Notes under the pieces: generated by a model
Database searches by the model: none
What the model was told of the DNA's origin: nothing
What the model saw: the letters and a program-made list of their open reading frames with translations, nothing else
Assembly (NCBI GenBank): GCA_963422365.1
Contig: OY729426.1
Coordinates: 1,563,380-1,627,379 of the forward strand
From: Nitrospirales bacterium
GTDB lineage: Bacteria > Nitrospirota > Nitrospiria > Nitrospirales > UBA8639
Direction: 5' to 3'
DNA length: 64,000 bases
Shown: positions 1 to 64,000 of the stretch, in pieces
How positions within the stretch are numbered: the stretch's first letter is position 1
Layout of the letters: each line of letters starts with the position of its first letter
Made by a program: the position numbers and the translations under genes

Positions 1-1136
1 TCGGGTTTCTGGACATTTTCTCTGGCGGGTCGCTATCACGGTTAACGATTTTTGCTCTGGGCATTATGCCCTATATCAGTGCTTCGATTATTCTCCAATT
101 ATTAACCGTTGTTATTCCGCATTTATCGAAGCTCGCCAAGGAGGGTGAACGAGGAAGAAAGACCATCATTCAATATACCCGGTACGGCACCATTGGGATC
201 GCCCTTATTCAGGGGTTTGGGATTGCTCTCGGACTTGAAGGTATGAATGGGGGTCAATATGTGTTGGAGCCAGGCTGGCCGTTCCGACTCATGACTGTCA
301 TTACGCTGACCGCGGGAACTGCGTTCCTCATGTGGTTGGGTGAACAAATTACCGAGCGTGGAGTGGGGAACGGAATCTCGCTTATTATTTTCGCCGGAAT
401 TGTCGCACGGCTTCCAAGCGCGGTTGCACAAACCTTTGAAATGTACCGAGTTGGGGAGTTGAGCCTTCTCTTCCTCATCCTGTTAGGCGTAGTCATGATG
501 GCTGTGGTCACGGCCATTGTGTTCTTGGAAAGCGGGAGACGAAGGGTTCCGGTTCAATATGCTAAACGGGTGGTCGGCCGTAAGATGTATGGAGGGCAAA
601 GTACTCATATTCCATTGAAAATTAATACGGCGGGGGTGATTCCGCCAATTTTTGCGTCTTCAATTATTGCGTTCCCTGCCACTATTACCTCCTTTATCCA
701 GGTACCTTGGGTCCAAGCGTTAGGGGCGCACTTAGCTCCTGGGTCAGTCGTCTATACGTTGTTATATGTGGGTCTTATTATTTTCTTCTGTTTTTTCTAT
801 ACGGCGGTCGTGTTGAATCCGGTCGATATGTCGGACAACATGAAGAAATATGGAGGGTTTATTCCTGGCATTCGGCCAGGCCAGCGAACGGCGGATTATA
901 TTTACAGAGTCCTCACTCGTATCACGTTCGCCGGCGCTCTTTACCTGGCTGTTGTCTGTGTGATTCCGGAATTATTGATTTATAAATTGAACGTTCCCTT
1001 TTATTTTGGTGGGACGTCGCTGCTGATTGTCGTGGGTGTAGGGTTGGATACCGCCCAGCAAATCGAGTCTCATATGCTGATGCGGAATTATGAAGGATTC
1101 TTGGCCAAGGGGCGTTTAAAAGGCCGGAGCGGATAG
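1..1136 (+). CDS. secY: Preprotein translocase subunit SecY (5'-truncated by window edge)
   Basis: The frame is open from base 3. Translation [34 protein letters not shown]... is the conserved SecY core, with multiple TM segments. Position before adk-map-infA is canonical. Confidence 0.95.
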
Positions 1137-1142
1137 CAAGAC

Positions 1143-1790
1143 ATGCGATTGGTTTTTCTTGGTGCGCCTGGGGTGGGCAAGGGCACACAAGCGGAAATGG
1201 TGTCAGCCCAACTTGCGATTCCCAAAATTTCGACGGGAGATTTATTACGAACGGGTGTGGCCCACAAGACGTCGTTGGGCCTTGAAGCACAGCGCTATAT
1301 GGCGCGAGGGGATCTCGTGCCCGACAATGTGGTGATCGGTCTCGTAGCGGAAAAAGTCGGTTCTGTAGAATGCGAAAAAGGATTTATTCTTGATGGATTT
1401 CCACGAACCATTCTTCAAGCGGATGCTTTGTCGGGAATTCTTCAGAAGCAGGATGTGGTTCTGGACCGAGTCATTTATTTCATGATCCCCCACGAGGAAG
1501 TGGTCAAGCGATTGAGCGGACGAAGAAGTTGTTCGATGTGTTCGGCGGTGTATCATGTTGATTACGTTCCGTCTAAGCAAGAGGGGCGCTGTGATGAGTG
1601 CGGGGCGGCCCTTGTTCAACGCAGCGACGACAAACAAGAAACGGTGGAATCACGGCTCACGGTGTATGAAGCGCAAACGTCTCCATTGATTGCCTATTAT
1701 AAAGAGAAACATGTGTTGGCTGAATTAGATGGCACGGGCTCCATAGAAGACGTACGGGTGCGGTTACTCGCTTTGTTGTCTAGGTCGTAG
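1143..1790 (+). CDS. adk: Adenylate kinase
   Basis: P-loop GAPGVGKGTQ and a Zn-lid CxxC...CxxC (CSMCSAVYH...CDECG). Canonical secY-adk-map order. Confidence 0.95.
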   Translation: MRLVFLGAPGVGKGTQAEMVSAQLAIPKISTGDLLRTGVAHKTSLGLEAQRYMARGDLVPDNVVIGLVAEKVGSVECEKGFILDGFPRTILQADALSGILQKQDVVLDRVIYFMIPHEEVVKRLSGRRSCSMCSAVYHVDYVPSKQEGRCDECGAALVQRSDDKQETVESRLTVYEAQTSPLIAYYKEKHVLAELDGTGSIEDVRVRLLALLSRS

Positions 1791-1796
1791 CCTTTC

Positions 1797-2567
1797 ATGA
1801 TAATGCTCAAGACTGAAGAAGAAATTGCGCTGATGGCACAAGCTTCGAAGATTGTGGCCGAAGCGCATCAGGCGCTCCAACAAGAGGTCAGGCCCGGGGT
1901 CACCACGTTGTATCTGGACGAACTCGCTGAAACGTTTATTCGTGACCATGGGGGAATTCCAGCCTTTAAAGGGTATCGCAATTTCCCCAATACCTTGTGC
2001 GCCTCGGTGAATCATGAAGTGGTGCATGGCATTCCCTCCAACCGGGAACTGAAAGAGGGAGACGTTGTCGGGCTTGACTTGGGGGCGATTGTTCAGGGAT
2101 TTTATGGCGATGGGGCCGTCACGGTACCCGTTGGACCCATTTCAGCCCACGCTGAAATCTTGCTCAAGGTGACGGAAGAAGCGATGCATAAGGGGATTGA
2201 TCAAGCACGGGTGGGGAACCGGTTGTCCGATATTGGCCATACGATCCAATGCCATGTGGAAGCGCAGGGGTTTTCTGTTGTGAGAGATTTTGTGGGACAT
2301 GGGATTGGTCGGCAACTCCATGAACAACCTCAGGTTCCTAACTATGGTCGTCCTGGGCAAGGCTCACGCCTTCAGTTTGGGATGGTGCTGGCCATTGAGC
2401 CCATGGTGAACGTTGGTGGGCCTCAGGTGAACGTGTTAGACGATCAATGGACTGCCGTCACGAGAGATGGCAGCCTGTCGGCGCATTTTGAACATACCGT
2501 GGCGATAGAACCCGAAGGGCCACCCACAATTCTGACGATGGTAAAGGAGCGGGTTGGCGTCAATTGA
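1797..2567 (+). CDS. map: Type I methionine aminopeptidase
   Basis: 256 aa with typical MAP motifs ([35 protein letters not shown]). Confidence 0.95.
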
Positions 2568-2587
2568 TATCGACGCGGTTTAGGCTG

Positions 2588-2806
2588 ATGGCAAAAGAAG
2601 ATATGATTGAAGTCCAAGGGGTGATCATGGAAACGTTACCCAATGCCATGTTCCGAGTTACATTAGAGAGTGGACATAAAATTTTGGCCCATATTTCAGG
2701 GAAGATGCGGATGCATTTTATTCGTATTCTCCCGGGCGATAGAGTGACCGTGGAGTTGTCTCCTTATGATCTCACAAGGGGACGGATAACCTATCGATTC
2801 AAATAG
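2588..2806 (+). CDS. infA: Translation initiation factor IF-1
   Basis: [72 protein letters not shown]. The internal ATG at 2588 gives the usual 72 aa; the track ORF starts earlier, at 2564. Confidence 0.9.
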
Positions 2807-2825
2807 TCAGGAGAGGGATGCTCTC

Positions 2826-2939
2826 ATGAAAGTCAAATCGTCCGTCAAACCCATATGTTCAAAATGTGTTGTGTTTAGACGACGAGGAATTGTTCGGGTC
2901 CGATGTAGTAATCCTCGTCACAAGCAGCGACAAGGATAA
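2826..2939 (+). CDS. rpmJ: 50S ribosomal protein L36 (not in supplied ORF track; 37 aa)
   Basis: Hand translation gives [37 protein letters not shown]. This is the L36 zinc-ribbon pattern, in the canonical slot between infA and rpsM. Confidence 0.85.
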
Positions 2940-3005
2940 TGGCGTAAAGGGGAACGGCGTCAACGAGTTTTAACCGAAAGCGCATCACGTGAAAAAGGAG
3001 GGGCC

Positions 3006-3374
3006 ATGGCTCGGATAGCAGGCGTTGATCTGCCTGTGGGGAAACGCATTGAGATTGGCTTGACCTATATTTATGGGATCGGGCCGTGGAGTGCGAGGCA
3101 GATTTTACGAAAAACCGGCATTGATTGTGCCGTGTGCGTCAAAGATCTTCGTGAGGAAGACATTGTCAAACTTCGTGAAGCGATAGATAAAGACTCTACC
3201 GTGGAGGGGGATCTCCGAAAAGAGGTCACTCTCAGTATTCAACGCCTGATCGATACAGGGTCGTACCGAGGCCTTCGTCATCGAAGAGGGCTTCCCGTTC
3301 GTGGACAACGGACCAAAACCAATTCACGAACCCGAAAAGGGAAACGGGCTTCGATTGGCAGGAGCAAAAAATAA
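3006..3374 (+). CDS. rpsM: 30S ribosomal protein S13
   Basis: [10 protein letters not shown]... start, 122 aa, preceded by an AAGGAGG Shine-Dalgarno. Confidence 0.95.
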
Positions 3375-3394
3375 CAAGCCATTCAGGGGACAGC

Positions 3395-3778
3395 ATGAGC
3401 GTAAAAAAGGGTCGAAAAAAAGAGAAAAAGGTCGTGCAAATGGGGATTGCCCATATTCAAGCGTCTTTTAATAACACGCTTGTGACCATTACGGATATGA
3501 GTGGCAATACGGTCTCTTGGTCGAATGCAGGAGGCTTAGGATTCAAAGGGGCCAGAAAAAGTACGCCTTTTGCGGCGACACGTGTGGGGGAGGCGGCGGG
3601 ACGCAAAGCCATGGAACAAGGCATGCGCCAAATTGACGTCTATGTCAACGGGCCTGGGTCGGGACGTGAGTCGGCTGTACGAGCGCTACAATCCGTCGGC
3701 TTACGGGTGAATTTGATTCGTGATGTGACCCCTATTCCCCATAATGGATGTCGACCGCCGAAAAGACGACGGGTGTAA
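3395..3778 (+). CDS. rpsK: 30S ribosomal protein S11
   Basis: [18 protein letters not shown]...[16 protein letters not shown], the typical S11 sequence. Confidence 0.95.
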
Positions 3779-3857
3779 GCGGCGATTCATTAAACCTTCA
3801 GATGTTGGGAAAACATCAACTCAGGGTCTGGAGTCTTGCAAGTGAGAGGCTAAAGAC

Positions 3858-4484
3858 GTGGCAAATTATCGTGGGCCAGTATGTAGGATTTGTCGAAGGG
3901 AGGGAGTCAAACTGTTCCTGAAAGGAACACGTTGTATGACCGACAAATGTGCGATTGAACGTCGCAGTTATCCTCCCGGTCAACATGGGCAATCTCGACC
4001 TCGTGTGACGGACTATAGTATGCAGCTTCGTGAAAAGCAGAAATTGCGTCGGATGTATGTCATTCAAGAGCGTCAGTTTCGGGGAATTTTTGAGCGTGCT
4101 GAACGTCAAAAGGGCGTGACGGGCGAAAATCTTTTGGCTCTGCTTGAGCGACGATTAGATAATGTCGTCTACCGGATTGGATTGGCTTTTTCACGCAAGC
4201 AAGCTCGCCAATTCGTGAATCATGGACATATTTTGGTCAATGGCAGAAAAACCGATGTTCCCTCTTATACGACGGCTGTTGGGGACGTGATTCAGGTGAG
4301 ACCACGGAGCCTGGAGTTGCTCGCAATTAAAGCGGCTGCACAGGTCGCCGATAGCCAGCCAGGGGTGAGCTGGATCGACTGTGACCGGGATGCATTGAAA
4401 GGGACGATTCAGGCACTGCCGACAAAGGATGATATTGGGGCCCCGGTCAATGAACAGATTATTGTGGAATTATATTCTCGCTAA
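3858..4484 (+). CDS. rpsD: 30S ribosomal protein S4
   Basis: GTG start. [25 protein letters not shown]..., 208 aa. Confidence 0.95.
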
Positions 4485-4558
4485 AAGTGGAACAATTTGG
4501 CCATCATGCGTTGTGGCCAATGTTTAGGCTGTGCCGGATCGAGGTGAAAGGGGGCGTA

Positions 4559-5554
4559 ATGATCAAAGGGATAAAGGATTTTCAGTTGCCTATGCGACTG
4601 GAGTTGGAAAAAGAAACAGCCTCGCCCATCTATGGGAAGTTTACGGCAGAGCCATTTGAACGTGGGTTTGGGACAACAGTCGGCAACGCGCTGCGACGCG
4701 TGTTGTTGTCCTCGTTAACTGGTGCAGCCGTAACCTCCGTCAAAATAGAAGGTGCGTTTCATGAATTTTCCACACTCCCTGGCGTCACGGAAGACGTGAC
4801 CATTATCATTTTGAACGTCAAAAATCTGCGTCTGAAACTCCATACCGATAAATCGAAAGCGATGCGGTTGAAGAAAAAAGGGCCGAGCGAAGCTCGTGCT
4901 GCCGATATTCAGCATGATGCGGATGTGACGATTTTAAATCCTGAATTGCATATTGCGACATTAGACAAAGATGGTGTGATTGATATAGAGTTCATTGTGA
5001 AGCCGGGACGAGGGTATGTTCCGGCTGAACGGAATAAAGAAGAAGGGTTGCCCATTGGAGTTATTCCGGTCGATTCGGTTTTTTCCCCAATTAAACGGGT
5101 GAACTTTCATGTGGAAAACGCCCGTGTGGGACGTGTGACGGATTATGATAAATTGAATCTTGAGGTTTGGACCGACGGAAGCATGACTCCGCAAGAGGCG
5201 GTTTCCTCATCGGCCTTTATTCTTCGAGAACATTTGTCCATTTGCATGCCCGGTGAAGAAATGAAAGAAGTGGAACATGGTCCCGCTCACGAAGAAACGC
5301 AAGCCGAATTGCATAAACATCTGGCGCGAAGTGTGAATGAGTTGGAACTTTCCGTGCGTGCGGCGAATTGTCTCAAAAATGCGAATATCAAAACCATTGA
5401 AGACCTTGTGCAGAAAACAGAAATGGAGATGCTGAAAACGAAAAATTTTGGAAAAAAATCTCTCAATGAAATCAAAGAAGTTTTAACCGAAATGGGGTTG
5501 AACTTAGGTCTCAGAAGAGAGAGTCTGGTGCAGACCAACAACCAATCGCATTAA
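4559..5554 (+). CDS. rpoA: DNA-directed RNA polymerase alpha subunit
   Basis: Conserved NTD ([11 protein letters not shown]) and CTD ([16 protein letters not shown]). The ATG at 4559 follows the GAGGTGAAAGGGGG SD; the track ORF starts at 4487. Confidence 0.95.
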
Positions 5555-5577
5555 CATTTTAGGAAGAGAGCCGTATT

Positions 5578-5994
5578 GTGCGTCATCGAAAAAAAGGCAG
5601 ACAGTTAGGGCGAAATACCAAACATCGACACGCGATGTTTAGAAACCTTGTGACCGCGTTACTGGAACACGAACGTATCGAGACCACAGAGGCAAAAGCC
5701 AAAGAGATCCGCGGCATCACTGAACAAATGATTACCTTGGGAAAAGATGGCTCTCTTCATGCTCGACGGCGCGCCTTAGATTTTGTTCGGAAAAAAGACG
5801 TCGTGTCCAAATTGTTCGGCGATGTTGCAGGACGATTTCGTAGCCAGCCCGGGGGCTATATTCGGATCATTCCCACGAGACGCCGACCTGGGGATGCTGC
5901 AGAATTGGTGGCTATCGAGTTGATCGAGCGTGGGCCGGTGGTTGCCTCTGATCTTTCTGAACCCGTGGCTGAAGAGACTCAGAAGGCCTCATAA
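5578..5994 (+). CDS. rplQ: 50S ribosomal protein L17
   Basis: MRHRKKGRQLGRNTKHRHAMFRNLVTALLEHERIETT..., with a GTG start. Confidence 0.95.
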   Translation: MRHRKKGRQLGRNTKHRHAMFRNLVTALLEHERIETTEAKAKEIRGITEQMITLGKDGSLHARRRALDFVRKKDVVSKLFGDVAGRFRSQPGGYIRIIPTRRRPGDAAELVAIELIERGPVVASDLSEPVAEETQKAS

Positions 5995-6163
5995 TCTTCT
6001 CGCGATTCTCTCCTTTCCGTCCGTCTAGCCTTGGAAGATTTCCATGACTTGCCGTCCTGCTCCCCATCCGTTGCTCTCAGTCGTAGGCGAACCTTGTTTC
6101 AGGAATCTCTTCTCTGCAACCGTTTAGTTTACTTGGTTTGTGGCGTATGGTATTCTGTGACAA

Positions 6164-6772
6164 GTGTCTCCCAAGCCGTTCACGTACGCACGTATATCTC
6201 ACTTATGGATTCGATGGGTTTTGCGAGGCATGACCCTTGGTCTTGCCGGGTTTCTCGGGTACGTCCTGATTCAGCAAGTGCAGTCCAATCATCCCCTTCC
6301 GGTGATGATAGCGCCAGTCTTTGAAACAACCGATGCCGACATAGAAGGTTTTATCTATCGTCAAACTGAGGAAGGGCAAGTCCAGTGGGAGGTGGAAGCG
6401 CAAAAAGCCGAAGTCTATGAATCCGAGCAGCACTTGCGGCTTCAACAGGTTCAAGTTCGGTTGTTTAACCGGTACGGTCACGAGCAAGAGATGAAGCTAG
6501 AGGCTGAAGAAGGAACGATTAATACAGCCAACGGCAATTTTTCTCTTCGAAATCAGGAAGAATTGATCGCGATTGAATTGGCAAATGGGTATACGATCCT
6601 TACCCCGCATCTTCACTGGGCTGATAAGGAGCAGACAATCAGTACGAATAGACCGGTGATCATCCACGGGCATGGACTAACCATTAGGGGTATTGGGTTA
6701 ATCGCAGAGTTGAAAACAGAAAAGTTGGGAGTCCTTGATGATGTGCACGTTCAGATTACGTCCTCAATATAA
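6164..6772 (+). CDS. lptC: LPS export protein LptC-like (N-terminal TM anchor plus OstA-like beta-jellyroll)
   Basis: One N-terminal TM helix (LGLAGFLGYVLI) followed by a beta-rich domain. It sits immediately upstream of lptA-lptB-rpoN, the canonical order. Confidence 0.7.
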   Translation: MSPKPFTYARISHLWIRWVLRGMTLGLAGFLGYVLIQQVQSNHPLPVMIAPVFETTDADIEGFIYRQTEEGQVQWEVEAQKAEVYESEQHLRLQQVQVRLFNRYGHEQEMKLEAEEGTINTANGNFSLRNQEELIAIELANGYTILTPHLHWADKEQTISTNRPVIIHGHGLTIRGIGLIAELKTEKLGVLDDVHVQITSSI

Positions 6773-7262
6773 CCATCCAATTCCTCTCGCGCTTCTGCTT
6801 TGTGGTCTTGTCTGGGTGCAGACACTACCGTTCGGTTTTGCTGAAGAAAGAGAGCAAACGACGATTACTTCACAGATGATGACCTTCCAAGGAAAATCCA
6901 GCCAGACGATCTTTGAAGGCATGGTGGTCCTCGAAAAAGGGGACCTCGTCATGCGATCCGATCATATGATTGTGACGTTTAAAAAAGGCGCACCAGAGGG
7001 AAACCAGGAAACGAAAGGAGAGAGCCCGCATCAGATTGACCACATTGAGGCCAGCGGAAAAGTGGTCATTGAGAAATCAGATGGGAAGGCGACGTGCGGA
7101 CGCGCGTTCTATTATAAAGATGAAGAAAAACTCGTCCTGACTGAGTCGCCGGTGGCCTGGCAAGTTGGGATAAAGGTTGAAGGATCCCAAATGACCATGT
7201 TTTTAAAGGAAGATCGAAGCATCGTCGAAGGGGGATCCCATGTGCTTATTCTCGAAGAGTAG
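6735..7262 (+). CDS. lptA: LPS transport periplasmic protein LptA (OstA-like)
   Basis: Signal peptide, then OstA_N-like repeats (ITSQMMTF...GDLVMRSDHMIVTF...ASGKVVIEKSDGKATCGRAFYY). Synteny supports the call. Confidence 0.75.
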   Translation: MMMCTFRLRPQYNHPIPLALLLCGLVWVQTLPFGFAEEREQTTITSQMMTFQGKSSQTIFEGMVVLEKGDLVMRSDHMIVTFKKGAPEGNQETKGESPHQIDHIEASGKVVIEKSDGKATCGRAFYYKDEEKLVLTESPVAWQVGIKVEGSQMTMFLKEDRSIVEGGSHVLILEE

Positions 7263-7276
7263 GGACCGTACGGCTG

Positions 7277-8035
7277 TTGACCATCGTTGAGCAGTTACAG
7301 CCTGTCATGGGGCATTCTCGGCTTTCTGTCAAGGAACTGCGCAAAAGTTTCAAAGGACGGGATGCCGTTCGTGGCGTCTCGTTAGAAGTTGAATCAGGAG
7401 AAATTGTCGGGTTATTGGGGCCGAATGGAGCAGGAAAAACGACAATTTTCGACATGGTGGTTGGCCTTTGCCAGCCCGATCATGGACAGATTCTCTTAAA
7501 TCAAGATCCGATCACGGCCTTGCCGATGTACCAGAGGGCTCGCCGCGGGATTGGGTATCTCCCTCAAGAAGCCTCTGTTTTTCGTCGATTGTCCGTTCAA
7601 GATAATATTTGTGCTGTTTTAGAAACCCTGGACCTTTCTCAGGCTGAGCGGCATGAACGCCTGGAGCGCTTATTGAATGAGCTCAGGTTAGCCAATCTTC
7701 GAAAAAGCAAAGCCTTCACCCTTTCCGGCGGAGAGCGTCGTCGGTTAGAAATCACGAGGGCCCTAGCCACGACCCCTCAATTTTTGTTGTTAGATGAACC
7801 ATTTGCCAGCATTGATCCCATTGCGGTTGTCGACCTTCAAAAAATCATTCACTCTTTGAAAAGAAAAAACATCGGGATTCTCACGACGGATCATAACGTG
7901 CAAGAAACGCTTTCCATAACCGATCGGGCGTATATCATTAATGAAGGAACGATTCTGGCGTCAGGGACTTCGGAAACTATTGTCAGGAGCCCCAAAGTCA
8001 GAGAGATCTATTTAGGCGAACGCTTTAAACTCTGA
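7277..8035 (+). CDS. lptB: LPS export ABC transporter ATP-binding protein LptB
   Basis: Walker A GPNGAGKTT, signature LSGGERRRLEI, Walker B LLLDEPF. The start may be the internal ATG at 7307. Confidence 0.9.
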   Translation: MTIVEQLQPVMGHSRLSVKELRKSFKGRDAVRGVSLEVESGEIVGLLGPNGAGKTTIFDMVVGLCQPDHGQILLNQDPITALPMYQRARRGIGYLPQEASVFRRLSVQDNICAVLETLDLSQAERHERLERLLNELRLANLRKSKAFTLSGGERRRLEITRALATTPQFLLLDEPFASIDPIAVVDLQKIIHSLKRKNIGILTTDHNVQETLSITDRAYIINEGTILASGTSETIVRSPKVREIYLGERFKL

Positions 8036-8060
8036 ACATTTCAGCCTGGCCTGGCCGACC

Positions 8061-9593
8061 GTGATGGAACTCAAACTCGATCTTCGCCTGAGTCAGAAGT
8101 TGGTGATGACTCCCCAACTTCAACAAGCCATCAAATTATTGCAGTTATCCAGACTGGAATTACAGCAAGTGCTCTCTCAACATTTGATGGACAATCCACT
8201 TCTTGAAGAGGTGGGCGCTGATTCGGATGAGGGAGATGGGCCAACGCCGGAAGAGACGGCTCCTGAGAGAAAGGAAGAAGTGGCTGGCCAGACTGATGCC
8301 GGCGACAGTGATGCCTCCAGCGAGGCTGGAGCAGGAGAAACGAATGAACTTTCCGAACCGCTCTCGCCAGAAGGATGGGCAGATTATTATGAAAGTGATT
8401 GGCGACCGAGAGGTGGTGATGGTCAGGCGTTCTCAGACGAAGATTTTCCATCTTATGACCAAACGCTGACGAAACCGACGACACTAGAAGATCACTTGCT
8501 ATGGCAGTTATGGCTTTCTTCCGAGGATGAGGAAGAGAAAGCCATCGGCCATATGATCATTGGCAATCTCGATGAAGATGGGTATCTTCGCACATCGATC
8601 GAGGAAATTTCCGAAGAAGCTGGGGTGTCCGTCAAAAAGGTGGATTCTGTTTTATCCTTAGTGCAAACGTTCGATCCCATCGGTGTGGCTGCCCGCGATC
8701 TTCAAGAATGTTTGTTGATTCAACTTTGCCACCTTCATAAAAAACCCGTTGGAAGTGACTATGTTCATGGCGGTGCTCATCAGGAATCATTGCTCGAACT
8801 GATTATCAAGAACCATCTTCGCGACCTCCAGAAAAAACGATATCCCACTGTCGCCAAAGAAGTCGGGAGGTCTGTTGAAGAGATTTTGGAGGCAGTACAT
8901 ATCATTGAAGGCTTAGAGCCAAAACCTGGACGGCCCTATTTTTCCGACAACAACCAAATCATCGTGCCCGATGTCTTTGTGTTTAAACACGAAGGCGAAT
9001 GGCAGGTGTCCCTGAATGACGATGGGATGCCTCGTGTGCAGATCAACCCTTATTATACGCGGATGTTAGGACCGAACAGCGGAGATGGAGACGCCACGAG
9101 GGCTTACGTGGAGGATAAATTGCGAGGGGCTCAGTGGATCATTCGTAGCCTTGAGCAGAGAAACAAAACGATTCTGAAGGTGGTCAAAAGCCTCATCACA
9201 TTCCAAGAACTCTTTTTGGAAAAAGGTGTGCAGGCCTTGAAGCCACTTGTGCTGAAGCAAGTGGCTGAAGATGTGGGCATGCATGAGTCGACCATCAGTC
9301 GGGTGACGACGAATAAATATATGTATTGCCCCCAGGGCATGCTGGAACTGAAGTTTTTCTTTAACACGGGCATTCAACGGTCGGAACCGGGTACTGAAGA
9401 GTTATCTTCGATCACTGTTCGTGAGTTGATTCGTGAAATGGTGGGGCAAGAAAATCCCAGCAACCCCTTGAAAGATCAAGAAATTGCGTCGAGGTTGCGC
9501 GCCAGAGGGATCGTCATTGCGAGACGGACGATTGCCAAGTATCGGGCCGAACTCAATATCGCGCCGGCCAGTCAGCGAAAACGTCTCTATTGA
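8061..9593 (+). CDS. rpoN: RNA polymerase sigma-54 factor
   Basis: N-terminal [15 protein letters not shown], an acidic linker and a C-terminal RpoN box (ARRTIAKYR). Confidence 0.95.
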
Positions 9594-9690
9594 GCGTCGT
9601 CCCACCGAGTTCAATGTTTGCGTCTTCACCTTGCTTTCAAGGAGTGCCTCTCGTGTCGATGAGAAAGACACACGTCCTCTTGAGGCCACT

Positions 9691-10577
9691 GTGAATGATA
9701 AAGGATCAGAGCATTCATTTCGTCTCGTTATTGTCAGTGGTTTGTCCGGCTCAGGAAAAACCCAAGCGCTGAAATGTCTGGAGGATATCGGGTTCTTCTG
9801 TGTGGACAATCTCCCTCTGGCGCTGTTCCTCGCATTTGCAGAATTTTGTGGCCAACGGAGTCACCCTGTGCGAAAGGTTGCCTTGTGTTTTGGTATTCGC
9901 GCTCGCGATTTTTTTCGGATTTTTTTGAAAATCTCAAACGGCTCCAAGCGAGTGCCTCCATCGTGGAATTGTTGTATTTGGAAGCGAATAATGTTGTCTT
10001 GACACGTCGTTTTTCTGAATCCCGTCGTCCCCACCCTCTCCTGCCTCAGCAGTCCGTTCTTGAAGGGATCCGACTCGAACGACAACACCTTGCCGAATTC
10101 CGTTCTCGCGCTGACCAGGTGTTGGATACCTCAGAACTGACCGTGCATGAACTTCGAGAGTGGATGGTGCAACAGTACAGCGATGAGGGCTATCGGCACT
10201 CGATGAAGGTATCCGTGATGACGTTTGGGTATAAGTTTGGCGTGCCCTACGAAGCCGATTTCGTGTTTGATGTTCGATTTTTGCAAAATCCGCACTTCGT
10301 TCCTGCCTTGAAGCCGTTAACGGGAAATGACAAAAACATTCAGCGTTATGTTCTCGAAAACAAAAAGGCCCAAGGTTTTCTTGAGCACATGAAGAGTGTT
10401 TTTGAATTTCTCCTTCCGCTGTTTGAACGAGAACAGAGAAGTTATTTGACCATAGCCATCGGCTGTACAGGTGGGAGGCACCGTTCCGTCGCGATTGCGA
10501 ATGAGGTAAAGAACCTGTTTGCACGATTAGGTTGCAGGGCCACACTCAGCCACCGAGACGTGGATCGTACCGAATAG
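9691..10577 (+). pseudogene. rapZ: RNase adapter protein RapZ (YhbJ), reading frame broken once at a T7 run
   Basis: The N-terminal part, with Walker A (SGLSGSGKT) up to ...[13 protein letters not shown], lies in the frame of ORF 9484..10002. The rest ([10 protein letters not shown]...GCTGGRHRSV...) lies in the frame of ORF 9774..10577. The junction is the T7 run at 9909..9915, and one extra T would restore a continuous RapZ. GTG 9691 is the proposed start. Confidence 0.85.
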
Positions 10578-10889
10578 TAACGTGACAGTTCTTTGCTCGT
10601 TCGGGGCGACGGTTCTTTTTCCTTCCTTGCGAGCTCTTTTGATTGAGACTGATGCGACTGACTCGTGACGCAAATAGCGACGAGGAAACGCGGTTCTCTT
10701 TGCGAAAAATATGGGGCTGTCAGCCAAATCGCTGTTGTTTGACGGTCAATCTAGAACAGTGTAGAGTTAAAATCTTTTCAGCGGGAATGTTAGGGATTTT
10801 GCCTACATGTCGTGATGCGAAAAAGAGGGAGGCTCGTCAAACGGCTTTTCCGAGTATGCCTGTCAACCCGACCTCGCAAGTGACAGCCA

Positions 10890-11963
10890 ATGATGAAACG
10901 ACTCCGGAGGTGGGCCAATGTGTTTTCGCAACCGCAAACCTGTGTCGGGTTAGACATTGGCTCTTCCACGATCAAGATTATTCAGCTTGAGCAACGTGCC
11001 GCCCGGTATCGTCTTAAACGATTTGGATTACGCAGCCTCGAATCAGGTGTCGTGGAAGAGGCCGCGAGCCACAACTCTCATCGGCTTAAAGCCGCACTCA
11101 TTGATCTGATTCAAGAACTGGAATTGCTCGGCAGCCCCGTTGCGATCTCTTTATCCGGACCATCGGTGATGGTCAAGCGGATACACGTATCTGGCGTCGA
11201 GCAAGATGCTCTTGATGAATATTTAACATGGGAAGGCCAGCAATACATTCCCTATGCGATGAGTGATATTTATTTTGATTATTGGATTCTTCCTCCCCCT
11301 CACCATCGACCAGCCTCTACGGATATGGATGTGCTGCTTGTAGCTGCCAAGCAACAGGCGGTTGAAAGCCGGAAAACATTGTTGGAAGAGATTGGCGTGC
11401 ATCCGATTGTGTGTGATGTCGATGGTCTTGCGTTGCTGAAGACAATTATGTGGAAAAGTCCAACCTTCCGTGGACGGTCATTCGGCATTGCAAATGTGGG
11501 AGCAAGCGGAATGAATATTGTATGTGTGGCTAATGAGTATCCCCTCGTGGTCCGAGACGTCAGCTTTGAGGGAACTCCCTCGAGCCGAGCATCTGACGAT
11601 GCACTAGAGGGCGCGGTCGAAGACGCCGCTGCTCATGGTTTCCTTCAGGGTGAAATCGGTTACGCGGACCAGCCATGGTTGGTGGCGGAAGTCGTAAGGG
11701 AAATCAAACGCTGTTTCGAGTCTATCTTGGAACGCCATCCAGAACTCAGCGTAGAAAAAATGTTCCTGTGTGGAGGACAATCGAAAAACCCACGATTGCA
11801 AAGTGAATTGCAAAAGGCTTTGGCCATTCCCACTCTAGTATTCAATCCTTTTGACGCAAGCGAATATCTGACCGATCACCAAGAAAGGGACCATCTGTCG
11901 GCTTTAGCCCATCTTGGAGGGGTGGCTATGGGTTTAGCCCTTCATAAGGACAACCATGGTTAG
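10890..11963 (+). CDS. pilM: Type IV pilus assembly protein PilM (actin-like ATPase fold)
   Basis: VGLDIGSSTIKIIQLE... motif, 357 aa, followed by pilN/O/P. An alternative GTG start at 10920 follows a GGAGG. Confidence 0.85.
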   Translation: MMKRLRRWANVFSQPQTCVGLDIGSSTIKIIQLEQRAARYRLKRFGLRSLESGVVEEAASHNSHRLKAALIDLIQELELLGSPVAISLSGPSVMVKRIHVSGVEQDALDEYLTWEGQQYIPYAMSDIYFDYWILPPPHHRPASTDMDVLLVAAKQQAVESRKTLLEEIGVHPIVCDVDGLALLKTIMWKSPTFRGRSFGIANVGASGMNIVCVANEYPLVVRDVSFEGTPSSRASDDALEGAVEDAAAHGFLQGEIGYADQPWLVAEVVREIKRCFESILERHPELSVEKMFLCGGQSKNPRLQSELQKALAIPTLVFNPFDASEYLTDHQERDHLSALAHLGGVAMGLALHKDNHG

Positions 11964-12528
11964 CATTAATCTACTGAAAGGCCAACAACCCTATGAGTGC
12001 CAAGTACGCCGCCGCTCCAAGTCAGAGCTGTTCGTAGGGGTCGTTGTCTTGGCAGGTGTCTGTGCGTTTTGGGGATGGATGGTCGTCGATGGGAATCACG
12101 CCGTGCAACGGCTTGAACAAGAAATACAAGAAAAACAGGCACGTGTGGCGTTGCTGCAAAAAACCCATCACCAGGTTCTGGCACTGGAGGAACGACGACA
12201 AACCATTTTCACTGAACACGACAATCTCAAGGCATTGACACATGAGCTGACTAGACCCATTCGCCTGTTGTCAATAGTCAGCCAAGTGGTTGACCCTTTG
12301 GATGTGTGGTTGCTGCATCTTCAGGCAAAAGATGACAAGATCATATTGTCCGGTTTTGCTCGTTCCCTCAAAGAGATTTTGACACTTGCGAAGGATTTCG
12401 AAAAGACCGATATGCTTGGACCAGTCAATGTTTTTGAGACTCAGGCCCACGTGGGCCAGTCTGACCTCTTTCAATTTTCGATGAATATATTCATGGACTC
12501 AACGGATGATGGTCGAAAGAATTCTTGA
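11956..12528 (+). CDS. pilN: Type IV pilus assembly protein PilN
   Basis: INLL motif at the N-terminus, a single TM helix and a coiled coil. Overlaps the pilM stop. Confidence 0.75.
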   Translation: MVSINLLKGQQPYECQVRRRSKSELFVGVVVLAGVCAFWGWMVVDGNHAVQRLEQEIQEKQARVALLQKTHHQVLALEERRQTIFTEHDNLKALTHELTRPIRLLSIVSQVVDPLDVWLLHLQAKDDKIILSGFARSLKEILTLAKDFEKTDMLGPVNVFETQAHVGQSDLFQFSMNIFMDSTDDGRKNS

Positions 12529-13129
12529 TTGGGTGGAAGATACGCGTATGACCCAAAAGGTCATCGTCCTGCTTCTCTCGGTAGGGTTAACGTCGATCAT
12601 CTTGTTTCAATTCGTTGTTGAACCGCAGCAGCAACATGTCCAGGGCTTTCAGCAAACCCTCCGATCACTAGACCATCAACTTGCAACGATTGAGCAGAGC
12701 CATCAATTAGAGCCGCTCAAAGATGAAATCGCCAGACTGACTCCCCAACTCGAAGCGCAAAAAAAAGTATTGAGGCTTAAGGTGCCCGTGGAACAAATGC
12801 TTACAGACGTCTTAGACAAAGCGCAATCGGTTGGCGTGGTGCTCACGTCCTGGAAGTCAGAAGAGCCTGTTCCAATTCCGGAAACGGATTTGAATCGAGT
12901 CACGCTTCGGCTCTATACAGAGGGGCGATACCATGCTCTCGCGCACTTTCTTGAAGAACTTCAAACGCTTCCGAACACGTTGATGTTGAGGTCAATGGAT
13001 TTGCAAGCCCAGGAACGAAGCGATGAGAGCCCTGAGCGACACATTCAAGCCTCCTTTGAACTGATAGGATTCCAGGCGATTGAGTTTGGAACAAAGGGGC
13101 AGCGCGTTCCTGAGAAGAGGGCAAGTTAA
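12506..13129 (+). CDS. pilO: Type IV pilus assembly protein PilO
   Basis: N-terminal TM, coiled coil and a ferredoxin-like C-terminal part. The call is mainly positional (pilM-N-O-P). Confidence 0.65.
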   Translation: MMVERILDWVEDTRMTQKVIVLLLSVGLTSIILFQFVVEPQQQHVQGFQQTLRSLDHQLATIEQSHQLEPLKDEIARLTPQLEAQKKVLRLKVPVEQMLTDVLDKAQSVGVVLTSWKSEEPVPIPETDLNRVTLRLYTEGRYHALAHFLEELQTLPNTLMLRSMDLQAQERSDESPERHIQASFELIGFQAIEFGTKGQRVPEKRAS

Positions 13130-13148
13130 AGGAAAGATTCAGTCAGCC

Positions 13149-13664
13149 ATGATGCGTAGTGTTGCAGCGCTCGTCTCCGTGTTTTTCTTTTTGTTCTGTG
13201 GGAGTGCGCGATGGTTCTTTTCGACTCAAGTCCATGCAGGACCAGGTGAGCCGACGAAGGATCTGTTGTTCACGAATGCTCGCTTGAACGAGACCTCTCG
13301 CACATTTCGGTATCGTTCGGATCACGATCGTGATCCTTTTTTACCGAAGTCGGTTTTCCAGAACAATGCCGGTTCTTCGTTGCAGAGGCAAGACATGAGC
13401 CACCAACCCGTGAAGGTGGTTGGAATCATGTCCTCCGCTCAAGGCCATTGGGCTGTTTTGGACTTTGAGGACGGGGAGCGACTCATTGTCAGGGTGGGGC
13501 AGGTTCTTTCCGCGTATTCCCAAGTCGTGAAACGTATCACGGATGAAGGGGTGATTCTTTCGGCTGTAGAAGGAAAGGCCCGTGTACGGTCTCAACCGGA
13601 GAGGACGTATTTGTTGTACGAAGAACGGGATTTTTTTGAACCGTATTCCAGAGAGAATTCCTGA
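13149..13664 (+). CDS. pilP: PilP-like pilus assembly protein
   Basis: Signal/anchor sequence (MMRSVAALVSVFFFLFCG) and a C-terminal beta domain (VKVVGIMSSAQGHWAVLDFEDGERLIVRVGQVL) typical of PilP. Position after pilO. Confidence 0.5.
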   Translation: MMRSVAALVSVFFFLFCGSARWFFSTQVHAGPGEPTKDLLFTNARLNETSRTFRYRSDHDRDPFLPKSVFQNNAGSSLQRQDMSHQPVKVVGIMSSAQGHWAVLDFEDGERLIVRVGQVLSAYSQVVKRITDEGVILSAVEGKARVRSQPERTYLLYEERDFFEPYSRENS

Positions 13665-13796
13665 CCCTCGGAGCCCTGACAGATGAATGACGGTGGAGAG
13701 GGAAAGAAGGAAGGTGGCGAGCTTTGCGCGTAGCGTTGAGAGGTGACGGTCAGGGATAAAGGCCGATTGGGTGTGTGGTTTGACTGAAGGTGCAAG

Positions 13797-14957
13797 ATGT
13801 TACGTTATTTAAATGCGGGTGAATCCCATGGAAAGGGGCTGATGGCGGTGTTGGAAGGTGTCCCTGCCGGGCTTCCTCTCACTGCAGAAATGATCAATCA
13901 AGATTTAGCGAGAAGGCAGGGCGGGTATGGCCGTGGGGGGCGGATGCGAATTGAAAAGGATCAGATTGAATTTTACTGTGGAATCCGCAAAGGACAAACG
14001 TTAGGGAATCCATTAGGATTATTGGTTCGTAATCGGGATTGGGAAAATTGGCAAGAGATTATGGCGGCTGAACCAGGCTCCCCATCAACGGAACGAGTGG
14101 TGACTCGTCCACGACCTGGTCACGCCGATCTCGTGGGAGCGATTAAATATGGACATCAGGACATTCGCAACGTTCTTGAAAAAGCGAGTGCGAGAGAAAC
14201 GGCCATCCGGGTGGCCCTCGGTGGCGTGGCCAAGGCGTTATTATCGGAATTTGATATGCGGGTGGTGAGTTATACGACCCGCATTGGATCAGTGGCGGTC
14301 CCGTCGCTCGATGATCCCTTGGCGGCCTATGAACGTGCGGAGCAGTCTCAAGTTCGGTGTCCTGATCCAGAAGCAAATGAAAAGATGATCGAGCAAATCC
14401 GATTGGCGAAACATAATGGTGACTCATTGGGTGGAGTCTTCGAGGTGGTGGTAACCAACCCTCCCATTGGGTTGGGAAGTTACGTGCAGTGGGATCGACG
14501 CTTGAGCGCACGGTTGGCCATGGCGGCTCTGAGTATCCAAGCCATGAAAGGTGTGGAAATTGGCATGGGGTTTGAATCTGCTTGTCGATTTGGGTCTGAA
14601 GTGCATGACGATATTTACCCTAGTGAGTCCAACCCGGGATTTGCACGAAAGACCAATCATGCCGGTGGGTTAGAAGGCGGCATGACGAATGGGCAACCCG
14701 TTGTCTTGCGGGTCGCCATGAAACCGATTGCCACCCTGTATCAACCAAAGAACAGTGTGGATATTCAAACGAAAGAACCATTTGAAGCCACGGTGGAACG
14801 TTCTGATATCTGTACGGTTCCTGCCGCTGGCGTGGTCGGGGAAGCCGTCATTGCCTATGAAATGGCCAATGCTATGTTAGAAAAGTTCAGCGGCGATAGC
14901 TTGGAGGAAATGAAACGAAATTTCGACACCTACCAAGAATATGTAAAGAATTTCTGA
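13797..14957 (+). CDS. aroC: Chorismate synthase
   Basis: LRYLNAGESHGKGL...RRQGGYGRGGRM...RPGHADL, the hallmark AroC motifs. Confidence 0.95.
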   Translation: MLRYLNAGESHGKGLMAVLEGVPAGLPLTAEMINQDLARRQGGYGRGGRMRIEKDQIEFYCGIRKGQTLGNPLGLLVRNRDWENWQEIMAAEPGSPSTERVVTRPRPGHADLVGAIKYGHQDIRNVLEKASARETAIRVALGGVAKALLSEFDMRVVSYTTRIGSVAVPSLDDPLAAYERAEQSQVRCPDPEANEKMIEQIRLAKHNGDSLGGVFEVVVTNPPIGLGSYVQWDRRLSARLAMAALSIQAMKGVEIGMGFESACRFGSEVHDDIYPSESNPGFARKTNHAGGLEGGMTNGQPVVLRVAMKPIATLYQPKNSVDIQTKEPFEATVERSDICTVPAAGVVGEAVIAYEMANAMLEKFSGDSLEEMKRNFDTYQEYVKNF

Positions 14958-15033
14958 GTTGTCGTGACCTGGTTTCACAATCCCTTTTCTCAATGACGAT
15001 GAACCAATTGAATGGCTCAACTCGAACAGCTGC

Positions 15034-16158
15034 GTGCAGGGGCTCAGCATGAGTCGCTCTAATAAACGGCAAACAGTCAAAGTTGGTCTCGGGACGCGAA
15101 GCTACGATATCGTGATCGGGCCTGGCAGCCTTCACCAGATGGGGCAGTATTTACAATCGTTAGGACTTTCCGGAAAAGTCGGAGTCGTGACCAATCCAAC
15201 GTTGGCGCGTTTGTATGGGGTATCGCTCAAAAAGGCGATCGTGAAAGCGGGGTTCACCTACCAGCTGATAAGTATTCCAGAGGGTGAGCGAACCAAAACG
15301 CTTCTGTGGGCCTCGTCCATCGTCGATGAGTTGGTCAAGCATCGATTTGAACGTCGGTCCGCACTCGTGGCGTTGGGTGGAGGGGTGATTGGGGATGTCA
15401 CTGGTTTTGCCGCGTCAATGTATCTTCGGGGTATCCCATTTGTTCAAGTGCCCACCACGCTTGTGGCACAAGTGGATTCCAGCGTGGGGGGGAAAACCGG
15501 GGTGAACCATCCCTCAGGAAAAAATTTGATCGGCGCGTTTTACCAGCCGGCCCTTGTGGTGTCCGATACGAATACGTTGCAGACCCTCCCCAAGCGAGAA
15601 TGGCTGGCGGGGTTAGCCGAAGTGATTAAATATGGGGTCATTGCCGACAAAATGTTTTTCACCTTTTTAGAGGACAGAATGGAACATATTCTCGACATGA
15701 AGGATGAAGATGTCCAAAAAGTCGTCACGCGTTGTTGTGAGCTTAAAGCGTGGGTGGTAGCCAAAGATGAACGAGAATCCGGTCTGCGTCGGATCTTGAA
15801 TTATGGGCATACTATTGGGCACGCGTTGGAATCCTTGGGTCGGTACCAACAATATATCCATGGCGAGGCCGTGGGAATTGGAATGGTGCATGAAGCCCTC
15901 CTTGCCAATCACTTGAAGTTGTGCTCCAAAGGCGTCGTCGACAGGCAACGTGCATTGATAACGCGAACGGGCCTTCCTGTACGAATGCCGTCCCATAGTT
16001 TTTCGAAATTATGGGGAGCCATACGTCATGATAAGAAGGTGGCACAGGGAATCATCCACTGTGTGCTTCCCCAAGCAATCGGGAAAGTCCGGGTCATGCC
16101 TCTGGATCCACGTACGGTGAAACAGTGGTATCTGCACTGTCATGAGCAGTCCAATTGA
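15034..16158 (+). CDS. aroB: 3-dehydroquinate synthase
   Basis: GGGVIGDVTGFAA, VPTTLVAQVDSSVGGKTGVN, GHTIGHALE. An alternative ATG lies at 15049. Confidence 0.95.
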   Translation: MQGLSMSRSNKRQTVKVGLGTRSYDIVIGPGSLHQMGQYLQSLGLSGKVGVVTNPTLARLYGVSLKKAIVKAGFTYQLISIPEGERTKTLLWASSIVDELVKHRFERRSALVALGGGVIGDVTGFAASMYLRGIPFVQVPTTLVAQVDSSVGGKTGVNHPSGKNLIGAFYQPALVVSDTNTLQTLPKREWLAGLAEVIKYGVIADKMFFTFLEDRMEHILDMKDEDVQKVVTRCCELKAWVVAKDERESGLRRILNYGHTIGHALESLGRYQQYIHGEAVGIGMVHEALLANHLKLCSKGVVDRQRALITRTGLPVRMPSHSFSKLWGAIRHDKKVAQGIIHCVLPQAIGKVRVMPLDPRTVKQWYLHCHEQSN

Positions 16159-16168
16159 CAATTGTAGC

Positions 16169-16198
16169 GCCTATTCCGGGTCACGGCCCGGGATAGGC
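16169..16198 (+). other. GC-rich hairpin just downstream of aroB (no U-tract)
   Basis: gcctattccggg / cccgggataggc arms with one mismatch and a 6-nt loop, starting 11 nt after the aroB stop. Confidence 0.4.
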
Positions 16199-16319
16199 CT
16201 CATGCGGCGGAGCATGCGTCAGGCGACCTGAGCCGTCATTGATGTGTCGCGAGTTGTGGACTGAGAGGCACATTCATCTGTAGGGCCGCATCTCATGCGG
16301 CCAAACAAACATTATTGAA

Positions 16320-17588
16320 ATGACTCCGATAAAGCAATCCCCTAAGCGGCCCAAGCAAGATGTCAAAGCCGTCCTTCGCGAACGAACGCGCGAAGTGGAA
16401 ATTCTGTATCGTATTAGTGAATCGATTAGCAGTACGCTCGATTTGGAATCGGTCCTCAAGCACATCGTAGACGTGGTTGTCGAAGTGACGAAGGCCGATT
16501 CCTGTTTGTTGTATCTTGTCTCCACGAATCGGGATGAACTCGTGTTGCGAGCGTCCAAAAATCCTCATCCTAAGCTCATCGGCCGAACCTCCGTGGGGTT
16601 GGGAGAGGGGATTACGGGTTGGGTGGCACAAGAAAAGGTGACGGTGGTTATTCCTCGTCATGCGAGTGATGACCCACGGTTTAGATTTTTTCATAATTTA
16701 CCTGAGGACCGATACCAAGCGTTTGTGTCACTTCCCGTCGTGACGAAGGGCAACGTCATCGGGGTCATTAATGTACAGCACAAACGGATGAAACGTTATC
16801 AGGGTGGCGAACTTGCGCTGTTATCGACGATCGCGAATCAGGTCGGCGGCGCCATTGAAAATGCCCGATTGTATGAAGAAATGAGGCGGCAAACGTTACA
16901 ACTGGATACCCTGTCTCAGGTTTCGGAAACCGTTGCGTCCAACCGCGTGATTGAGGACGTGCTTCAGTTGATCGTGATGACGACGGCTCAGATGATGGAT
17001 TCGACAATCTGTTCTCTCATGCTCGTTGACGAGGAGAATGAGGGGTTGCGTATTGCGGCGACTCAGAGCCTGAGCGACGCCTATCGTCGGAAGCCCCCGC
17101 TCAAGATTGGCCAGAGCATCAGCGGACGGGCGGTGAAAGAACAACGGCCGATTTATGTTGCCGACGTGAAGAAGGAGAAAGAGTTTTTCTACCAGGATTT
17201 AGCCAAACGGGAGTCGCTGTGCTCGTTATTGTCGGTACCCATGATGATTAAGGAAAAGGTCATTGGCGTGATTAATACCTATACCTCCACAGTGCATGCG
17301 TTTGACGATAAGGAAATCAAGATCATGCAAACCATTGCCAACCAGGCAGCAGTGGCTATCGAGCATACTCGTCTCCTTGAAAAGTCATTTGAAATGCAAG
17401 AAGCCCTAGCCGTCAGAAAACTTGTCGAACGGGCTAAGGGCTATCTCATGCATTCTCGCAAATTATCAGAAGCCGATGCGTTTAGGGTGATTCAGCGTCA
17501 AAGCATGAATATGAGAAAGTCCATGCGGGAAATTGCCGAGGCCATTATTTTGGCTGGAGAATTGGAAGGTGGATCAATGGAGCAGTGA
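16320..17588 (+). CDS. GAF-GAF-ANTAR RNA-binding antitermination regulator
   Basis: Two GAF-like modules (each ...GEGITGWV.../...SISGRAV... ending in VIGVIN). C-terminal ANTAR helix bundle (AVRKLVERAKGYLMHSRKLSEADAFRVIQRQSMNMRKSMREIAEAII). Confidence 0.85.
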   Translation: MTPIKQSPKRPKQDVKAVLRERTREVEILYRISESISSTLDLESVLKHIVDVVVEVTKADSCLLYLVSTNRDELVLRASKNPHPKLIGRTSVGLGEGITGWVAQEKVTVVIPRHASDDPRFRFFHNLPEDRYQAFVSLPVVTKGNVIGVINVQHKRMKRYQGGELALLSTIANQVGGAIENARLYEEMRRQTLQLDTLSQVSETVASNRVIEDVLQLIVMTTAQMMDSTICSLMLVDEENEGLRIAATQSLSDAYRRKPPLKIGQSISGRAVKEQRPIYVADVKKEKEFFYQDLAKRESLCSLLSVPMMIKEKVIGVINTYTSTVHAFDDKEIKIMQTIANQAAVAIEHTRLLEKSFEMQEALAVRKLVERAKGYLMHSRKLSEADAFRVIQRQSMNMRKSMREIAEAIILAGELEGGSMEQ

Positions 17589-17705
17589 AAATCGTTCGTG
17601 TGTTCCGTGGCGCTTGAACTCCCTTGACAGGCCGTCAGGATCGCTGATACAAGCTGAAAATTCTACTGGTGCACGTTTGATCCTTGGAAGGTGTTAGGAC
17701 AAAGG

Positions 17706-17743
17706 CGTCCTCCATTCCCTGACGGGAAGAGGACGTTTTTTTT
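17706..17743 (+). terminator. Rho-independent terminator directly abutting the nadE start region
   Basis: cgtcctc-ca-ttccc-tgac-gggaa-gaggacg gives 12 bp of stem with a 2-nt bulge and a tetraloop. It is followed by T8 (17736..17743). Confidence 0.7.
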
Positions 17744-17761
17744 GTGATGCGAACTTGCCGA

Positions 17762-19522
17762 ATGGCCATGGTTCAGATGAACCCTGTCGTGGGGGACGTG
17801 GATGGGAATGTGCGTGCGATGGGCAAATGGGTCAAACAAGCGCGGCAGGTCGGAGCAGAGATTGTCGTCTTTCCAGAATTAGCGATCACCGGCTATCCTC
17901 CTGAAGATCTGGTCTTACAACCAAGTTTTCTCCACGCCACCAAGCAAGCTCTCCAACAGTTGACTAAGCAGTGTCGTGGCCTCACCGTCGTCGTCGGTTA
18001 TCTTGAAGAGCAGGTGGCACGGGATTCGACTCCTTTCGTCGTCCCTTCAGGACCCCGGCATGTGTTGAATGCAGCGGCGGTGATTCATGACCGGCAAGTC
18101 GTGGCTACCTGCCAGAAAATCTTCTTGCCTAATTATGGAGTGTTTGACGAAAGCCGATATTTTTCACCAGGCAAAAAGGCCTTAGTCTGTCAAGTCCAAG
18201 GGGTGCGGTTTGGCGTGAATATCTGTGAGGACATTTGGTATGCCGATGGGCCCACTCGCGATCAGGTCGCCGTCGGGCGCGCGCAACTCATTCTGAACAT
18301 CAATGCATCTCCCTATCATAGGGGAAAGTCAAAAACGCGGGAGCACATGTTGGCGCAACGTGCCAGAGAGAATGACGTGGTGGTGAGTTACACCAACATG
18401 GTTGGAGGGCAGGACGAAGTCGTATTCGATGGAAACAGTATGATTGTCGATCGAATGGGAAAGGTCATCACCCGTGCCAGGGCGTTTGAAGAAGAGCTGC
18501 TTGTGGCGGATCTGTCTTTCAATGGCCCACGGGAGACGCGCTCCGTGGTTCGAGAGAAACAGGCCAAGCAGCGGTATCCCGTCAAGCGAGTGCAACTTTC
18601 TCCGGTTGGGCAACGGAAACCGAACAAGCCCGTGCCGTTGAAAAATCCAACTTTGCCTTGCCATTTAGAAGAAATCTATCAAGCATTGGTGACAGGCGTG
18701 CGTGACTACGTCAGGAAGAACCATTTCCAGCGAGTGTTGATTGCCATCAGCGGAGGGATTGATTCAGCCCTGACGGCAGTGATTGCCACCGATGCCCTTG
18801 GGCCGGACCAAGTGATGGGGGTGTTCATGTCCTCACCGTTTACCTCACGGGAAAGCCGCGTTGATGCCAAAGCCTTGACGAAGGCGCTGAACATTCGTTT
18901 GTTGACCATTCCGATTACGCGCCTTTGGAAGCAATACTCCCGGACCTTGTCTTCGACTTTCGGAGCATGCGTTCCTGATATCACGGAAGAAAATCTTCAA
19001 GCTCGCATCCGTGGCACCATTGTGATGGCTCTATCCAACAAGTTTGGCCATTTAGTCTTGACGACCGGCAATAAGAGCGAAATGAGCGTCGGCTATGCCA
19101 CCTTGTATGGAGATATGGCTGGTGGCTTTGCCGTGATGAAAGACGTACCCAAAACCCTGGTCTATGGACTGGTGCGTTATCGGAATCTCAAAGCCGTTGA
19201 CGACCATGGTGCAGCGGTGATTCCTCAACGGATGATCGACCGACCGCCTTCGGCTGAGCTCAAGCCCGATCAAACGGATCAAGACACCTTGCCGTCCTAT
19301 GAAGTCCTCGACCCCATCCTGGAGGCCTATGTCGAAGGAGACTCTTCCCTTCAAGAAATTGTCGAAAAAGGATTTTCTCCGCAACTCGTCAAACGCGTGA
19401 TGGCCATGGTGGATCGCAGTGAATATAAACGACGTCAGGCTCCCATCGGGATCAAAATCACACGCAAGGCGCTTGGGAAAGATCGACGCATGCCAATTAC
19501 CAATCGATATGTGAAGCATTGA
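17762..19522 (+). CDS. nadE: Glutamine-dependent NAD+ synthetase
   Basis: N-terminal CN-hydrolase (nitrilase-like) domain with FPELAITGY and NICEDIW. C-terminal NAD synthetase domain with the SGGIDS PP-loop. The frame is open from GTG 17744; ATG 17762 (MAMVQMNP) is preferred. Confidence 0.9.
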   Translation: MAMVQMNPVVGDVDGNVRAMGKWVKQARQVGAEIVVFPELAITGYPPEDLVLQPSFLHATKQALQQLTKQCRGLTVVVGYLEEQVARDSTPFVVPSGPRHVLNAAAVIHDRQVVATCQKIFLPNYGVFDESRYFSPGKKALVCQVQGVRFGVNICEDIWYADGPTRDQVAVGRAQLILNINASPYHRGKSKTREHMLAQRARENDVVVSYTNMVGGQDEVVFDGNSMIVDRMGKVITRARAFEEELLVADLSFNGPRETRSVVREKQAKQRYPVKRVQLSPVGQRKPNKPVPLKNPTLPCHLEEIYQALVTGVRDYVRKNHFQRVLIAISGGIDSALTAVIATDALGPDQVMGVFMSSPFTSRESRVDAKALTKALNIRLLTIPITRLWKQYSRTLSSTFGACVPDITEENLQARIRGTIVMALSNKFGHLVLTTGNKSEMSVGYATLYGDMAGGFAVMKDVPKTLVYGLVRYRNLKAVDDHGAAVIPQRMIDRPPSAELKPDQTDQDTLPSYEVLDPILEAYVEGDSSLQEIVEKGFSPQLVKRVMAMVDRSEYKRRQAPIGIKITRKALGKDRRMPITNRYVKH

Positions 19523-19596
19523 CGAACAATGTCCAAGTCAGCCTACTCACCCATACGAGTGACGGAGGATAAGAAGAACGTCACCGGCGGAGGTTT

Positions 19597-22329
19597 GTGA
19601 ATCACGAATGTAAACAATCGGGGACTCCGCCTATCGACTCATCTCAGTCGAGTGTGTCCTCAACACAAGCCGTACTCCAGGCGCGACGCGAAGGCATTCG
19701 CCAACGATTACGGGATGGCGCGTCAGGGACGGAGGTCGTGTCGGATTTTGCCGCTCTCGTTGATGCGGTCTTGATCGGTCGTTATCGAAACGTGATCAGA
19801 CGGCAGGGCAGCAGTGCGGCTGCGGGCATGCCGCATTGTTGTCTCGTGGCGGTGGGGGGATATGGTCGACGCGAACTTGCCCCCTATTCCGACATCGACA
19901 TCATGATGCTCTATCGTGCCGGTGGCGAAAAGGCAGTTCAGGATCTTTCAAAGCAGGTGTTTCACCATTTGTGGGATTTGGGTTTTCAGGTGGGGCATAG
20001 TGTTCGATCGATTCACGACTGCGTGGTCGTCGCAGAAGGGGATTTGTCGGCCAAAACCGCGCTCATGGAGTCGAGGTTTTTAGTCGGAAGTCCGGCGGTC
20101 TTTCAAGAATTTCGGCAACGTTTTGCCAAGCGCGTTCTTGGAAGACGAGTGGAGAGTTTTATCCGTGAAAAGCTTGAAGAGCGGCATCAGGACTATGCCA
20201 AATTCGGCGAGACCGTGTTTCTCTTGGAACCGAATATGAAGAAGACCAAAGGCGGATTGAGAGATGTCCATTTGCTCCAATGGATCGGGATGGCCCGGTA
20301 TCAGGCCTCCACATTGCAGGAGTTAGCCAATCGTGGAGTCTTGGTGCACCACGATTATCAGGCGTTGCTTGAGGCAAGAGAGTTCTTATTCAAGGTACGT
20401 GCCTTGCTCCATTTAGAGGCGGGCCGTGCCCAGGAAATATTGTCGTTCGATGAACAAGTGCGCATGGCTCAAGAGTTTGGCTATCGAGATGAACCGCATA
20501 TGCTGGGTGTCGAACAGTTCATGCAGCAATATTATCGTCTGACCATGGGCATTCATCATTGTGCCATGCGATTTGTGGAGCGTGCACGCTCCGTGTCTCT
20601 CTGGACTCGCCTCAAAAAACTTTGGCCTTCTCCTTTGATCAATGGTTTTTTCCAGGTCGTCGATGGGAGACTGTCCATACGTGAAGAGAAACTCATTCAG
20701 GTCTTGGATGATCCGGAGTACCTCGTGAGTCTCTTTCAGGTTGCTCAAAAACAAAGGGTGACGATCGACGGACGGGTGCTGGAAGAGATTCACCGCCACA
20801 TGGGAAGCATGCCAGACCATCTGTTTGCTTCCCCAGCCGTGAATCGGCGGTTTCGAGAATTGTTGTCGGGACCTGAGGCCGTTGCCGAGACGTTAATGCT
20901 GATGCACCAAGCTCGTGTTTTGGAAAAACTGGTCCCGGCCTTTGGCCGTGTACGGGGACTCATGCAATTTAATCAGTACCACAAATATACGGTGGATGAG
21001 CATAGCCTGCTGGCCGTGACGCAAGTTGAGTCTTTAGGGAAGCAGTCTGGAATGTTGGGAAAGGTGTACCAAGACATTCAACAGAAGGATCTTCTGCACT
21101 TGGCCGTGCTGCTTCATGATGTGGGGAAAGGCCTCCCTGAGGACCACAGCGAAGTCGGCAAAAAGATTGCTCAAGACATGTCCGTCAGATTAGGACTTGA
21201 CGCACCAGAATCGCAGACCCTGGAGTTTCTTGTACACGCACACCTGCTGATGGCGAATACGGCCTTTCGACGGGACCCCAGTGATGAAAAAGTGCTTCTG
21301 ATGTTTTGTCGGGCCGTGAGCACTCCCCATCGATTAAAACAACTCTTGCTCCTGACTGCTGCAGACATTGCGGCGGTAGGTCCGGACATGCTGACAAGGT
21401 GGAAAGAAACGTTGCTGATCGAATTATATTTACGGGCACTCCCTGAAGTTTCCGGAGAAAGTGAACGGGGGGAATCCACCCGTGACGTCGAGCATCTCAC
21501 CAACGAGGTGTTGGCTGTCTGGCAGTCGCAAGCTCTACGCGTTGAAGGACGTGGCCCAGCAACCCAGGGGCGGTCTCTTCCGACCCGTGAGTGGGTCAAG
21601 AGCCAGTTAGAAGCCTTTCCGGTGCGCTATCTTTTCGGAACGGCCCAGGATCGCATCATAGCCCACCTGTCTGCCATTCAATGCTTGACTCCGGAACATC
21701 CCAGGGTCGAATCCACCTATAATCAGGAACTCAAGGTGTGTGAGTATTCGTTAATTGCCTTTGATTCCGTGGCGTCCGGGATGTTTATGAAGATGACGGG
21801 CGTGTTGGCTGCGAAAGGCCTGCTTGTGCTTGAGGCCCAGATTGTGACAAGACCAGACGGTATTGTGGTGGATACGTTTTTGGTCAAGGACCCTGATTTC
21901 AACGGCGCGCCGACGCCGGCACGGTTGGAAAAAGTGGGGAAGGCAATCGTCAGTGTGTTGAAGGGAGAATTCTCGGTCGAAGCGTTTATGGAACAGAATC
22001 AACGCGTGTCATTTCGTAGCCAAATGCCGATTCGCCAGCATCGCACCGAAGTCAAAATCGATAATGAGACGTCTGACCAGTTTACCATGATTGACGTGTT
22101 TGCCGATGACAAGCAGGGCCTGTTGCATGAAATAGCCAAAACCTTGTATGACCTCGGTCTCTCGATTCATGCGGCCAAAATCGGGACGCGGCTTGATCAA
22201 GTCGTGGACGTGTTTCACGTCACGGAACGGAATGGCAAAAAGGTCGAAGACGCCCACACATGTGCATCCATTCAAAAGAGATTAGAAGAAACAGTCGATC
22301 GATTTTTGCAATATGACAACTCACAGTGA
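19597..22329 (+). CDS. glnD: [Protein-PII] uridylyltransferase/uridylyl-removing enzyme GlnD
   Basis: Nucleotidyltransferase motif (GGYGRRELAPYSDIDIM), HD domain (LLHDVGKG) and two C-terminal ACT-like domains. 910 aa. Confidence 0.9.
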   Translation: MNHECKQSGTPPIDSSQSSVSSTQAVLQARREGIRQRLRDGASGTEVVSDFAALVDAVLIGRYRNVIRRQGSSAAAGMPHCCLVAVGGYGRRELAPYSDIDIMMLYRAGGEKAVQDLSKQVFHHLWDLGFQVGHSVRSIHDCVVVAEGDLSAKTALMESRFLVGSPAVFQEFRQRFAKRVLGRRVESFIREKLEERHQDYAKFGETVFLLEPNMKKTKGGLRDVHLLQWIGMARYQASTLQELANRGVLVHHDYQALLEAREFLFKVRALLHLEAGRAQEILSFDEQVRMAQEFGYRDEPHMLGVEQFMQQYYRLTMGIHHCAMRFVERARSVSLWTRLKKLWPSPLINGFFQVVDGRLSIREEKLIQVLDDPEYLVSLFQVAQKQRVTIDGRVLEEIHRHMGSMPDHLFASPAVNRRFRELLSGPEAVAETLMLMHQARVLEKLVPAFGRVRGLMQFNQYHKYTVDEHSLLAVTQVESLGKQSGMLGKVYQDIQQKDLLHLAVLLHDVGKGLPEDHSEVGKKIAQDMSVRLGLDAPESQTLEFLVHAHLLMANTAFRRDPSDEKVLLMFCRAVSTPHRLKQLLLLTAADIAAVGPDMLTRWKETLLIELYLRALPEVSGESERGESTRDVEHLTNEVLAVWQSQALRVEGRGPATQGRSLPTREWVKSQLEAFPVRYLFGTAQDRIIAHLSAIQCLTPEHPRVESTYNQELKVCEYSLIAFDSVASGMFMKMTGVLAAKGLLVLEAQIVTRPDGIVVDTFLVKDPDFNGAPTPARLEKVGKAIVSVLKGEFSVEAFMEQNQRVSFRSQMPIRQHRTEVKIDNETSDQFTMIDVFADDKQGLLHEIAKTLYDLGLSIHAAKIGTRLDQVVDVFHVTERNGKKVEDAHTCASIQKRLEETVDRFLQYDNSQ

Positions 22330-22776
22330 AGAATGCTGTTGTTGCAATATTTGCACTTGATCAATAATGGTTTGCATCATACGTAGATTAATGTCGTGGA
22401 TCAGTCGACACTGTAAGTGGCCTTTGGGATTCACAATAAGCGTTTCGCACCGATAGGCAGGAAGGGGAACGGCCAAGCTGAGTGTGCGACTCAGACGGCC
22501 CAACGGATCGACCAACAAGGTCAGATTGATGTTTTTGACCCGTTGATGCGGCAGCATGGAAGGGGCGATCATGTTGAATGAGAACGAAAAACGTTGCGGG
22601 CAGAGAATGAAATCGAGTGTGTTGACGATCGAAAAAATGGCTTCGACTTCACTAAAATGAAAGACGCTATTCAGGATGACCCATTGACCCTGAAAATCTC
22701 CCAAGGAAGAGCTTGTGAAGGTGCCATTGACTAAAGCAGGCATACGGTATCGGGGCATGGGATCTCCAATGTTCAT
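22321..22776 (-). CDS. Peroxiredoxin-like (thioredoxin-fold) protein lacking the canonical peroxidatic Cys motif
   Basis: IGDPMPRYRMPALVNG...GDFQGQWVIL and LLVDPLGRLSRTL...ETLIVNPKGHL align to AhpC/Prx landmarks. FHFSEVEA occupies the place of FTFVCPTE. Confidence 0.55.
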   Translation of the reverse strand: MNIGDPMPRYRMPALVNGTFTSSSLGDFQGQWVILNSVFHFSEVEAIFSIVNTLDFILCPQRFSFSFNMIAPSMLPHQRVKNINLTLLVDPLGRLSRTLSLAVPLPAYRCETLIVNPKGHLQCRLIHDINLRMMQTIIDQVQILQQQHSSL

Positions 22777-22824
22777 CGAGGCGCGCTCCTTATTTGTGAA
22801 AGTTAAGAAATGGTTGTCGGCCTA

Positions 22825-23844
22825 TCAGCCAGAACTTGCTTGCAAGCGAGGCGTTCCTTCCCGAAGGCTGGAGAAGATCATTCGACCGGCATTTGTTTGA
22901 ATGACACTGGTAACCACCACCTCGACGCGTTTCCCAATCCATCGTCTGGCATGATCGACGACAACCATGGTCCCATCATCCAAGTGCGCCACGCCCTGTC
23001 CCGCTTCTTTCCCTTCTCTCAACAGAAAGACCTTTAAGGATTCGCCAGGCAGTACGGCTGGTCGAATCGCGTTCGACAATTCGTGAGTATTTAAAATCTG
23101 TATGCCTTGCACGGAGGCAACCTTATTGAGATTCATATCGGTGGTCACGATTTTTGCTTTTTGGAGTTTTGCCAATTCCATCAATTTGGGGTCGACATCG
23201 GAAAATTGAGGAAAGTCGGCATCAATAATATGGACATCAATGGTCTCCATATTCATGAGGTCCTGGAGGATGTCCAGGCCGCGTTTCCCCCGAATGCGTT
23301 TATGGCCGTCTGAGGAATCCGAGATGCGTTGGAGTTCGCGAAGGACGAATTGCGGTACAATGAGCGGACCTTCAAAAAACCCAGTCCGGGATAAGTCTGC
23401 AATACGTCCGTCGATAATAGCGCTCGTATCCAAAATTTTAGGTTGCTGGCTTTGTGATGCGGAGTCGGCACCATATGAGACAGGAACAAAAGAGAACGTT
23501 CTTCCCATTCGGATCCCCAGAAAGGTGCCGATATAGCAAAAACCGACTACGGTAGCGACGGTTAAAAAAGAGGTGATCTCAGGACGCTGGAGGAAAATCT
23601 GTTGGCTGATGAAACTTGCCATTCCACTCAAACAGACTCCAATCGAAAAACCGGCGAGACCACCTAACATCTCACTCGGCCGCAGAGGAAACACCAGACG
23701 TTCAAGCCAGATCAACCCTACGCTGAGCCCTCCCATTAAGAGGCCACCAAAGAGGCCGTGTGTAGACGTTTCCGATCCTCGACTTGATCCAAACGCAAAT
23801 CCTGCCAGAACACTGCCAATGATGAAGAGGGTTCGCACAACCAT
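22825..23844 (-). CDS. Membrane-anchored PIN/TRAM domain protein (YacL-like)
   Basis: Four N-terminal TM helices, a PIN domain (ILDTSAIIDGRI...IVPQFVLRELQ...) and a C-terminal TRAM-like beta domain (VEVVVTSVIQTNAGRMIF). Confidence 0.8.
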   Translation of the reverse strand: MVVRTLFIIGSVLAGFAFGSSRGSETSTHGLFGGLLMGGLSVGLIWLERLVFPLRPSEMLGGLAGFSIGVCLSGMASFISQQIFLQRPEITSFLTVATVVGFCYIGTFLGIRMGRTFSFVPVSYGADSASQSQQPKILDTSAIIDGRIADLSRTGFFEGPLIVPQFVLRELQRISDSSDGHKRIRGKRGLDILQDLMNMETIDVHIIDADFPQFSDVDPKLMELAKLQKAKIVTTDMNLNKVASVQGIQILNTHELSNAIRPAVLPGESLKVFLLREGKEAGQGVAHLDDGTMVVVDHARRWIGKRVEVVVTSVIQTNAGRMIFSSLREGTPRLQASSG

Positions 23845-23951
23845 AAAACGTATCCTTTCTTAGGCATTCGTGAGAGGTAAAAAAGTATGTCCGAGATGGG
23901 CAATGCAAAAATTCTTTCTACATGGTGCCGTGTAAGGGCTTTGTGGACTAT

Positions 23952-24209
23952 TCAAAGCGTCGGGATTGCCGAATAGCCACAGGGGCGTGGCGTCAAGACG
24001 TTCCTCTCGGTACGATGGTTGATCTGCCCTGTCCGTATCGGAGGTCCGTTCGAGAGGCTGGGTCTGTGCTGGCCTGCCCCTGGCGTTGTACTCGGCCACA
24101 TGGACCAGATCCAAAATACCAGAATCGTCATGATGATCAATGCTAAGGAAACAGCAACACTAATGAGTGCAGCCTTTTCCTCAGAATGGAAGTCAGAGGG
24201 ATTCAGCAT
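23952..24209 (-). CDS. Hypothetical small membrane protein (doubtful)
   Basis: 85-aa ORF with one clear TM helix (AALISVAVSLALIIMTILVFWIW). No convincing SD and no recognisable similarity. Confidence 0.25.
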   Translation of the reverse strand: MLNPSDFHSEEKAALISVAVSLALIIMTILVFWIWSMWPSTTPGAGQHRPSLSNGPPIRTGQINHRTERNVLTPRPCGYSAIPTL

Positions 24210-24559
24210 AAGAATTTCCGAATTCTCGGTGACGCCGTTGCATGGACAATGACGATTTCTGCTGAGTACTACCTACGTCCCTGCGCTGGCACGATGACCG
24301 ATTCTCTTTTCGCAGGCCATCTTCGTGTCTGTAAGACCGCCATAACCCATATTATGATTTTAATTATGGATATCAATATCATAATAATAATCTATCACAA
24401 TGGACCTGTCTCCACCATGTTGATTTTCCGGTGAAACATGTCGATCTGCCGGTTTTTGGGGAAAATGGACAAAAGGCCCCAAAATGGCAAATGGCTGCCC
24501 AATCCCCCATGCAGGCTTGCGTTTCACCAAGAGATGAAAAGAGATGAAAGTGGGGCACT

Positions 24560-24650
24560 CTCTATCATCCCCGACGGGTATCATCGTGGGGCGGGAATTG
24601 TCAGCGAACGCCTGTCCCCGACGTTTTTAATTGGGGAACTGAACCATACA
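24560..24650. repeat. Palindromic mosaic repeat units (tcccCGAC...GGGGa type)
   Basis: 24610..24644 gcctgtccccgacgtttttaattggggaactgaac recurs almost exactly at 31420..31454 and inverted at about 56786..56815. A degenerate unit lies at 24566..24598. Confidence 0.8.
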
Positions 24651-24731
24651 GAAATGACGGGATTGGAGGGACGATCCTGAGCCTTTCTGTCGTCGGCAGG
24701 ACCGGTCGGAAGGGTGGCTTTCGCTCATCCG

Positions 24732-25013
24732 TTATCGCACACTTTTCAATTTCCCTGTCACGAATTTGTGTAATGTGCTCGAGATGAGGGTTTGGTAGGG
24801 CATCCCTTCCTTTGCTGCTCTTTTTTGAATGTTTGCTAAATCGCGTGACGAGATCCGAATATTAATGCGCTTGTCCTTCTGAAGGAAATTGTGCGCGGCC
24901 TCTTCTAATTCGCGCTTCGCTTCTTTGAAGTTGTTGATGCTTGTAAATTCCCCGTGTTCAAAATCCTGAAGGAGCTTCACTTCTTCTCTGTCTAAGTTGA
25001 GAGGGTTTTTCAT
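24732..25013 (-). CDS. brnA: BrnA-type antitoxin (ribbon-helix-helix C-terminus)
   Basis: INIRISSRDLANIQKRAAKEGMPYQTLISSTLHKFVTGKL is the typical BrnA/CopG-like C-terminus. A 4-nt overlap with the upstream toxin gene. Confidence 0.7.
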   Translation of the reverse strand: MKNPLNLDREEVKLLQDFEHGEFTSINNFKEAKRELEEAAHNFLQKDKRINIRISSRDLANIQKRAAKEGMPYQTLISSTLHKFVTGKLKSVR

Positions 25014-25279
25014 TTGAGATACTCCTTTGTCGCTTTCCTGCTCGGGATGATGGTTTTGAGAAATCGTGTTCCTTTCTGCTTCACGTATGGGACTAAGTAC
25101 ACGTACCCTTCCATGTTCAGAACAATGATTCTCTGATTCGGATACTGGGACTCATTGGGATGCCTGATGATATCCAGGACATCGCCGCTCTGAATGTGAA
25201 AGACGACATCTTCAAAACTTACGCCCCGTGTCTTCTCAAGAATCTCATTCTTTTTGTTATCCCAGTCAAATTCATGCAT
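25010..25279 (-). CDS. brnT: BrnT-family (DUF497) ribonuclease toxin
   Basis: MHEFDWDNKKNEILEKTRGVSFEDV... and ...TIIPSRKATKEYLK match the BrnT signature (FxWDxxKxxxNxxKHGVSFEE ... IISARKAT). The track ORF extends to 25405; starts at 25279 or 25291 are preferred. Confidence 0.7.
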   Translation of the reverse strand: MHEFDWDNKKNEILEKTRGVSFEDVVFHIQSGDVLDIIRHPNESQYPNQRIIVLNMEGYVYLVPYVKQKGTRFLKTIIPSRKATKEYLK

Positions 25280-25439
25280 GCATGAAACCATCTCATGTTG
25301 TGTGCCTTTTGTCAACATTTCGCACAATGGAGGGCCGTTGATGGCTCTTGATTGATCCTCCTGAGACCGCGCTTGGACCAAGGAGCGGTTCAGTTCCTGA
25401 AACAAGCAAAGGAAATCGAAAACCTCGACTCCGCCGGGC

Positions 25440-25640
25440 CTATCGTTCCTTCTTCTTGTTATCTTTAGGGGAGTTATTTGTTCGGGTGTTTGGGAAAAGC
25501 GAGGAAAGAATCTGAATACGCTTGCAGCGCTTGCATTTTAATTGCAATCCTCGAGGCCCTAACGTCGCAATCAGTTGCCCGCAGAGACAGCGTGCTTCAT
25601 GGATAGGGGTTGGCGGGTCTGGGTCCTTTTTCGTCATCAC
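25440..25640 (-). CDS. Com-like zinc-ribbon mini-protein (paralogue 1)
   Basis: RCLCGQLIATLGPRGLQLKCKRCKRI has a CxC...CxxC arrangement like phage Mu Com. The core is conserved with 46765..46971 through mostly synonymous codon differences. Confidence 0.6.
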   Translation of the reverse strand: MMTKKDPDPPTPIHEARCLCGQLIATLGPRGLQLKCKRCKRIQILSSLFPNTRTNNSPKDNKKKER

Positions 25641-25769
25641 CTGATACCTGGGGAATTGATGGTTGTGATCATGTGCGCGGATATTTTGCCCACAGCCTCC
25701 GGCAAGACAAAAAGCTCACGATTCAGGAGTTCGCGGAGAAGAGCTCTCAAGCATAGAAAAAATCAGGGC

Positions 25770-25964
25770 TCATTGGTCCCTTTCTTTTAAGCCTAAGATC
25801 GATTTTGAAAATGAACCGTTTCTGGAGGAAGGTCGGGAAGGAAGGCGATATTCCCTGCGGAGCGCGTGTGGGATGATGGCAATGTCGCAATTCGTACAAC
25901 GCCAAAACGTCCCAGCGGAAACGAGTGTAGTCTGACGACAACTAGGACAACCTGGTGTATCCAT
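25770..25964 (-). CDS. Hypothetical zinc-ribbon mini-protein (doubtful)
   Basis: N-terminus MDTPGCPSCRQTTLVSAGTFWRCTNCDIAI carries CxxC-N15-CxxC. The remainder is low complexity and the SD is weak. Confidence 0.3.
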   Translation of the reverse strand: MDTPGCPSCRQTTLVSAGTFWRCTNCDIAIIPHALRREYRLPSRPSSRNGSFSKSILGLKERDQ

Positions 25965-26086
25965 ACGGATTTCTCTCTCGATAACGAGGTCTTGATGAAA
26001 AACATACGGTCCATGTCGACCGTGAACGCGTTTATGCTTATCAGACGAGCACCGAAGAATGTCGTTCTTGAAGAACGTATAGCGCT

Positions 26087-26731
26087 CTAGCCTTGCTTAG
26101 CCACCCTTGTCGGACCTTTTAGCTGTTCGGCGACTTGCTGAATGGATTTGTCGAGCCATTGCTCGATGACCGGAGAGAGAAATCCTTTTCCATTGAGTTC
26201 GAAGTCAAGGCCGGCCAACATTTTGGAATACGGTCCCGGGCCATAGAGGCGATTCGAGATGACCAGCACTCTGCCGGGTTTATTGCCTTCTTCAATGAAT
26301 TCGCGCACTTCCTTTACTGCTTTCTTCCGTAACTTAGGCCAATCTTCCCGGACGGTCATGGCCTTGATGGCTTTCAGTTTCGCGCAATGCGGATCCTGTC
26401 GGAGTTTCTCGATATTGGCGTTCATCACCGACAACCAGTGTTGATTGCTTTCGTCGGATCCCGTACCATGAGCAAGAAGAATGACGGTTTCCTCTGAAGG
26501 GTTTTGACTGATCTCCATAATCCGTTCATGCAACACCTGCGCCACGTTGGCCTCTTCTTCGTATCCTCCGAAAGTGGAAAAAATTGCGGCGCTTCGAATC
26601 TGTTGGGGTGGAGTGCGGCCTTGTTTTAATTCATCGAGATACTCGTCGGAAAGCCCAAGGATGTAATCCGTTCTGGGTTTCATGGTATTGATGAGCCCGT
26701 ACATTCTTCCGAACACGATTTTCTTGACACC
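26087..26731 (-). CDS. Continuation of the CbiX-like protein in the same frame after the TGA at 26732..26734
   Basis: Codons directly after the TGA read GVKKIVFGRMYGLI..., completing the expected CbiX motif (L..G..kiv..P/..). A fourth half-domain follows (VILLAHGTGSDESNQHW...). Confidence 0.55.
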   Translation of the reverse strand, partial: GVKKIVFGRMYGLINTMKPRTDYILGLSDEYLDELKQGRTPPQQIRSAAIFSTFGGYEEEANVAQVLHERIMEISQNPSEETVILLAHGTGSDESNQHWLSVMNANIEKLRQDPHCAKLKAIKAMTVREDWPKLRKKAVKEVREFIEEGNKPGRVLVISNRLYGPGPYSKMLAGLDFELNGKGFLSPVIEQWLDKSIQQVAEQLKGPTRVAKQG

Positions 26732-27745
26732 TCATTGTTCAAGACGAGATACGGCATCTTGAATGATAGCCGTATCTCCCATGCCATACGCCAGTTCAAT
26801 TTGATAGCGGCGCGTAAGGGGTGCGATGATCTTTTCCACGGCGTCATTGTAAGGCTGGGTGGAACCGTGAGGCATAATGACGACCCCAATTTCACTTGCA
26901 GATGCCTCTAGATACTGATTCGCGGTTTTCTTGAGCCACAAGAGCAGATTGGGATGAGGAGCGATCTCCGATGGTTGAAAAACCACATTCAGCTTCTGAA
27001 ATCTACGTTGTATCCAGTTCGTCATGGCCATCATGTGATCGAACTTGACCCCAATGAATGCCGGGACCACCAAGGTGCGCCCTTGCATGGCAGCCTGTTC
27101 CGTGATGTGCGTGGTAATCTCTTTATTTTTTCCACGGGCTTGTTCCGCTTCACGGTGATAGTAGATGACGACTTCACTGTCTTGGAACGACTTATATCGT
27201 TGGATATACTGAATCAACGGTGTTAAGTCGTCCTTAATGGCCTGTTCGCTTTTTTCGTCACGGGCCCCGATTCCCACCAAAATGAGTCGTTCGTTTTGAG
27301 TCGATTGGCTGATTTCTTCAACCCGATCGAGAAGGATCTGACCGATCAGGTAGCTCCCTGCCATCGCCGGAGCCCATTCGATACTTAGATCGTCGGCATG
27401 AGTAGGCAAGAGGTCACGGACCGCATGTAGTTGCGGATCGGCAGCGGAAAGAAACAACGGAACAGCGACGACAGATGTCGCGTTCAGTGACCGTAATTGG
27501 TTCAGAGCTTGTTTGATGTAGGCCGTATACGCTGTCTTATGACTTCCATACTTATTGCCGACAAAAGCCAGGGACGCAGGATAATGAAGCTGAAATTCCT
27601 CGACCAGTTTCTTGGTTTCTTGATTCCCCAGAAACCCCCGGTCCGGCGCTATGACCAGAAAGCCGGGATGCGATTGTGCCGAAACGGCGAGGGGACCGAG
27701 ACTTATCATCGTAAGGATAAATAGAGCAGTCCACAGGTGTTTCAT
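26732..27745 (-). CDS. Secreted tandem CbiX/SirB-like (class II chelatase fold) protein, N-terminal part ending at an in-frame TGA
   Basis: Signal peptide MKHLWTALFILTMISLGPLAVSAQS. Repeated CbiX-like half-domains follow (...VVAVPLFLSAADP..., ...LILVGIGARDEKSEQ...LVVPAFIG..., ...GVVIMPHGSTQPYNDAV...). Confidence 0.6.
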   Translation of the reverse strand: MKHLWTALFILTMISLGPLAVSAQSHPGFLVIAPDRGFLGNQETKKLVEEFQLHYPASLAFVGNKYGSHKTAYTAYIKQALNQLRSLNATSVVAVPLFLSAADPQLHAVRDLLPTHADDLSIEWAPAMAGSYLIGQILLDRVEEISQSTQNERLILVGIGARDEKSEQAIKDDLTPLIQYIQRYKSFQDSEVVIYYHREAEQARGKNKEITTHITEQAAMQGRTLVVPAFIGVKFDHMMAMTNWIQRRFQKLNVVFQPSEIAPHPNLLLWLKKTANQYLEASASEIGVVIMPHGSTQPYNDAVEKIIAPLTRRYQIELAYGMGDTAIIQDAVSRLEQ

Positions 27746-27920
27746 TGTAGCCCTCCTTATTTTTGAAATAGCGACTCAATTTCAATTTTGGAGAGAACAT
27801 GGTATCAGGTGGGGGTAATGGTCGTACATGTTCATTCACCTGAAAAAGATGTTCAATGACCGGCCATAGTGAAGAATGCGGCCATACAGAGAACGGGGTG
27901 TCTGCTCAATCGGCGCAGCA

Positions 27921-30900
27921 TCATGGTTGCTCGTTATCACGTTCAATCCAGGCAAGGATTTCCTTGAGATTCGCCTTGGCTTCTTGATAGTCAGGGGCGA
28001 TTTTCAAGACGTCTTGATAATGCGTGATGGCTTCTTGGTATTCCCCGGATTGAGCCAGGCTATTGGCTAAATTGAATCGAGCGCCAAGTGAGGTGGGTTC
28101 GCGCGTCAGTACTTCGCGGAACAACGTTGCCGCGGATTGATAGAGCCCCATTTGATAGCGGGTTAACCCCAAGTTGAACCAAACGGATGTGATCTGGGGC
28201 CATCCGGGATTCAGGCGAATGATGGACTCATAGAAATCCGCCGCCAGCGGATCGTTTCCCTGCCGTGATTGGCTCAAGGCAAGGTCGAACCGCACATTGA
28301 GGTTCTGTGGGTTGATCTGCAGCGCTTTATGCAACAAAGGAATGGCAGCGTCGTATTGTTCTTCGAGAACCAGTTCATGCCCTTTGGCTGTCCAGATCTG
28401 TTCAAGAAAGGTTCGGGTTTGATAATTCGAAGGATGCAGTTCCCATGATTGAGCGTACAGCTCAGTGGCCTCCTCTATGCGATTGTCGGCACGGGTCACG
28501 ATGCCCTCGGTCAGGAGTTGCGCCGCGGTGGAGACCCGAGCTAATCGCTCGAGCATGTCGTCGTTCGAGGACGGGTCGACATGCACGATGTCGGTGAGGG
28601 GACGGAAGTGGGGGAGGAGGCTTGCCAATGTTTCTGCGGCCAGGGTCACCGTATTCAAGGCGTTGAAGGCAAGCGGCGTCGAGTATTCAATGAAGCGGTT
28701 GTCATCGGTATTCAGCGGCGCATCGTGCGTCCAATTCCGGATTGCCGAGCCGTGGCTCATAAACAGGCCTAACAGATTGTAGGGATCGGAATCGAGCTGA
28801 CGCATGCCGCCCAATGGATCGTGGACTGCGTATCGTTCTAGGAAGCGTTGCAAATCAATGTGGAGGGGATCGAGTCCGCCCAAGATCAACAGGTATCCGC
28901 CGTTCAACCACAGGGAAGTCTCCGGAAACACGGATTGGAAGGTACGGACCAGGGTCCGCAAATCGTCCGTACTCAACTGATTGATGGTGATCCATTGGGC
29001 CATGAGGCCGCCAGGAGCCAATTTGGCGCGACATTGCCGATAATGTTCTTGGGTGTACAGACTGCCGACTCCGGTTTGGTAGGGGAAGAACAGTTCTTGT
29101 ACGATGAGGTCGTACGTGTTGCGCGTTAACTTGATAAAGTTGCGTCCGTCTTGTTCGACGACCCGGACCTTGGGATGCTCAAGCACCTGAGCATTCGCCT
29201 GAGCAAAGAAGCGTTTTGCCGCGTCAATGACGCCCAGAGAGATTTCGACCACCGTGACCTGTTCGACGTCCTCCCGTAAGGTCGGTGAAAGGGTAATGCC
29301 TGTCCCTAATCCCACCACCAGCACGCGTTGAGGATCGGGATGCAGGAAAAGCGGCAAATAGCCTTGAATACGCTGAACGCGAACCTCTTTGGCGCCGCTG
29401 CCCCCTTCCTGTCGCAGCCGGCTGGTCAGTAGCGTGCGGGCCAGGGTTTTTCGGTCTTCAAAGACCTCCGTGACTCCCAAGGCATCTTCATGATGATACA
29501 GCACCGCCTGGGAAGTCCCTGCCGCAGCGTGCCGGAATGTAAGGTCTGCGTTCGTTGCAAGCCAGGCAAGCACTCCGAGAAGAAAAAAGAAGGCGAGCCC
29601 CTTGCCCCATAAGTTGGGAATCGTGGACCGGTGTTGCACGGGCTTGCCCCCTGCGGATGACAAGGGAAGGCGCCAGACAAGCAACGCCAGCGTGCAAACC
29701 AGACAGGCTGAGAGCACAAGCCAGGCATGGGTGAGCCCTAAAAAGATAAGAAACCCAAAGGTCGTGAGCACGGCTCCGATCACGGCTCCCCAATTATGCC
29801 ACGCATACAATCGCCCTAGAGGAGAAATAACGCCTGCATGAGGCTGATTGGGTGATGAGACTGTCGCAAGGTCGCAGAGGCTGCAAAAGGCCATGCCCAA
29901 TCCAAACATGGGTACACCGAGAATCGTCACGGTTAATAACGCGTCGCTCAGAAGAAACTGCAGGATCGTCAACTCCTGCGGGCGTAGCTCTTGGAAGATT
30001 CGATCAAACAGAGAAGCAATATTACCCGCAATGGGCACAACCGTGAGTTGAGCGATAAGGGCGATGAAGAGCCCCCATAGGAACAGCCCGGGCTGGTTCT
30101 GCACCTTTCCCCTGAGCCAGAGGTAGATTCCGGAGCCGAATCCCATCATGAGCAGCACCGTGGTTAAGAGGATGCCCTCCGCATAGGCAGTGATATTGAC
30201 AATGAGCCAGACGTACTGCGCCCCGATGATCTCTAACGAAATAATGAGAAACCCAACGACGGCCCCTAGCGTTTGAAGGACGGATAACGACAGCATCCCG
30301 CTCGCGACGTTTGCGAGTTGTGGCTGTCTCTCCAGGGCTAGATGGGCACGGTCGGACGCCCGGTAGCTTCCGACAAAGGCGGCCAAGGCGAGAACAAGGT
30401 TCGTCATCCCGAGTGCCAGGGAGGTGCTCTTCAATCCTAGAGAGGGAATCAAAGCGAGCGAAGCGAGCGCCCCCAATCCTGAGGCCAGGAGGCCGATACA
30501 GTAAAGCAGACCGGGTTTGGTCGTGTGTGAACGAGCAAAGAATTGTGTGAGCAAGGAAGCCAGCACGGGAAAGTTCATCCCGTGCAGGGTGGTGATAGGA
30601 AGAAGAAGTAAACCTACATAAAGACCTCTCACCAAAAGATGCCGGAGCCCTTCGGTTTCCGGTGCCATCAGTACATAGAGGTGGTCTCCCCAGGTCAATA
30701 AAAAAGGAAAGGCTATTCCCAAGAGACCCATCAGGGTTTGAAAGAGGGCGACGAGGCGATAGGTGACGCGTCCGGCAGGTTCGTGCTGGTCTTGAGGCGT
30801 ACCTTTCCATCGAGCGATCACGTAACTGCCGAGGCCCAACCCTGCCATGAACGTGGCTAAGACGATGCCGAAGGCGGTCACCGTCATGCCGATAGACGCG

Positions 30901-31001
30901 GTCAACAGCTTGATCCATACGACCTCATAGGCAATGCCCACGAAAGAATGAAGAGCGTATAACAGCAGAATCAGCGTGCTCATGGAAAAAAGGGCTGGCA
31001 T
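27921..31001 (-). CDS. Fused polytopic membrane / spermidine-synthase-like (PABS fold) / TPR protein, 1026 aa
   Basis: About 500 aa of TM helices, then a Rossmann methyltransferase-like domain (RVLVVGLGTGIT...VTVVEISLGVIDAAKRFF...VVEQDGRNF...YDLIVQELFFP). C-terminal TPR repeats (ALQINPQN..., AIRLNPGW..., VLKIAPDYQEAKANL). Confidence 0.8.
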   Translation of the reverse strand: MPALFSMSTLILLLYALHSFVGIAYEVVWIKLLTASIGMTVTAFGIVLATFMAGLGLGSYVIARWKGTPQDQHEPAGRVTYRLVALFQTLMGLLGIAFPFLLTWGDHLYVLMAPETEGLRHLLVRGLYVGLLLLPITTLHGMNFPVLASLLTQFFARSHTTKPGLLYCIGLLASGLGALASLALIPSLGLKSTSLALGMTNLVLALAAFVGSYRASDRAHLALERQPQLANVASGMLSLSVLQTLGAVVGFLIISLEIIGAQYVWLIVNITAYAEGILLTTVLLMMGFGSGIYLWLRGKVQNQPGLFLWGLFIALIAQLTVVPIAGNIASLFDRIFQELRPQELTILQFLLSDALLTVTILGVPMFGLGMAFCSLCDLATVSSPNQPHAGVISPLGRLYAWHNWGAVIGAVLTTFGFLIFLGLTHAWLVLSACLVCTLALLVWRLPLSSAGGKPVQHRSTIPNLWGKGLAFFFLLGVLAWLATNADLTFRHAAAGTSQAVLYHHEDALGVTEVFEDRKTLARTLLTSRLRQEGGSGAKEVRVQRIQGYLPLFLHPDPQRVLVVGLGTGITLSPTLREDVEQVTVVEISLGVIDAAKRFFAQANAQVLEHPKVRVVEQDGRNFIKLTRNTYDLIVQELFFPYQTGVGSLYTQEHYRQCRAKLAPGGLMAQWITINQLSTDDLRTLVRTFQSVFPETSLWLNGGYLLILGGLDPLHIDLQRFLERYAVHDPLGGMRQLDSDPYNLLGLFMSHGSAIRNWTHDAPLNTDDNRFIEYSTPLAFNALNTVTLAAETLASLLPHFRPLTDIVHVDPSSNDDMLERLARVSTAAQLLTEGIVTRADNRIEEATELYAQSWELHPSNYQTRTFLEQIWTAKGHELVLEEQYDAAIPLLHKALQINPQNLNVRFDLALSQSRQGNDPLAADFYESIIRLNPGWPQITSVWFNLGLTRYQMGLYQSAATLFREVLTREPTSLGARFNLANSLAQSGEYQEAITHYQDVLKIAPDYQEAKANLKEILAWIERDNEQP

Positions 31002-31002
31002 C

Positions 31003-31560
31003 GCGTCATTCCTGTATGTGTTCAGTAATTCGTTGACAAGATTCGTCCATGTATTTGGGAGAGATTCCGGTCATCCCCGGCAGTTTCCTCTCTGTCCTTC
31101 CCGACGGGTGTCATCGGGAATCCAGTCCCGGTGTAGGGCCGCATCTTATGCGGCCAAGAAGAAGAAGGCGCCATGAGATGGCGCCGCTACAACAGAAGGA
31201 GAAGAGAGACGGCCTCTTCGTTCTGTCAACGAATGAGTGAATATTTACAATCCTGAGCAACAACGCGCCTATCCTGCTTGCCCTGAACATAGTGAAGGGA
31301 GCGACAGCGAAGGAAAGGATCTGCTTTTATAGGCAGTTGCTGTTGCAACGACGAGATTCTTCACTTCGTTCAGAATGACAATCATCGTGTGGCCGGGGCC
31401 CCGCATTCTGTTAACGAATGCCTGTCCCCGACGTTTTTAATCGGGGAAGTGAACATTTACAATCCCGACGCTTGTCCCCGATCCCCGATCGAGTCGAGGA
31501 CAAGCTCTGTTCGGGGATCTAATCGGGGATCCATTTTTTGATGAGGACCGTCGGAGACAT
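31003..31560. repeat. About 560-nt cluster of mosaic palindromic repeat modules
   Basis: Modules present: cgtcattcctgtatgtgttcagt (31004..31026, identical to 56764..56786); tcccgacgggtgtcatcggga; tagggccgcatcttatgcggcc (31134..31155); gaaggcgccatgagatggcgccgctacaac; tgtcaacgaatg; gcctgtccccgacgtttttaatcggggaagtgaac (31420..31454). All recur elsewhere in the window in both orientations. Confidence 0.85.
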
Positions 31561-31691
31561 GCTTGCTTTTACTGCGCTTGTCCTCACAAAAGTGACAGGC
31601 TGTAATTTTATCTGACATTATCCGAAAGACAAATTACAAATTCTTGCAAATTAACACATGAAATTGCACGTGGAGATTCGCCAAATATTCA

Positions 31692-31725
31692 GAAAAAAAG
31701 AGAGGCCGACTAGGGTCGGCCTCTC
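31692..31725 (-). terminator. Rho-independent terminator of the TonB-dependent receptor gene
   Basis: On the minus strand: gagaggccgac-ccta-gtcggcctctc followed by tttttttc. It lies about 70 nt after the stop at 31794. Confidence 0.8.
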
Positions 31726-31793
31726 GGACGTGACTCCCGCAACGGGGGGAAGGAGCAGCAGCAGAGAGTTACGACTCGGGGAGCTTTGACATA

Positions 31794-33977
31794 TTAGGGA
31801 AGGTTGATGGAGTGCCACACCGACACCTTGGGATTGATCCCTGCCTCGGGAAGAAATGATAAGTGTCGACGGTAGTTTCGATCCGTCAGGTTATCGACTC
31901 CGAGATTGACTTGGAATCCTTGACCCCAGGATTTCGGAAGGTCGGGGAGCAGCACTTCAACGGGTTTCAAGGTGGCGTAGATATCGAAGAGCACATAGCC
32001 TCCGGTTGGTTGCACAGCAGAGCCTGGGACCACCACGGTTCGGTCCTGGTCGCCCGTAATTTGTGTCCTCCCCCCAATGGTTAATCCCCAGGCAGGGTAT
32101 TGATAGTCAATGCCCAGCACCGCTCGTTTTTGAGGAATGTTTGTCAAGGGCAGTTCATTGGTTTCATCGGTCCCGTGCGACTGACTGTAGTTTCCAGACA
32201 GGGTGACATTCTCAAGCGTGCGCCATTCGAATTCTGCTTCCCACCCCTGAATTAAGGCATTTGTGATATTGACAGGGGTAAAAAAGAATTCCACGGTCCT
32301 TGGTGGAGTGAATATAGTAGCAATTTCAAGGGAAATTAAATTCCTGAGCTTGTTTCTGAAGTAGGCTCCCTTAAAAATGAATTGATCGTTATTGGAAAGC
32401 ACTTTTGGTAATTTCACGCGGAACCCCGCGTCGATGTTCCGGCTACGTTCTGGGCTCAGGTCTGGATTGGCAACAAAAACGCCACCAGGAAAATGAGTGC
32501 CTGCGATAAAGAGGTCACCGAACGTGGGTTGACGGAATCCATGGGCATAGTTCGCTTCAAGGAACAGGAAGTCTGTGACCTGAATCACCGCGCCGACTTT
32601 CGGGTTGAGGACGCCTACGGATTTGGTTGATTCGCCGGATGTTTCATTTCTCCAATGATCCCAGCGAATGGCGGGAATGAGGGTAATGCGATCGAAGAGC
32701 GTGATTTCATCCTGCAGATACAGGGCGAAGACATCAGACTTCGCATCCGGGAAATACAGGCGGCTCCCTGTAGGGGGGAAAATAGGTCCACTCCTCCCAA
32801 AACCTATGGGAAAAGAGGCAGTGCGACTTCCTCCGCTCCTTTGAGTATTCCGGAAAAATTCAGACCCGAAGGTTACAATATGATGGTGCGTGGAAAGATT
32901 GCCGAAATTCATGGAATTTCTGAGATCATACCCAAACGTATCGAAACTGATATCGTCTCTTTTCCGATTATTAACCTGAGTTTCCGTGATATCCAATGTT
33001 GTGAGATAGACAAATCCTTGAAGATTCAAGTACGGATTCGCCGGATTGTTATGCGTGTATCCTAAGCGGTACGTGATTTGATGATTCACTCGGTCGGCGA
33101 TACGAGACGTTGCAGGCACAGTAACCAGACCCGTATCAGGATCAATGTCAGGAACAGCAATAGAGTTGGTGTCGAAGGGGATCTGCGCGGCTTGTCGAGT
33201 GGCTTGAATGGAAAATTTGGCTTCGTCATGCGGAGTCGGTTTCCACACGAGCTTGCTCAAATTGGCTGCGGTATCTTGCGCGGAGTTGGCTAACCGCCCC
33301 AAATCGCCGCCCAGGCGAACGTTTTCTCCGGCCCGAAAGGTCCCGCTGGCCATGACTTCCAATTGGTTGGTGAGGCGAGCCGATAAAGTGGTCGTGGAGA
33401 GGAGTTCTTCATTCTGGTATTGGTAGCCGAATTTTTGCCGCATGCCGTACCGCATGTCCGGAGCCAGATAATCGGATGGGTCCTTGGTCACCATGGCCAC
33501 GACCCCGCCCAAGGCTTGGCTGCCGTACAAGGCCGAGCCCGGTCCGCGAATCACCTCCACCTGTTTGAGTTGATCCATGTCGAAAAAGATGCGACCTTTG
33601 TGCCCAGATTGGAAGTTGAGTCTGACGCCATCCACCAACGTGAGTACTCGCGCACCTGCCAACCCTCGAATATTCGGTCCCTCTCCCATGGTTCGTGGGC
33701 CGTCCCCCGAAGCAACGCCTGGTTCATAGCGCAACACGTCGTCCAGACTTTGCGCTTGACGTTGTTGAAAATAGTCTTGAGTCAGGACGCTGACTTCGCC
33801 TGGCGTGGTCAACGGGTCCCGTTCGGTTTTGGTTGCGCTGACCGTCACTTGCGCAAGTCGTAGCTTGACTTTCTTGGGTTGCGAGTCTTCGGCGTCTTCA
33901 GCATCTTGTCCATAGACCTGTGCTGAGGAAAGCCAGAAGAGCACAAGGACAGCCAAGAGACAAAATTTCTTTGTCAT
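31794..33977 (-). CDS. TonB-dependent outer-membrane receptor
   Basis: Signal peptide and a plug domain (TKTERDPLTTPGEVSVLT...SLDDVLRYEPGV...IRGL...VDGVRLN...IEVIRGPGSALYGSQALGGVV), then a long beta-barrel. 727 aa. Confidence 0.9.
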   Translation of the reverse strand: MTKKFCLLAVLVLFWLSSAQVYGQDAEDAEDSQPKKVKLRLAQVTVSATKTERDPLTTPGEVSVLTQDYFQQRQAQSLDDVLRYEPGVASGDGPRTMGEGPNIRGLAGARVLTLVDGVRLNFQSGHKGRIFFDMDQLKQVEVIRGPGSALYGSQALGGVVAMVTKDPSDYLAPDMRYGMRQKFGYQYQNEELLSTTTLSARLTNQLEVMASGTFRAGENVRLGGDLGRLANSAQDTAANLSKLVWKPTPHDEAKFSIQATRQAAQIPFDTNSIAVPDIDPDTGLVTVPATSRIADRVNHQITYRLGYTHNNPANPYLNLQGFVYLTTLDITETQVNNRKRDDISFDTFGYDLRNSMNFGNLSTHHHIVTFGSEFFRNTQRSGGSRTASFPIGFGRSGPIFPPTGSRLYFPDAKSDVFALYLQDEITLFDRITLIPAIRWDHWRNETSGESTKSVGVLNPKVGAVIQVTDFLFLEANYAHGFRQPTFGDLFIAGTHFPGGVFVANPDLSPERSRNIDAGFRVKLPKVLSNNDQFIFKGAYFRNKLRNLISLEIATIFTPPRTVEFFFTPVNITNALIQGWEAEFEWRTLENVTLSGNYSQSHGTDETNELPLTNIPQKRAVLGIDYQYPAWGLTIGGRTQITGDQDRTVVVPGSAVQPTGGYVLFDIYATLKPVEVLLPDLPKSWGQGFQVNLGVDNLTDRNYRRHLSFLPEAGINPKVSVWHSINLP

Positions 33978-34069
33978 GCCTATCTCCTTTTGTTCCGATT
34001 ATGAGCACGTAGGGTATGGCTTGTGGCCTCCTGCTGCTATCCGGCGAAAGACAAACCGCTACAAATTTT

Positions 34070-34123
34070 GATATGCATACTCATTTTCAATTGACAATTA
34101 TAGCAATAAATAGGGCCTTTCAA
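34070..34123 (-). promoter_or_regulatory. Candidate sigma-70 promoter with an overlapping Fur-box-like site upstream of the TBDR gene
   Basis: Minus strand: TTGAAA (34123..34118), 15 nt, TATAAT (34102..34097). GAAAATGAGTATGCATATC (34088..34070) matches 13 of 19 positions of GATAATGATAATCATTATC. Confidence 0.4.
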
Positions 34124-34234
34124 AATGTTCATTGACCGGAAATTTATGTCGATCCACCGGAAAAAAGCCTTTTGACCTATGATTCAGTCGTAGACAGCTT
34201 ACTTGCGGGTGCCGACAGGCTGGCGCCCGTTGTT

Positions 34235-34711
34235 TTAATATTGCAAAGAAATGGTCAATGATAATCCGCGTGCTGGAAGCTCGAAGGAGGTTTCTTGAAA
34301 GGTAGGAGGGCCCATGACAAGCGGGTTCAGACTCAGACCATAGCCTTCCGACGGCCACATGCCCAAGACTCGATTGAGCCTGGTGTCTCCGTTCTCATCA
34401 TGGTATGCCATGATCGCGTAGGGGCCAGGGTCGAGGTCTGTAAACTCGACAACGGCCGTCCCTTGTGTGGCTTTTGTTGCCTGAACTGTAAAGCATTGTT
34501 CTTCATCAGGAAACGAATCGGGTGAATTGAAAAGAACGACCCGAACGGGTTGGGCGCTGTTATGGATTCCTTCCACCGTGACATGGAGTGTGGCCGCGCT
34601 GCCGGGGGCGCTGGCTAACAGGCTGAACCCAAGGGGCCAGCAAATGATCCACAGCCATTTGATCATGCCGCGGAATTCACAAGAACGGATGCCTGCTTCT
34701 CCGGTCATCAT
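34235..34711 (-). CDS. DUF2141-family secreted protein
   Basis: LHVTVEGIHNSAQPVRVVLFNSPDSFP...GPYAIMAYHDENGDTRLNRVLGMWPSEGYGLS is the characteristic DUF2141 pattern. An ATGA overlap with the exbD stop. Confidence 0.75.
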   Translation of the reverse strand: MMTGEAGIRSCEFRGMIKWLWIICWPLGFSLLASAPGSAATLHVTVEGIHNSAQPVRVVLFNSPDSFPDEEQCFTVQATKATQGTAVVEFTDLDPGPYAIMAYHDENGDTRLNRVLGMWPSEGYGLSLNPLVMGPPTFQETSFELPARGLSLTISLQY

Positions 34712-35082
34712 TTGTGTTCCACGGCGAGGCTGATTTTGGTTAACCCTGCGCCTCTCACGTCATCCACGACGTCAACGAATCGCTCGAACTGAATAACGCG
34801 GTCGGCTCGAACGAGCACCAACGTTTCCGGCGGGAACCGCTGCAATTCACTGAGCACCGCTTCTTGTGGAAGGGGAGTACCATCCAAGAAGATGTCCCCT
34901 GAGGATGTCATCGTGATCGTAATCGGCTCGCTCGGTGCGGCGCTTGTTGCGTTGGCTTGAGCGAGATCCACGGGAATTTGTCCGGTCGAGATAAAGGTCG
35001 CCGTGGTTAAGACAATGACCAGCAAGACCAACATCACGTCGACCAGGGGGATGACGTTGATTTGATTCAGTTCATGATCCAT
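34708..35082 (-). CDS. exbD: Biopolymer transport protein ExbD/TolR
   Basis: INVIPLVDVMLVLLVIVL TM helix and a periplasmic domain. 124 aa. Confidence 0.85.
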   Translation of the reverse strand: MDHELNQINVIPLVDVMLVLLVIVLTTATFISTGQIPVDLAQANATSAAPSEPITITMTSSGDIFLDGTPLPQEAVLSELQRFPPETLVLVRADRVIQFERFVDVVDDVRGAGLTKISLAVEHK

Positions 35083-35497
35083 GGCTAACCTTATACTGCG
35101 TCAGCAACTCCGCCACCCGCCGCCGCAGTGCATTATTCATGACGACACAAGGAATGGCGACCAGCAGGCCGACTGCCGTGGCTTTCAGGGCCAAGCTTAA
35201 CCCGACCATGATCGCGCTCACTTCGATCGTCTTGGTCGTGCCCATGGTATGAAAGGTCACCATGATCCCGAGGACGGTTCCGAGAAGCCCGATATAGGGC
35301 GCATTTGCGGCAACGGTGCCGATCACGACGAGTCGTTTGGTCAATGAAATTTCCAATTGCTGCGAATCGGCAAACTGAGCTAGGGACGCGCGCCGGTAAA
35401 AGATCCAGCGCTCCAGGGCCACGGCAACGGCCCACATGCTCAACAGCAGAAGGAGCCCGATAATTCCATAATCAATGATGGTGTGTAAGGTGGTCAT
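35072..35497 (-). CDS. exbB: MotA/TolQ/ExbB proton-channel protein
   Basis: APYIGLLGTVLGIMVTF...ALKATAVGLLVAIPCVV is the typical ExbB core. 141 aa. Confidence 0.85.
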   Translation of the reverse strand: MTTLHTIIDYGIIGLLLLLSMWAVAVALERWIFYRRASLAQFADSQQLEISLTKRLVVIGTVAANAPYIGLLGTVLGIMVTFHTMGTTKTIEVSAIMVGLSLALKATAVGLLVAIPCVVMNNALRRRVAELLTQYKVSHGS

Positions 35498-35531
35498 GCG
35501 GTCACGTTCTCCTTTGTTTTGCCTTCATGCC

Positions 35532-35993
35532 TCAGGGGGCTTGTGTCGATCGTTGAGTATGGAGTTTCTCGGAAAAGGAAAGGGACCGAAGGCCCTTCAT
35601 GGGAAGGCGGATCTCGCCGAAGTCGGACTGTCCAATAAGCGTGACCTCCTTCGCCAGAGGAAATTCACCGGATTTGCCGTTTAACAGCTTGATGGTCAGA
35701 GCCTGACGACCCTTCATCGGGTGATCGGGTTTAACCTGAATTTTCGCGATCTGTTGAAATTTGACGTTGATCGTGGCGGCTCCGTGTTTGACCGGAATAT
35801 GCGTGATTTCATGTGGGACGAATGTCGTCTCATCAATTTTTTCTTCCCAGTAAAGCCGGGCGTTGGAGACCGACATCTGGACGCCTTCGGCATCGATGGT
35901 TTTAGCCGTAAACGTACTGTTTTGAGCGAGGGCATACGCGGGAAACACGATCGTCAGAGCCAGCAGTAAGGCAAAGAAATTGGCGCGGATCAT
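35532..35993 (-). CDS. Secreted hypothetical protein embedded in the TonB-ExbBD operon
   Basis: Signal peptide MIRANFFALLLALTIVFPAYALA, beta-rich, no recognised motif. The track ORF starts at 36035; the ATG at 35993 is preferred. Confidence 0.6.
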   Translation of the reverse strand: MIRANFFALLLALTIVFPAYALAQNSTFTAKTIDAEGVQMSVSNARLYWEEKIDETTFVPHEITHIPVKHGAATINVKFQQIAKIQVKPDHPMKGRQALTIKLLNGKSGEFPLAKEVTLIGQSDFGEIRLPMKGLRSLSFSEKLHTQRSTQAP

Positions 35994-36031
35994 GATGTAT
36001 TCTCCTTTGTGATGGGATGTCTTCTGAGTAC

Positions 36032-37339
36032 TCAACTCTTCTTTAAATTGAAGGCAATGGGAACGACGAGCCGTTCAATTTCGATGGATTCAGGCGGTTT
36101 CGTTGTTTGGAGAACCTTTTTCAACGTGGCAACGGCTGCCTTATCCAAGATGTCATAGCCTGATGGTTGCGAGATTTTTAAGGCTCGCACGGTTCCGGTC
36201 CTTGATAGAGAAATCGCGATGTGGGTGATCCCGGAATATCCAAGGCGTTTAGCGAGACGCGGGAATTCAAGGGTTTGGGAGATTCTCTCGCGCAGGCGCT
36301 TGCTAAAGGCCAAGAGTTCCGGAGAAAACCCGTTCGTCGAAACAGACCTGGAAATGGTTGTAGGACGGGCTTTTCTCATTTGGCGGGCATAATTGATCGT
36401 TGTCCGTGCCTGCATGACGGGCCTTCCTGATAAGAGTGCGGCAGGTTGACGCGCGGGCCTCGACAAAGTAGGCCTCACCGCTGGTTGAGACCCCCTGCGG
36501 GAGACGTGTTGTGTGTGTTTCATAACTTCCATTGCCGGAGCACGGGTTATCTTCTCGTCATGAGACGATAGGCTATTAACGGATTGCTGCCGGGGTGATG
36601 AGCTGACGGAGGCGACGACTGGTTGAGGCGCGACTACTTGCGAAGGCGTGTGAGTGATGCCGACGAGGCGGGCGGTGGGTTGTGGCGCAACCACTTGTGA
36701 AGCCATGTGGGTGATGCCGGCGGGTTGGGCGATTGGTTGAGAAGAAACCGTGCCGTTTCTGGTCGCAGGCTGAGAAAATGTTTGAGTATGCAGGACCGTC
36801 TTCGGTTGGGCCGTGGGTGTCTGGGTGATGCCGACCGGTCGTGCTGTTGGTTGGGGAGCGACCATGCTGGTTCTGGTTGCAGGCTGGGAAGCCGTTTGCA
36901 TGTGCAGGACCGTCTTCGGTTTGATCGTGGGTGTCTGTGCGACGCTGGTAGGGCGTGGCATGAGTCTCGGAGGCGGCTTCAGGGAAGGTTGGACAGTCGT
37001 CTGGGGAGTTACTGTTTGCCTGGTCTGAGTCTGTGTGCGTGGCTTGGACTGAGTCGGCTCCTTGGGAATTGGTTGGGGTTGCACCTGTTTCGGTTTGATC
37101 GTCGGTGTGGGCGGCGGTTTTTTCATCGTTTGACGATGGGTAGGAGGCGTGCGGGGTTGAGTGAGTTGAGGGGTGAAGAAGGAAACGGTGATAGGATCTC
37201 GCTCCACCCGTTGCGGAACGGGGAGCTTCTGCGAAAGGAGCAGGGCGAGGCCGATCATCATCGTATGCAGGCATACGGATAATCCCCAACTGCTCCAATA
37301 GTCTGGATGCTGTATCGCGCGGAAGACGGAACGTTTCAT
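36032..37339 (-). CDS. tonB: TonB-family energy transducer with an unusually long repetitive Pro/Thr/Gln linker
   Basis: N-terminal TM anchor (WGLSVCLHTMMIGLALLL), about 250 aa of P/T/Q-rich repeats and a C-terminal TonB_C-like domain (...EFPRLAKRLGYSGITHIAISLSRTGTVRALKISQPSGYDILDKAAVATLKK...). Confidence 0.8.
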   Translation of the reverse strand: MKRSVFRAIQHPDYWSSWGLSVCLHTMMIGLALLLSQKLPVPQRVERDPITVSFFTPQLTQPRTPPTHRQTMKKPPPTPTIKPKQVQPQPIPKEPTQSKPRTQTQTRQTVTPQTTVQPSLKPPPRLMPRPTSVAQTPTIKPKTVLHMQTASQPATRTSMVAPQPTARPVGITQTPTAQPKTVLHTQTFSQPATRNGTVSSQPIAQPAGITHMASQVVAPQPTARLVGITHTPSQVVAPQPVVASVSSSPRQQSVNSLSSHDEKITRAPAMEVMKHTQHVSRRGSQPAVRPTLSRPARQPAALLSGRPVMQARTTINYARQMRKARPTTISRSVSTNGFSPELLAFSKRLRERISQTLEFPRLAKRLGYSGITHIAISLSRTGTVRALKISQPSGYDILDKAAVATLKKVLQTTKPPESIEIERLVVPIAFNLKKS

Positions 37340-37534
37340 TCCCGACCCTTGCCGGTTCGGCGGGTTTTACAAATAATTATGAAACCAATTACCAAGATCA
37401 TCTTATTATATACCAGAATAAACGCTCTCGAACATGTCGAACCACCGGATTAACATGTTCGATCGCCGGATATATGGCTCGCTCAGGCCATCAAGCAGGG
37501 GCTCTTCTCTTGTCGTTGCCGGTTTCTTTTGTCA

Positions 37535-37760
37535 TCCCTGTAAATGTTCACTCATTCGTTGACAATTTCCGCTGTCTCCTTCTGTCGTTCCCGACATTTG
37601 TAATCGGGAATCCAGGGTTCTGTTCCAGGCCGGTCCACCCGAATAGATAGACAGTTGTAGCGGCGCCATCTCATGGCGCCTTCTTCTTGGCCGCTAAGGC
37701 ATGTCCCTGCCCGCGAGCGGGGATGCGGCCCTACAGTTCCTTCGCAGTCGCTTCGGACAA
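37535..37760. repeat. Mosaic repeat cluster between tonB and the ABC permease gene
   Basis: cattcgttgaca; ttcccgacatttgtaatcgggaatcc; gttgtagcggcgccatctcatggcgccttcttcttggcc (37654.., reverse complement of the 31156..31193 module); and a split ggccgc...atgcggcccta unit. Confidence 0.8.
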
Positions 37761-37903
37761 GCGCTCGGCTCAGACAGCCCTCGCCGAAGCGTCGGATTCG
37801 GTGCCGGGGCGCAGCCACGCCCAAGGCGGGGACAATGACAAAAATTCTTCGGAGGATTTCAGGATGAGGCTATGTTTCGCTTCATTCGAGATGGGTGGAA
37901 GGT

Positions 37904-39073
37904 TTATGCTCCCCTGAATTTGAGAGCATTGGGAATGTTCGTTCGCATGGCGCGAACCGCCGGGAGCAATCCGCCAAGGGTTGCCATGAAGACGCCGAAG
38001 AGGACGCCCCATAGTGCGATCCGAGGAGTCAGGACAAAACCATAGGCCAATTCCGACATGGTGGCGTAGTTAATGGTTGACAGAGAAGTGAATTGAAGCA
38101 ATGACGCCAGCGCGATGCCCAGACCGGAGCCAAGGAGCCCGATCAAGACCGACTCAAACACAAAGAGGTTGAAAATCCTCCTTCGCGTGAATCCCATCGC
38201 ACGCAGGGTGGCGATCTCGGTGGTGCGATGCGCGACCGCGCCGTACATCGTGATCATGGCGCCGAGGCTTGCCCCCGCGCTGAAGAGCCCAGTCAGCATA
38301 AGCCCCATGGTTCGGATAAAATTCGAGAGACCGCCGGATCGTGATTCATAATAAGCGGCTTCTTTGGTAATGGCTATCTGCAGGCGGGGATCTTGGTCGA
38401 TACGGGATTGGAGCGTGGGAAATAGCGAGGGGTCGCGCGGTCGAAAAATGGCTGAAGAATAATACGTGCGTCCGAACGCGTCCATGAATCGATCGGCATC
38501 CCCCCACATTTCGGATTCAAAGCCGCTTCCGTCCGCTTCAAAGGTTCCGACCACGGTCCAGTTCTGTCTGCCGAACCGAAGCGTTTGGCCCAGATCCGCA
38601 TTTTTAAAGCGTCGAGCGATCTCTTTGCCCGTCACCACTTCATTCGTTCCGGGACGCCACATGCGGCCCTTCACAAGCTTCACTTGAGACCGCACGTGAA
38701 ACGAGTCTGCCGATCCCCCACGGAGGGTCACGTTGCCCGCGGTGTCTGTGCCCCGTTTTACTAAGCTGATGAGCACCACGATTTCAGGCGAGAACAGCGA
38801 GTGGCCGTTCTGTTGAGCAATTTCCGGAAACGTTCGTAAGATGGCCGTCTGTTCCCGATAGAGTCCGCTTCCGATCTCGGAGATGGCTCCTTTCCGAAGG
38901 ACCAAGACATTGTCCATGGAGCCGGTATTGACTAAGGTGTGCTCGACGCCGTGTGCCAACATTAAGACTCCCACAAAGATGAACACGACCAGGCCTACTC
39001 CCATGATCGTCAACAGGTTGGTGGTTCGTCGAGCGAGCAGGTGACGGAAATTGTATGAGAAAAAAATCTGCAT
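37904..39073 (-). CDS. ABC transporter permease, FtsX/MacB-type
   Basis: N-terminal TM, a large periplasmic domain and a C-terminal FtsX 3-TM bundle (EIATLRAMGFTRRRIFNLFVFES). Confidence 0.85.
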   Translation of the reverse strand: MQIFFSYNFRHLLARRTTNLLTIMGVGLVVFIFVGVLMLAHGVEHTLVNTGSMDNVLVLRKGAISEIGSGLYREQTAILRTFPEIAQQNGHSLFSPEIVVLISLVKRGTDTAGNVTLRGGSADSFHVRSQVKLVKGRMWRPGTNEVVTGKEIARRFKNADLGQTLRFGRQNWTVVGTFEADGSGFESEMWGDADRFMDAFGRTYYSSAIFRPRDPSLFPTLQSRIDQDPRLQIAITKEAAYYESRSGGLSNFIRTMGLMLTGLFSAGASLGAMITMYGAVAHRTTEIATLRAMGFTRRRIFNLFVFESVLIGLLGSGLGIALASLLQFTSLSTINYATMSELAYGFVLTPRIALWGVLFGVFMATLGGLLPAVRAMRTNIPNALKFRGA

Positions 39074-39084
39074 GGATCTGAGCC

Positions 39085-39245
39085 GTCAATTCCTATCCAG
39101 AAGACATAAGGGCGGCCCCCCCCGCTAACCTTGTCCCCGACATTTGTTATTGGGGAAACTGCGAGGATGACAATTGGCTGTTTCTGTCACTCCCGATATT
39201 TTTAGTCGGGAATCCAGTCTCCGCATCTCATGCGGCCTAGAAAAG
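39085..39245. repeat. Mosaic repeat units inserted between the two permease genes of one operon
   Basis: cttgtccccgacatttgttattggggaaactgcg; tcactcccgatatttttagtcgggaatccagt; ccgcatctcatgcggcctag (39221..39240). Confidence 0.8.
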
Positions 39246-39295
39246 GTGCGATCCCTCGAACCCTTGGGGGATCGTGCGGTTAGAACGGGCATCAT

Positions 39296-40462
39296 TTATC
39301 CCATATGACGGAGTTCATTCCGAATCCGGCTGCGGAGGCAGAGCACAAACGGGATGACTGCCCCAACCAGCCCAATACTTACACTGAGGACCACCGCCAG
39401 CATCGGCAACTGAGCAGGTAGCTCAAACACCGTGAAAAACCCTCCCAAATTGCTGGTGAGGAACATGCCGAACCATCTGCTCGCGGGATACAGAAGGGCG
39501 ACCCCAAGGATTCCCCCGAAAAGAGAGAGACATACCGATTCGCCGAAAATCAAGAGACTGAGATGAGGAGCCCGAAACCCCAACGTCTTCAAGATCCCGT
39601 ATTCATGATGCCGTTCGCGAACGCTCATTGCCATGGCATTGGCGACAACCAAGATACTGATGCCCAGGATGAGGAAAGACATGATTTCGACTACGCGAAT
39701 GATAGCGCCGGACATGGTCACCATGTTGGCTTGAAACGCCTGTTCTGTTTCCGTTCGGGTTTCCGCTATGGAATTGGTAAAGGCTTGATCGATCTCCGTG
39801 GAGATTTGTGCTGCCTGTTCGGGGTTGGCCATCTGAACCACAAACCAGCCCACGGTCCCTGCGCGAGCCGGATCGTCGAGTCGCCGGCGTTCGTCCACCG
39901 CGCTCCAGTGAAGATACATGCTCCCTTCAGACGCGGTCGGCGTCGTCCTTGTGTAGATTCCTCGTATCGTGAATTCCCAATCGCCCGGATAGAGACTGCC
40001 TTGCAGGCGGACAATGTCACCAATGTCCCAGCCGAGTTTGTCGGCGAGCTCTCGCCCCACGATGCAAGCCCGGCGATCCCGGAGAAAGGCGTTTCGTTGT
40101 GCCGGCGGCAAGTGAATTTCAGGATGGAGCCCTAAATACGAGGTCGACTCTACGGCATATCGAGGAAAAAATGCCTTGCCGTCCTTCCATCGTCCACCAA
40201 ACCAGTTGGCGTAGGAAACCCCGCTCACGCCGGGAATTGCGGCAATGCGTTGTTGATAGGCCACCGGTAGTTGAAAGGAAATGGAAACGGCATGCCGGGT
40301 TCTCAAGCGATCGGGCTGCGATCCCAGCGATCCCGCATACCAGGCCGTGACCGTTGTGCGAAGGAGACCAAAGGCCAGAATGATAATACACATGGTCAGG
40401 ATGGTTAAAGTCGCCCGGAGCGGATGACGGAGCACGTTACGGAAGGTGTAGCGAAGCAACAT
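39296..40462 (-). CDS. ABC transporter permease, FtsX/MacB-type (second copy)
   Basis: Same architecture as above (EYGILKTLGFRAPHLSLLIFGES). Confidence 0.85.
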   Translation of the reverse strand: MLLRYTFRNVLRHPLRATLTILTMCIIILAFGLLRTTVTAWYAGSLGSQPDRLRTRHAVSISFQLPVAYQQRIAAIPGVSGVSYANWFGGRWKDGKAFFPRYAVESTSYLGLHPEIHLPPAQRNAFLRDRRACIVGRELADKLGWDIGDIVRLQGSLYPGDWEFTIRGIYTRTTPTASEGSMYLHWSAVDERRRLDDPARAGTVGWFVVQMANPEQAAQISTEIDQAFTNSIAETRTETEQAFQANMVTMSGAIIRVVEIMSFLILGISILVVANAMAMSVRERHHEYGILKTLGFRAPHLSLLIFGESVCLSLFGGILGVALLYPASRWFGMFLTSNLGGFFTVFELPAQLPMLAVVLSVSIGLVGAVIPFVLCLRSRIRNELRHMG

Positions 40463-41137
40463 TTATTCCAATCTTCCTTTCTGCAGCCTGCAGATAGTGG
40501 CGGCGCGTTGCGCGGCTTCGAGGTCATGGGTGACCAACACGATCGTCTTGCCTTGTTCCGTGTTCAGTCGTTGGAGCAGGGTCATGATCTCGTCTGCGGC
40601 GTCACTGTCCAAGTTGCCCGTCGGCTCATCCGCCAGGAGAATCGCGGGATCCATCACGATCGCTCGCGCAATCGCCACGCGCTGCTCCTGGCCTCCCGAG
40701 AGTTGACGCGGATAATGCGTCATTCGGTCGGCCAATCCCACAAGCCGCAAGGCGGTCGACACGTGTTTCGCGCGTTTCGCACGGGACAGGGACGTCAGCA
40801 GCAACGGCAACTCCACGTTTTCAGCCGCCGTCAGAACCGGAATCAAATTGTAGAACTGGAAGATGAATCCGATTGTTTTGGCCCGCCATTTGGCAAGTTG
40901 ATGGTCGGACAGTTGGTTCACATTGGTCTGATTGATGGACACGTGTCCGCGCACGGGACGGTCGAAGCCGGCCATCAGATTCAAAATGGTGGTTTTCCCC
41001 GACCCGGACGGGCCCAGCAAGGCCACGAAACTCGACGGTGCGATGGCGAGCGTCAGTTGCCTCAGGACGGGTATTTCGATGTCGTCTCGGAAATAGGAAT
41101 GCGAAACTTTTTGAATGTCGATGATGGATGAGGTCAT
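40463..41137 (-). CDS. ABC transporter ATP-binding protein (MacB/LolD-like)
   Basis: Walker A GPSGSGKTT, signature LSGGQEQRVAIARA, Walker B LLADEPTGNLD. Confidence 0.9.
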   Translation of the reverse strand: MTSSIIDIQKVSHSYFRDDIEIPVLRQLTLAIAPSSFVALLGPSGSGKTTILNLMAGFDRPVRGHVSINQTNVNQLSDHQLAKWRAKTIGFIFQFYNLIPVLTAAENVELPLLLTSLSRAKRAKHVSTALRLVGLADRMTHYPRQLSGGQEQRVAIARAIVMDPAILLADEPTGNLDSDAADEIMTLLQRLNTEQGKTIVLVTHDLEAAQRAATICRLQKGRLE

Positions 41138-41143
41138 GGGGCT

Positions 41144-42412
41144 TCACTCCTGAGCACGTTCTTGAATGAGACTGCCTGTGACGAGATCGTCGGAGGGATT
41201 GATGATAACGGTATTGCCTTGGACCACGTTCCCTCGAATGGGAATGAGCCCGTTACGAGGCGCTCCGGTTTCAACGGGTCTTTCCGACACCACGTTGTCC
41301 TTGACCAGCAGGACCGTCGTTTGTCCGTTTCGGGTTACGATGGCGTCGGGCGAAACCCCCAAGGTGTCAGGCGGTGCTTCTTCTTGGGAAGCCGACGAGG
41401 ATTGACTCAAAAAAGTCACCGTGGCGCTCATGTCCGGAAAGACCTTTTCGTCCAGATCGTCAAAGCGAATTTTGACGGGAATGGTGGCTTTGGTCCGATC
41501 GGCCGTCGGGACAATCTGACTCACGCTGCCGTGATAGATATGGTCCGGAACGGCTTCCAAGCTAATATGGGCCGGTTGGTCGAGGCCCACCGAGTTGAGA
41601 AAGGACTCCGAGACTTCGGCTTCAACTTGCAATGTGCGTAAATCGGCGATCGCGGCGACCGAGCCTCGGGACTGAGAGGCGCCAGCCATCGGCGCCACGA
41701 TTTCTCCGACTTCGGCGAATTTTTTCATGACGGTTCCATCAAAAGGGGCGCGAATCAAGGTGTTTTCAACGTCTACCTTCACCGCTTGAATTTCCGCTTG
41801 GGCCAGCTTCACCGCCGAGTATGATGACCGCACCGATGCCCGCGCTCGACGCAACCGGGCTTCTGCGGTGTCGAGTTCTGACAGAGTGACAAGGCCCTTG
41901 TCCCATAAGACCTTGATTCGTCGGTAATGGAGCGTCGCTTCTCGTAACTCGGGCCGTGCATTGGCCAAGGCGGCCTTCGCGACGTCTAATCGGGCGTGCG
42001 TTTGTAAGAGCCTTGCCTTGATGTCGGCCTGCTCCAGGGTCGCAATAATTTCTCCTTTGGTAACCCGATCTCCCACGTCAATGCGAACAGCCGTCAAACG
42101 GCCCGTGCCTTTTGACGCAACGGATGCCTGCCGCTGGGCGACCACATATCCGGTTGCGGTCAAGAGCCCTCGAGCGGGTGACTGAAAGAAACGCTGTACG
42201 CGGGTGACTTGAACGCGAGTGGCGTGCAATGAAAGCCCACTCGTCATGTAGGAGCCGATCGAGAAAAGAATCACGGCGGCTCCGATCACGAACGCAAAGC
42301 TTTTCCCGAATCTCTTCGGCCTGTGAGTGGAATTTTTCTCTATGATGAGGTCGTCTAAATCTGGAGCGTCTTTACCCGAGGGAGAAGAGAAATTCTCGCT
42401 TTTCTCTTTCAT
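41144..42412 (-). CDS. Efflux periplasmic adaptor (HlyD/MacA membrane-fusion family)
   Basis: N-terminal TM, lipoyl/barrel-sandwich segments and a coiled-coil hairpin (LDVAKAALANARPELREATLHYRR...). Confidence 0.85.
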   Translation of the reverse strand: MKEKSENFSSPSGKDAPDLDDLIIEKNSTHRPKRFGKSFAFVIGAAVILFSIGSYMTSGLSLHATRVQVTRVQRFFQSPARGLLTATGYVVAQRQASVASKGTGRLTAVRIDVGDRVTKGEIIATLEQADIKARLLQTHARLDVAKAALANARPELREATLHYRRIKVLWDKGLVTLSELDTAEARLRRARASVRSSYSAVKLAQAEIQAVKVDVENTLIRAPFDGTVMKKFAEVGEIVAPMAGASQSRGSVAAIADLRTLQVEAEVSESFLNSVGLDQPAHISLEAVPDHIYHGSVSQIVPTADRTKATIPVKIRFDDLDEKVFPDMSATVTFLSQSSSASQEEAPPDTLGVSPDAIVTRNGQTTVLLVKDNVVSERPVETGAPRNGLIPIRGNVVQGNTVIINPSDDLVTGSLIQERAQE

Positions 42413-42999
42413 GCATGCGTTCCTGTCTGATAACCGGAATGGAGAGCATCTCGAAAGAACCGTGGTGATAATCCCGTCGCCTTTTTGAAAAAATGGCTGA
42501 AAGAAAACTGGTCTTGGAATCCGAGGGCCTGGGCGATTTCGGTCAAATTCTGTTCGGAATTTTCTAAAAGGCGTTTGGCCGTTTGAAGGCGAAGCCGTTT
42601 CAAATACGCAGAGAAGGGTTCTCCCATGTGTAGAATGAAGAAAACAGAACAGTACTTTTCCGAATATCCAAAATGTTCTGATAAATCCTTGAGGGTCAAG
42701 CCCTGGTGAAGATGGGTCACGATGAATTCGTGGAGCCGTTCGGACAGGGTGGGGTTCGATGTCGCGAGGGTGTCGGAATCGGGTGACAGTGCCCGTAAAA
42801 CGAATTCCTTCGCGATTTGTTGCTTGTCATGGTTTTGTCGACCTTGATAAAAGCGCCTAGCCCAATTGGCGGTATACGCAAACAATTCGCGGAGTAAGGC
42901 ATGCTCATCGGCGGCACTGGATGGTGACAAGGGACCCTTGTCCTTATCGAGGACGATGACTGAGGCAGAATGGAGATGTTCTTTTTCGTCCGTATTCAT
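42409..42999 (-). CDS. AraC-family transcriptional regulator
   Basis: C-terminal double HTH (LTLKDLSEHFGYSEKYCSVFF...NLTEIAQALGFQDQFSFSHFFKKATGLSPRFFR). Confidence 0.85.
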   Translation of the reverse strand: MNTDEKEHLHSASVIVLDKDKGPLSPSSAADEHALLRELFAYTANWARRFYQGRQNHDKQQIAKEFVLRALSPDSDTLATSNPTLSERLHEFIVTHLHQGLTLKDLSEHFGYSEKYCSVFFILHMGEPFSAYLKRLRLQTAKRLLENSEQNLTEIAQALGFQDQFSFSHFFKKATGLSPRFFRDALHSGYQTGTHA

Positions 43000-43026
43000 T
43001 CAGACCCTTAGCGCGTCATAAGGGGG

Positions 43027-43063
43027 GCGGGAGGCTTATCAGGAGGAGGTTGGAGCCTCCCGC
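43027..43063. other. Strong 10-bp GC-rich hairpin between operons (possible terminator, no U-tract)
   Basis: gcgggaggct ... agcctcccgc perfect arms with a 17-nt loop. It lies between the 4-TM gene end (43196) and the AraC gene start (42999). Confidence 0.35.
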
Positions 43064-43195
43064 TCGTGAAGGGGTGTGATTGATTCCACTCCTTCCTTGG
43101 CTGACATTCAACAAAAAAGCCCAAGAAAGCATTATGCATTCTTGGGCTCTGGACCAACGGTCTCGGGCTCTATTCAAATAATCCGTGACGTGTCG

Positions 43196-43708
43196 TTACT
43201 CAGGGTCTCCTCGCATCATCAAGGGATGATTAAAAATCCACATTTCGTACATGGGAATCGCAAACATGATCAAAAACGTAATCGTCATGAGAACGTCGCC
43301 GGTCAACAGGGTCAATACGAAGAGGGGCGACACATAGGTGATGAGCCACGGCGACACGAGATCCAACGTCACGCCCACGAAGGCAACCCAGGTGGTCATC
43401 ACTTTTACGAGAGGGCTGGCCATGGTCAGATACAACACATGAACCATAATCAGAAACACGACCGGTAGCGTGAATAAGTGAAAATGTGTGGTTTCGGCCA
43501 ATTGCCCGAACGACATGGGCTCGCCGAAATTATCATCAGACCCGCGATAGTGTTGGGCAATGCCTTTGGGTGTCAGGTCGGTCATGCTGTGTGCCCACAC
43601 AAAGGTGAAGACAAATCCCGCGAACATGAAGAGAAGGAACCATGTGTACACCAATCGTATGTGGCGGTCAGTGTCACGTAGCCGAAACCGAGCATTGAAA
43701 TTCCGCAT
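43196..43708 (-). CDS. 4-TM integral membrane protein with membrane-embedded histidines (function unknown)
   Basis: 170 aa with four hydrophobic spans. His residues lie at or near TM boundaries (VWAHS, TTHFHLF, MVHVLY). Last gene of the porin/FMN_bind operon. Confidence 0.65.
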   Translation of the reverse strand: MRNFNARFRLRDTDRHIRLVYTWFLLFMFAGFVFTFVWAHSMTDLTPKGIAQHYRGSDDNFGEPMSFGQLAETTHFHLFTLPVVFLIMVHVLYLTMASPLVKVMTTWVAFVGVTLDLVSPWLITYVSPLFVLTLLTGDVLMTITFLIMFAIPMYEMWIFNHPLMMRGDPE

Positions 43709-43842
43709 CGTAAAGCAATCTTCACCGAGAGCCTTGAGATCTTCTTCTGTCAGTCGAGCCCTGAGCCTTTTCCGTCTCCCTCATTTCCACGCACGCACAT
43801 CCTCGACCACGACCGGGGTTGGGAATTGAGAAGATCCCACGC

Positions 43843-44556
43843 TTAGAGCCCGAAGAGGGCTTCAAAGAATCCTTTTTCAGACTTGCCGGCGACCATGATG
43901 TTGGTACCGAGACCACGGGGCTTCAAATAGAATTCATTCACCAGCACGAGGACGCGTTTCACGCCGGCGCTTGCGGACCGCACGGACATCGTCGCCCCCG
44001 TGATATTAATGATATCTCGATTAATCCGTATCGGGTCCCCGATGGTTTTCCCCTGGTACTGATAATTGAACCGTTTGGTGGCGATCTCATTGCCTCGGGC
44101 TTCCCGATACACCAGCACTTCAAAGTTCGTGACTTCGCCGGCTGAATCAACGGCCACCATGTACGTAATGGGGCGATGCTTGCCGATGGTATTCTGGACG
44201 ATGGCATATCCGTCGATGTTTCCTTGGGTCTCCCCAATATAGACATCGAAGGAGGTTTCCGGAAATTCCCAGCCGATGGCTTGTTCGACCATGGTTTTTT
44301 GCTCTGCAGTCAAGATCAAGGTGTCCTTGCGAATCTTTTCGGAATCCGGAAACATGACGGTCGCAGCGTCTTCCTTCGTGAAATAAACTTCTAAATGTCC
44401 TAGTTCCTCAGGCGTGAGCCATCGATTGAGCTCATGATCCCAGATTTGTTCCTGCGGGGAGGCTTGGGCAAACCCCTGGGATAAAGGAATCCCTAGCAAG
44501 ACACTGCACATGGCAACAATTCCTGTAAGTCTTTGAATTAACTTAAAACCGTACAT
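43843..44556 (-). CDS. Secreted FMN-binding (FMN_bind, NosR/RnfG/NqrC-type) domain protein
   Basis: Signal peptide. The domain ends in ...INRDIINITGATMSVRSASAGV; the [S/T]GA[S/T] Thr is the known ApbE flavinylation site type. Confidence 0.75.
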   Translation of the reverse strand: MYGFKLIQRLTGIVAMCSVLLGIPLSQGFAQASPQEQIWDHELNRWLTPEELGHLEVYFTKEDAATVMFPDSEKIRKDTLILTAEQKTMVEQAIGWEFPETSFDVYIGETQGNIDGYAIVQNTIGKHRPITYMVAVDSAGEVTNFEVLVYREARGNEIATKRFNYQYQGKTIGDPIRINRDIINITGATMSVRSASAGVKRVLVLVNEFYLKPRGLGTNIMVAGKSEKGFFEALFGL

Positions 44557-44993
44557 CCCTTATCCTTTAGTTGTTTGGTAATCCGTTGGGCCAGACGCCG
44601 CTCCTCCTCGGCGATGGGGGGAATGCGTCTCCAGCCGGATTGCGACCTCGCACCCATGGGAGAAAAAAACTCCCGGACTTGCCGAACGGAGATCCTGATC
44701 GGCTGCCGGGCTGCTTCGACATTCAGAAAAAATCGGGCGCGTTCCTCGTTGGACTCGCGTGAAAACACCCCGGCTTTTCGCTTGGAAGCAAAACCCACCC
44801 AATCGGTCGTAATCACCCCCTTGTCCTTATCCGTTTGACTCAACGCGAATTCATCCACGCTCGCGAGGGCCACGGACCATGCCTGGTCATAGGAACAGCC
44901 GGCGTTCACGGTGCTGGGTGCGCCGCCGGAAAGAGCCGCGCACCCCACCGTGAAAACAACCAAGAGCACAGAAAGAACGATATGCTTACCCAT
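44538..44993 (-). CDS. Lipoprotein of unknown function
   Basis: MGKHIVLSVLLVVFTVGC lipobox. The longer track ORF (to 45080) reads through a repeat element, so the ATG at 44993 is preferred. Confidence 0.6.
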   Translation of the reverse strand: MGKHIVLSVLLVVFTVGCAALSGGAPSTVNAGCSYDQAWSVALASVDEFALSQTDKDKGVITTDWVGFASKRKAGVFSRESNEERARFFLNVEAARQPIRISVRQVREFFSPMGARSQSGWRRIPPIAEEERRLAQRITKQLKDKGCTVLS

Positions 44994-45002
44994 AAATTCC
45001 TT

Positions 45003-45049
45003 CCCCCATCTCCCCTGGAGGGAGAGGGCCGGGGTGAGGGGATCTTCGC
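45003..45049. repeat. ctcccc..gggagagg..ggggtgagggg-type repeat unit inside an operon spacer
   Basis: ccatctcccctggagggagagggccggggtgaggggatcttcgcc. Related copies lie at about 46705..46760, 47160..47200 and 49720..49790. Confidence 0.75.
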
Positions 45050-46588
45050 CTAGAAGTACGTCGACATATTGAATTGCCACCCGTCGCGATTCGTGGCCGG
45101 GTCATTATTTTCCCTCTCATGTCTATTAAACGTATAGGCTATCTTGAGGACCGAATCTTCTATCGGCCGGAAATTGAGCCCCAGGGTCAACCGGTCGATG
45201 GCATTCGGGTTGCTGTCATCATCGGTGTTGGTATCCACCTGTCCCCAACGAACGATGCCCGTAAACGTCGAGTCCTGGCCGAAGTAGCCGGGCAAGGCCC
45301 TGGTGAGCCCATCCGGCATAAAGTGGTAATTCAATTGCACGTAATAGCCGAACATATTTTCGGGGACGACGTAACTTCTTCCGAAAGATACATCCTGAAG
45401 GCGCCTCGTTGCTCCGGTAGTATCCTGAGTGAATATTCGACTCGCAGGACACTGACTTTCATCTTCCAGGGTACAAATCGACTGTGTCCCGCTCCCTTCG
45501 GCGTTGGCCCAGGCGGCTTCACCCTGGATGTCAAAGGGCCCTCGTTGCAGGTTCCCGTCGATGGCGAGCAGGGTCAGGTAATGGTCCTCAGGGTCGTCCT
45601 CCTTGTTCCATTGGCCGTGGTGAATGGACCCGGCCACCTCGACTCCCAACACAGGGCTGAACGAGATACGGCTGACAATCGCCTTGTTTCGGTTGTTATC
45701 CTTTTGAAAACTTCCGCGAGCAGATCGCAACCCGCTTCCTTCTTCGACCGAAAACTGGCCGTCATCGCCCACAAAACCATTCGTGAGGTAAAATTCGTAG
45801 TCGATCTTGGAAAGCGCGGTCGGATAGACCGTGCCGAAAAAGCCGATCCCGCTTTCGGCAAACGTGGAAGGCAGGATCAATCGGCTCACCATAGGCCGAA
45901 GCGGCAAATCGTTCAAGGGCGAGTCGTGGATGAGGTTGAACCGGCCCATGGGCATCAGGATGATGCCCCCACGCAGGTTGAATGCGTCGTTGAACCGGTA
46001 GTCCATGGTGGCGAATTCCATCTTGATGTCCCCGTCCCCTTGGTTGCCCTGGGGGCCGCCGTGTTCAACCTCGAGTTCAGCGGCCACGCTGAGCCGGTCC
46101 GTGACCTGGGAATAGAAGAACGGCACGAAGCGTTCCTGGTCGAAATCAATCCCGTTTCTACAATCCCGTGAGCCTCCTGAATTGTGTTTCGCGCCAGGCT
46201 TGCCGTCACAGTCCGAGATTGTGAAGTCGATGTACCCGCCGATGATGGTTTTCGGCGCCTTGACAAAAGGTCTGGCGTAGATGGTCCGTCCACCCTGCAG
46301 GCCAGCACCACCCGAGAAGTCCGTGCCGTATCGGATTGACTGTTTTGTGGTGTCGCCCATGGCCGGCGCGGAAGTCCCCATTTTGCGCGGGGGCTGCGGT
46401 GCCGCTATGGCCGGCCCTCCCGCTGCAGGTGGCTGCTGCTGTTGTCGCTGTTGTTTTGACCACTCTTCAAACATTTTTCGTATCTGTTCCATTTGGGCAG
46501 GAGTAAATTCTTCTCCCTCGGCCCAGACAGTTGTGTGCGGCACAATCATGAGGACCATCATTGCCCCCGCGATCAATAATCGTCGCAT
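45050..46588 (-). CDS. Putative outer-membrane beta-barrel porin with an N-terminal coiled-coil/Pro-rich segment
   Basis: Signal peptide (MRRLLIAGAMMVLMIVPHTTVWA) and alternating beta-strand pattern. The C-terminus ...WQFNMSTYF ends in Phe. The frame is open to 46639. Confidence 0.65.
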   Translation of the reverse strand: MRRLLIAGAMMVLMIVPHTTVWAEGEEFTPAQMEQIRKMFEEWSKQQRQQQQPPAAGGPAIAAPQPPRKMGTSAPAMGDTTKQSIRYGTDFSGGAGLQGGRTIYARPFVKAPKTIIGGYIDFTISDCDGKPGAKHNSGGSRDCRNGIDFDQERFVPFFYSQVTDRLSVAAELEVEHGGPQGNQGDGDIKMEFATMDYRFNDAFNLRGGIILMPMGRFNLIHDSPLNDLPLRPMVSRLILPSTFAESGIGFFGTVYPTALSKIDYEFYLTNGFVGDDGQFSVEEGSGLRSARGSFQKDNNRNKAIVSRISFSPVLGVEVAGSIHHGQWNKEDDPEDHYLTLLAIDGNLQRGPFDIQGEAAWANAEGSGTQSICTLEDESQCPASRIFTQDTTGATRRLQDVSFGRSYVVPENMFGYYVQLNYHFMPDGLTRALPGYFGQDSTFTGIVRWGQVDTNTDDDSNPNAIDRLTLGLNFRPIEDSVLKIAYTFNRHERENNDPATNRDGWQFNMSTYF

Positions 46589-46699
46589 CGAACGACCTCC
46601 TTGTTGTTGGGGACTCTGCCTGTCCTCTGGATTACTCAAGGGGCTCTTGTGGCCCTCAAATTCCGTCTTGGTATTGTGTGTGTCTAGTGGATTTCCACC

Positions 46700-46760
46700 T
46701 CTCTAATATACCTCCCTCTCCCCCTGTGGGAGAGGGGCGGGGTAAGGGGGGGCTTACCCT
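46700..46760. repeat. ctcccc..gggagagg..gggtaagggg-type repeat unit
   Basis: cctccctctccccctgtgggagaggggcggggtaagggggg. Confidence 0.7.
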
Positions 46761-46764
46761 TTTG

Positions 46765-46971
46765 CTAATAGCCGCATGGCGCTAAGATGACTTCGGTTTC
46801 CTTGAGACTGTTATAGGAAATAGAGACGATGCGTTTACAGCGTTTACACTTGAGTTCAAGGTTCTCTCCGCGAATTTTTGCGATGAGTTGGCCGCATTCA
46901 CATCTCGCCTCTGTAGGCTTGAATTGCTTCCCTAGCCACCGAGTATTTCGATCAGCATCCATTGAATTCAA
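46765..46971 (-). CDS. Com-like zinc-ribbon mini-protein (paralogue 2)
   Basis: RCECGQLIAKIRGENLELKCKRCKRI shares its core with 25440..25640. Immediately upstream, on the same strand, of the porin operon. Confidence 0.6.
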   Translation of the reverse strand: MNSMDADRNTRWLGKQFKPTEARCECGQLIAKIRGENLELKCKRCKRIVSISYNSLKETEVILAPCGY

Positions 46972-47157
46972 AAGAAAGTTGTGGAGTTTCCAAAAAACCC
47001 CTAATCAAAAATTAGAATGATACTTGTTTTTATTTAAATTGATTTTGAGAACTTTTATTAACATAGAGCAAGTTTTGTGGCTTGTCAACTCTTTTCGGTC
47101 ATAAAGAAAAATATGACTGCAACCTGTTGATCGTATTGGTAAAATGAGATGATTGAC

Positions 47158-47260
47158 TCTTATCCGGCCTCTCCCTTGGAGGGAGAAGGCCGAAGAAGTG
47201 GATCCCCGCTAAAAACTGCGGGGAGGACAAGAGGATGTACTGCGGGGATGACAAGCAAGA
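47158..47260. repeat. Mosaic repeat units
   Basis: ggcctctcccttggagggagaaggcc; ggatccccgctaaaaactgcggggagg; ctgcggggatgac. Confidence 0.7.
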
Positions 47261-47360
47261 GCACGAAGGACAAGAAAGAACGGGAATGACCGCATGAATT
47301 CCGAAAGGCCATCAAAGCGTAGTTGTCTGGGGTCTCAGCCGTGAGGCCAACGCAGGGACT

Positions 47361-47940
47361 ATGATGGGCAGAAAAGTCTTGTTGGGGGTAGCGATTCTTT
47401 CTCTTGTTGTTGTGACGGGATGTGCGTCAGGGCTTTCGGATACTTCCCCGGACTCGATGACGAGTGAATTGGCGTTTGGCTATGTTCGAGTCGAGACCAA
47501 AGGGCCTCATCCGCGTGCGTTTCCAACCAAACTGAGGTTTTTCCCCCTGACCAATCAAGAGACGGGAGCACGATTTCGAGTTGACGTAAATTCCAAATCG
47601 GGCGTGTTTTCGATGAGATTACCGGCTGGACCGTATTCCATTGACCGAGTGCAATTTAATGCAGGCCCGTTTCAGGTTGAATCCCATGTGCAATTGACAT
47701 TTCAGGTACCCAAAAAGAAGTTGGCTAGGGGGCTGGCAATTTGAGGTCGAAACGCCGCGTACCGTTCGGCTTGTGCGGATTCGGATTCTTGAAGGGGATG
47801 CGGAGTTCTCAAAGAAATTTTCCGCGGATCTCGGATCAGAACGAGCACCCATTGAAACGACGTTGCCGAAACCTGAGACATTCGAAGCTCGTGTGTTTTC
47901 GGTTGCCCCTCAACCGAGAGTCAAATATTTCCGTCGTTGA
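47361..47940 (+). pseudogene. Lipoprotein of unknown function, frame broken at a G5 run
   Basis: Lipobox LVVVTGC. The frame ends at 47744, but the +1 frame continues sensibly (GWQFEVETPRTVRLVRIRILEGD...VKYFRR*) to 47940, 16 nt before the apbE ATG. The junction is at GGGGG 47728..47732. Confidence 0.55.
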
Positions 47941-47956
47941 TAAACTGCCTGACAAA

Positions 47957-48991
47957 ATGATGAAAGGGGTTCCTCTCGTCTTGGTTGGACTCTTGGGTGT
48001 CTCTTTCGCGTGTTGGCCGGGCTTCAGTCTGCAGGGATATGCTGCCGCACCCCATGTGGCCAAGCGCGGCCAAATGCATATGGGGACCCTGGTCTTTTTG
48101 ACGTCCGTCGCCCCAAATGAACGGGTGGCTCACGATGCCATTGAAAAAGGGTTTGCCGAAATTCACCGCCTGGAAGAAATCTTGAGTGCGTGGATTCCAG
48201 ACAGTGAACTCTCCCGCGTCAATGCCGCGGCAGGGAAAACGCCCATCAAGGTCAGTCCGGAAACCTTAGAGGTCTTGGCGCGCTCTGTAGACATGGCTCG
48301 AGTGACCGATGGGGGTTTCAACGTTGCTATTGGTCCGGCCGTAGAGGCCTGGAATATTAGTCGTGAAGGGCGTATCCCGACTCAGGAAGAATTAGAGGCC
48401 ACACGTCCTTCCATGGATCTTTCCGCTATTCATCTCAATAAGGACGCGGGCACCGTATATCTGGCTCGTTCCGGGATGCAGGTGGATATCGGCGGGATCG
48501 GCAAGGGATATGCCGCGGATTTCGTGGCCCGCGTGATGCGAGAAGCCGGTGCCTCAGCGGGCGTGGTCGCCATTTCCGGGGATATTACAACCTTTGGGCG
48601 CTTGCCCGATGGCCAACGTTTCGTGTTCGGCATCCAGCATCCTCGAAAAGAGAATGGGATCACGATCGGGCAACTTGAACTCGAAGATGAGGCCGTTTCC
48701 ACGGCTGGTGATTACCAACGATATTTTCTGAAGGACGGCATTCGTTATCATCACATTCTCGACCCTCAAACGCTTCAGCCCGCGCGTCTCTCTCAGAGTG
48801 TGACCATCGTAGCCCAAACCGGTGTGCTTGCCGATGGGCTCGATACGGGAATTTTTGTCATGGGTCCGGAAAAAGGGATGGCTTTGATTGAACGCCTGCC
48901 CGGAGTCGAAGGCGTGATTGTCGGTGCGGATGGAACCGTGTCCGTCTCTTCGGGATTACAAGACCGGTTGCAGATGAGTCCAGGGCCGTAA
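47957..48991 (+). CDS. apbE: FAD:protein FMN transferase ApbE
   Basis: Signal sequence, then HRLEEILSAWIPDSELSRVN, FNVAIGP, DIGGIGKGYAAD, STAGDYQRYF...YHHILDP, ADGLDTG. The track ORF starts at 47741; the ATG at 47957 (MMKGVPLVLVGLLG) is preferred. Confidence 0.9.
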   Translation: MMKGVPLVLVGLLGVSFACWPGFSLQGYAAAPHVAKRGQMHMGTLVFLTSVAPNERVAHDAIEKGFAEIHRLEEILSAWIPDSELSRVNAAAGKTPIKVSPETLEVLARSVDMARVTDGGFNVAIGPAVEAWNISREGRIPTQEELEATRPSMDLSAIHLNKDAGTVYLARSGMQVDIGGIGKGYAADFVARVMREAGASAGVVAISGDITTFGRLPDGQRFVFGIQHPRKENGITIGQLELEDEAVSTAGDYQRYFLKDGIRYHHILDPQTLQPARLSQSVTIVAQTGVLADGLDTGIFVMGPEKGMALIERLPGVEGVIVGADGTVSVSSGLQDRLQMSPGP

Positions 48992-49084
48992 CCGGTTCGG
49001 GGAAGGCAGGCTCTGTCATGCCCGCCGGGGTGTGATCGGGCATCCATCTGGCTTGTTCAACGCTTGTCCTCATGAAAGGGGAAG

Positions 49085-49135
49085 GGCAATCCAATCTGGA
49101 TTCCCGCTAGAAACTGCGGGAATGACCATTTCAAC
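49085..49135. repeat. Palindromic repeat unit (attcccgc..gcgggaat type)
   Basis: ctggattcccgctagaaactgcgggaatgacc. Confidence 0.7.
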
Positions 49136-49599
49136 AAGCCCAGACCACGTCAGGCGCTAAACGCGAAAACATCCAAACAAATGAATGAGTCTTGTCAACG
49201 AATAAGTGAGGGACTTATACGGAATGCTAGTCGGTGGGATTAGTTGAACGAGTGACTAGAAACCGTTATTGCGTGGGGAATAGAACGCGATAAAGAAGAT
49301 CATCGCGAGATACGAGAAATACGTTTGAGGCAACTTCGTAATGGTCTGGATAGTGTGTTTCTAGGAGTTTTTTCGTTTCACCAGTTGGCTTGATTAGCAC
49401 AACTGCAACACAGACATTGTGCCTCCTTTCTCTTCGTGAGAGAAACTCAGGATATGAAATCCTTTTCCCCTAGCAAACCTATTATTTAAAATACTTATCC
49501 GTGCCAAATCGAAACGCCTAACAAGTGATTATGGTTCCATGTTCAGCATTTATTATCCCCGACGGCAAGGATTAACAGTCTGAACCCATGCTATTTTCA

Positions 49600-49835
49600 C
49601 AGGGCATGGTTACTTTCGGGAAGGACAGTCATCACGGTCATTCCCTCTCTGGTGTGAGCGGGAATCCATTCCCCGATTAAAACCTTCGGAGACATGCTGG
49701 TTTTTTCTGCGCGTGTCCTCACGCCTGTCCCCTCCACCCCAGCCCCCGACTCAAGGCCGGGGGCTGGCTCTCTCTCCATGGGAGGGATACATACGAAGTG
49801 AATTCCAGCTAGACACTGCGGGAATGACAATACGA
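49600..49835. repeat. Mosaic repeat cluster downstream of the His-rich protein gene
   Basis: gtcattccctctctggtgtgagcgggaatcc; ccccgattaaaaccttcggagacatgct (related to 31520..31560); cccctcc...ggccgggggctggctctctctccatgggaggg; gaattccagctagacactgcgggaatgac. Confidence 0.75.
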
Positions 49836-49836
49836 T

Positions 49837-50595
49837 TTATTGTTCGTCGTCTTCGTTTTTCTTATGCATCATATTGCCGCCATGGGCCTTCATGCGTTCG
49901 TGAATGTTATCCATCCGAGATCGTTGCTCGGGGGACAACACGGCTTTGGCGTCCCGCTTGGCTTTGATTGAAGCCATGTAGAGCTTCGTCTTCAAGGCAT
50001 GCATGGCGTTGAATTGCACTTCAATGTCGGAGAGACTCGCTTTCTCGTCTTTCAAGACTTCATGCAGGTCGACACTGGCTAATTGCACTTCGGCCTTCAT
50101 CTTGATCCGAGTCTTCTTATACGTCGTCTTGAGCGCATGAAGTTGCTGCTCTTGTTTGGCTGTTACACTCATTCCTTCTTTAAATTTCAATAGATGCGTA
50201 ATAAATTCCGTTGCGCCCTGATGGGTGCCGGGATGCGTAGAACCGAAACCATGGCGATCATGCCCTTTGGTGTGGTGGCTTCCGTATCCTGACGAATGCA
50301 TTGGATGATGCCCTTTGCCATGCCTCTTATGCATGCCATCATGTTGGGAAGACCGGGAATCGTCACCATGCCCCTGATACGAATCTTTTGGGTGATGGCC
50401 GCCGTCATGGGGCAATGCGCTCGATTTGCCGTGATTATGGAGGCTGGTGGCAGCATGAGCATCCTTCGAATCTTCATGCGGCAATCCATGCATAGAGTCA
50501 GGAGGGTCGGCAAAAGCTGGAACGGCAGACAGCAAAACGAGCATGGTCAACAGGGAAACAGGTGAAAACCAGGAAGGTGGTTCATGGATTCTCAT
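49837..50595 (-). CDS. Secreted His-rich protein with a Spy/CpxP/ZraP-like (LTxxQ) C-terminal domain
   Basis: AAGGAGG SD 8 nt before the ATG at 50595, and a signal peptide. There are 22 His in the 105 residues DPPDSMHG...EFITH. The helical domain carries VTAKQ and LSPEQ motifs. Confidence 0.75.
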   Translation of the reverse strand: MRIHEPPSWFSPVSLLTMLVLLSAVPAFADPPDSMHGLPHEDSKDAHAATSLHNHGKSSALPHDGGHHPKDSYQGHGDDSRSSQHDGMHKRHGKGHHPMHSSGYGSHHTKGHDRHGFGSTHPGTHQGATEFITHLLKFKEGMSVTAKQEQQLHALKTTYKKTRIKMKAEVQLASVDLHEVLKDEKASLSDIEVQFNAMHALKTKLYMASIKAKRDAKAVLSPEQRSRMDNIHERMKAHGGNMMHKKNEDDEQ

Positions 50596-50773
50596 GTTCG
50601 GTTCCTCCTTATGAATGGTTGGTCGATGGGATAAAGGGTTTGTCGGTGTGAAGTTTTCAACATTCGCGGGGTGTCCTCTGAGTGACGACAATAGGCCATT
50701 ATAAAACACTGAAGATAGTGATTGCGAATTGAGGCCTTGGCCTGTTTCAAGTGACGCCAAGAGAAAACGCGCA

Positions 50774-51841
50774 TCACGCATTTCTGTCAAAGAGTACCGT
50801 GTGGGTGGCAATGACGTTCAATCCCACCTTTGAGTCGAGAGGGAACAATTGGGTCGAGGCTTCGCTGCTATGAACGAGATCGCCGGAAGCCAGGCGGATT
50901 CCATAAATCGTCTCCGAGCCTCGAAACTGCCGGGATTCAACGGTTCCGTCTCCGTTATTGGTTCCACAAATTTGGATGTCATCCGGTCGAATCATGACCA
51001 CGACTTCAGGGCCGCCCGGGTAGCCGTTCGGCATCGGGAACGTGCCGAGTTGAGTCACGACGACAGAATCGTGGATGGTTCCAGGGATGAAGTCGGCGTG
51101 CCCCACAAACTCCGCGACAAAGGGCGAAACCGGAAGATGGTATATGGTTTCGGGTGCTGCGAATTGTTCGAGTTTCCCGTTATTCAAGACGGCCACGTCA
51201 TCAGCCATGGCAAAGGCTTCTTCATGATCATGCGTGACGAGAACGGCGGTGGTTTGAGTTTTTTTCAGCAAGTGCAGGAGTTCCATGCGCATGCGGCAAG
51301 TCGTATCCGGATCCAGGTTGCTGAACGGCTCGTCCAACAGGAGCAGCACCGGTTGGGGGGCAAGGGCGCGTGCCAATGCCGCGCGTTGCTGTTGGCCGCC
51401 CGACAGCGAATGAGGGTATCGTCGGGCAAGTTCTGAAAGCCCTGTGAGAGACAACATCTCATCAATTTGGCCCCTCCGGTTGTTTGCTGTTGCATGCGGC
51501 AACCCGAATCCCACGTTATCCTGTACGGTCAAGTGCGGAAAGAGCGCATAGTCCTGAAAAACCATGCCGACCCGCCGTTGTTCGGTGGGGACGTGCCGAT
51601 CAGTCGCCGAGACGATTGCCCCGTTCAGCCTGATTTCGCCGGCGGACACCGATTCAAATCCCGCGATAGCCCGAAGCGTTGTGGTCTTCCCGCATCCTGA
51701 CGGCCCTAACAGACAAATAATGTCACCTTTCTGAGCCGAAAAGGAAATCCCTTCTAGCGCTAAGGTGTCGGCTTCATACGAGCAGGCGACGTCTTTCATC
51801 TCGAGCACAATGGGCTTGTCGTCGGGAGGTCGTGGCATCAT
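50774..51841 (-). CDS. fbpC: Fe(3+)/polyamine-type ABC importer ATP-binding protein
   Basis: GPSGCGKTT, LSGGQQQRAALARA, LLLDEPFSNLD, plus a C-terminal TOBE-like domain. Confidence 0.85.
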   Translation of the reverse strand: MMPRPPDDKPIVLEMKDVACSYEADTLALEGISFSAQKGDIICLLGPSGCGKTTTLRAIAGFESVSAGEIRLNGAIVSATDRHVPTEQRRVGMVFQDYALFPHLTVQDNVGFGLPHATANNRRGQIDEMLSLTGLSELARRYPHSLSGGQQQRAALARALAPQPVLLLLDEPFSNLDPDTTCRMRMELLHLLKKTQTTAVLVTHDHEEAFAMADDVAVLNNGKLEQFAAPETIYHLPVSPFVAEFVGHADFIPGTIHDSVVVTQLGTFPMPNGYPGGPEVVVMIRPDDIQICGTNNGDGTVESRQFRGSETIYGIRLASGDLVHSSEASTQLFPLDSKVGLNVIATHTVLFDRNA

Positions 51842-51912
51842 ATCCGTCTAAGAAAAATCTTCCTTGCCGGATTTGCTAAAGCGGATCTCATGGCAGAGTG
51901 GACACGGTGAGG

Positions 51913-53532
51913 TTACGTCGGTTGTCGATCTTTTTGCATCAATAATAACACGACCGGAATGGTAATGACCACGATCAGCAAGGCCGGAGGCGCAGCTAAT
52001 TGATACAGTTCCTCACTGGCTTCAAGCCAAATTCTGACGGCGAGTGTGTCGAATCCCACGGGACGCAGCAGGAGTGAAGCCGGCAATTCCTTCATACATT
52101 GGACAAACACGAAGATCCAGGCACTCAGAAACCCACCTCGCACCAACGGCAGGGTCACGTGAAAAAAGGTTCGAAGGGATCGAGCCCCAAGGCTTCGCGC
52201 CGCCTCTTCGAGATTCGGCGTGAGCTGCTGAAGGGTGGATTCCATGCCTTGCAGTGCTGCCGGGAGAAAATGGACCAAATAGGCCAGGAGCAAGACGAGC
52301 ACCGTGCCATACAGTTGTGGAATGGTGTGCGAGACCAAGACGAATACGGCGAGGGCGGCGACCGGCCCTGGAAGCACATAGCCGGTATACGCCCCTTGCA
52401 CACAAAAAGTACTGGTCCAGGTCTGATGTCGGCACGCTAAATAGGCGAGGGGAATTCCACAGATTACGGCCACCGTGGCCGTGATACTCGAGAGCGAGAC
52501 ACTGTTCCACACGTATCCGATGAATTCATGAGAAATCTCACCGGCAGACGCGGCTTTAACAGTCCATTGAATGAGCAGAAGCACCGGCAGGCCGAAGGCC
52601 GCTCCGAACACGAGAAGAAGATAGCCTGTAAACAGCAGAGCCGTGAAGGGAGGGCAAGGTTGAGGAACCGGTGTTCGATACCGGCCGGTGGTTTGGTAAA
52701 ACCGGCTCCGTTGTCGGAACCACCGTTCGCCGAACAGAAAGATAAATGCGCACGCGACTAATACCAGACTCAAACAGGCGGCTGCCGTGTTGTCGAATCG
52801 TCCGGTCATTTGCTGGTACACGGCATAGGTAAAAGTTTGAAAGCGCAACAGCGAAACCGCGCCGAAATCAGAAGCGACGTAGAGAATCGCCAAGAAAAGT
52901 CCGGCGATCAGTGATGGGCGGATGAGCGGAAGCGACACTCGGAAGAACGTCGTCACTCGATTGGCTCCGGTCGTGCGGGCGACTTCTTCAAAGGAGATAT
53001 TAAAATTTTTGAGAGCCGATCGAGCCAACAGGTATACAAACGGAAACGTGTTCAACGCAAGAATGAGAACCGCGCCTGCAAAACTAAAAGGTGAAAACAA
53101 AAGAGAGTCTGTTCCGGCCATGGTTTGCCAGACGTGTTCCAGCGTGCCCCCGCGTTTTAACAGGTAGGTATAGGTATAGGCCAGAACGTAGGAGGGGATG
53201 GACAAGGGCAAAATCAGCAACCAATCCCATATTCGGGACCCGAGAAAGGTATAACGAGTCAGGATCCAAGCGAGTGAGACTCCCAGGGTCAGATTCACGA
53301 CTGCGACGCCAAGGGATAAGGAGAGCGTGTTGAAGAGTAATTCCGGGACCCGTGTAGCCCAGAGTCTTCGCCACACCGCCGGGTCTGCCGTTAGGGCCGA
53401 AAAGGCGATGTAGAACAACGGCAGCATGATCGCAAGGGCCAGGGAAAAGCCGAGCAGGACAAGCGGAGAAGGGAAACGAAAACGGAGCGATGACAGTGGG
53501 AGAAAAGGGTTAGCGGAGTCCAACGTCTTCAA
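51913..53532 (-). CDS. fbpB: Iron(III) ABC transporter permease (duplicated BPD-type permease)
   Basis: 539 aa with two tandem permease halves, each carrying the EAA-like loop (EEVARTTGAN... / EEAARSLGAR...). Confidence 0.85.
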   Translation of the reverse strand: MKTLDSANPFLPLSSLRFRFPSPLVLLGFSLALAIMLPLFYIAFSALTADPAVWRRLWATRVPELLFNTLSLSLGVAVVNLTLGVSLAWILTRYTFLGSRIWDWLLILPLSIPSYVLAYTYTYLLKRGGTLEHVWQTMAGTDSLLFSPFSFAGAVLILALNTFPFVYLLARSALKNFNISFEEVARTTGANRVTTFFRVSLPLIRPSLIAGLFLAILYVASDFGAVSLLRFQTFTYAVYQQMTGRFDNTAAACLSLVLVACAFIFLFGERWFRQRSRFYQTTGRYRTPVPQPCPPFTALLFTGYLLLVFGAAFGLPVLLLIQWTVKAASAGEISHEFIGYVWNSVSLSSITATVAVICGIPLAYLACRHQTWTSTFCVQGAYTGYVLPGPVAALAVFVLVSHTIPQLYGTVLVLLLAYLVHFLPAALQGMESTLQQLTPNLEEAARSLGARSLRTFFHVTLPLVRGGFLSAWIFVFVQCMKELPASLLLRPVGFDTLAVRIWLEASEELYQLAAPPALLIVVITIPVVLLLMQKDRQPT

Positions 53533-54550
53533 TGACAGTCATCGTGGGATCGCGGAGTTGAGCCAAGCGGCTTAAAGGAACACGGGCCACCTGAACACTC
53601 TGAAGCGGCAGCAGTTCAGGCGCAGCCGTCACATGAGGATTCAGGGGATATTCTTTGTTCACGTTCGCGAACATGCGTTGCCCTTTGGGAGAGATAAGAA
53701 ATCGGATCAAGGCCTGAGCCTGCGCAAGGCGTTTGGTGTGCGCAGTGATGCCAATTCCCGCGGCATTGAGAATAACGCCCATACCCTGATTCCCTTGATC
53801 GGTCAGCAGCGGGGCAATCGGTGCATCGGGGTGTTGGGCCAGATGACGGTTAATATAATAATGATTGACCAGACCTGCGGCCACTTCCCCGCGTGCCACG
53901 GCTGCCACAATTTGCCGATTTTTCCCATAGACAAATGACCCTGCATTGTCCTTTAAACCTCGCAGGAACGTGGTGGTCGCCTCATTCCCCTTCACTGCAC
54001 GAATAACCGACACGCCGTTCTGCAAGTAGACGCTGCCTGCACTGGGAATCGCGAGGTTACCTTTCCATTTCGGGTCGGCGAGATCCAGAATAGAGGAGAG
54101 ATCGCCGGGGTGGACCATGGCGGTGTTATAGACGATCACCCAAAGTCGACCTGATAAGCCAATCCAACTATTGTCCGGTGCCCGGAATCGGCTGGGAATG
54201 CTTTTCTCAAGGTCAGGAATGGTACTGGTTTGGAGCAGCTGTAATTCACGCGCGCGCTCCAAGGTTCCGGCGTCATTGGTAATGAGGACGTCAGATGGAG
54301 TCCGATCCCCTTCCATCCGAAGCCGGTTGATCAACGCCGTGCTGTCCGCAGTCAGCATTTGAATGCTGATGTCCGATTCGGCTTGAAACGCATCGAGTAC
54401 CGGTTGAATGAGCCGTTCGGCTCGGCCGGAGTAGACCACCAGCGTATCCCCGGCATAGCCCAAGGACGGGAGGGCGAGGGCTGCCACGAAGAACAAACAG
54501 ACTTTTCGAATGAAGATGATGAGACGATTGTCGCGAATCCGTTGTCTCAA
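53510..54550 (-). CDS. fbpA: Fe(3+) ABC transporter periplasmic substrate-binding protein
   Basis: Signal peptide ...VCLFFVAALALPSLGYAG followed by DTLVVYSGRAERLIQPVLDAFQ. A TTG at 54550 overlaps the fur stop (TTGA); the track ORF extends to an ATG at 54601 inside fur. Confidence 0.8.
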   Translation of the reverse strand: MRQRIRDNRLIIFIRKVCLFFVAALALPSLGYAGDTLVVYSGRAERLIQPVLDAFQAESDISIQMLTADSTALINRLRMEGDRTPSDVLITNDAGTLERARELQLLQTSTIPDLEKSIPSRFRAPDNSWIGLSGRLWVIVYNTAMVHPGDLSSILDLADPKWKGNLAIPSAGSVYLQNGVSVIRAVKGNEATTTFLRGLKDNAGSFVYGKNRQIVAAVARGEVAAGLVNHYYINRHLAQHPDAPIAPLLTDQGNQGMGVILNAAGIGITAHTKRLAQAQALIRFLISPKGQRMFANVNKEYPLNPHVTAAPELLPLQSVQVARVPLSRLAQLRDPTMTVIEDVGLR

Positions 54551-55035
54551 CGTCGTTCTATCCTTGCATTGGCGATCAAGTCTCGCCCGCAATTTTTGCA
54601 CTCACCCTTCGGCAATTGTATGGGGGTCCCATATAGTTCTAGTTTATGGGTATGAATCGTAAAACCGTTATTTCTCGCGACTTCTTCTTGTAATGCTTCA
54701 ATCTGGCAATTCTCGAATTCTATGATTTTATCACACACCGTGCAGATGAGATGATCATGGTGCCCTTTGTGGGCCACATTATCGAACTGAGTCTGATTGC
54801 CGAAATGTTGCTCTTGCGCGAGGCCGGTCTCGCACAGAAGTTTAAGCGTGCGGTAGACCGTGGCAAGGCCGATATGGGGGTTCTTCTTGGAGAGCAGCCG
54901 ATACATCTGTTCGGCCGTTACGTGTTCCATCTTCAAAAAGGTCTTGAGAATGTTCTCACGTTGGCGGGTCAGCTTAAGGCTGTTTTTAGAAAGGTGTTGC
55001 TTGAGAATCTCGAGTTCTTTGATGGGCTTTGCCAT
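54547..55035 (-). CDS. fur: Fur-family metalloregulator
   Basis: LKLTRQRENILKTF...VTAEQMY...IGLATVYRTLKLL...HHDHLICTVCDKIIEF and a C-terminal CKNC. The ATG at 55035 (MAKPIKEL) is preferred. Confidence 0.85.
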   Translation of the reverse strand: MAKPIKELEILKQHLSKNSLKLTRQRENILKTFLKMEHVTAEQMYRLLSKKNPHIGLATVYRTLKLLCETGLAQEQHFGNQTQFDNVAHKGHHDHLICTVCDKIIEFENCQIEALQEEVARNNGFTIHTHKLELYGTPIQLPKGECKNCGRDLIANARIERR

Positions 55036-55066
55036 ACCAATAAATTCCCATGTGTATAGAAAAGCT

Positions 55067-55095
55067 ATTAAACCGAAATATGGTCGAAGGGTCAA
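55067..55095 (-). promoter_or_regulatory. Candidate sigma-70 promoter of the fur-fbpABC operon
   Basis: Minus strand: TTGACC, 17 nt, TTTAAT, about 30 nt upstream of the fur ATG. Confidence 0.3.
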
Positions 55096-55204
55096 GCCAG
55101 CAGTGAACGTCATTGAGAGTGATGACAGTTTTTTTTAGCAAGAGACTCTCTTGCCCGGACCGTATTTGCAGCCATGCGTATCTCTCGCTACCTTAAAAGC
55201 TGTC

Positions 55205-56112
55205 ATGGCGTATCCTTATCGCTACCAGGCTGCCGACTACAACCGAGCCTTTGCCATCGGGGTGTCACTCAATCTTGTCTTTGTCTTTATTGAAGCGGGG
55301 TGTGGCATCGTGACGAACTCACTGGTGCTGGTGGCCGATGCCGGACACAACCTGAGCGATGTCTTGAGCCTCCTCCTGGCCTGGGGAGCTCGTGTCTTGG
55401 CCCGCCCGTAAACCCACACCGAGGCGGAGCTATGGTTTTCGGCGGGTGACGATTTTCGCCTCACTGCTGAGTGCCATCCTGTTGCTGATGACACTTGGTG
55501 CTGTCGCCTGGGAGGCGATTGGACGGCTGGACGCGCCTCTGCCGGTCAGTGGCGTCACGATCCTTATGGTTGCCGGTATCGGCGTGGTGATTAACGTGTG
55601 GACCGCGTTCCTCTTTCTGTCAGGTCGCAAGCACGACCTCAATATTCGGGGGGGGGGCGCATTTGCATATGGTGGCTGACGCAGGAGTCTCGCTTGGGGT
55701 GATGATCGCGGGTCTCGCCATCATGGCCACGGGCTGGTTGTGGCTGGATCCTGCGATTAGTCTGCTCATGAGCGCGCTTATTCTTGTGGGTACCTGGGAT
55801 TTGTTACGCGACTCGGTTAACCTCGCCCTTGATTCAGTGCCGGATAATATTGATCCGAGGGCAGTCGAATCCTATCTGATTGGACTGCCGGATGTGCTCA
55901 GAGTCCACGATTTGCATATCTGGGCAATGAGCACGACGGAAGTTGCCATGACCGTTCATCTGGTCGTCCCTCATATCTCCACCGATAATAGGTTTCTGCG
56001 GCACATCTCGCATACTTTGCATGATCGATTTGGCATTGCCCATTCTACTCTGCAAATCGAACGGGGCGAAGAAGAGGAATTTTGCAAACAGGCGCATCCC
56101 GAGAATGTTTGA
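55205..56112 (+). pseudogene. czcD: Cation diffusion facilitator (CzcD/ZitB-like) split over three frames
   Basis: Consecutive CDF segments lie in three frames. They are ...ADAGHNLSDVLSLLLAWGARVLAR | (R)KPTPRRSYGFRRVTIFASL...LNIRG | AHLHMVADAGVSLGV...HDLHIW.... The breaks are at about 55403..55410 and at the G10 run 55648..55657. Confidence 0.8.
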
Positions 56113-56185
56113 GAAAGTAGGAGTCTTCGCGTTGACGATTTCTCTTGTGGCTCGTTAGGATCACCCCCATCCCGAGTCACTCATT

Positions 56186-56755
56186 ATGCGAAAACCTCAG
56201 GAAATCACTATTGATCGGACATTGCTGGTCTATGGGCTGCACTTGGCCCAGGACAAAGAATGTTCCATGGTCAGCGATGTCAAGGTGCAACAGCTGGTCT
56301 TTTTGGCTGAGTTGCAAATGCTTGGAAAAGGGGTACGCGGATTGCATTATGAATTTATGCGGTTCCCCTATGGGGCATTCAGTAAAGACCTCGATAATGA
56401 TTTGCTGGCACTGCGTAAAAAAGAACGGTTGCAGAATTTTGATGTCGTTGGGTCGGCGGAAGAGTGTATCCCTTTATTAGATGAAGAGATGGCTTCAGGA
56501 AGCGAGGCGAACGAACAAATTATGGAAATCCTGCAAGACGTCGTGGAGACCTATGGGCCTCAAGAGGTGGGGGAGATCACGAAATCCGTGGAAGACCTTG
56601 AAATCAGCGTGATCGATCGACCCGAAGAAAAATTGTGTGTTCGGGACATTCCGTTTCATTCTATCGTGCTAGTCCCCTCCCGCATCGATGTCACCGGAGA
56701 ATTTTCTGTTTCTCCCAAAACCTTGTCTCTCCTGAATAGGGCGCTTGGCTCATAG
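56186..56755 (+). CDS. Panacea (DUF4065/SocA-like) domain protein with an acidic C-terminal extension
   Basis: VKVQQLVFLAELQMLGKGVRGLHYEFMRFPYGAFSKDLDNDL fits the KLQKLLYyAq...G.pL..e.F.AW.yGPV...vY pattern of DUF4065. Confidence 0.55.
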   Translation: MRKPQEITIDRTLLVYGLHLAQDKECSMVSDVKVQQLVFLAELQMLGKGVRGLHYEFMRFPYGAFSKDLDNDLLALRKKERLQNFDVVGSAEECIPLLDEEMASGSEANEQIMEILQDVVETYGPQEVGEITKSVEDLEISVIDRPEEKLCVRDIPFHSIVLVPSRIDVTGEFSVSPKTLSLLNRALGS

Positions 56756-56759
56756 CAGG

Positions 56760-57110
56760 CTCTCGTCATTCCTGTATGTGTTCAGTTCTCCGATTAAAAA
56801 CGTCGGGGACAGGCATTCGTTGACAGAATAAGGGATTGACCGCCGTCTCTTTCTGTTGTAGCAGCGACATCCCCTGATCAAGTCGAGGGCAGGCTCATGG
56901 TGCGTTCTTCTTGGCCGCATAAGATGCGCGGCCCTACATGGACTGGATTCCCGATGACAACTGTCGAGAATGCTAGAGGGGGGAGAGAGCCTGTCCACGA
57001 CTGGATCCCCTCCCGGGTCAAGGCCAGGGACATGGCTAAATTTGTCCGCGGCATTTGTTATTGGGGAAACTGCGGGGGAAGGGACGGGAATGACCGGAGG
57101 GAATAATAAA
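56760..57110. repeat. Mosaic repeat cluster
   Basis: cgtcattcctgtatgtgttcagt (56764..56786, identical to 31004..31026); inverted ccccgacgtttttaatcgg unit; cattcgttgaca; cttcttggccgcataagatgcgcggccctaca; ggattcccgatgacaactgtcgagaat; catttgttattggggaaactgcggggg...gggaatgacc. Confidence 0.85.
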
Positions 57111-57181
57111 AGCGGAGCTGGGCCATGTTGACCCAACTCCGCAGGCTCCCAGCACCGCATGCTCGATAAACAATCCGCCAG

Positions 57182-57502
57182 TTACTGTGATGTAGGTACT
57201 GAGACAGAGTTCCCAATCATGAGGCGTTCCTTCATCTTTGCGTACGTTTTCTTGCCAATGCCCTTGACCTTCACTAATTCCTCCACGCTCTTGAACGGAC
57301 CATTGGTGGTTCGGTATTCAACAATCCGCTTAGCCAACCCTTTACCGATTCCCGGCAGTTGTTGAAGCTGTTTGGTAGTGGTGGCGTTCAGATCTATCTT
57401 GACCTCGCTCGCGAAGGCCATTCCGGAAAAGCTGACGATGAGCATGAGCGCAAGCATGTTGAGTGTGAAGTAGGACCGACTCAGTTGGTGAATGTGTCTC
57501 AT
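57182..57502 (-). CDS. comEA: ComEA-like helix-hairpin-helix DNA-binding protein
   Basis: AGGAGG SD and a signal/anchor sequence. Then INLNATTTKQLQQLPGIGKGLAKRIVEYRTTNGPFKSVEELVKVKGIGKKTYAKMK, a tandem HhH. Confidence 0.8.
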   Translation of the reverse strand: MRHIHQLSRSYFTLNMLALMLIVSFSGMAFASEVKIDLNATTTKQLQQLPGIGKGLAKRIVEYRTTNGPFKSVEELVKVKGIGKKTYAKMKERLMIGNSVSVPTSQ

Positions 57503-57784
57503 GGTTATTCCTCCTTTGAAAGGCGTGAACGGAAAAAGTAGCGCCAATGATTGGTCTATAAGCAAAGAGCATGCCGAAAAAACGAGAAAACGAGTTATTC
57601 GGAAAAGCATTTGATTGATAAGGGGTTTTTGTTCATTCCATTCTGGCTGGTCCGGCAGGCGTGGTTCTGAGAAACACAACGAATTGTCTACCTTGATAGA
57701 CAGTTTTGTATCTTGACAGTCAGGCGAGGGAAGTTTTTGTGGATGAGGCCGGCGAACCGAGTTCAGAACAAGATGCCATAGTGG

Positions 57785-59329
57785 TCATCGAGTGATGGTG
57801 AAGCCGTAAATTTCCCCGATTTTGGTCCGGAGGTATACTAAGAACGGCTCCACGCTTAGCGAATGTCCGGTGATTCGGTGAAGGAGGTCGGTGGATGAAT
57901 ACTGCCGTCCACATTGATGGATGTGGTGGTTCAGCCAGGCTTTGAGTGAAAGCAGATGGCCTTGTTGGATTTCGGTTTCCAGTGCAGGGATGTCTTGACA
58001 AGCCTGCTGAAAAAACATCGCGGCATAGAGGTTGCCCAGGGTATACGTGGGGAAGTAGCCCAATGCTCCAAGGGACCAATGAACGTCTTGCAGCACACCC
58101 TCGGCATCGCGTTTGGGGACAATCCCAAGATATTCCTGCATCTTCTCCCGCCACAGATCAGGCAGGTCTTCGACCTTGACCCGTTGTTCAATCAAGGCTA
58201 ACTCTATTTCAAAACGCACCATAATGTGTAGATTGTAAGTAACTTCGTCCGCCTCCACCCGAATCAGAGATGGTTTCACCGCATTCAAGGCGGCATAGAA
58301 GGTGTCCAAGGACACCGCCCCGAGTTGTGACGGAAAGTGTTGTTGCAGCAGTGGGAAAAAATGTGTCCAGAAGGCTCTGGACCGCCCCACGCTGTTCTCC
58401 CATAACCGTGATTGGCTTTCATGTATGCCGAGAGAAAGTGCTTCACCCAAGGGGGTACCATACTGCTCTTGGGGCAGGCCTTGAGCATAGAGACCGTGTC
58501 CGCCCTCATGGAGGCAACTCAACAGGCAGGAGGAGAGATCCTTGTCAAAGACGCGCGTTGTCACGCGTACATCAGTGGGGTGAAAAGACGTGGTAAAGGG
58601 GTGGGCGGAGAGATCCAAACGTCCTCGGTTGAAGTCATACCCCATACCGTGGAGCACCAGGTTCCCAAACGCGACTTGCTGTGTTTTATCGTAGGCTTGA
58701 AACAAGATCCGATCATCCGGCGGCGAAGAGGATTCTTGGACGTGTTTCAAAAGCACAATTAATCCGTCACGAAGAGTGGCAAAGAGGGGCTGTAGCTGGG
58801 CCACGGTGGCTCCAGGCTCGTAGGTGTCCAATAAGGTATCGTAGGGGGAATCCTCGTAGCCTCTGGAGTCAATCTCTTCAAATTTCAAGGCGATGATCGT
58901 CCGAAGGTTGGGGAGAAAGTGCATGAAGTCGTTGCGTCGGCGTGCCTCGGCCCACACTTGCTGGGCCAGGGAACATTCGCGCTCCAGGCGATTCACAAAA
59001 TCTGAGGAGAGCTTTTTGGCTCTGCTGAAGTCACGCCAGGTTTCCCGAAGCAGGGCCTTGGATGCGTCATCGAATCCAGCGGCGTCGGTGTTGGCGAAAC
59101 CAGTTGTTGGATCAATATGGTGCAATAAGAGGTCTCCAATTTCGGGGGCCACAAACTTGGCGTGGGCCAGGGTCTGAAGCGTGGCAAGTTGCTCGGCACG
59201 GGTTTGACCTCCGCCGGCCGGCATGTAGGTTTCTTGATCCCAAGACAGCAGGGCTGCGGCATCCTTGAGGTGTTGTATTTCTAAGAGTTTAGACTTTAAG
59301 GTCATCAGTGCTTGCGTGGGGTTGGGCAT
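57785..59329 (-). CDS. M32 carboxypeptidase (Taq-type thermostable carboxypeptidase 1 family)
   Basis: HEGGHGLY zinc motif, HESQSRLWEN and IRVEADEVTYNLH. 514 aa. Confidence 0.9.
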   Translation of the reverse strand: MPNPTQALMTLKSKLLEIQHLKDAAALLSWDQETYMPAGGGQTRAEQLATLQTLAHAKFVAPEIGDLLLHHIDPTTGFANTDAAGFDDASKALLRETWRDFSRAKKLSSDFVNRLERECSLAQQVWAEARRRNDFMHFLPNLRTIIALKFEEIDSRGYEDSPYDTLLDTYEPGATVAQLQPLFATLRDGLIVLLKHVQESSSPPDDRILFQAYDKTQQVAFGNLVLHGMGYDFNRGRLDLSAHPFTTSFHPTDVRVTTRVFDKDLSSCLLSCLHEGGHGLYAQGLPQEQYGTPLGEALSLGIHESQSRLWENSVGRSRAFWTHFFPLLQQHFPSQLGAVSLDTFYAALNAVKPSLIRVEADEVTYNLHIMVRFEIELALIEQRVKVEDLPDLWREKMQEYLGIVPKRDAEGVLQDVHWSLGALGYFPTYTLGNLYAAMFFQQACQDIPALETEIQQGHLLSLKAWLNHHIHQCGRQYSSTDLLHRITGHSLSVEPFLVYLRTKIGEIYGFTITR

Positions 59330-59514
59330 AAGACGTGACTCTCGTTATTCAACGCTGGATCATCTCCAATAATGTTTCCGATAGGTGATGGAGAAGGGGA
59401 CTGTACAAAGCGCCACGTTTGAATGCAAGGTGGCGTGTGAAAATGCAGGGTCCTGGGGAACACCTGATTCGTCTCTATCCCTTCATGACAGAAAACCAGA
59501 GAAAGGAGCAGTAT

Positions 59515-59855
59515 ATGAAAGATTTCATTGCGCCTGATATTGAAGCCTATGCGGAGGAACATTCGATGCCGGAATCGGATGTCTGTCGTCGGCTCAGGGA
59601 GGAACCCTATCATTCCGTCGAGCTTCCCGTACATGGTGGTTGGCCAGCTAGAAGGTATCTCCCAAAGGCGTCATGCTCATTGATAATGTGCTCTGGAGTG
59701 GGGAGGGGCTCAAGCACCCGGTACCGGATGGTGTCACTGCGGCGCTTCAAGACTTGAATCGGATCGTAGTTGCCGATCCCCGTGTGACGTCGGTGTTCGT
59801 GACCATCAGAGATGGCGTATTGGTCGTCCGATTCAGCAACGAAAGCCTGCAATAA
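59515..59855 (+). pseudogene. Remnant of a class I SAM-dependent O-methyltransferase (caffeoyl-CoA OMT/YrrM type) with its core deleted
   Basis: The N-terminus (MKDFIAPDIEAYAEEHSMPESDVCRRLREE..., then MVVGQLEG in another frame) is joined directly to the C-terminus (SPKGVMLIDNVLWSGEGLKHP...DPRVTSVFVTIRDGVLVVRF). The SAM-binding Rossmann core in between is absent. Confidence 0.7.
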
Positions 59856-60565
59856 GCTACGATGGACAACCTCTCTGCCATTTGTCTATGTACCTGCCCT
59901 CAAGGGTTTTTCCCACACTAGATTTTGTGGTGTCTATCACGTAGCCACCATGCCCAAAAAACAGGCAAATTGGTGAAATGCCTTCTGTCCTTTCCTTTTT
60001 TTTGGTAGTACAAAACTAATCCACAATGTTGTCCCCATTTTTTGTTGATGAATCATTGCACTCTTCATGTTTCAAATAAAAACAATGAGTTATGATGCTT
60101 GTTTTACGTAATCCACAATAAGTACCTGTGAATAGATGGTGGATGACTGCACAGGTTGGTGAATAACCTGCAGCGTAAGGCGAGAAGATTTTTTTTGATG
60201 ACGATAGAGGCTGATTGTGGGTAGAGTGACCAGGTAAAAAGAGAAAAATGATCCTGATCAACTCCAGCCAAGGCTAGGAGAATTGTGAGTATGAAACAAT
60301 TGATTCACCAAGAGGGATCACAAAGTGGAATGCAGTCTGGTCTACGTGAATCCCTATTCTGGTCGGGATAACGGTCCTTCAACTGCTCCGGAGACGTACG
60401 TATGACATCCTGTTTGAGAACCCGTTCGAATTCTTGGAGGGATCTCGTTTCCCTTAAGAGAGCGGTTTCGATTCAGCAGACTGCTAGTCGATACGGAGTA
60501 CAGGCAAATGACACTCACCCGAGAGGGCGGGGTTCACAATGAATGGTGCGGGCCATGGGAACCGG

Positions 60566-61141
60566 CTAGCGAATCGCTCGGCGTCGAAAGCAATGGGTCG
60601 TATGATCGTTGACCATGCCAGTAGCTTGCATGAACGCGTAGCAAATAATCGAGCCGACGAATTTGAACCCCCGACGTTTCAGGTCCTGACTCATGGCATC
60701 GGAAATCGGTGTGTGACAGGGAACGTCTTTCGGAGATTTCCAGCGATTGCGAATCGGTCGGCCTTTGACGAATTGCCAGATATACTCATCAAAGCTTCCG
60801 ACTTCCTTTTGGACGCGAAGAAAGGCGTGTGCATTTGAAATGGCCGCGTGAATTTTGAGTCGATTCCGAATAATGCCGGGATTGCTTGCCAGGTGGTGCA
60901 CTTTTCGTGCGTCGTACCCGGCGATTGAAGCGGCGTCAAAGTGATCAAAGGCTGTTCGGAACGCTTCGCGTTTTTGCAAAATCGTGTTCCACCTTAACCC
61001 TGCTTGCGCGCCCTCAAGTATGAGAAATTCAAATAACTGCTGATCGTCGTGCAAGGGGACGCCCCATTCATGATCATGGTACTGAATCAGGAGCGTATTG
61101 GTCGCCCAGGAACATCGTGTGGGTGAGGGGTGGTTCATCAC
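60566..61141 (-). CDS. tag: DNA-3-methyladenine glycosylase I
   Basis: YHDHEWGVPLHDDQQLFEFLILEGAQAGLRWNTILQKREAFR is the typical Tag sequence. 191 aa. Confidence 0.9.
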   Translation of the reverse strand: MMNHPSPTRCSWATNTLLIQYHDHEWGVPLHDDQQLFEFLILEGAQAGLRWNTILQKREAFRTAFDHFDAASIAGYDARKVHHLASNPGIIRNRLKIHAAISNAHAFLRVQKEVGSFDEYIWQFVKGRPIRNRWKSPKDVPCHTPISDAMSQDLKRRGFKFVGSIICYAFMQATGMVNDHTTHCFRRRAIR

Positions 61142-61160
61142 AGGCGTTTTCGGTATCCGT

Positions 61161-62351
61161 TTAGTCCCGGTCTTGGTTATGGATCTCGATGATCACAGGG
61201 CAATGATCGGATAATTGTCGATAGGCAAGCGGGTAGTTTCCCTTGATTCGCCGGCATCCCGTCACGGCACAATAGCCGGTGACGCGCGCTGACCGAGTGC
61301 GCACTTCGGCCATGTCCTTTGCCACCAACACGTGATCCAACCAACCGCCCCGACCGCGAAAATAATGCGAGCATTGAGGCTTCAAGGAAAGATCATCAAA
61401 TCCAGGCGTTTCTTTCGCCACCATTCGTCTGAGGTATTTCAATTCAGATCTTCGTGAATGATGATCGCCGGCACCCATGGTATTCAAATCGCCTAGGATG
61501 ATCACGTCTTGATCTTCTTGGAGAAAGCGCGCAACCGTGGTGTCGATACGGTTGAGTGCCCTGTGTCGATCTTCGACCGCAAAGACCGTAGGGCCTGACT
61601 TGAGGTGAAGGCCAACCAAATGAAAGTCCACACCCTGTCGGTGTGTTGATTGAACACGCGCGTAGTGGCCGGGACGGAGTCCGCCCTCGCATGGGTTTTG
61701 CGCGGACAGGGCTCTGCGATTAAAGGGCCAGAGGCTCTGAATGTCAGAGAGCCTCACCCGACTCGCATTCCACAATATCCCCACGTGATGGCCATCAGGC
61801 TTTCCGCATTGTTGAACCGACCATTGCCAACCATCTCCCGTTTGTTGTTCGAGTGCTCTCAAAACCCGATTCCACGAGTTCTGAGCCTTGATGGTTGTTA
61901 AGCTTTCTTGAACGACCAGGATATCCGGTTGCATCCACACAAGGGTGCATGTCAACCATCCTAAATCAGTTGGCGCGGCAGAACGATCCGGTCGGGCAGG
62001 TGGGCTGCCGTAGGGGAACCATCGGATATTCCACGTCCCAAGCCGAAGTGCATCGGGAGCGGGAACGGCCAGACGACCGCCGTTCTCGACAACGTATTCG
62101 CAGTGCGTTGGAGATTTCCAAACCAACGCTTCTTCTTGCGAAGAACTTTGATGGAAAGCAGGGGGGTGTGCCTCTTCATGCGCACCCGGTCCTTGATCGG
62201 TTACGAAGGGGATGTCCTGTTGCACGGATTTTTCGGCACCGTCCGCAAAGGCATCGGCCACGGATACAAAAAAGACATTGTTGACCCCAAACATTGAGAC
62301 GACAATGAGGCTGAAAACCAAAGAGCAACGCTGCATCACGATCTCCCACAT
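61161..62351 (-). CDS. Secreted endonuclease/exonuclease/phosphatase (EEP) family protein
   Basis: Signal peptide, then LRLGTWNIRWF, ILVVQE, VIILGDLN and SDHCPVIIEI (EEP catalytic motifs). The start may be the ATG at 62336. Confidence 0.8.
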   Translation of the reverse strand: MWEIVMQRCSLVFSLIVVSMFGVNNVFFVSVADAFADGAEKSVQQDIPFVTDQGPGAHEEAHPPAFHQSSSQEEALVWKSPTHCEYVVENGGRLAVPAPDALRLGTWNIRWFPYGSPPARPDRSAAPTDLGWLTCTLVWMQPDILVVQESLTTIKAQNSWNRVLRALEQQTGDGWQWSVQQCGKPDGHHVGILWNASRVRLSDIQSLWPFNRRALSAQNPCEGGLRPGHYARVQSTHRQGVDFHLVGLHLKSGPTVFAVEDRHRALNRIDTTVARFLQEDQDVIILGDLNTMGAGDHHSRRSELKYLRRMVAKETPGFDDLSLKPQCSHYFRGRGGWLDHVLVAKDMAEVRTRSARVTGYCAVTGCRRIKGNYPLAYRQLSDHCPVIIEIHNQDRD

Positions 62352-62542
62352 AAACCACTCATTTGCCCATACATACTAAACCGTGGTCAAGCAAGCATGC
62401 CCTGGGCCACGACCCGGGGGCGTGCAGACCGGTAGTCTCGTCTCAGCCATTGGTTGTTGAGGCGTGGACCGACGCGTTATGCTTTTTGAATAATCGGGTG
62501 CCGTGTGGTCAAAAACGTGAAGAGTGCTGATTGAGGTGAAAG

Positions 62543-64000
62543 ATGGCGCAGACAAACATCAATAGTGCAATTGCCAACAAGGCGGTCCTCCGACCAATTG
62601 AGCATGTGGCGAAGGAAAAATTAGGGCTTGATCGAGAGGACTTGGACCTCTATGGAAAATATAAAGCCAAAATTCCGTTGTCAGTGCTCAACGCTTTGCA
62701 TGAAAAACCCGACGGGAAATTAATATTGATGACGGCCATGACGCCCACCACGGCCGGAGAAGGCAAAACCACGACGTCCGTCGGCTTAACCGACGGTTTG
62801 GCGAAGATCGGGAAAAAAGTGATGGTGGCCTTGCGGGAACCGAGTTTGGGGCCGTGTTTTGGCATGAAAGGCGGCGCATGCGGAGGCGGGTACGCCCAAG
62901 TCGTGCCGATGACCGATATCAATCTCCACTTTACGGGAGATTTCCACGCCATTACCTCAGCGCATAATCTGCTCTCGGCGATGGTGGATAACCATGTGTA
63001 TTGGAGGCATGAACCTCTTTTGGATGCGAGGTACATTACCTGGCGGCGGACCATGGATATGAACGACCGGTCGTTACGCCAAATCGTCACGGGGTTGGGC
63101 GCTGCCGCGAATGGCTTTGCCAGGGAAGGGCATTTCGACATCACGGCGGCCTCTGAGGTCATGGCGGTGTTGTGTCTGGCAACGGATTTACACGATTTGC
63201 GACGACGGTTGGGGAACATCAAAGTCGGACAAATTCCGCACAAAGAATTTGTCTTTGCCAACGATATAAAAGCACCGGGTGCCATGACCGCGTTGTTGAA
63301 AGATGCGTTCAATCCCAATTTGGTTCAGACCTTGGAACGGAATCCCGCCTTTGTGCATGGTGGACCATTTGGCAATATTGCGCATGGGTGTAATTCGGTC
63401 GTTGCCACGAAGGCGGCGTTGAAATTGGCGGAGTACGTCGTGACCGAAGCAGGGTTTGGTGCCGACCTGGGTGGGGAGAAATTTTTTAACATCAAATGTC
63501 GGCAGGCAGGGTTAACGCCGGACTGTGCCGTGGTGGTGGCAACAGTCAAAGCTTTAAAACTGCATGGAGGAGTCAATCCCCAAGAGCTGACAACGGAAAA
63601 TCTTGAGGCACTCAAACACGGCCTGCCGAATTTAGTGCGGCACCTGGACAATATAAAAAAATTCGGCGTGCCCGTGGTCGTGGCCATTAATCGATTCACG
63701 AGCGATACCAAGGCCGAATTGGACCTGGTGCATGAAATCTGTGCCGGTTGTGGAGTGAACGTGGCCTTGGCGAATCATTGGGCCCAAGGAGGGGAGGGAG
63801 GCATCGCGTTAGCGGAATTGGTGGTGAAGACGATCCAAGACGAGCCTGCCGACTTTCATCCCCTCTATGTTGACGACCTGCCGCTTGCTGAAAAAGTCCG
63901 GATCGTGTCGCAAGAGATTTATGGTGCGGATGATGCGGAGATTCCTTCAGCCGTACTCAAACGATTTGAGGAATTGGAAACCCGGGGCTATGGCCGCTTT
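62543..64000 (+). CDS. fhs: Formate--tetrahydrofolate ligase (3'-truncated by window edge; absent from supplied ORF track)
   Basis: Hand translation from ATG 62543 (after GAGGTGAAAG) stays open to base 64000. It reads ...[12 protein letters not shown]...[16 protein letters not shown]...[25 protein letters not shown]...[16 protein letters not shown].... The minus-strand track ORFs here are antisense artefacts. Confidence 0.95.

Follow-up and report, generated by a model that had tools for sequence, protein, structure and literature searches.

A tandem chelatase-fold gene of a Nitrospirales bacterium, probably inactivated by a very recent nonsense mutation

We found that a CbiX-like gene in the window, the whole stretch of 64,000 nucleotides that was analysed, is interrupted by one in-frame TGA, and that an ordinary, very recent nonsense mutation (CGA to TGA) very probably inactivated it, rather than the codon being used for selenocysteine or recoding. 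A single C-to-T transition would have converted the Arg codon CGA into TGA at codon 338, and the event would have hit an accessory gene, one that is missing from most species of the genus. We infer loss of function, which would leave the gene functionally inactivated. The gene and its signals were located as follows.

27752..27758, minus strand: Shine-Dalgarno sequence AAGGAGG, 6 nt 5' of the ATG at 27745, as read from the sequence
26087..27745, minus strand: interrupted gene as a whole, 552 codons plus the natural stop, with the in-frame TGA as the only break
27745..26732, minus strand: 5' ORF of 337 aa, terminated by the TGA
26734..26732, minus strand: in-frame TGA, codon 338, which is Arg (CGA, CGC or CGG) in orthologues
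26714..26716, minus strand: GTG, putative earliest possible restart, 5 codons past the TGA
26716..26087, minus strand: 3' ORF of 209 aa in the same frame as the 5' ORF, opening with the GTG
26089..26087, minus strand: natural stop TAG, end of the 552-codon frame
26006..26023, minus strand: terminator-like hairpin with a T-run, 64 nt past the natural stop, from a consensus scan only

The CbiX-like gene is the last gene of its cluster, and its translation start signals are intact as judged from the nucleotides. An earlier note on this DNA had described two ORFs in the same frame, split by a TGA and five sense codons, and we reproduced both the coordinates and the frame; the codons between the TGA and the GTG at 26716 are GGT GTC AAG AAA ATC. 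The read-through product across codon 338 would be ...AIIQDAVSRLEQ[TGA]GVKKIVFGRMYGLI..., and the sequence context of the TGA is non-repetitive (CAATGAGGT). To place the stop in the protein, we used an AlphaFold2 model (pLDDT 81, pTM 0.81), in which codon 338 corresponds to the turn joining the helix 325-337 to the strand 342-348 of the third α/β half-domain. Because codon 338 lies inside half-domain 3, the stop interrupts one domain and is no boundary between two genes, as the earlier note had proposed.

The orthologues led to the same single-gene reading. The gene was present as a single open frame with no stops in 10 of the 37 other species of the genus and absent from the remaining 27, and the ten congener orthologues were uninterrupted over 550-600 codons and 75-84 % identical. 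More than 600 full-length homologues (550-577 aa) in Nitrospirales were likewise uninterrupted, and the stop in frame was found in this genome only (0 of the 10 congener orthologues). At the stop column, six congeners had CGA (three), CGC (two) or CGG (one); on the plus strand, position 26734 reads A here, where the CGA-bearing relatives have G, and by this codon comparison TGA is one C-to-T transition away from CGA. A nonsense mutation, which the earlier note had offered among its options with CGA as one possible source, therefore fits best. When 23 homologues were aligned, Arg prevailed in the column, Gln or Lys made up the rest, and Cys did not occur. Separately, a relative of 309 aa was considered as a second, independent disruption and was rejected, as its shortness is due to a scaffold gap of 10 N; it is no evidence of recurrent decay.

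To date the lesion, dN/dS was calculated pairwise by the Nei-Gojobori method against the sister species, and a maximum-likelihood tree was built. The dN/dS was 0.250 upstream of the stop and 0.255 over the 214 codons downstream of it, so relaxed selection downstream of the stop was not seen. In the same comparison, the terminal branches measured 0.065 and 0.060, and the branch of this genome was not longer than that of its sister. We also found that the gene carries no second lesion and that every family-invariant residue is kept. As evident from the equal dN/dS on the two sides and the unaccelerated branch, together with the kept invariant residues and the single lesion, the nonsense lesion is most likely very recent. 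An unchanged downstream dN/dS is equally expected of a gene that is still functional through read-through. Compared with an ordinary nonsense null allele of the CGA-to-TGA type, the case here is alike in its single base change, in a TGA that is a functional stop, in a gene dispensable in most congeners and in having no recoding signals; it differs in being too recent to show secondary decay or a relaxed dN/dS.

The protein encoded by the interrupted frame was divided into the following parts.

27674..27745, minus strand: Sec-type signal peptide, residues 1-24, MKHLWTALFILTMISLGPLAVSA followed by QS (...AVSA/QS), read from the sequence by eye
26906..27673, minus strand: module 1, residues 25-280, half-domains 1 and 2, first chelatase-like fold
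26108..26905, minus strand: module 2, residues 281-546, half-domains 3 and 4, second chelatase-like fold, containing the stop

Secondary structure revealed four β-α units at about residues 27-145, 152-276, 286-412 and 419-542, and an hhalign comparison of residues 25-280 with residues 281-546 gave a probability of 95.9 % and E = 5e-9 over 199 collinear columns. In terms of predicted structure, the protein is thus best described as a tandem duplication of the class II chelatase-like (CbiX/SirB/CbiK) fold. The N-terminus forms a helix (2-15) followed by a low-confidence linker in the model, and a comparable hydrophobic N-terminus was found in all aligned homologues; the CbiX-like protein is predicted to be exported and periplasmic. 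Of the description given in the earlier note, a secreted chelatase with four half-domains, the layout was upheld by the secondary structure and hhalign and the signal peptide by the reading by eye, and the term chelatase holds for the fold as modelled, not for an activity.

Module 1 has APDRG where the HGS motif is usual, and it contains a PLFLS motif; its Pfam CbiX match scored 24.7 bits against a gathering cut-off of 22 over only 39 residues (74-112), and a PDB SirB profile matched weakly at residues 85-174. Module 2 contains the invariant motifs MPHGS (H293, half-domain 3) and AHG (H426, half-domain 4). The second His expected after strand 3 was not evident in the alignment, and module 1 is without HGS. 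The match of CfbA/CbiX(S) to residues 287-344 was weak (NCBIfam CfbA, 29 bits against a cut-off of 120), and a sequence search with module 2 alone found no significant match in the PDB. The best Foldseek matches were SirB, DR2241, CbiK^P, CbiK, HemH and CbiX, with TM-scores (target) of 0.56-0.67.

Among the other explanations, a sequencing or assembly artefact survives best, but it is improbable. According to this explanation, the true codon is CGA (Arg) in an intact gene, and the T arose from a base-call error, either systematic or made in the consensus. Two things would suit an error: long reads were probably used, given that the genome is a single 2.5-Mb contig, and apart from the TGA the gene has no flaw and evolves under purifying selection. 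In the same window, the conserved rapZ gene is frameshifted by a 1-bp deletion at an A/T7 run, in the region of 9905-9925. This homopolymer frameshift raises the prior of residual sequencing error, though it is an indel and not a substitution; the errors left by long reads are for the most part homopolymer indels, unlike the substitution here, which stands in a non-repetitive context. Furthermore, the Logan contig ERR11641160_3118596, which comes from an independent k-mer assembly of run ERR11641160, was 100 % identical over 2512 bp, with the same TGA included, which argues against a polishing error. The Logan contig carries the rapZ lesion too, so the TGA and the rapZ lesion are both real or both systematic. 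The base-call error listed in the earlier note is thus weakened by the Logan contig but keeps a small probability; there may be a minority CGA allele, or a systematic read error common to the assembly and the Logan contig.

In this organism, TGA serves as a normal stop codon. Among ORFs of 300 codons or more, it terminates 471 of 1112, which makes it the commonest stop; it shows no excess between long in-frame ORF pairs, and release factor RF2 is present (509 bits); for these reasons, genome-wide recoding of TGA was rejected. The tRNA-Trp has the anticodon CCA, and no tRNA with a UCA anticodon was found in the genome, the single UCA call (ARAGORN tRNA-SeC(tca), genome positions 813319-813402) being an artefact of five copies of a 17-nt tandem repeat with 32 % GC. 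Since TGA is read as a normal stop, the main product would be a 337-residue exported fragment, from which the second half of module 2, and with it the H426 motif, would be missing.

It is far less likely that translation passes the TGA with enough efficiency for the protein to remain in use. The gene could be functional by near-cognate UGA read-through or as two separately made pieces, namely the exported fragment of 337 aa and a second product begun anew at the GTG at 26716, and we consider this explanation very unlikely as a whole. The 214 codons downstream are intact with a dN/dS of 0.255, the lesion is single, and a GAGGTG overlaps the in-frame TGA, 11 nt upstream of the GTG, where it might serve a restart; however, a recent lesion would leave dN/dS low in any case. 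Read-through would have to proceed with RF2 present, no suppressor tRNA and no stimulatory structure. No orthologue has a stop at codon 338, so nothing about it is conserved or "programmed". As to a restart, the product made from the GTG would be without the signal peptide and without the first half of half-domain 3, and such a C-terminal piece would be cytoplasmic while its partner is exported. In addition, the model places the cut between the two pieces inside a β-α-β unit.

As the earlier note had suggested, the selenocysteine machinery was searched for in the whole genome, which is one 2.5-Mb contig and 98.6 % complete, and none of selA, selB, selD and tRNA-Sec was found. In particular, there was no match to SelA and none to the SelB wing domain (wing 3) in the whole genome; the best selD score in the whole genome was 81.5 bits against a cut-off of 125; and the best Rfam match for tRNA-Sec reached 43 bits against a cut-off of 47 and coincided with the ARAGORN tRNA-Ser(UGA) at 2116637..2116724. 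The segment of 76 nt that begins 6 nt before the TGA folded with an MFE of -10.3 kcal/mol (z = +1.02), 171 of 200 shuffles folded at least as well, and no Rfam match was found after the TGA, in agreement with the earlier failure to see a SECIS-like hairpin there. Judged by the criteria of the earlier note, selenocysteine at the TGA is refuted, and its probability is negligible: its sole support is that the stop is a TGA, in frame and within a conserved domain, while the genome is without the machinery, the hairpin is missing, the site is occupied by Arg, Gln or Lys in the homologues and by Cys in none of them, and the site is, in the model, a surface turn between helix and strand with no redox motif.

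The annotation that suits the locus best is that of a pseudogene or disrupted allele, rather than of a selenoprotein or a pair of genes. The TGA itself is of little weight; it adds a further instance of gene loss among Nitrospirales with small genomes. The gene family is uncharacterised, and as a secreted double chelatase-fold protein conserved across Nitrospirales, it may merit specialist attention. The cluster in which the gene lies was assigned as follows.

27921..31001, minus strand: neighbour of 1026 aa with a polytopic membrane region, a spermidine-synthase-like domain and C-terminal TPRs, by profile matches
31794..33977, minus strand: TonB-dependent receptor of the haem/haemoglobin subfamily (Pfam Plug and barrel; TIGR01785, 425.7 bits against a cut-off of 316.85)
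34235-34711, minus strand: DUF2141, within 34235..37339
34708-35082, minus strand: ExbD, within 34235..37339
35072-35497, minus strand: ExbB, within 34235..37339
35532-36035, minus strand: ORF of 167 aa with no family assigned, within 34235..37339
36032-37339, minus strand: TonB, within 34235..37339
37904..40462, minus strand: two MacB-type FtsX permease genes, head of the cluster

At every locus examined, the CbiX-like gene lies inside a TonB/ExbBD/receptor cluster, and here the receptor is of the haem type. The linkage to the TonB uptake cluster is kept in six congeners and two Nitrospira genomes. The gene of 1026 aa, which adjoins the CbiX-like gene upstream, showed strict co-occurrence with it in the genus: the two were co-present in 10 of 10 genomes and co-absent in 27 of 27.

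The CbiK^P protein of Desulfovibrio vulgaris Hildenborough is a haem-binding protein encoded among genes for metal transport. Like the protein here, CbiK^P (PDB 2xvx) is an exported class II chelatase-fold protein, and the Foldseek comparison gave E = 6.9e-4 and a TM-score (target) of 0.56. The two are not equivalent, as CbiK^P has one chelatase fold in about 260 aa, while the protein here has two in tandem in about 550 aa; sequence similarity is undetectable, and module 1 is without the HGS histidine. The SirB/CbiX(L) sirohydrochlorin chelatases (PDB 5zt7, 6jv6 and 4ccs) provided the best structural match (E = 2.6e-6, TM-score (target) 0.66); however, they are cytoplasmic, single-fold enzymes, whereas the protein here is predicted to be exported and is duplicated, and the sequence similarity is marginal. 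Porphyromonas gingivalis has an extracytoplasmic homologue of CbiK, IhtB (FetB), whose gene adjoins that of the TonB-dependent receptor IhtA and which has been proposed to be a reverse ferrochelatase that removes iron from haem (PMC12094164). IhtB has a single fold, belongs to the outer-membrane lipoproteins and is encoded in an operon with an ABC importer; in contrast, the protein here is predicted to be a soluble periplasmic tandem protein with no ABC importer adjacent, and its conserved partner is the membrane spermidine-synthase-like/TPR protein.

An export signal, here read by eye, and linkage to TonB are traits common to the protein here and the CbiK^P/IhtB-type haem proteins. The native role might be the periplasmic binding of haem or another tetrapyrrole, or the removal of metal from it, downstream of the haem-type TonB-dependent receptor. 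We tentatively suggest that the tandem periplasmic chelatase-fold family, found mainly in Nitrospirales, could be a haem/tetrapyrrole shuttle or dechelatase partnering the haem-type receptor, although this is rather doubtful. In the genus, the family may act together with the co-occurring membrane spermidine-synthase-like/TPR protein. If the partnership with the receptor is true, the TGA allele would amount to a knock-out of this system made by nature; should the family act on haem or another metallotetrapyrrole in the periplasm, this would be relevant to iron or cofactor acquisition by nitrite-oxidiser relatives. A search of the literature on Nitrospira TonB-dependent uptake with CbiX found nothing relevant. 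Among the Nitrospira loci, those of Nitrospira sp. KM1 and N. lenta also have the MacB-type FtsX pair ahead of TonB and the orthologue.

The frame of the CbiX-like gene is defined by the following features:

27745, minus strand: ATG start of the CbiX-like gene, with AAGGAGG upstream
26734..26732, minus strand: interrupting in-frame stop, TGA
26089..26087, minus strand: natural stop of the gene, in the same frame as the ATG at 27745

The junction across the stop reads ...AIIQDAVSRLEQ-TGA-GVKKIVFGRMYGLI, and the gene read through the TGA, which is codon 338, encodes 552 residues. When the coordinates were rechecked, the two ORFs and their junction matched exactly the earlier note's description of a shared frame. 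Queried with the read-through product, a 5.8-billion-protein collection yielded over 600 homologues. Among the 120 matches listed, almost all had 550-577 residues and a query coverage of 93-100 %; the closest of them showed 74-81 % identity, and named Nitrospira homologues were ~55 % identical. The orthologue was a single open frame without internal stops in 10 of 37 congeneric species available for comparison (75-84 % identity), and among these genus members the internal stop was found in the present genome only. Additionally, the gene order (receptor, large membrane/TPR protein, CbiX-like gene) was constant in all six loci compared. The intact full-length homologues, intact congener orthologues and constant gene order indicated that the two ORFs are pieces of one gene, which confirmed the single-gene reading of that note.

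Across 23 aligned homologues, the residue at the stop position was mostly Arg, otherwise Gln or Lys, and never the Cys that had been said to favour selenocysteine. Six congeners had CGA (three), CGC (two) or CGG (one) at this position and shared its flanking codons (CAA/CAG before, GGN after); since CGA occurs among them, TGA is one C>T transition away. We consider it likely that the TGA is a very recent nonsense mutation, in which a single C>T transition would have converted CGA (Arg) to TGA and left a pseudogene or null allele. A nonsense mutation from CGA, one of several options first put forward, best explains the stop, and the lesion itself is ordinary. Relative to the sister species, dN/dS was 0.250 before the stop and 0.255 after it (dS ~0.28), a pattern that by itself fits a recent pseudogene, an artefact and a still-functional gene indistinguishably. 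The terminal branches of the present genome and the sister species were 0.065 and 0.060 in the ML tree, no second lesion was found in the 1.66 kb of the gene, and all family-invariant residues were retained in the alignment. As judged from these sequences, the stop, if real, is very recent relative to the split from the sister species.

The main rival, a sequencing artefact, appeared unlikely, although the flawless remainder of the gene and its unchanged dN/dS would be equally expected from it. The exact 337-residue shortened product is also recorded in Logan, whose contigs are assembled independently, by k-mers, from public runs; over the 2512 bp of contig ERR11641160_3118596, the sequence matches window 26478-28989 at 100 % identity, TGA included. 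This argues against an artefact and rules out an error confined to the polishing or consensus stage, but the agreement is still compatible with a systematic read error or with a minority intact allele, since such contigs drop rare variants.

In the same window, rapZ (9905-9925, plus strand) was split over two frames beside a T7 run; relative to GAATTTTTTTC in the sister species, the present genome has lost 1 bp (GATTTTTTTC). Logan contig ERR11641160_2789761, from the same run as the TGA contig, is identical to the window at this lesion, so either the genome holds several true lesions or the run holds systematic homopolymer errors, the latter favouring an artefact at the TGA as well. The TGA, however, differs by a substitution, and its context is non-repetitive; residual long-read errors seldom take this form.

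Functional read-through or split expression was more doubtful still: the dN/dS pattern fits a still-functional gene equally well, but no signal for programmed read-through was seen and no orthologue shares the stop at codon 338. A 76-nt segment that starts 6 nt ahead of the TGA and spans it folded no better than shuffled sequences (z = +1.0), and Rfam gave no match in the TGA region, in agreement with the earlier note, which saw no convincing SECIS-like hairpin after the TGA. The present genome, a single contig of 2,495,695 bp rated 98.6 % complete, gave no profile match to SelA or the SelB wing domain, only a SelD match of 81.5 bits, far under the 125-bit cut-off, and no tRNA-Sec at the Rfam cut-off, which, together with the lack of Cys in the homologues and of structured RNA at the TGA, excluded the selenocysteine option raised there. 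A variant genetic code was likewise excluded, as RF2 was found (509 bits), the tRNA-Trp anticodon is CCA, and TGA terminates 471 of the 1112 ORFs with 300 codons or more; TGA was not in excess among long in-frame ORF pairs.

ARAGORN called a tRNA-SeC(tca) outside the window (G000:C1:813319-813402, in the present genome), a false positive composed of five tandem copies of the 17-nt AGCTTTTAAGAGTTYCA (32 % GC) that could mislead automatic Sec annotation.

The alignment-based AlphaFold2 model of the read-through protein (pLDDT 81, pTM 0.81) contained four beta-alpha half-domains. Residues 25-280 (module 1) and 281-546 (module 2) matched each other in hhalign (probability 95.9 %, E = 5e-9); half-domain 1 paired with 3 and 2 with 4. 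A complete chelatase-like fold has thus been duplicated in tandem, which bears out the two full folds first described. In a Foldseek search of the PDB, class II chelatases ranked top, with B. subtilis SirB (5zt7; E 2.6e-6, TM-score (target) 0.66) followed by DR2241, the periplasmic CbiK of D. vulgaris (2xvx), CbiK, HemH/CpfC and CbiX. By sequence, family membership appeared marginal: Pfam CbiX gave 24.7 bits (cut-off 22) over 39 residues, NCBIfam CfbA gave 29 bits against 120, and module 2 alone had no PDB sequence match. This chelatase-like fold family is uncharacterised but recognisable. Module 1 has APDRG in place of the chelatase HGS, and module 2 retains the invariant MPHGS (H293) and AHG (H426) motifs. 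In the model, codon 338 lies in the turn joining helix 325-337 to strand 342-348 and falls within half-domain 3, consistent with the initial view that the stop splits a domain; the shortened product thus retains only half of half-domain 3 and none of half-domain 4.

Several congeners contained a stand-alone ~190-aa frame with 42-44 % identity to the last half-domain (residues ~391-550), found at loci L022 (G003:C1:1772303-1772767), L019, L020 and L018, which has the appearance of a CbiX(S)-like paralogue consisting of a single half-domain. In the congener G003, this frame and the full-length form lie ~6 kb apart; no such frame was found in the present genome.

The CbiX-like gene is ninth and last in the following cluster:

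minus strand: two MacB-type permeases
minus strand: TonB
minus strand: 167-aa ORF, family unassigned
minus strand: ExbB
minus strand: ExbD
minus strand: DUF2141
31794-33977, minus strand: TonB-dependent receptor (TIGR01785)
27921-31001, minus strand: 1026-aa membrane spermidine-synthase-like/TPR protein
26087..27745, minus strand: CbiX-like gene

A terminator-like hairpin then follows, and with the gene in last position the stop should exert no polar effect. The gene was absent from 27 of the 37 congeners and had no match in any of the 16 genomes sampled in other families of the order, despite its presence in Nitrospira proper; this patchy distribution marks it as accessory, and a null allele in such a gene is unsurprising. 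The receptor scored 425.7 bits on TIGR01785 (TonB-dependent haem/haemoglobin receptor family), above the cut-off of 316.85. The N-terminal part of the 1026-aa protein is a polytopic membrane region and its C-terminal part carries TPRs; it also has a spermidine-synthase-like domain. Its gene always adjoins the CbiX-like gene in the loci examined. Within the genus, both genes were present in 10/10 genomes and both absent in 27/27, a perfect co-occurrence that is no more than suggestive, as relatives are not independent.

In Nitrospira sp. KM1 (L045) and N. lenta (L047), the orthologue lies directly after the TonB gene and is flanked by the same MacB-type genes and a TonB-dependent receptor. The cluster also holds AraC, a MacB-type ABC system and a Trans_reg_C protein, with a second CbiX (312 aa) and a PepSY_TM protein nearby, as well as ferritin genes in N. 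lenta, and it resembles a conserved island for the acquisition of iron or tetrapyrroles. The periplasmic CbiK of D. vulgaris, a structural match to the protein here, is an exported CbiK-like protein linked to an uptake system. IhtB of P. gingivalis, which adjoins the receptor IhtA and has been proposed to be a reverse ferrochelatase, is another such protein (PMC12094164). The intact CbiX-like protein may bind or demetallate haem or another tetrapyrrole delivered to the periplasm by the neighbouring receptor.

A relative's gene (L048, 2979-2988; ENA scaffold KELL22-1 scaffold_336) was called as 247-aa and 309-aa pieces, a split that stems solely from a 10-N scaffold gap; split calls of the CbiX-like gene in public data are not necessarily real lesions. 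A BrnT/BrnA-like toxin-antitoxin pair (24732-25405, minus strand) lies between the CbiX-like gene and a PIN-TRAM gene; among congeners, the BrnT match was shared only with the sister species, and no BrnT or BrnA match lay between these genes in the other congeners with PIN-TRAM nearby. The haem-type receptor is single-copy in the window and present as two or three tandem, diverged copies in the sister species and G003 (loci L028, L031), where one sister-species copy may have decayed, given its broken matches. We also observed that the membrane/TPR match consists of two overlapping pieces in the congener G019 and contains a TAG in G003.

Follow-up and report, generated by a model that had tools for sequence, protein, structure and literature searches.

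A predicted heme-acquisition locus of a Nitrospirales bacterium with a stop-interrupted gene for an exported double class II chelatase fold

Introduction

In P. gingivalis, the heme-binding, CbiK-like protein IhtB/FetB counts as a putative dechelatase and is encoded with the receptor IhtA (PMC12094164, PMC13065792); it has been proposed to strip iron from heme outside the cytoplasm (PMC12094164). The locus described here resembles the Iht system (FetB, PDB 9B86) in that an exported protein of the class II chelatase fold, referred to as CbiX4, is encoded beside a TonB-dependent receptor. However, FetB is a single two-domain lipoprotein module that is 37% identical to CbiK, whereas CbiX4 consists of two modules and is of the soluble, secreted type, and the Iht operon contains the IhtCDE ABC importer where this locus holds a predicted MacB-type pump. 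CbiX4 also matches the fold of D. vulgaris CbiK(P) (PDB 2XVX/2XVZ; E 6e-4, TM ~0.58), a periplasmic heme-binding class II chelatase that is a single module and is not receptor-linked as CbiX4 is. CbiK(P) reportedly retains the cobaltochelatase catalytic residues. The best structural match of CbiX4 is B. subtilis SirB, or long CbiX (PDB 5ZT7; E 1e-5, TM normalised to target 0.63), which has the same two-half-domain fold but is a cytoplasmic biosynthetic enzyme, whereas CbiX4 is exported.

In class II chelatases, the metal-binding His pair lies within one half-domain (His10/His76 in SirB and His9/His75 in CfbA). In the heme receptor ShuA, the heme ligands are His86 on the plug and His420 between the FRAP and NPNL boxes. 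Classical ShuA/HemR/PhuR systems combine such a receptor and TonB-ExbB-ExbD with a binding protein in the periplasm, an ABC importer of the FecCD type and an enzyme that degrades heme in the cytoplasm, and none of these additional parts of a heme system was found in the genome studied here. Among MacAB-type pumps, P. aeruginosa PvdRT-OpmQ serves in periplasmic ligand recycling or efflux. E. coli MacAB-TolC exports protoporphyrin IX (PMC4263509). The present locus likewise combines an uptake receptor with an adaptor, an ABC ATPase and permeases of the FtsX type, but, in the manner of LolCDE, permease and ATPase are encoded by separate genes and the two permeases differ from each other. A gene for an outer-membrane factor was not seen in the locus.

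The locus and its heme-type receptor

The window, i.e. the whole stretch of DNA that was analysed, comprises 64,000 nucleotides of a Nitrospirales genome (contig OY729426.1, positions 1,563,380 to 1,627,379) that is assembled as one contig and is 98.6% complete. The host is a relative of marine nitrite oxidisers, and its clade is known from sponge- and coral-associated MAGs. The original prediction, based on this stretch alone, had listed eight same-strand genes between 26087 and 37339, all of which were recovered as listed, on the minus strand. The first of these is tonB (36032-37339; PF03544 TonB_C, 45.5 bits), the 435-aa product of which has a long Pro/Thr/Gln-rich linker, with a 114-nt tandem duplication inside (36708-36935). 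It is followed by a gene for a secreted 153-aa protein (35532-35993), exbB of the short exbB2 type (35072-35497; TIGR02805, 158 bits, cut-off 135), exbD (34708-35082; PF02472, 90.5 bits) and a gene for a secreted DUF2141 protein (34235-34711; PF09912, 96 bits) that is kept after exbD in close relatives. The TonB-ExbB-ExbD energiser and two small secreted proteins are in this way encoded beside the receptor gene. The 153-aa protein had no Pfam or NCBIfam match, and its AF2 model (pLDDT 71.5) no significant fold match in the PDB. It is all-beta with invariant FVPHE and SDFG motifs, and the few source-named proteins among its 63 homologues all stem from Nitrospirales or Nitrospira. In three loci (L040, L042 and L049), its gene lies directly 5′ of a receptor gene.

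The 727-aa receptor (31794-33977, minus strand) consists of a plug (PF07715, 98 bits) and a barrel (PF00593, 183 bits), and scored 425.7 bits in a profile search against TIGR01785, above the cut-off of 316.85. Its closest solved relative is ShuA (3fhh, E 3e-49), and in the phmmer alignment to 3fhh_A its His126 aligns with ShuA His86 on the plug. Moreover, the His of its GTHF motif aligns with that of the ShuA SKHF motif, which we take to be His420, and is flanked by FRQP and NPDL, resembling the FRAP/NPNL boxes. By sequence, the receptor is of the ShuA/HemR type and is predicted to transport heme. Of the heme, cobalamin and siderophore clades that had been envisaged for it, TIGR01785, ShuA and both His residues assign it to the first, and a metallated tetrapyrrole is therefore its likely cargo.

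Of the control elements originally proposed at the receptor gene, the Fur-like box and the terminator were found. The Fur-box-like operator lies 5′ of the gene (34070-34088) and matches 14 of the 19 positions of the Fur consensus, which is the joint best score in the window, while five relatives carry a site with 13-14 of 19 matches at equal distance from the receptor ATG. A Fur-family gene is present at 54547-55113. On the 3′ side, a strong intrinsic terminator (31700-31725, minus strand) consists of an 11-bp stem with 8 G-C pairs followed by TTTTTTT. The island is probably an accessory heme/iron-acquisition locus, and its control by Fur is probable.

While the original prediction had ended the locus at tonB, the same-strand cluster runs further upstream, to 42999. 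It opens with a gene for an AraC-family regulator (42409-42999; PF12833 HTH_18, 73 bits), followed by that for a periplasmic adaptor, a MacA/HlyD-like membrane fusion protein (41144-42412; TIGR01730 RND_mfp, 166 bits versus a cut-off of 95; MacA, 96 bits). An ABC ATPase of the LolD/MacB/DevA type (40463-41137), the best NCBIfam matches of which (LolD, FtsE, DarD, DevA and MacB) all lie below their own cut-offs, and two FtsX-type (MacB/LolCE-like) permeases (39296-40462 and 37904-39073), with weak matches to LolCE/ADOP, complete the module. In Nitrospira loci, the genes matched by tblastn in this position carry MacB_PCD and FtsX Pfam matches, and an AraC-family gene occupies the equivalent position in L011, L013 and L014. 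The order AraC, adaptor, ATPase, two permeases and TonB, with CbiX4 and receptor genes nearby, is common to the window and Nitrospira (~55% identity), and the link of this MacAB-like module to CbiX4 is limited to Nitrospirales. The earlier statement that the locus holds no cognate inner-membrane ABC importer needs amending, in that the extended locus includes an ABC system, predicted to be of the MacB (exporter) type. Searches of the whole genome yielded no heme oxygenase (PF01126), no HemS and no heme-type ABC importer, the only FecCD-type importer belonging to a riboswitch-controlled B12 system. A candidate Fbp-like ABC system is encoded 13 kb upstream.

Fold and residues of CbiX4

The CbiX4 gene (26087-27745, minus strand) encodes four half-domains, which make up two class II chelatase folds (AF2 pLDDT 83.6, pTM 0.82), preceded by a signal peptide that was recognised in the N-terminal sequence. 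Apart from SirB and CbiK(P), Foldseek matched the model to CbiK (E 1e-3), HemH (E 1.5e-3) and also FetB. At the sequence level, CbiX4 scored 24.7 bits against PF01903 (cut-off 22), and a profile search retrieved only CfbA (E 0.007) and SirB (E 0.06-0.1). With phmmer against all PDB chains nothing was found at E<=10, and no sequence homology to CbiK was detected. The signal peptide and the TonB, receptor and pump neighbours set CbiX4 apart from a cytoplasmic tetrapyrrole-biosynthesis context.

The cleft between two Rossmann-like half-domains is present in CbiX4, but the canonical metal His pair of SirB, CbiX and CbiK is incomplete in all of its half-domains. In domains 1 and 2, DRG and GAxD replace HG, while the first His alone survives in domains 3 and 4 (H293 and H426, both invariant), with another residue at the position of the second. 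Relative to the His10/His76 metal site of SirB, the site is lost in module 1 and half kept in module 2.

Both CbiX-like ORFs share one frame, and an in-frame TGA (26732-26734) splits the gene, the homologues of which encode ~557 aa. The codon aligned with this TGA is CGA or CGC (Arg) in 9 of 10 relatives and GAG (Glu) in the tenth, and in some homologues from the library a Gln occupies this position or an adjacent one. In the assembled sequence, these alignments identify the TGA as a CGA-to-TGA nonsense change inside the third half-domain. A selenocysteine reading was rejected, since the relatives have Arg or Glu rather than Cys or Sec at this position. The fold of the downstream region gave no SECIS-like hairpin (z = 0.56), and SelA (PF03841) was not found in the genome, although aragorn calls one tRNA-SeC. 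The secreted tandem CbiX-like protein that had been predicted is thus borne out as an exported double chelatase fold, but as a TGA-split member of its family and not as the product of an intact gene.

Linkage of CbiX4 to receptors

A TonB-dependent receptor is encoded within 5 kb of CbiX4 in 41 of 55 loci, in 39 of them on the same strand, and these linked loci span Nitrospirota, Gammaproteobacteria, one Sphingomonadales MAG and one Rhodanobacter MAG. With its signal peptide and these neighbours, CbiX4 resembles IhtB/FetB and CbiK(P) in being exported and encoded with uptake genes. One truncated metagenomic protein (P0286) begins like CbiX4 and continues into part of a Plug domain. Among nine other genomes of the genus that were covered by both searches, the receptor and an intact CbiX4 occur together in two and are both absent from seven, two of which retain only a C-terminal CbiX4 remnant. 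Linkage to receptor genes, which the original prediction had expected in relatives for both the CbiX-like and the SpeE-like gene, accordingly reaches beyond close relatives for the former, while the latter adjoins the receptor gene only within the close marine clade.

Discussion

We propose that the island handles heme in the periplasm, possibly with removal of its iron, and consider this proposal evenly balanced between right and wrong. TonB-ExbB-ExbD would power the receptor and bring heme into the periplasm, where CbiX4 would bind it and might pull out the iron as a reverse chelatase. The freed iron would then enter via a separate importer, for which the Fbp-like ABC system is the candidate, and the MacAB-like pump encoded in the same cluster would export the porphyrin. 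Incomplete His pairs, non-heme partner receptors and the restriction of the MacAB-like link to Nitrospirales are points against this model. The binding or dechelation of heme or another metalloporphyrin by CbiX4 is possible by analogy with its exported fold relatives. Its heme specificity is putative only, because the partner receptors belong to several classes and not just to the heme type.

The foremost rival, which we regard as somewhat improbable, holds that CbiX4 is a general periplasmic metal handler that is not tetrapyrrole-specific, and that it chaperones or accepts Fe, Cu, Ni or Co released from any chelate which a TonB-dependent receptor brings in. The heme-type receptor would then simply be the partner that occurs in this clade. 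The partner receptors indeed fall into at least three classes, most of them without the heme-ligand His, and many CbiX4 loci also hold cupredoxin-like (PF13473), multicopper-oxidase or PepSY_TM genes, which suggests the handling of metal redox states and not of heme. CbiX4 has a number of invariant Met, His, Asp and Glu residues, and structure titles record crystals of SirB, its closest match by fold, with Co, Ni and Fe. In the freshwater Nitrospira homologues, domains 3 and 4 are joined by a His/Asp-rich loop that would also suit metal handling, but this loop is absent from the clade of the window. Moreover, CbiK(P) and FetB, which are the known exported members of the fold, are metalloporphyrin binders (PMC13065792), and receptors of heme/hemoglobin families partner CbiX4 in four independent lineages (L054, L059, L062 and L071).

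The gene between those for the receptor and CbiX4 (27921-31001, minus strand) encodes a 1026-aa polytopic membrane/Spermine_synth/TPR protein (PF01564, 74.6 bits, above cut-off; TPR families), and it is unlikely that this SpeE/TPR protein, CbiX4 and the receptor form one functional unit, such as a complex that is anchored in the membrane and processes the imported chelate. All ten close relatives retain the order receptor, SpeE/TPR, CbiX4 with short intergenic gaps, as would suit such a unit; SpeE/TPR and CbiX4 are 175 bp apart in the window, and the 790-bp gap behind the receptor gene, occupied by intergenic repeat elements, measures only 138-240 bp in several relatives. However, these ten relatives are 72-85% identical (measured across the N-terminal 337 aa), so that common descent and not selection may account for the shared order, and no SpeE/TPR gene was found beside CbiX4 in ~45 more distant loci. 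In addition, similar ~1000-aa paralogues are scattered in other Nitrospirota genomes, and the aminopropyltransferase motifs are lost (GGGDG to GLGTG and DSSDP/DCTDP to QELFFP in alignment with the solved SpeE structures 2b2c and 3o4f). Because of these lost motifs and a linkage confined to close relatives, the SpeE/TPR protein is most likely a passenger, unrelated to the uptake function.

Import of a corrinoid (cobalamin or a precursor), with CbiX4 handling cobalt or corrinoids, is very improbable: CbiX and CbiK are cobaltochelatase families and the receptor plug has weak BtuB-family matches, but the heme family gives the receptor a score of 426 bits and the B12 family only 103 bits, the cobalamin riboswitch suspected at 33978-34234 was not found (RF00174; no Rfam match in the window at the gathering threshold, nor at E<=5 within 30900-34400), and a separate BtuB/BtuFCD-like system lies behind two RF00174 riboswitches elsewhere in the genome.

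For the proposed periplasmic handling of heme, the nonsense change has its own consequence. Since the stop removes the only module with conserved His-Gly motifs, the CbiX4 step is probably defunct in this genome; with the gene broken, no part of the locus has to be functional, and the island is possibly in decay. The original suggestion that an imported metallated tetrapyrrole is processed in the periplasm is thus favoured by the heme clade of the receptor and by the gaps in the genome, but not by the state of CbiX4 in this organism. The absence of heme oxygenase, HemS and a heme ABC importer fits processing in the periplasm, which would dispense with an inner-membrane heme importer and heme oxygenase altogether.

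Classification of the receptor and its neighbourhood

Comparison of the TonB-dependent receptor (31794-33977, minus strand) with the TIGR01785 model of TonB-dependent heme/hemoglobin receptors yielded 425.7 bits against a cut-off of 316.85, versus 103 bits for the B12 receptor model, and its closest solved relatives were ShuA (3e-49) and other heme receptors. When aligned to ShuA, receptor His126 paired with ShuA His86, and the histidine of its GTHF motif (between FRQP and NPDL) paired with that of ShuA SKHF (His420), these two residues being the heme ligands of ShuA. Judged from sequence, the receptor is of the heme type, which answers the question of receptor class raised by the original prediction. 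The cobalamin riboswitch that was also suspected did not materialise: Rfam revealed no riboswitch in the whole window at the gathering threshold and no cobalamin riboswitch in 30900-34400 at E<=5, the sole matches being two chance sRNA matches, and control by such an element was rejected on these grounds.

The eight genes originally described were all found on the minus strand as listed, namely tonB (36032-37339), a gene for a secreted 153-aa protein without family match (35532-35993), exbB (35072-35497; TIGR02805, above cut-off), exbD (34708-35082), a DUF2141 gene (34235-34711), the receptor gene, the gene for a 1026-aa polytopic membrane/spermidine-synthase-fold/TPR protein (27921-31001; SpeE/TPR) and the CbiX-like gene (26087-27745), which belongs to an exported family with four half-domains, referred to as CbiX4. 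Directly upstream of tonB, on the same strand, are genes for an AraC regulator (42409-42999), a MacA-like adaptor (41144-42412), an ABC ATPase (40463-41137) and two FtsX-type permeases (39296-40462 and 37904-39073). The earlier picture of a locus lacking an ABC transporter needs amending, in that an ABC system is present upstream of tonB, its type probably being that of an exporter (MacB). The order AraC, adaptor, ATPase, FtsX, FtsX, TonB, CbiX4 was found in distant Nitrospira (about 55% identity; loci L011, L013, L014 and others), with a receptor 0.1-2.7 kb beyond CbiX4, indicating that the conserved Nitrospirales core consists of pump, TonB, CbiX4 and receptor. Further along the window, 50774-54601 encodes an ABC importer that depends on an SBP and has a fused double permease, a putative iron(III) importer.

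A strong intrinsic terminator is located 3′ of the receptor gene (31700-31725), and a Fur-box-like sequence at 34070-34088 matches 14/19 consensus positions. Five relatives have a Fur-like site (13-14/19) equally far from the start codon, and a Fur-family gene lies at 54547-55113. The promoter proposed originally was not picked up by a canonical sigma-70 scan because its spacer is 15 nt. Overlapping Fur-box-like sites (13-14/19, in several registers) also cluster at 24350-24398, in a spacer that is AT-rich and close to small ORFs. The motif AATTTGTA..TTTGTCTTTCG (20-23 nt) is present both in the receptor leader and past the receptor terminator; since these are its only two occurrences genome-wide, and since it is absent from the corresponding regions of ten relatives, it was set aside as evidence of co-regulation.

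Short mosaic repeat elements, including a perfect 35-nt inverted pair (31159-31193 and 37654-37688) and a 43-nt hairpin unit in five copies, fill the spacers 31001-31794, 37340-37903 and 39074-39295. These elements inflate the gap between the receptor and SpeE/TPR genes to 790 bp, versus 138-240 bp in several relatives. Those relatives whose records give a name are Nitrospirales MAGs of marine origin, some of them from sponge or coral. The Pro/Thr/Gln-rich linker of TonB contains a 114-nt tandem duplication (36708-36935; 79% identity). Between CbiX4 and the next conserved gene lie a BrnT-like toxin gene (25010-25405) and a PIN/TRAM-domain gene (22825-23844), the latter being kept downstream of CbiX4 in relatives.

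A probable passenger and small secreted proteins

The SpeE/TPR gene was found between the receptor and CbiX4 in 10/10 close relatives and at CbiX4 in none of the more distant loci. Similar paralogues of ~1000 aa are scattered over Nitrospirota genomes. Compared with solved spermidine synthases, its SpeE-like domain carries GLGTG instead of GGGDG and QELFFP instead of DSxDP; it is not a canonical aminopropyltransferase. The SpeE/TPR protein is read as a passenger, and its proposed place in a linked uptake system was not sustained.

The 153-aa secreted protein has 63 homologues, the few with a source name all stemming from Nitrospirales or Nitrospira. Its AF2 model is all-beta and of moderate quality (pLDDT 71.5), with a T6SS accessory protein as best, not significant, Foldseek match in the PDB (E 0.017). 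Because this protein also occurs directly upstream of receptors in other arrangements (loci L040, L042 and L049), it is considered a real component of the locus. The DUF2141 gene lies 3′ of exbD in the close clade, and a literature search on DUF2141 returned no functional result.

The CbiX4 reading frame and fold

The CbiX-like gene consists of a 337-aa and a 209-aa ORF that share the same frame and are separated by a single TGA (26732-26734). Nearly all of the 120 homologues listed, of 359 found, measure ~550-580 aa. With relatives taken as DNA, the codon aligned to the TGA is CGA or CGC (Arg) in nine of them and GAG in one gammaproteobacterium, indicating that the window allele is a C-to-T nonsense change, possibly an assembly or sequencing error. 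The stop falls within half-domain 3, and the shortened product therefore lacks the better-conserved module. Translation as selenocysteine was excluded, as no Cys is present in relatives, the fold downstream of the TGA gave no stable hairpin (z = 0.56) and a search of the 98.6%-complete genome for SelA (PF03841) was negative. A tRNA-SeC (anticodon TCA; G000:C1:813319-813402) is nevertheless called by aragorn outside the window, a call that is either spurious or left over from a selenocysteine system since lost.

A model of the read-through protein (39-sequence alignment; pLDDT 83.6, pTM 0.82) revealed four alpha/beta half-domains. Its top fold matches in the PDB were class II chelatases, namely SirB (1e-5, with a TM of about 0.63 of target), the D. 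vulgaris periplasmic CbiK(P), CbiK, HemH/CpfC and P. gingivalis FetB/IhtB. The His-Gly motif is restricted to half-domains 3 and 4, with H293 and H426 both invariant, while half-domains 1 and 2 contain DRG and GAxD in its place. The second metal-binding His of SirB/CfbA is conserved in no CbiX4 half-domain. Between half-domains 3 and 4, the freshwater Nitrospira homologues P0035, P0052 and P0064 carry a His/Asp-rich loop (e.g. GGHGGHDHH) resembling the His-rich region of archaeal CfbA, and the marine clade has EYLDELKQGR at this position.

A library search with the second chelatase fold (half-domains 3-4) yielded 632 representative proteins, some with a single module (about 300 aa) and others with two (about 560 aa). 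Among the homologues, the truncated metagenomic protein P0286 (828 aa) combines a four-half-domain CbiX-like N-terminus (~28-545) with the final third of a Plug domain and the first part of a barrel; it could be a fusion of chelatase and receptor or, alternatively, an assembly artefact. In the Nitrospira locus L011 (at 18201-19735), a second secreted single-module CbiX (312 aa; PF01903, 53 bits) and a PepSY_TM-like membrane protein lie just past the receptor, and this pair also follows the receptor in many other Nitrospira loci (L029-L039, L063, L064, L069). The combination of single-module CbiX, PepSY_TM and receptor is another recurrent chelatase-fold/receptor arrangement.

Linkage of CbiX4 to receptors

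A profile scan of species-representative genomes revealed 60 CbiX4 loci, from Nitrospirales, Nitrospira, Manganitrophaceae, Nitrospinota and several Gammaproteobacteria, and from single Sphingomonadales, Rhodanobacter and Bacteroidota MAGs. Among the 55 having sufficient flank, a TonB-dependent receptor was located within 5 kb of CbiX4 in 41, on the same strand in 39; by comparison, the 2.5-Mb genome of the window encodes five receptors in total. The linkage expected by the original prediction is thus borne out in several lineages.

Partner receptors at four loci (L054, L059, L062, L071) scored above the heme/hemoglobin/transferrin family cut-offs and those at L011 and L036 just under them; others went unclassified. 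Both heme histidines were present only in the window's receptor and that of L062 among 17 aligned receptors. Many CbiX4 loci also hold a cupredoxin-like protein, a multicopper oxidase or a second single-module CbiX beside a PepSY_TM protein.

A model for periplasmic heme handling and its rivals

The genome (one 2.50-Mb contig) was found to contain no PF01126 heme oxygenase, no HemS/ChuS and, besides its B12 system, no FecCD-type importer. For imported heme, no pathway into the cytoplasm or through it can therefore be recognised, which in turn favours iron extraction in the periplasm. Because only weak GTPase-domain matches were obtained, the genome has no clear FeoB.

Our best model, to which we give an even chance, is that heme enters the periplasm via the receptor, where CbiX4 would take it up and perhaps strip its iron, after which the freed iron would enter through an importer of its own and the porphyrin would be expelled by the MacAB-like pump. 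The analysis shows gene content, folds, motifs and linkages, and every chemical step of this model is our inference. Analogues would be P. gingivalis IhtA/IhtB for heme handling by receptor and CbiX4 (PMC12094164, PMC13065792), and protoporphyrin efflux by E. coli MacAB-TolC for porphyrin clearance (PMC4263509).

Less probably, CbiX4 might act as a general periplasmic metal acceptor or chaperone for different receptor classes, in line with the varied classes of its partner receptors, the copper-protein and reductase genes among its neighbours and the His-rich loops of its freshwater homologues. Both corrinoid uptake by the locus and a biosynthetic chelatase role for CbiX4 are disfavoured; the genome has its B12 system some 150 kb downstream of the window (locus L076), where BtuFCD-like genes (its sole FecCD-type importer) and another TonB-dependent receptor stand behind two cobalamin riboswitches (4728-4903 and 8195-8357, i.e. 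G000:C1:1778727-1778902 and 1782194-1782356; 95 and 83 bits).

Taken as a whole, the original interpretation is supported in part: the receptor is of the heme type and CbiX-like genes are linked to receptors, and the cobalamin riboswitch and the SpeE-like linkage fall away.

An accessory island and its significance

Within the genus, the heme-type receptor was present in 6/21 genomes (the window's own included) and intact CbiX4 in 3/14 other genomes. Two further genomes retain only a C-terminal CbiX4 stretch with an internal TAA (G071:C3:15430-15879 and G177:C1:344877-345326; 44% identical to CbiX4 residues 401-550) and have no heme-type receptor, these stretches presumably being either leftovers of the same island or a fragment of it that has diverged. 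In the nine other genomes sampled in both searches, receptor and intact CbiX4 occurred together in two and were both absent in seven. In the closest relative (L001/L016, 1383-3728), two receptor paralogues stand in tandem, one of them broken up over three or four frames and by its appearance a copy in decay. The island is accessory and apparently being lost, which the nonsense codon in the window fits. With its CbiX4 interrupted and the island accessory, this genome is chiefly a record of the module's decay.

Exported chelatase-fold partners of heme receptors are a known kind; new here are the double-module architecture and, in Nitrospirales, the AraC/MacAB-like/TonB context. To our knowledge, the way in which iron is obtained from heme without heme oxygenase or importer has been resolved only in a few anaerobes (Bacteroides HmuS, P. 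gingivalis IhtB). Nitrogen cycling involves nitrite oxidisers as well as their symbiotic relatives in the sea, organisms for which iron is often limiting. It is possible, though unlikely, that receptor, CbiX4 family and (in Nitrospirales) MacAB-like pump form a complete pathway for periplasmic heme-iron extraction in aerobic chemolithoautotrophs, in which heme would stop in the periplasm, CbiX4 would run reverse chelation, only the iron would pass through the inner membrane and porphyrin would be pumped out; such a pathway would dispense with heme ABC importers and heme oxygenases. The CbiX4 family is a conserved, uncharacterised exported family encoded beside receptors in Nitrospirota, Gammaproteobacteria and single Sphingomonadales and Rhodanobacter MAGs, is amenable to experiment, and is a candidate agent of iron extraction or metal transfer in the periplasm.

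Follow-up and report, generated by a model that had tools for sequence, protein, structure and literature searches.

What does an operon encoding a porin, a lipoprotein, a flavin-binding protein and a small membrane protein, set beside a gene for a flavin transferase, do at the envelope of a nitrite-oxidising member of the Nitrospirales? We address this within a window of 64,000 nt, meaning the whole stretch of DNA that was analysed (Nitrospirales bacterium, GCA_963422365.1, contig OY729426.1, 1,563,380-1,627,379). The genes for the porin, the FMN_bind protein, ApbE and the four-transmembrane protein (TM4) are a real, conserved functional unit, a set that probably serves to pass electrons to iron at the envelope. 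From the original prediction, the conserved unit and its metal context have held up, whereas the lipoproteins have lost their place among the core parts.

Gene content and conservation

The operon and its divergent neighbours comprise the following features.

43196-43708, minus: TM4, inner-membrane protein of 170 aa, Pfam family PF27139 (Aq_1264_TM)
43478-43480, minus: codon for TM4 H77
43484-43486, minus: codon for TM4 H75
43843-44556, minus: FMN_bind protein, 237 aa, secreted, RnfG/NqrC-like, PF04205
44538-44993, minus: lipoprotein 1, 151 aa, start MGKHIVLSVLLVVFTVGC, lipobox FTVGC
45050-46588, minus: outer-membrane beta-barrel porin, 512 aa, of divergent OprO/OprP (Porin_O_P) kind
46765-46971, minus: Zn-ribbon protein, 68 aa, first operon gene, without signal peptide
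47041-47088, minus: promoter-like site TTGACA-17-TATGTT from a promoter scan, overlapping a degenerate operator copy
47361-47940, plus: lipoprotein 2, lipobox VVTGC, frameshifted in the window copy
47957-48991, plus: ApbE (FAD:protein FMN transferase), PF02424, lipoprotein-type signal LLGVSFAC

Every gene originally described for the minus-strand operon (porin, lipoprotein, FMN_bind and TM4) lies where it had been placed, and lipoprotein 2 and apbE sit 5' of the operon on the plus strand, divergent from it, as first claimed. The four-gene operon, real in all four of its genes, had nevertheless been described without its head, a conserved Zn-ribbon gene found 5' of the porin gene in 52 of 53 Nitrospirales loci, whose product keeps the Cys core of EARCxCGQL[IV]AK...E[LV]KCKRCKR in 54 sequences. 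A 49-aa Zn-ribbon encoded after TM4 in a distant locus, L075, is seemingly unrelated to it.

Counted over species-level genomes, and only at loci with enough flank, co-occurrence in the Nitrospirales is very strong (FMN_bind 63/63, porin 54/54, ApbE 49/50), with apbE divergent from the operon in every case; an absence of conserved neighbourhoods, the outcome that the original prediction had named as fatal to it, is decisively contradicted. In distant lineages the set of porin, FMN_bind and TM4, usually with ApbE, recurs, with orthologous parts from one lineage to another. Porin, FMN_bind and TM4 stand in this order again in L075, L078, L080, L083, L086, L087 and L088, and the pair FMN_bind then TM4 occurs alone in L079, L082, L084 and L085. 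Fusions occur as well: FMN_bind-ApbE fusions lie immediately 5' of TM4 and overlap it in L071 and L074, and two TM4 homologues (P0209 and P0253) are fused to an extra transmembrane segment and ApbE. The gene arrangement, kept in 49-63 species-level Nitrospirales genomes and about 15 distant loci, is far beyond chance.

The two lipoproteins, once proposed as parts of the module, are instead lineage-restricted accessories outside its core. Lipoprotein 1, present in 60 of 63 Nitrospirales loci with C32, C146 and Trp residues invariant, has only weak Pfam matches (DUF3576 and NlpB) and no relative that we could find in the PDB; a homologue in L087 (37% identity, 1.8e-27) is encoded between porin and FMN_bind. 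Lipoprotein 2, found in 39 of 52 Nitrospirales loci, yielded no Pfam or PDB relative. It does end 16 nt before apbE, as described (stop 47938-47940, ATG 47957), yet its reading frame is broken: a frameshift falls in a G5 run near 47727-47733, orthologues of ~195 aa are uninterrupted, and tblastn with them places the two parts in frame 3 (47361-47726) and frame 1 (47731-47937).

The predicted flavoprotein and its porin

The FMN_bind protein matches Pfam PF04205 at 33.2 bits (cut-off 22) and RnfG models at 5.5e-7, its closest solved structure is RnfG (9eri_G, 2.4e-5), and every distant module has a partner protein homologous to its residues 56-207. Its motif, NRDIINITGATMSVRS, sets the predicted flavinylated Thr, T189 (codon 43990-43992), in the sequence D-I-I-N-I-T-G-A-T-M-S, and ApbE, which matches PF02424 at 266.6 bits (3.4e-79; closest solved structure 7esa_A, 1.4e-48), is predicted to attach FMN covalently there. 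Among 83 sequences the G-A-T is invariant, and the Ser/Thr at -3 is replaced by Val or Ala in some lineages. With RnfG and NqrC the protein has in common the FMN_bind fold family and the G-A-T of the flavinylation site; it differs from them in being a soluble, secreted protein whose signal is cleavable, where RnfG and NqrC are N-terminally anchored, and in placing the motif Asp at -8 relative to the Thr instead of the canonical -6, and the RnfD/NqrB-type partner of Rnf and Na+-NQR is absent here.

The porin is the outer-membrane barrel that had been recognised from its terminal ...STYF; it has a signal peptide (MRRLL...TVWA), includes a segment that is Q-rich or coiled, and ends in ...FNMSTYF. 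Against Pfam Porin_O_P the window copy scores 14.5 bits, under the cut-off, and 21 of 28 orthologues match that family at E<=0.1 (best 2.8e-8). Porins of the distant modules are its homologues (1e-17 to 1e-28); it also aligns with the L076 outer-membrane protein at an hhalign probability of 83%, and bears an invariant acidic strand, E-x-E-x-E (E171, E173, E175).

TM4 and its relatives

Homologues of TM4 carry the annotation PF27139, a family of 422 clusters at 50% identity. That a Pfam family exists qualifies the earlier statement that TM4 belongs to none with a name, yet the family is uncharacterised; we found no other Pfam family for TM4, no sequence or fold relative in the PDB, cytochrome b and quinol-binding subunits included, and no match to any of the six classes of membrane partner described in flavinylation systems. 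The Pfam and PDB searches uphold the expectation that TM4 stands outside any characterised unrelated family. Its AF2 model (pLDDT 93.2) has four long helices and a short periplasmic helix. The three His motifs singled out at first (VWAHS, TTHFHLF and MVHVLY) are all there, with invariance across 97 family representatives confined to H75 and H77, on the same helix, where TM2 begins on the periplasmic side; H40, the His of VWAHS, is variable, being kept in just 10 of the 97, and H90 (codon 43439-43441) is present in 70 (72%). Judged from this alignment, a two-haem transmembrane wire through TM4 is not general, because 28% of representatives lack H90. No known cofactor-binding signature was found in TM4, for which haem b or a metal had been suggested, and whose strictly conserved residues line the periplasmic face (Y54, G56, E72, H75-x-H77, P120-W121).

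A distant TM4 subfamily has a CXXCH haem motif inserted in the periplasmic loop directly before HxH, in homologues from two separate 50%-identity clusters (P0434 and P0240) that have no flavin genes nearby. The neighbours of P0434 (L081) are two c-type cytochromes and an outer-membrane protein with the Cyc2 signature AIPAWARKY..CSMCH..PRL (Keffer et al., 2021, PMC8406198), a neighbourhood seen at that one locus only, with none of its type on the P0240 contig. Cyc2 has a porin domain reported to be OprP-like (PMC8406198), and in both systems an OprP-like porin of 16-strand type would work with one redox cofactor on the periplasmic side. They differ in that the cofactor here would be FMN on a separate polypeptide, where Cyc2 has a fused c haem; CXXCH is absent from the window porin, its profile comparison with the Cyc2 porin was not significant, and electrons here would likely flow towards reduction, whereas Cyc2 is the cytochrome-porin of iron oxidisers. 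The proposal that the module is a flavin counterpart of porin-cytochrome conduits gains unexpected backing, from the OprP-like porin and, at a single locus, the CXXCH-bearing TM4 beside a Cyc2-signature gene.

Could TM4 instead carry metal? As a permease for Fe2+ or another metal, it would receive at its HxH the Fe2+ that the flavoprotein makes from porin-admitted Fe(III) with an unlinked donor; the invariant HxH and conserved E72 at the periplasmic entrance resemble a metal site, minimal modules lack any other transporter, and the iron context of the window and distant loci would suit such a role. We consider this quite unlikely, since the parts of TM4 inside the membrane are hydrophobic, little conserved and devoid of any conserved polar path (D115 and D138 vary), a 4-TM monomer is small for the task, and the haem-c-insert homologues beside Cyc2-like and cytochrome c genes favour electron over ion handling. 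An accessory role in flavinylation, supplying FAD to the periplasm or tethering substrate and ApbE at the membrane without carrying electrons, is less probable still: it is suggested by the TM4-ApbE fusions and by loci where TM4 abuts or overlaps apbE (L071, L074, L078, L080), and we know of no general solution for the route of FAD to periplasmic ApbE; however, TM4 is always beside FMN_bind and often apart from ApbE (L075, L079, L082, L083-L088), its family is absent from most ApbE-containing bacteria, its haem-c-bearing members lack nearby flavin genes, and 170 aa in four helices is small for a dinucleotide exporter.

Iron context and proposed function

Beyond apbE lies a minus-strand region (49837-55113), outside the core, with genes assigned from Pfam/NCBIfam.

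49837-50811, minus: His-rich LTXXQ periplasmic protein
50774-51841, minus: Fbp-like ABC importer ATPase
51913-53532, minus: Fbp-like ABC importer fused permease
53510-54601, minus: Fbp-like ABC importer substrate-binding protein
54547-55113, minus: Fur-family regulator

The importer's substrate call is insecure, because its best NCBIfam matches fall below cut-off. Elsewhere the window encodes TonB and a TonB-dependent haem receptor. In relatives, the operon promoter carries a Fur-type 7-1-7 operator palindrome, TTGATAAC-N-GTTATCAA, and all 18 near-perfect palindromes in 1.17 Mb of their sequence sit 56-101 nt 5' of the Zn-ribbon gene; the window copy, GAGAAC-T-TTTATT, is degenerate, with 3 mismatches and at chance level taken alone. 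Fur-like genes whose Fur scores exceed their Zur and PerR scores stand immediately 5' of the porin gene in L075 and L086, and TonB and a TonB-dependent receptor are encoded near L087. This context (Fur genes, Fbp-like importer, TonB, haem receptor and 7-1-7 palindromes) backs the suggested metal role, and the module would most likely be regulated by iron through Fur.

A redox module whose substrate is not iron, reducing a periplasmic oxyanion or oxidant that enters through an anion-selective OprP-like porin or serving in envelope repair, is unlikely on this evidence: Fur-family genes or operators recur across unrelated lineages, and in the Nitrospirales the module lies inside an island of iron-acquisition genes. 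In its favour are the Porin_O_P matches, characterised members of that family being anion-selective, and the surroundings of L076 and L077 (Rrf2, hemerythrin/DUF438 and Fe-S genes, not iron transporters) and of L079 and L082 (GFA-family genes). Flow might also run in reverse, the flavoprotein oxidising porin-admitted Fe(II) and passing electrons through TM4 to the quinone pool while an FbpA-like protein captures Fe(III), an oxidase-coupled uptake with the logic of Fet3/Ftr1, EfeUOB and FtrABCD. The importer is of Fe3+ type and its FbpC adjoins the module in 41 of 48 Nitrospirales loci, the porin has its acidic strand, and one TM4 homologue lies in an Fe(II)-oxidiser (Cyc2-type) neighbourhood. 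Still, the potential of protein-bound FMN is normally too low for Fe(II) oxidation, Fbp genes are absent from most distant modules, and these Nitrospirales, presumably aerobes of oxic water, would meet little Fe(II); we regard reversed flow as highly improbable.

Reduction of iron has precedents among the PepSY-like/FoxB, MsrQ-like and DUF4405/FezC systems (Meheust et al., 2021, PMC8238504; Huang et al., 2024, PMC10979944), which likewise combine ApbE, an extracytosolic covalent-FMN protein and a small inner-membrane protein, often in an iron context under Fur control; flavinylated proteins were earlier tied to iron reduction and assimilation (PMC8238504). FezC, a relevant precedent for TM4, forms haem sites solely as a homodimer (PMC8238504; PMC10979944). 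In contrast, TM4 has no sequence similarity to their membrane proteins, no fold match in a PDB that includes FoxB, and none of their four central His, and a dedicated porin, of which the two surveys (PMC8238504, PMC10979944) make no mention, is a core part here. MtrCAB and other porin-cytochrome (Pcc) conduits share the concept of an outer-membrane barrel with periplasmic and inner-membrane redox proteins, but multihaem cytochromes are absent here, the barrel has the size of a small porin (~410-555 aa) against a 26-strand sheath, and there is no sign of a protein threading it. FtrABCD, EfeUOB and P19/cFtr1, which are Fur-regulated and in some organisms near MacB-type ABC genes, also couple a periplasmic redox step to iron import; among the window genes there is no FTR1, P19, cupredoxin or DyP peroxidase, the proteins that mark those systems.

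The reading we favour, at about even confidence, is that four core parts form a new envelope redox module, based on flavin and regulated by iron. Counting against it are the displaced motif Asp and the Val or Ala at -3 in some lineages, the degenerate window operator, the Cyc2 neighbourhood seen once, and the lack in TM4 of a cofactor signature or of a cytochrome b or quinol-subunit fold relative; against ferric reduction in particular, an importer of Fe3+ kind, weak as its substrate call is, needs none. In the favoured module, the OprP-like porin would admit or present the substrate; the soluble RnfG-like protein would carry the FMN that ApbE, the fourth core part, attaches at T189; and TM4 would dock this flavoprotein at its conserved periplasmic face and connect it with the electron pool of the membrane, most likely quinol. 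The net activity would most likely be an assimilatory one, with ferric species reduced in the periplasm or at the mouth of the porin to supply the neighbouring iron importers.

Gene content and conservation of the module

The ORF listing and domain scans confirm that porin, lipoprotein, FMN_bind protein and four-transmembrane (4-TM) protein form a minus-strand operon in the window, as the original prediction had it, with a small Zn-ribbon gene at the head of the operon and with Lipoprotein 2 and ApbE encoded on the opposite strand.

Genes of the module in the window

46765-46971, minus strand: Zn-ribbon ORF, 68 aa (ORF listing)
45050-46588, minus strand: porin, an outer-membrane beta-barrel of 512 aa with a signal peptide and the C-terminus ...STYF (ORF listing)
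44538-44993, minus strand: Lipoprotein 1, 151 aa (ORF listing)
43843-44556, minus strand: secreted FMN_bind protein, 237 aa (ORF listing and PF04205)
43196-43708, minus strand: 4-TM protein (TM4), 170 aa (ORF listing)
47361-47940, plus strand: Lipoprotein 2, start at 47361, downstream frame ending at 47940 (tblastn of orthologues)
47957-48991, plus strand: ApbE (PF02424)

The stop of Lipoprotein 2 at 47940 lies 16 nt before the ApbE ATG, just as first read. Its gene is frameshifted at a G5 homopolymer (47727-47733), with orthologues intact at ~195 aa, and is a pseudogene unless the indel is an error of assembly. A cation-diffusion-facilitator-like gene adjoining the Fur gene (55151-56112, plus strand; identified by eye from translations) runs across three frames (55151-55411, 55392-55679 and 55663-56112), which again points to indel errors or decaying genes in the assembly. 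Profiles of the two lipoproteins found no relative in the PDB. The Zn-ribbon protein, the operon's conserved first gene product, is cytoplasmic (C-x-C ... C-x-x-C, core EARCxCGQLIAK..ELKCKRCKR) and presumably resembles phage Mu Com-type translational regulators. In addition, a GC-rich hairpin element, CCCTCTCCC..GGGAGAGGG, occurs three times in the cluster's intergenic gaps (45003-45041, 46711-46749 and 47164-47202); it looks REP-like and produces spurious ORF extensions, e.g., ...PALSLQGRWG. Positions 47199-47228 and 49097-49126 hold another pair of repeats.

With each species represented by a single genome, a scan gave 70 loci, essentially all from Nitrospirales, the order of the source organism; the window proteins were then searched in these loci by tblastn. 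The genes do indeed co-occur in related genomes, and their order and strand never vary among the Nitrospirales loci; TM4 is the best-conserved part, at 67-91% identity.

Module parts found at Nitrospirales loci, counted where enough flank was present

FMN_bind: 63/63
Lipoprotein 1: 60/63
Porin: 54/54
Zn-ribbon: 52/53
ApbE: 49/50
Neighbouring ABC ATPase: 41/48
Lipoprotein 2: 39/52

Outside Nitrospirales, the same core surrounds TM4 members of only 23-40% identity. A metagenome scan with alignment A6, narrower than the diverse alignment A2, returned only six loci.

Composition of the distant modules (L, loci with TM4 homologues)

L075, L083, L086, L087, L088: porin, FMN_bind, TM4
L078, L080: porin, FMN_bind, TM4, ApbE
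L071, L074, one JGI contig: porin, FMN_bind-ApbE fusion, TM4
L076: TM4, outer-membrane protein (OMP), FMN_bind, ApbE
L077: TM4, OMP, two FMN_bind genes; no ApbE in the available stretch
L079, L082, L084, L085: FMN_bind and TM4 only

The partner proteins are mutually homologous across lineages (FMN_bind at 1e-14 to 1e-36, porins at 1e-17 to 1e-28), and the L076 OMP aligns with the module porin profile at an hhalign probability of 83%. Lipoprotein 1 occurs in one deeper branch, L087, and both lipoproteins are otherwise lineage-specific. Given this recurrence in distant lineages and the mostly lineage-specific lipoproteins, the core of the module is therefore porin, FMN_bind, Aq_1264_TM (the family of TM4) and ApbE. 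In the anaerobe-like lineage of L076 and L077, L076 (5383-6977) and the flanks of both loci carry NusG_II, Hpre_diP_synt_I/CbiQ, Rrf2 regulators and a hemerythrin/DUF438/DUF1858/Fer4 set, which hints at different regulation there or at a link to flavin trafficking.

The putatively flavinylated protein and its probable membrane partner

The FMN_bind protein scores 33.2 bits against PF04205 over residues 125-203, above the gathering score (cut-off 22), and RnfG models match it at 5.5e-7, the nearest solved chain in the PDB being RnfG 9eri_G (2.4e-5). Its hydrophobic N-terminal signal, by inspection ending in GFA before QA, is that of an extracytosolic protein. ApbE, encoded 3.4 kb away, has a full-length domain (PF02424, 266.6 bits, profile positions 1-265 of 266; PDB 7esa_A, 1.4e-48) and, from the 47957 start, a secreted/lipoprotein N-terminus, LLGVSFAC. 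The window protein carries T-G-A-T, and G-A-T is invariant in 83 partner proteins, whose shared motif reads D(-8)-I-x-N-I-[S/T](-3)-G-A-T(0)-[MILV]-S. Compared with the canonical flavinylation motif, D-x-x-[S/T]-G-A-[S/T] (PMC12052999), Asp stands at -8 and not at -6 in 79 of these partners, two residues further off; position -3 is Ser/Thr in 75 of the 83, with Val/Ala in the ApbE-fused forms. Exchange of the motif Asp for Ala has minor effects only (PMC12052999). Fusion of substrate to ApbE at L071 and L074 argues for flavinylation, and we infer that the FMN_bind proteins of the module are flavinylated. A second site in the porin (QDTTGATRR) was rejected, as it sits in a non-conserved loop of the porin orthologue alignment A3, as was THQGAT of the neighbouring His-rich protein, which lies outside any motif context. 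Two TM4 homologues, P0209 and P0253, are themselves fused to an extra TM and ApbE; a role of TM4 as a flavinylation accessory is one alternative to its role in electron transfer.

TM4 itself matched nothing in the Pfam and NCBIfam libraries scanned, which were without the PF27139 model. It was assigned to PF27139 (Aq_1264_TM), a family without described function, via its homologues, all of which, from 90% to 23% identity, bear precomputed PF27139 annotation; no mention of aq_1264 was found in the literature searched. In an exhaustive search the family comprised 422 clusters at 50% identity (E<=1e-3). A Foldseek comparison with the PDB gave a best hit of E = 3.1 and TM-score <0.42, the family profile matched no PDB sequence, and the window TM4 together with 56 family members showed no Pfam match to NapH-like, MsrQ-like, PepSY-like, DsbD, NqrB/RnfD-like or DUF4405 proteins even at E<=1, nor did those 56 members match any haem, quinone or ferric-reductase family at that threshold. 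At the sensitivity of Pfam, NCBIfam, PDB profiles and Foldseek, none of which gave a relative, the idea that TM4 is a cytochrome b, a PepSY protein or a DUF4405 protein of known type was accordingly rejected. Because these searches were empty, the expectation that the 4-TM protein belongs to no characterised, unrelated family holds, the functionally undescribed PF27139 being its only assignment.

Across 97 representatives, G56, H75 and H77 are invariant, Y54, W121, W157, K102 and E72 are strongly conserved, and H90 is present in 70; the His of VWAHS, which had been listed among the histidines at TM boundaries, is kept in only 10. The AlphaFold2 model (pLDDT 93.2) has four long helices and a short periplasmic helix. 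Given a positive N-terminus inside, the model places the HxH of H75 and H77 at the periplasmic start of TM2, among other conserved periplasmic residues, and H90 deep in TM2. PepSY, MsrQ and DUF4405 proteins carry four central conserved His that form two b-haem sites (PMC10979944), whereas in TM4 only H75 and H77 are invariant, both at the periplasmic end of TM2, and no other helix bears a conserved His among the 97 representatives. A general two-haem transmembrane wire is thus unlikely, since only these two periplasmic His are invariant, though it is possible that haem sites are formed by a homodimer. With the same conserved periplasmic residues in view, TM4 as a metal permease is another alternative to the redox role.

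The porin, haem-bearing homologues and iron context

Although the window porin scores below the cut-off of Porin_O_P (PF07396; 14.5 against 20.9 bits), 21 of 28 orthologues match this family at E<=0.1 (best 2.8e-8), and by these matches the module porin is probably a divergent OprO/OprP-like porin; its profile detected nothing among PDB sequences, OprP included. In alignment A3 numerous charged residues never vary, among them those of an E-x-E-x-E strand. By eye, the porins of the window, L071, L075, L078 and L087 share a charged, heptad-like helical N-terminal segment, e.g., RVRRLETQVEQLQQQLDVVLEEL, of 30-70 residues after the signal peptide, which looks like a periplasmic coiled coil. Cyc2, whose barrel is reported to be OprP-like, is recognised by AXPXFAR[Q/K][T/Y], CXXCH and PXL at the N-terminus, with a porin of 365 aa or more behind them (PMC8406198); CXXCH is missing from the window porin, which hence lacks this signature.

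In P0434 and P0240, the most distant TM4 homologues, 70 residues that include a CXXCH are inserted into the periplasmic loop immediately ahead of HxH, and P0434 shows a weak Haem_bd match. At L081, the locus of P0434, the gene row (4860-7717) consists of two monohaem c-type cytochromes, one cytochrome-579-like at 1e-8, a porin-cytochrome of 408 aa whose N-terminus (AIPAWARKY-NAD-CSMCH-FPVI-PRL) agrees with the Cyc2 signature given above, and the CXXCH-bearing Aq_1264_TM homologue. This Cyc2 neighbourhood was found at L081 only; the short 3.6-kb contig of P0240 shows none, and P0240 lies between URO-D-like and aconitase-like genes (by eye from translations). The possibility that the module porin is homologous to its Cyc2-like counterpart at L081 was considered and set aside, as their profile comparison was not significant. 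Nonetheless, a part of TM4's periplasmic face in electron handling is well supported, because the redox cofactor of these homologues sits in precisely the loop that, in the flavin version, is turned towards the FMN_bind partner. The L081 homologue may belong to the Cyc2 iron-oxidation pathway as an inner-membrane partner so far overlooked.

A metal-acquisition island surrounds the module in the window.

Other members of the island

31794-33977: TonB-dependent haem/haemoglobin-type receptor, above the TIGR01785 cut-off
37904-42999, minus strand: MacB-type ABC system of two FtsX/MacB_PCD permeases, an ATPase and an HlyD adaptor, with an AraC regulator
49837-50811, minus strand: His-rich periplasmic LTXXQ (Spy/CpxP/ZraP-like) protein, last gene of the Fbp-like ABC operon
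54547-55113: Fur-family regulator
Further members: TonB, and an Fbp-like ABC importer whose double permease is fused

Similar MacB-type ABC sets accompany some iron-uptake clusters; here, the system lies directly downstream of TM4, yet is present in only ~12 of 70 relatives. The His-rich LTXXQ protein, conserved in most relatives at 37-72% identity, is possibly a periplasmic metal chaperone. Beyond the window, a Fur-family gene stands directly upstream of the porin at L075 and L086, scoring best as Fur over Zur/PerR though below equivalog cut-offs, and L087 has TonB and a receptor nearby. Nitrospirales relatives also share a palindrome, TTGATAAC-N-GTTATCAA, in the 7-1-7 layout typical of Fur-family operators. 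Within 1.17 Mb of Nitrospirales sequence, all 18 near-perfect copies are found at 56-101 nt in front of the Zn-ribbon gene, and the form TTTTAATAAC[C/T]GTTATCAAAA occurs only at the Zn-ribbon promoter (L002-L021, L053, L054, L070); related palindromes precede the module at L078, L080, L075 and L071. We propose this palindrome as a candidate Fur-family operator with non-classical half-sites (GATAAC instead of GATAAT). The window retains only a degenerate copy (47047-47059), overlapping a promoter-like site, and its operon, Fur, TonB and receptor promoters contain neither a classical Fur box (GATAATGATAATCATTATC) nor a clean 7-1-7 palindrome better than chance.

Proposed mechanism and significance

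An iron-regulated envelope redox module is the best-supported reading of these observations. ApbE would flavinylate the secreted RnfG-like protein, which would then dock on the HxH face of TM4, and TM4 would connect the flavoprotein with the pool of electrons in the membrane. The substrate would enter through the OprP-like porin, or react at its periplasmic mouth. Ferric reduction for assimilation is favoured because of the low potential expected of FMN. Two further alternatives are that electrons flow in reverse and feed FbpA, or that the module acts on a substrate other than iron.

In a bolder joint reading, which we hold to be improbable as a whole, the module would be a flavin-based counterpart of the Cyc2 porin-cytochrome, with the covalently flavinylated RnfG-like protein at the periplasmic mouth of the OprP-like porin trading electrons with iron located either inside the pore or at it. 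Aq_1264_TM would then represent inner-membrane redox proteins of a class so far overlooked, coupled to quinone, whose HxH either holds a cofactor or mediates direct transfer between quinol and flavin or between quinol and haem. One and the same membrane protein would operate in two forms of an iron redox chain spanning the envelope, one based on flavin and one on c-haem, and in marine Nitrospirales the module would constitute the chief pathway of reductive iron acquisition.

ApbE-dependent flavinylation is now viewed as a widespread alternative to cytochromes in extracytosolic electron transfer. Two systematic surveys of it name NapH-like, MsrQ-like, PepSY-like, DsbD, Nqr/Rnf-like and DUF4405/FezC proteins as membrane partners, and neither mentions porins, Nitrospira or a 4-TM partner (PMC8238504, PMC10979944); the module therefore adds to flavinylation systems a membrane family and an outer-membrane component that are both new. 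Aq_1264_TM would be a seventh, unrelated membrane partner beside these six, and the porin would be the first case of an outer-membrane porin as a core component of such a system. A literature search found no relevant link of Nitrospira, ApbE and iron.

The position of the haem-bearing TM4 homologue beside a Cyc2-like gene hints that a single envelope architecture comes in a flavin and a cytochrome version; if so, assimilatory iron reduction would be connected with dissimilatory iron redox chemistry. Nitrite oxidation in oceans, soils and treatment plants is chiefly the work of Nitrospirales, whose key enzymes are rich in iron and whose iron acquisition is, to our knowledge, poorly known. Conserved throughout the order, the module would thus bear on the iron supply to nitrite oxidisers.
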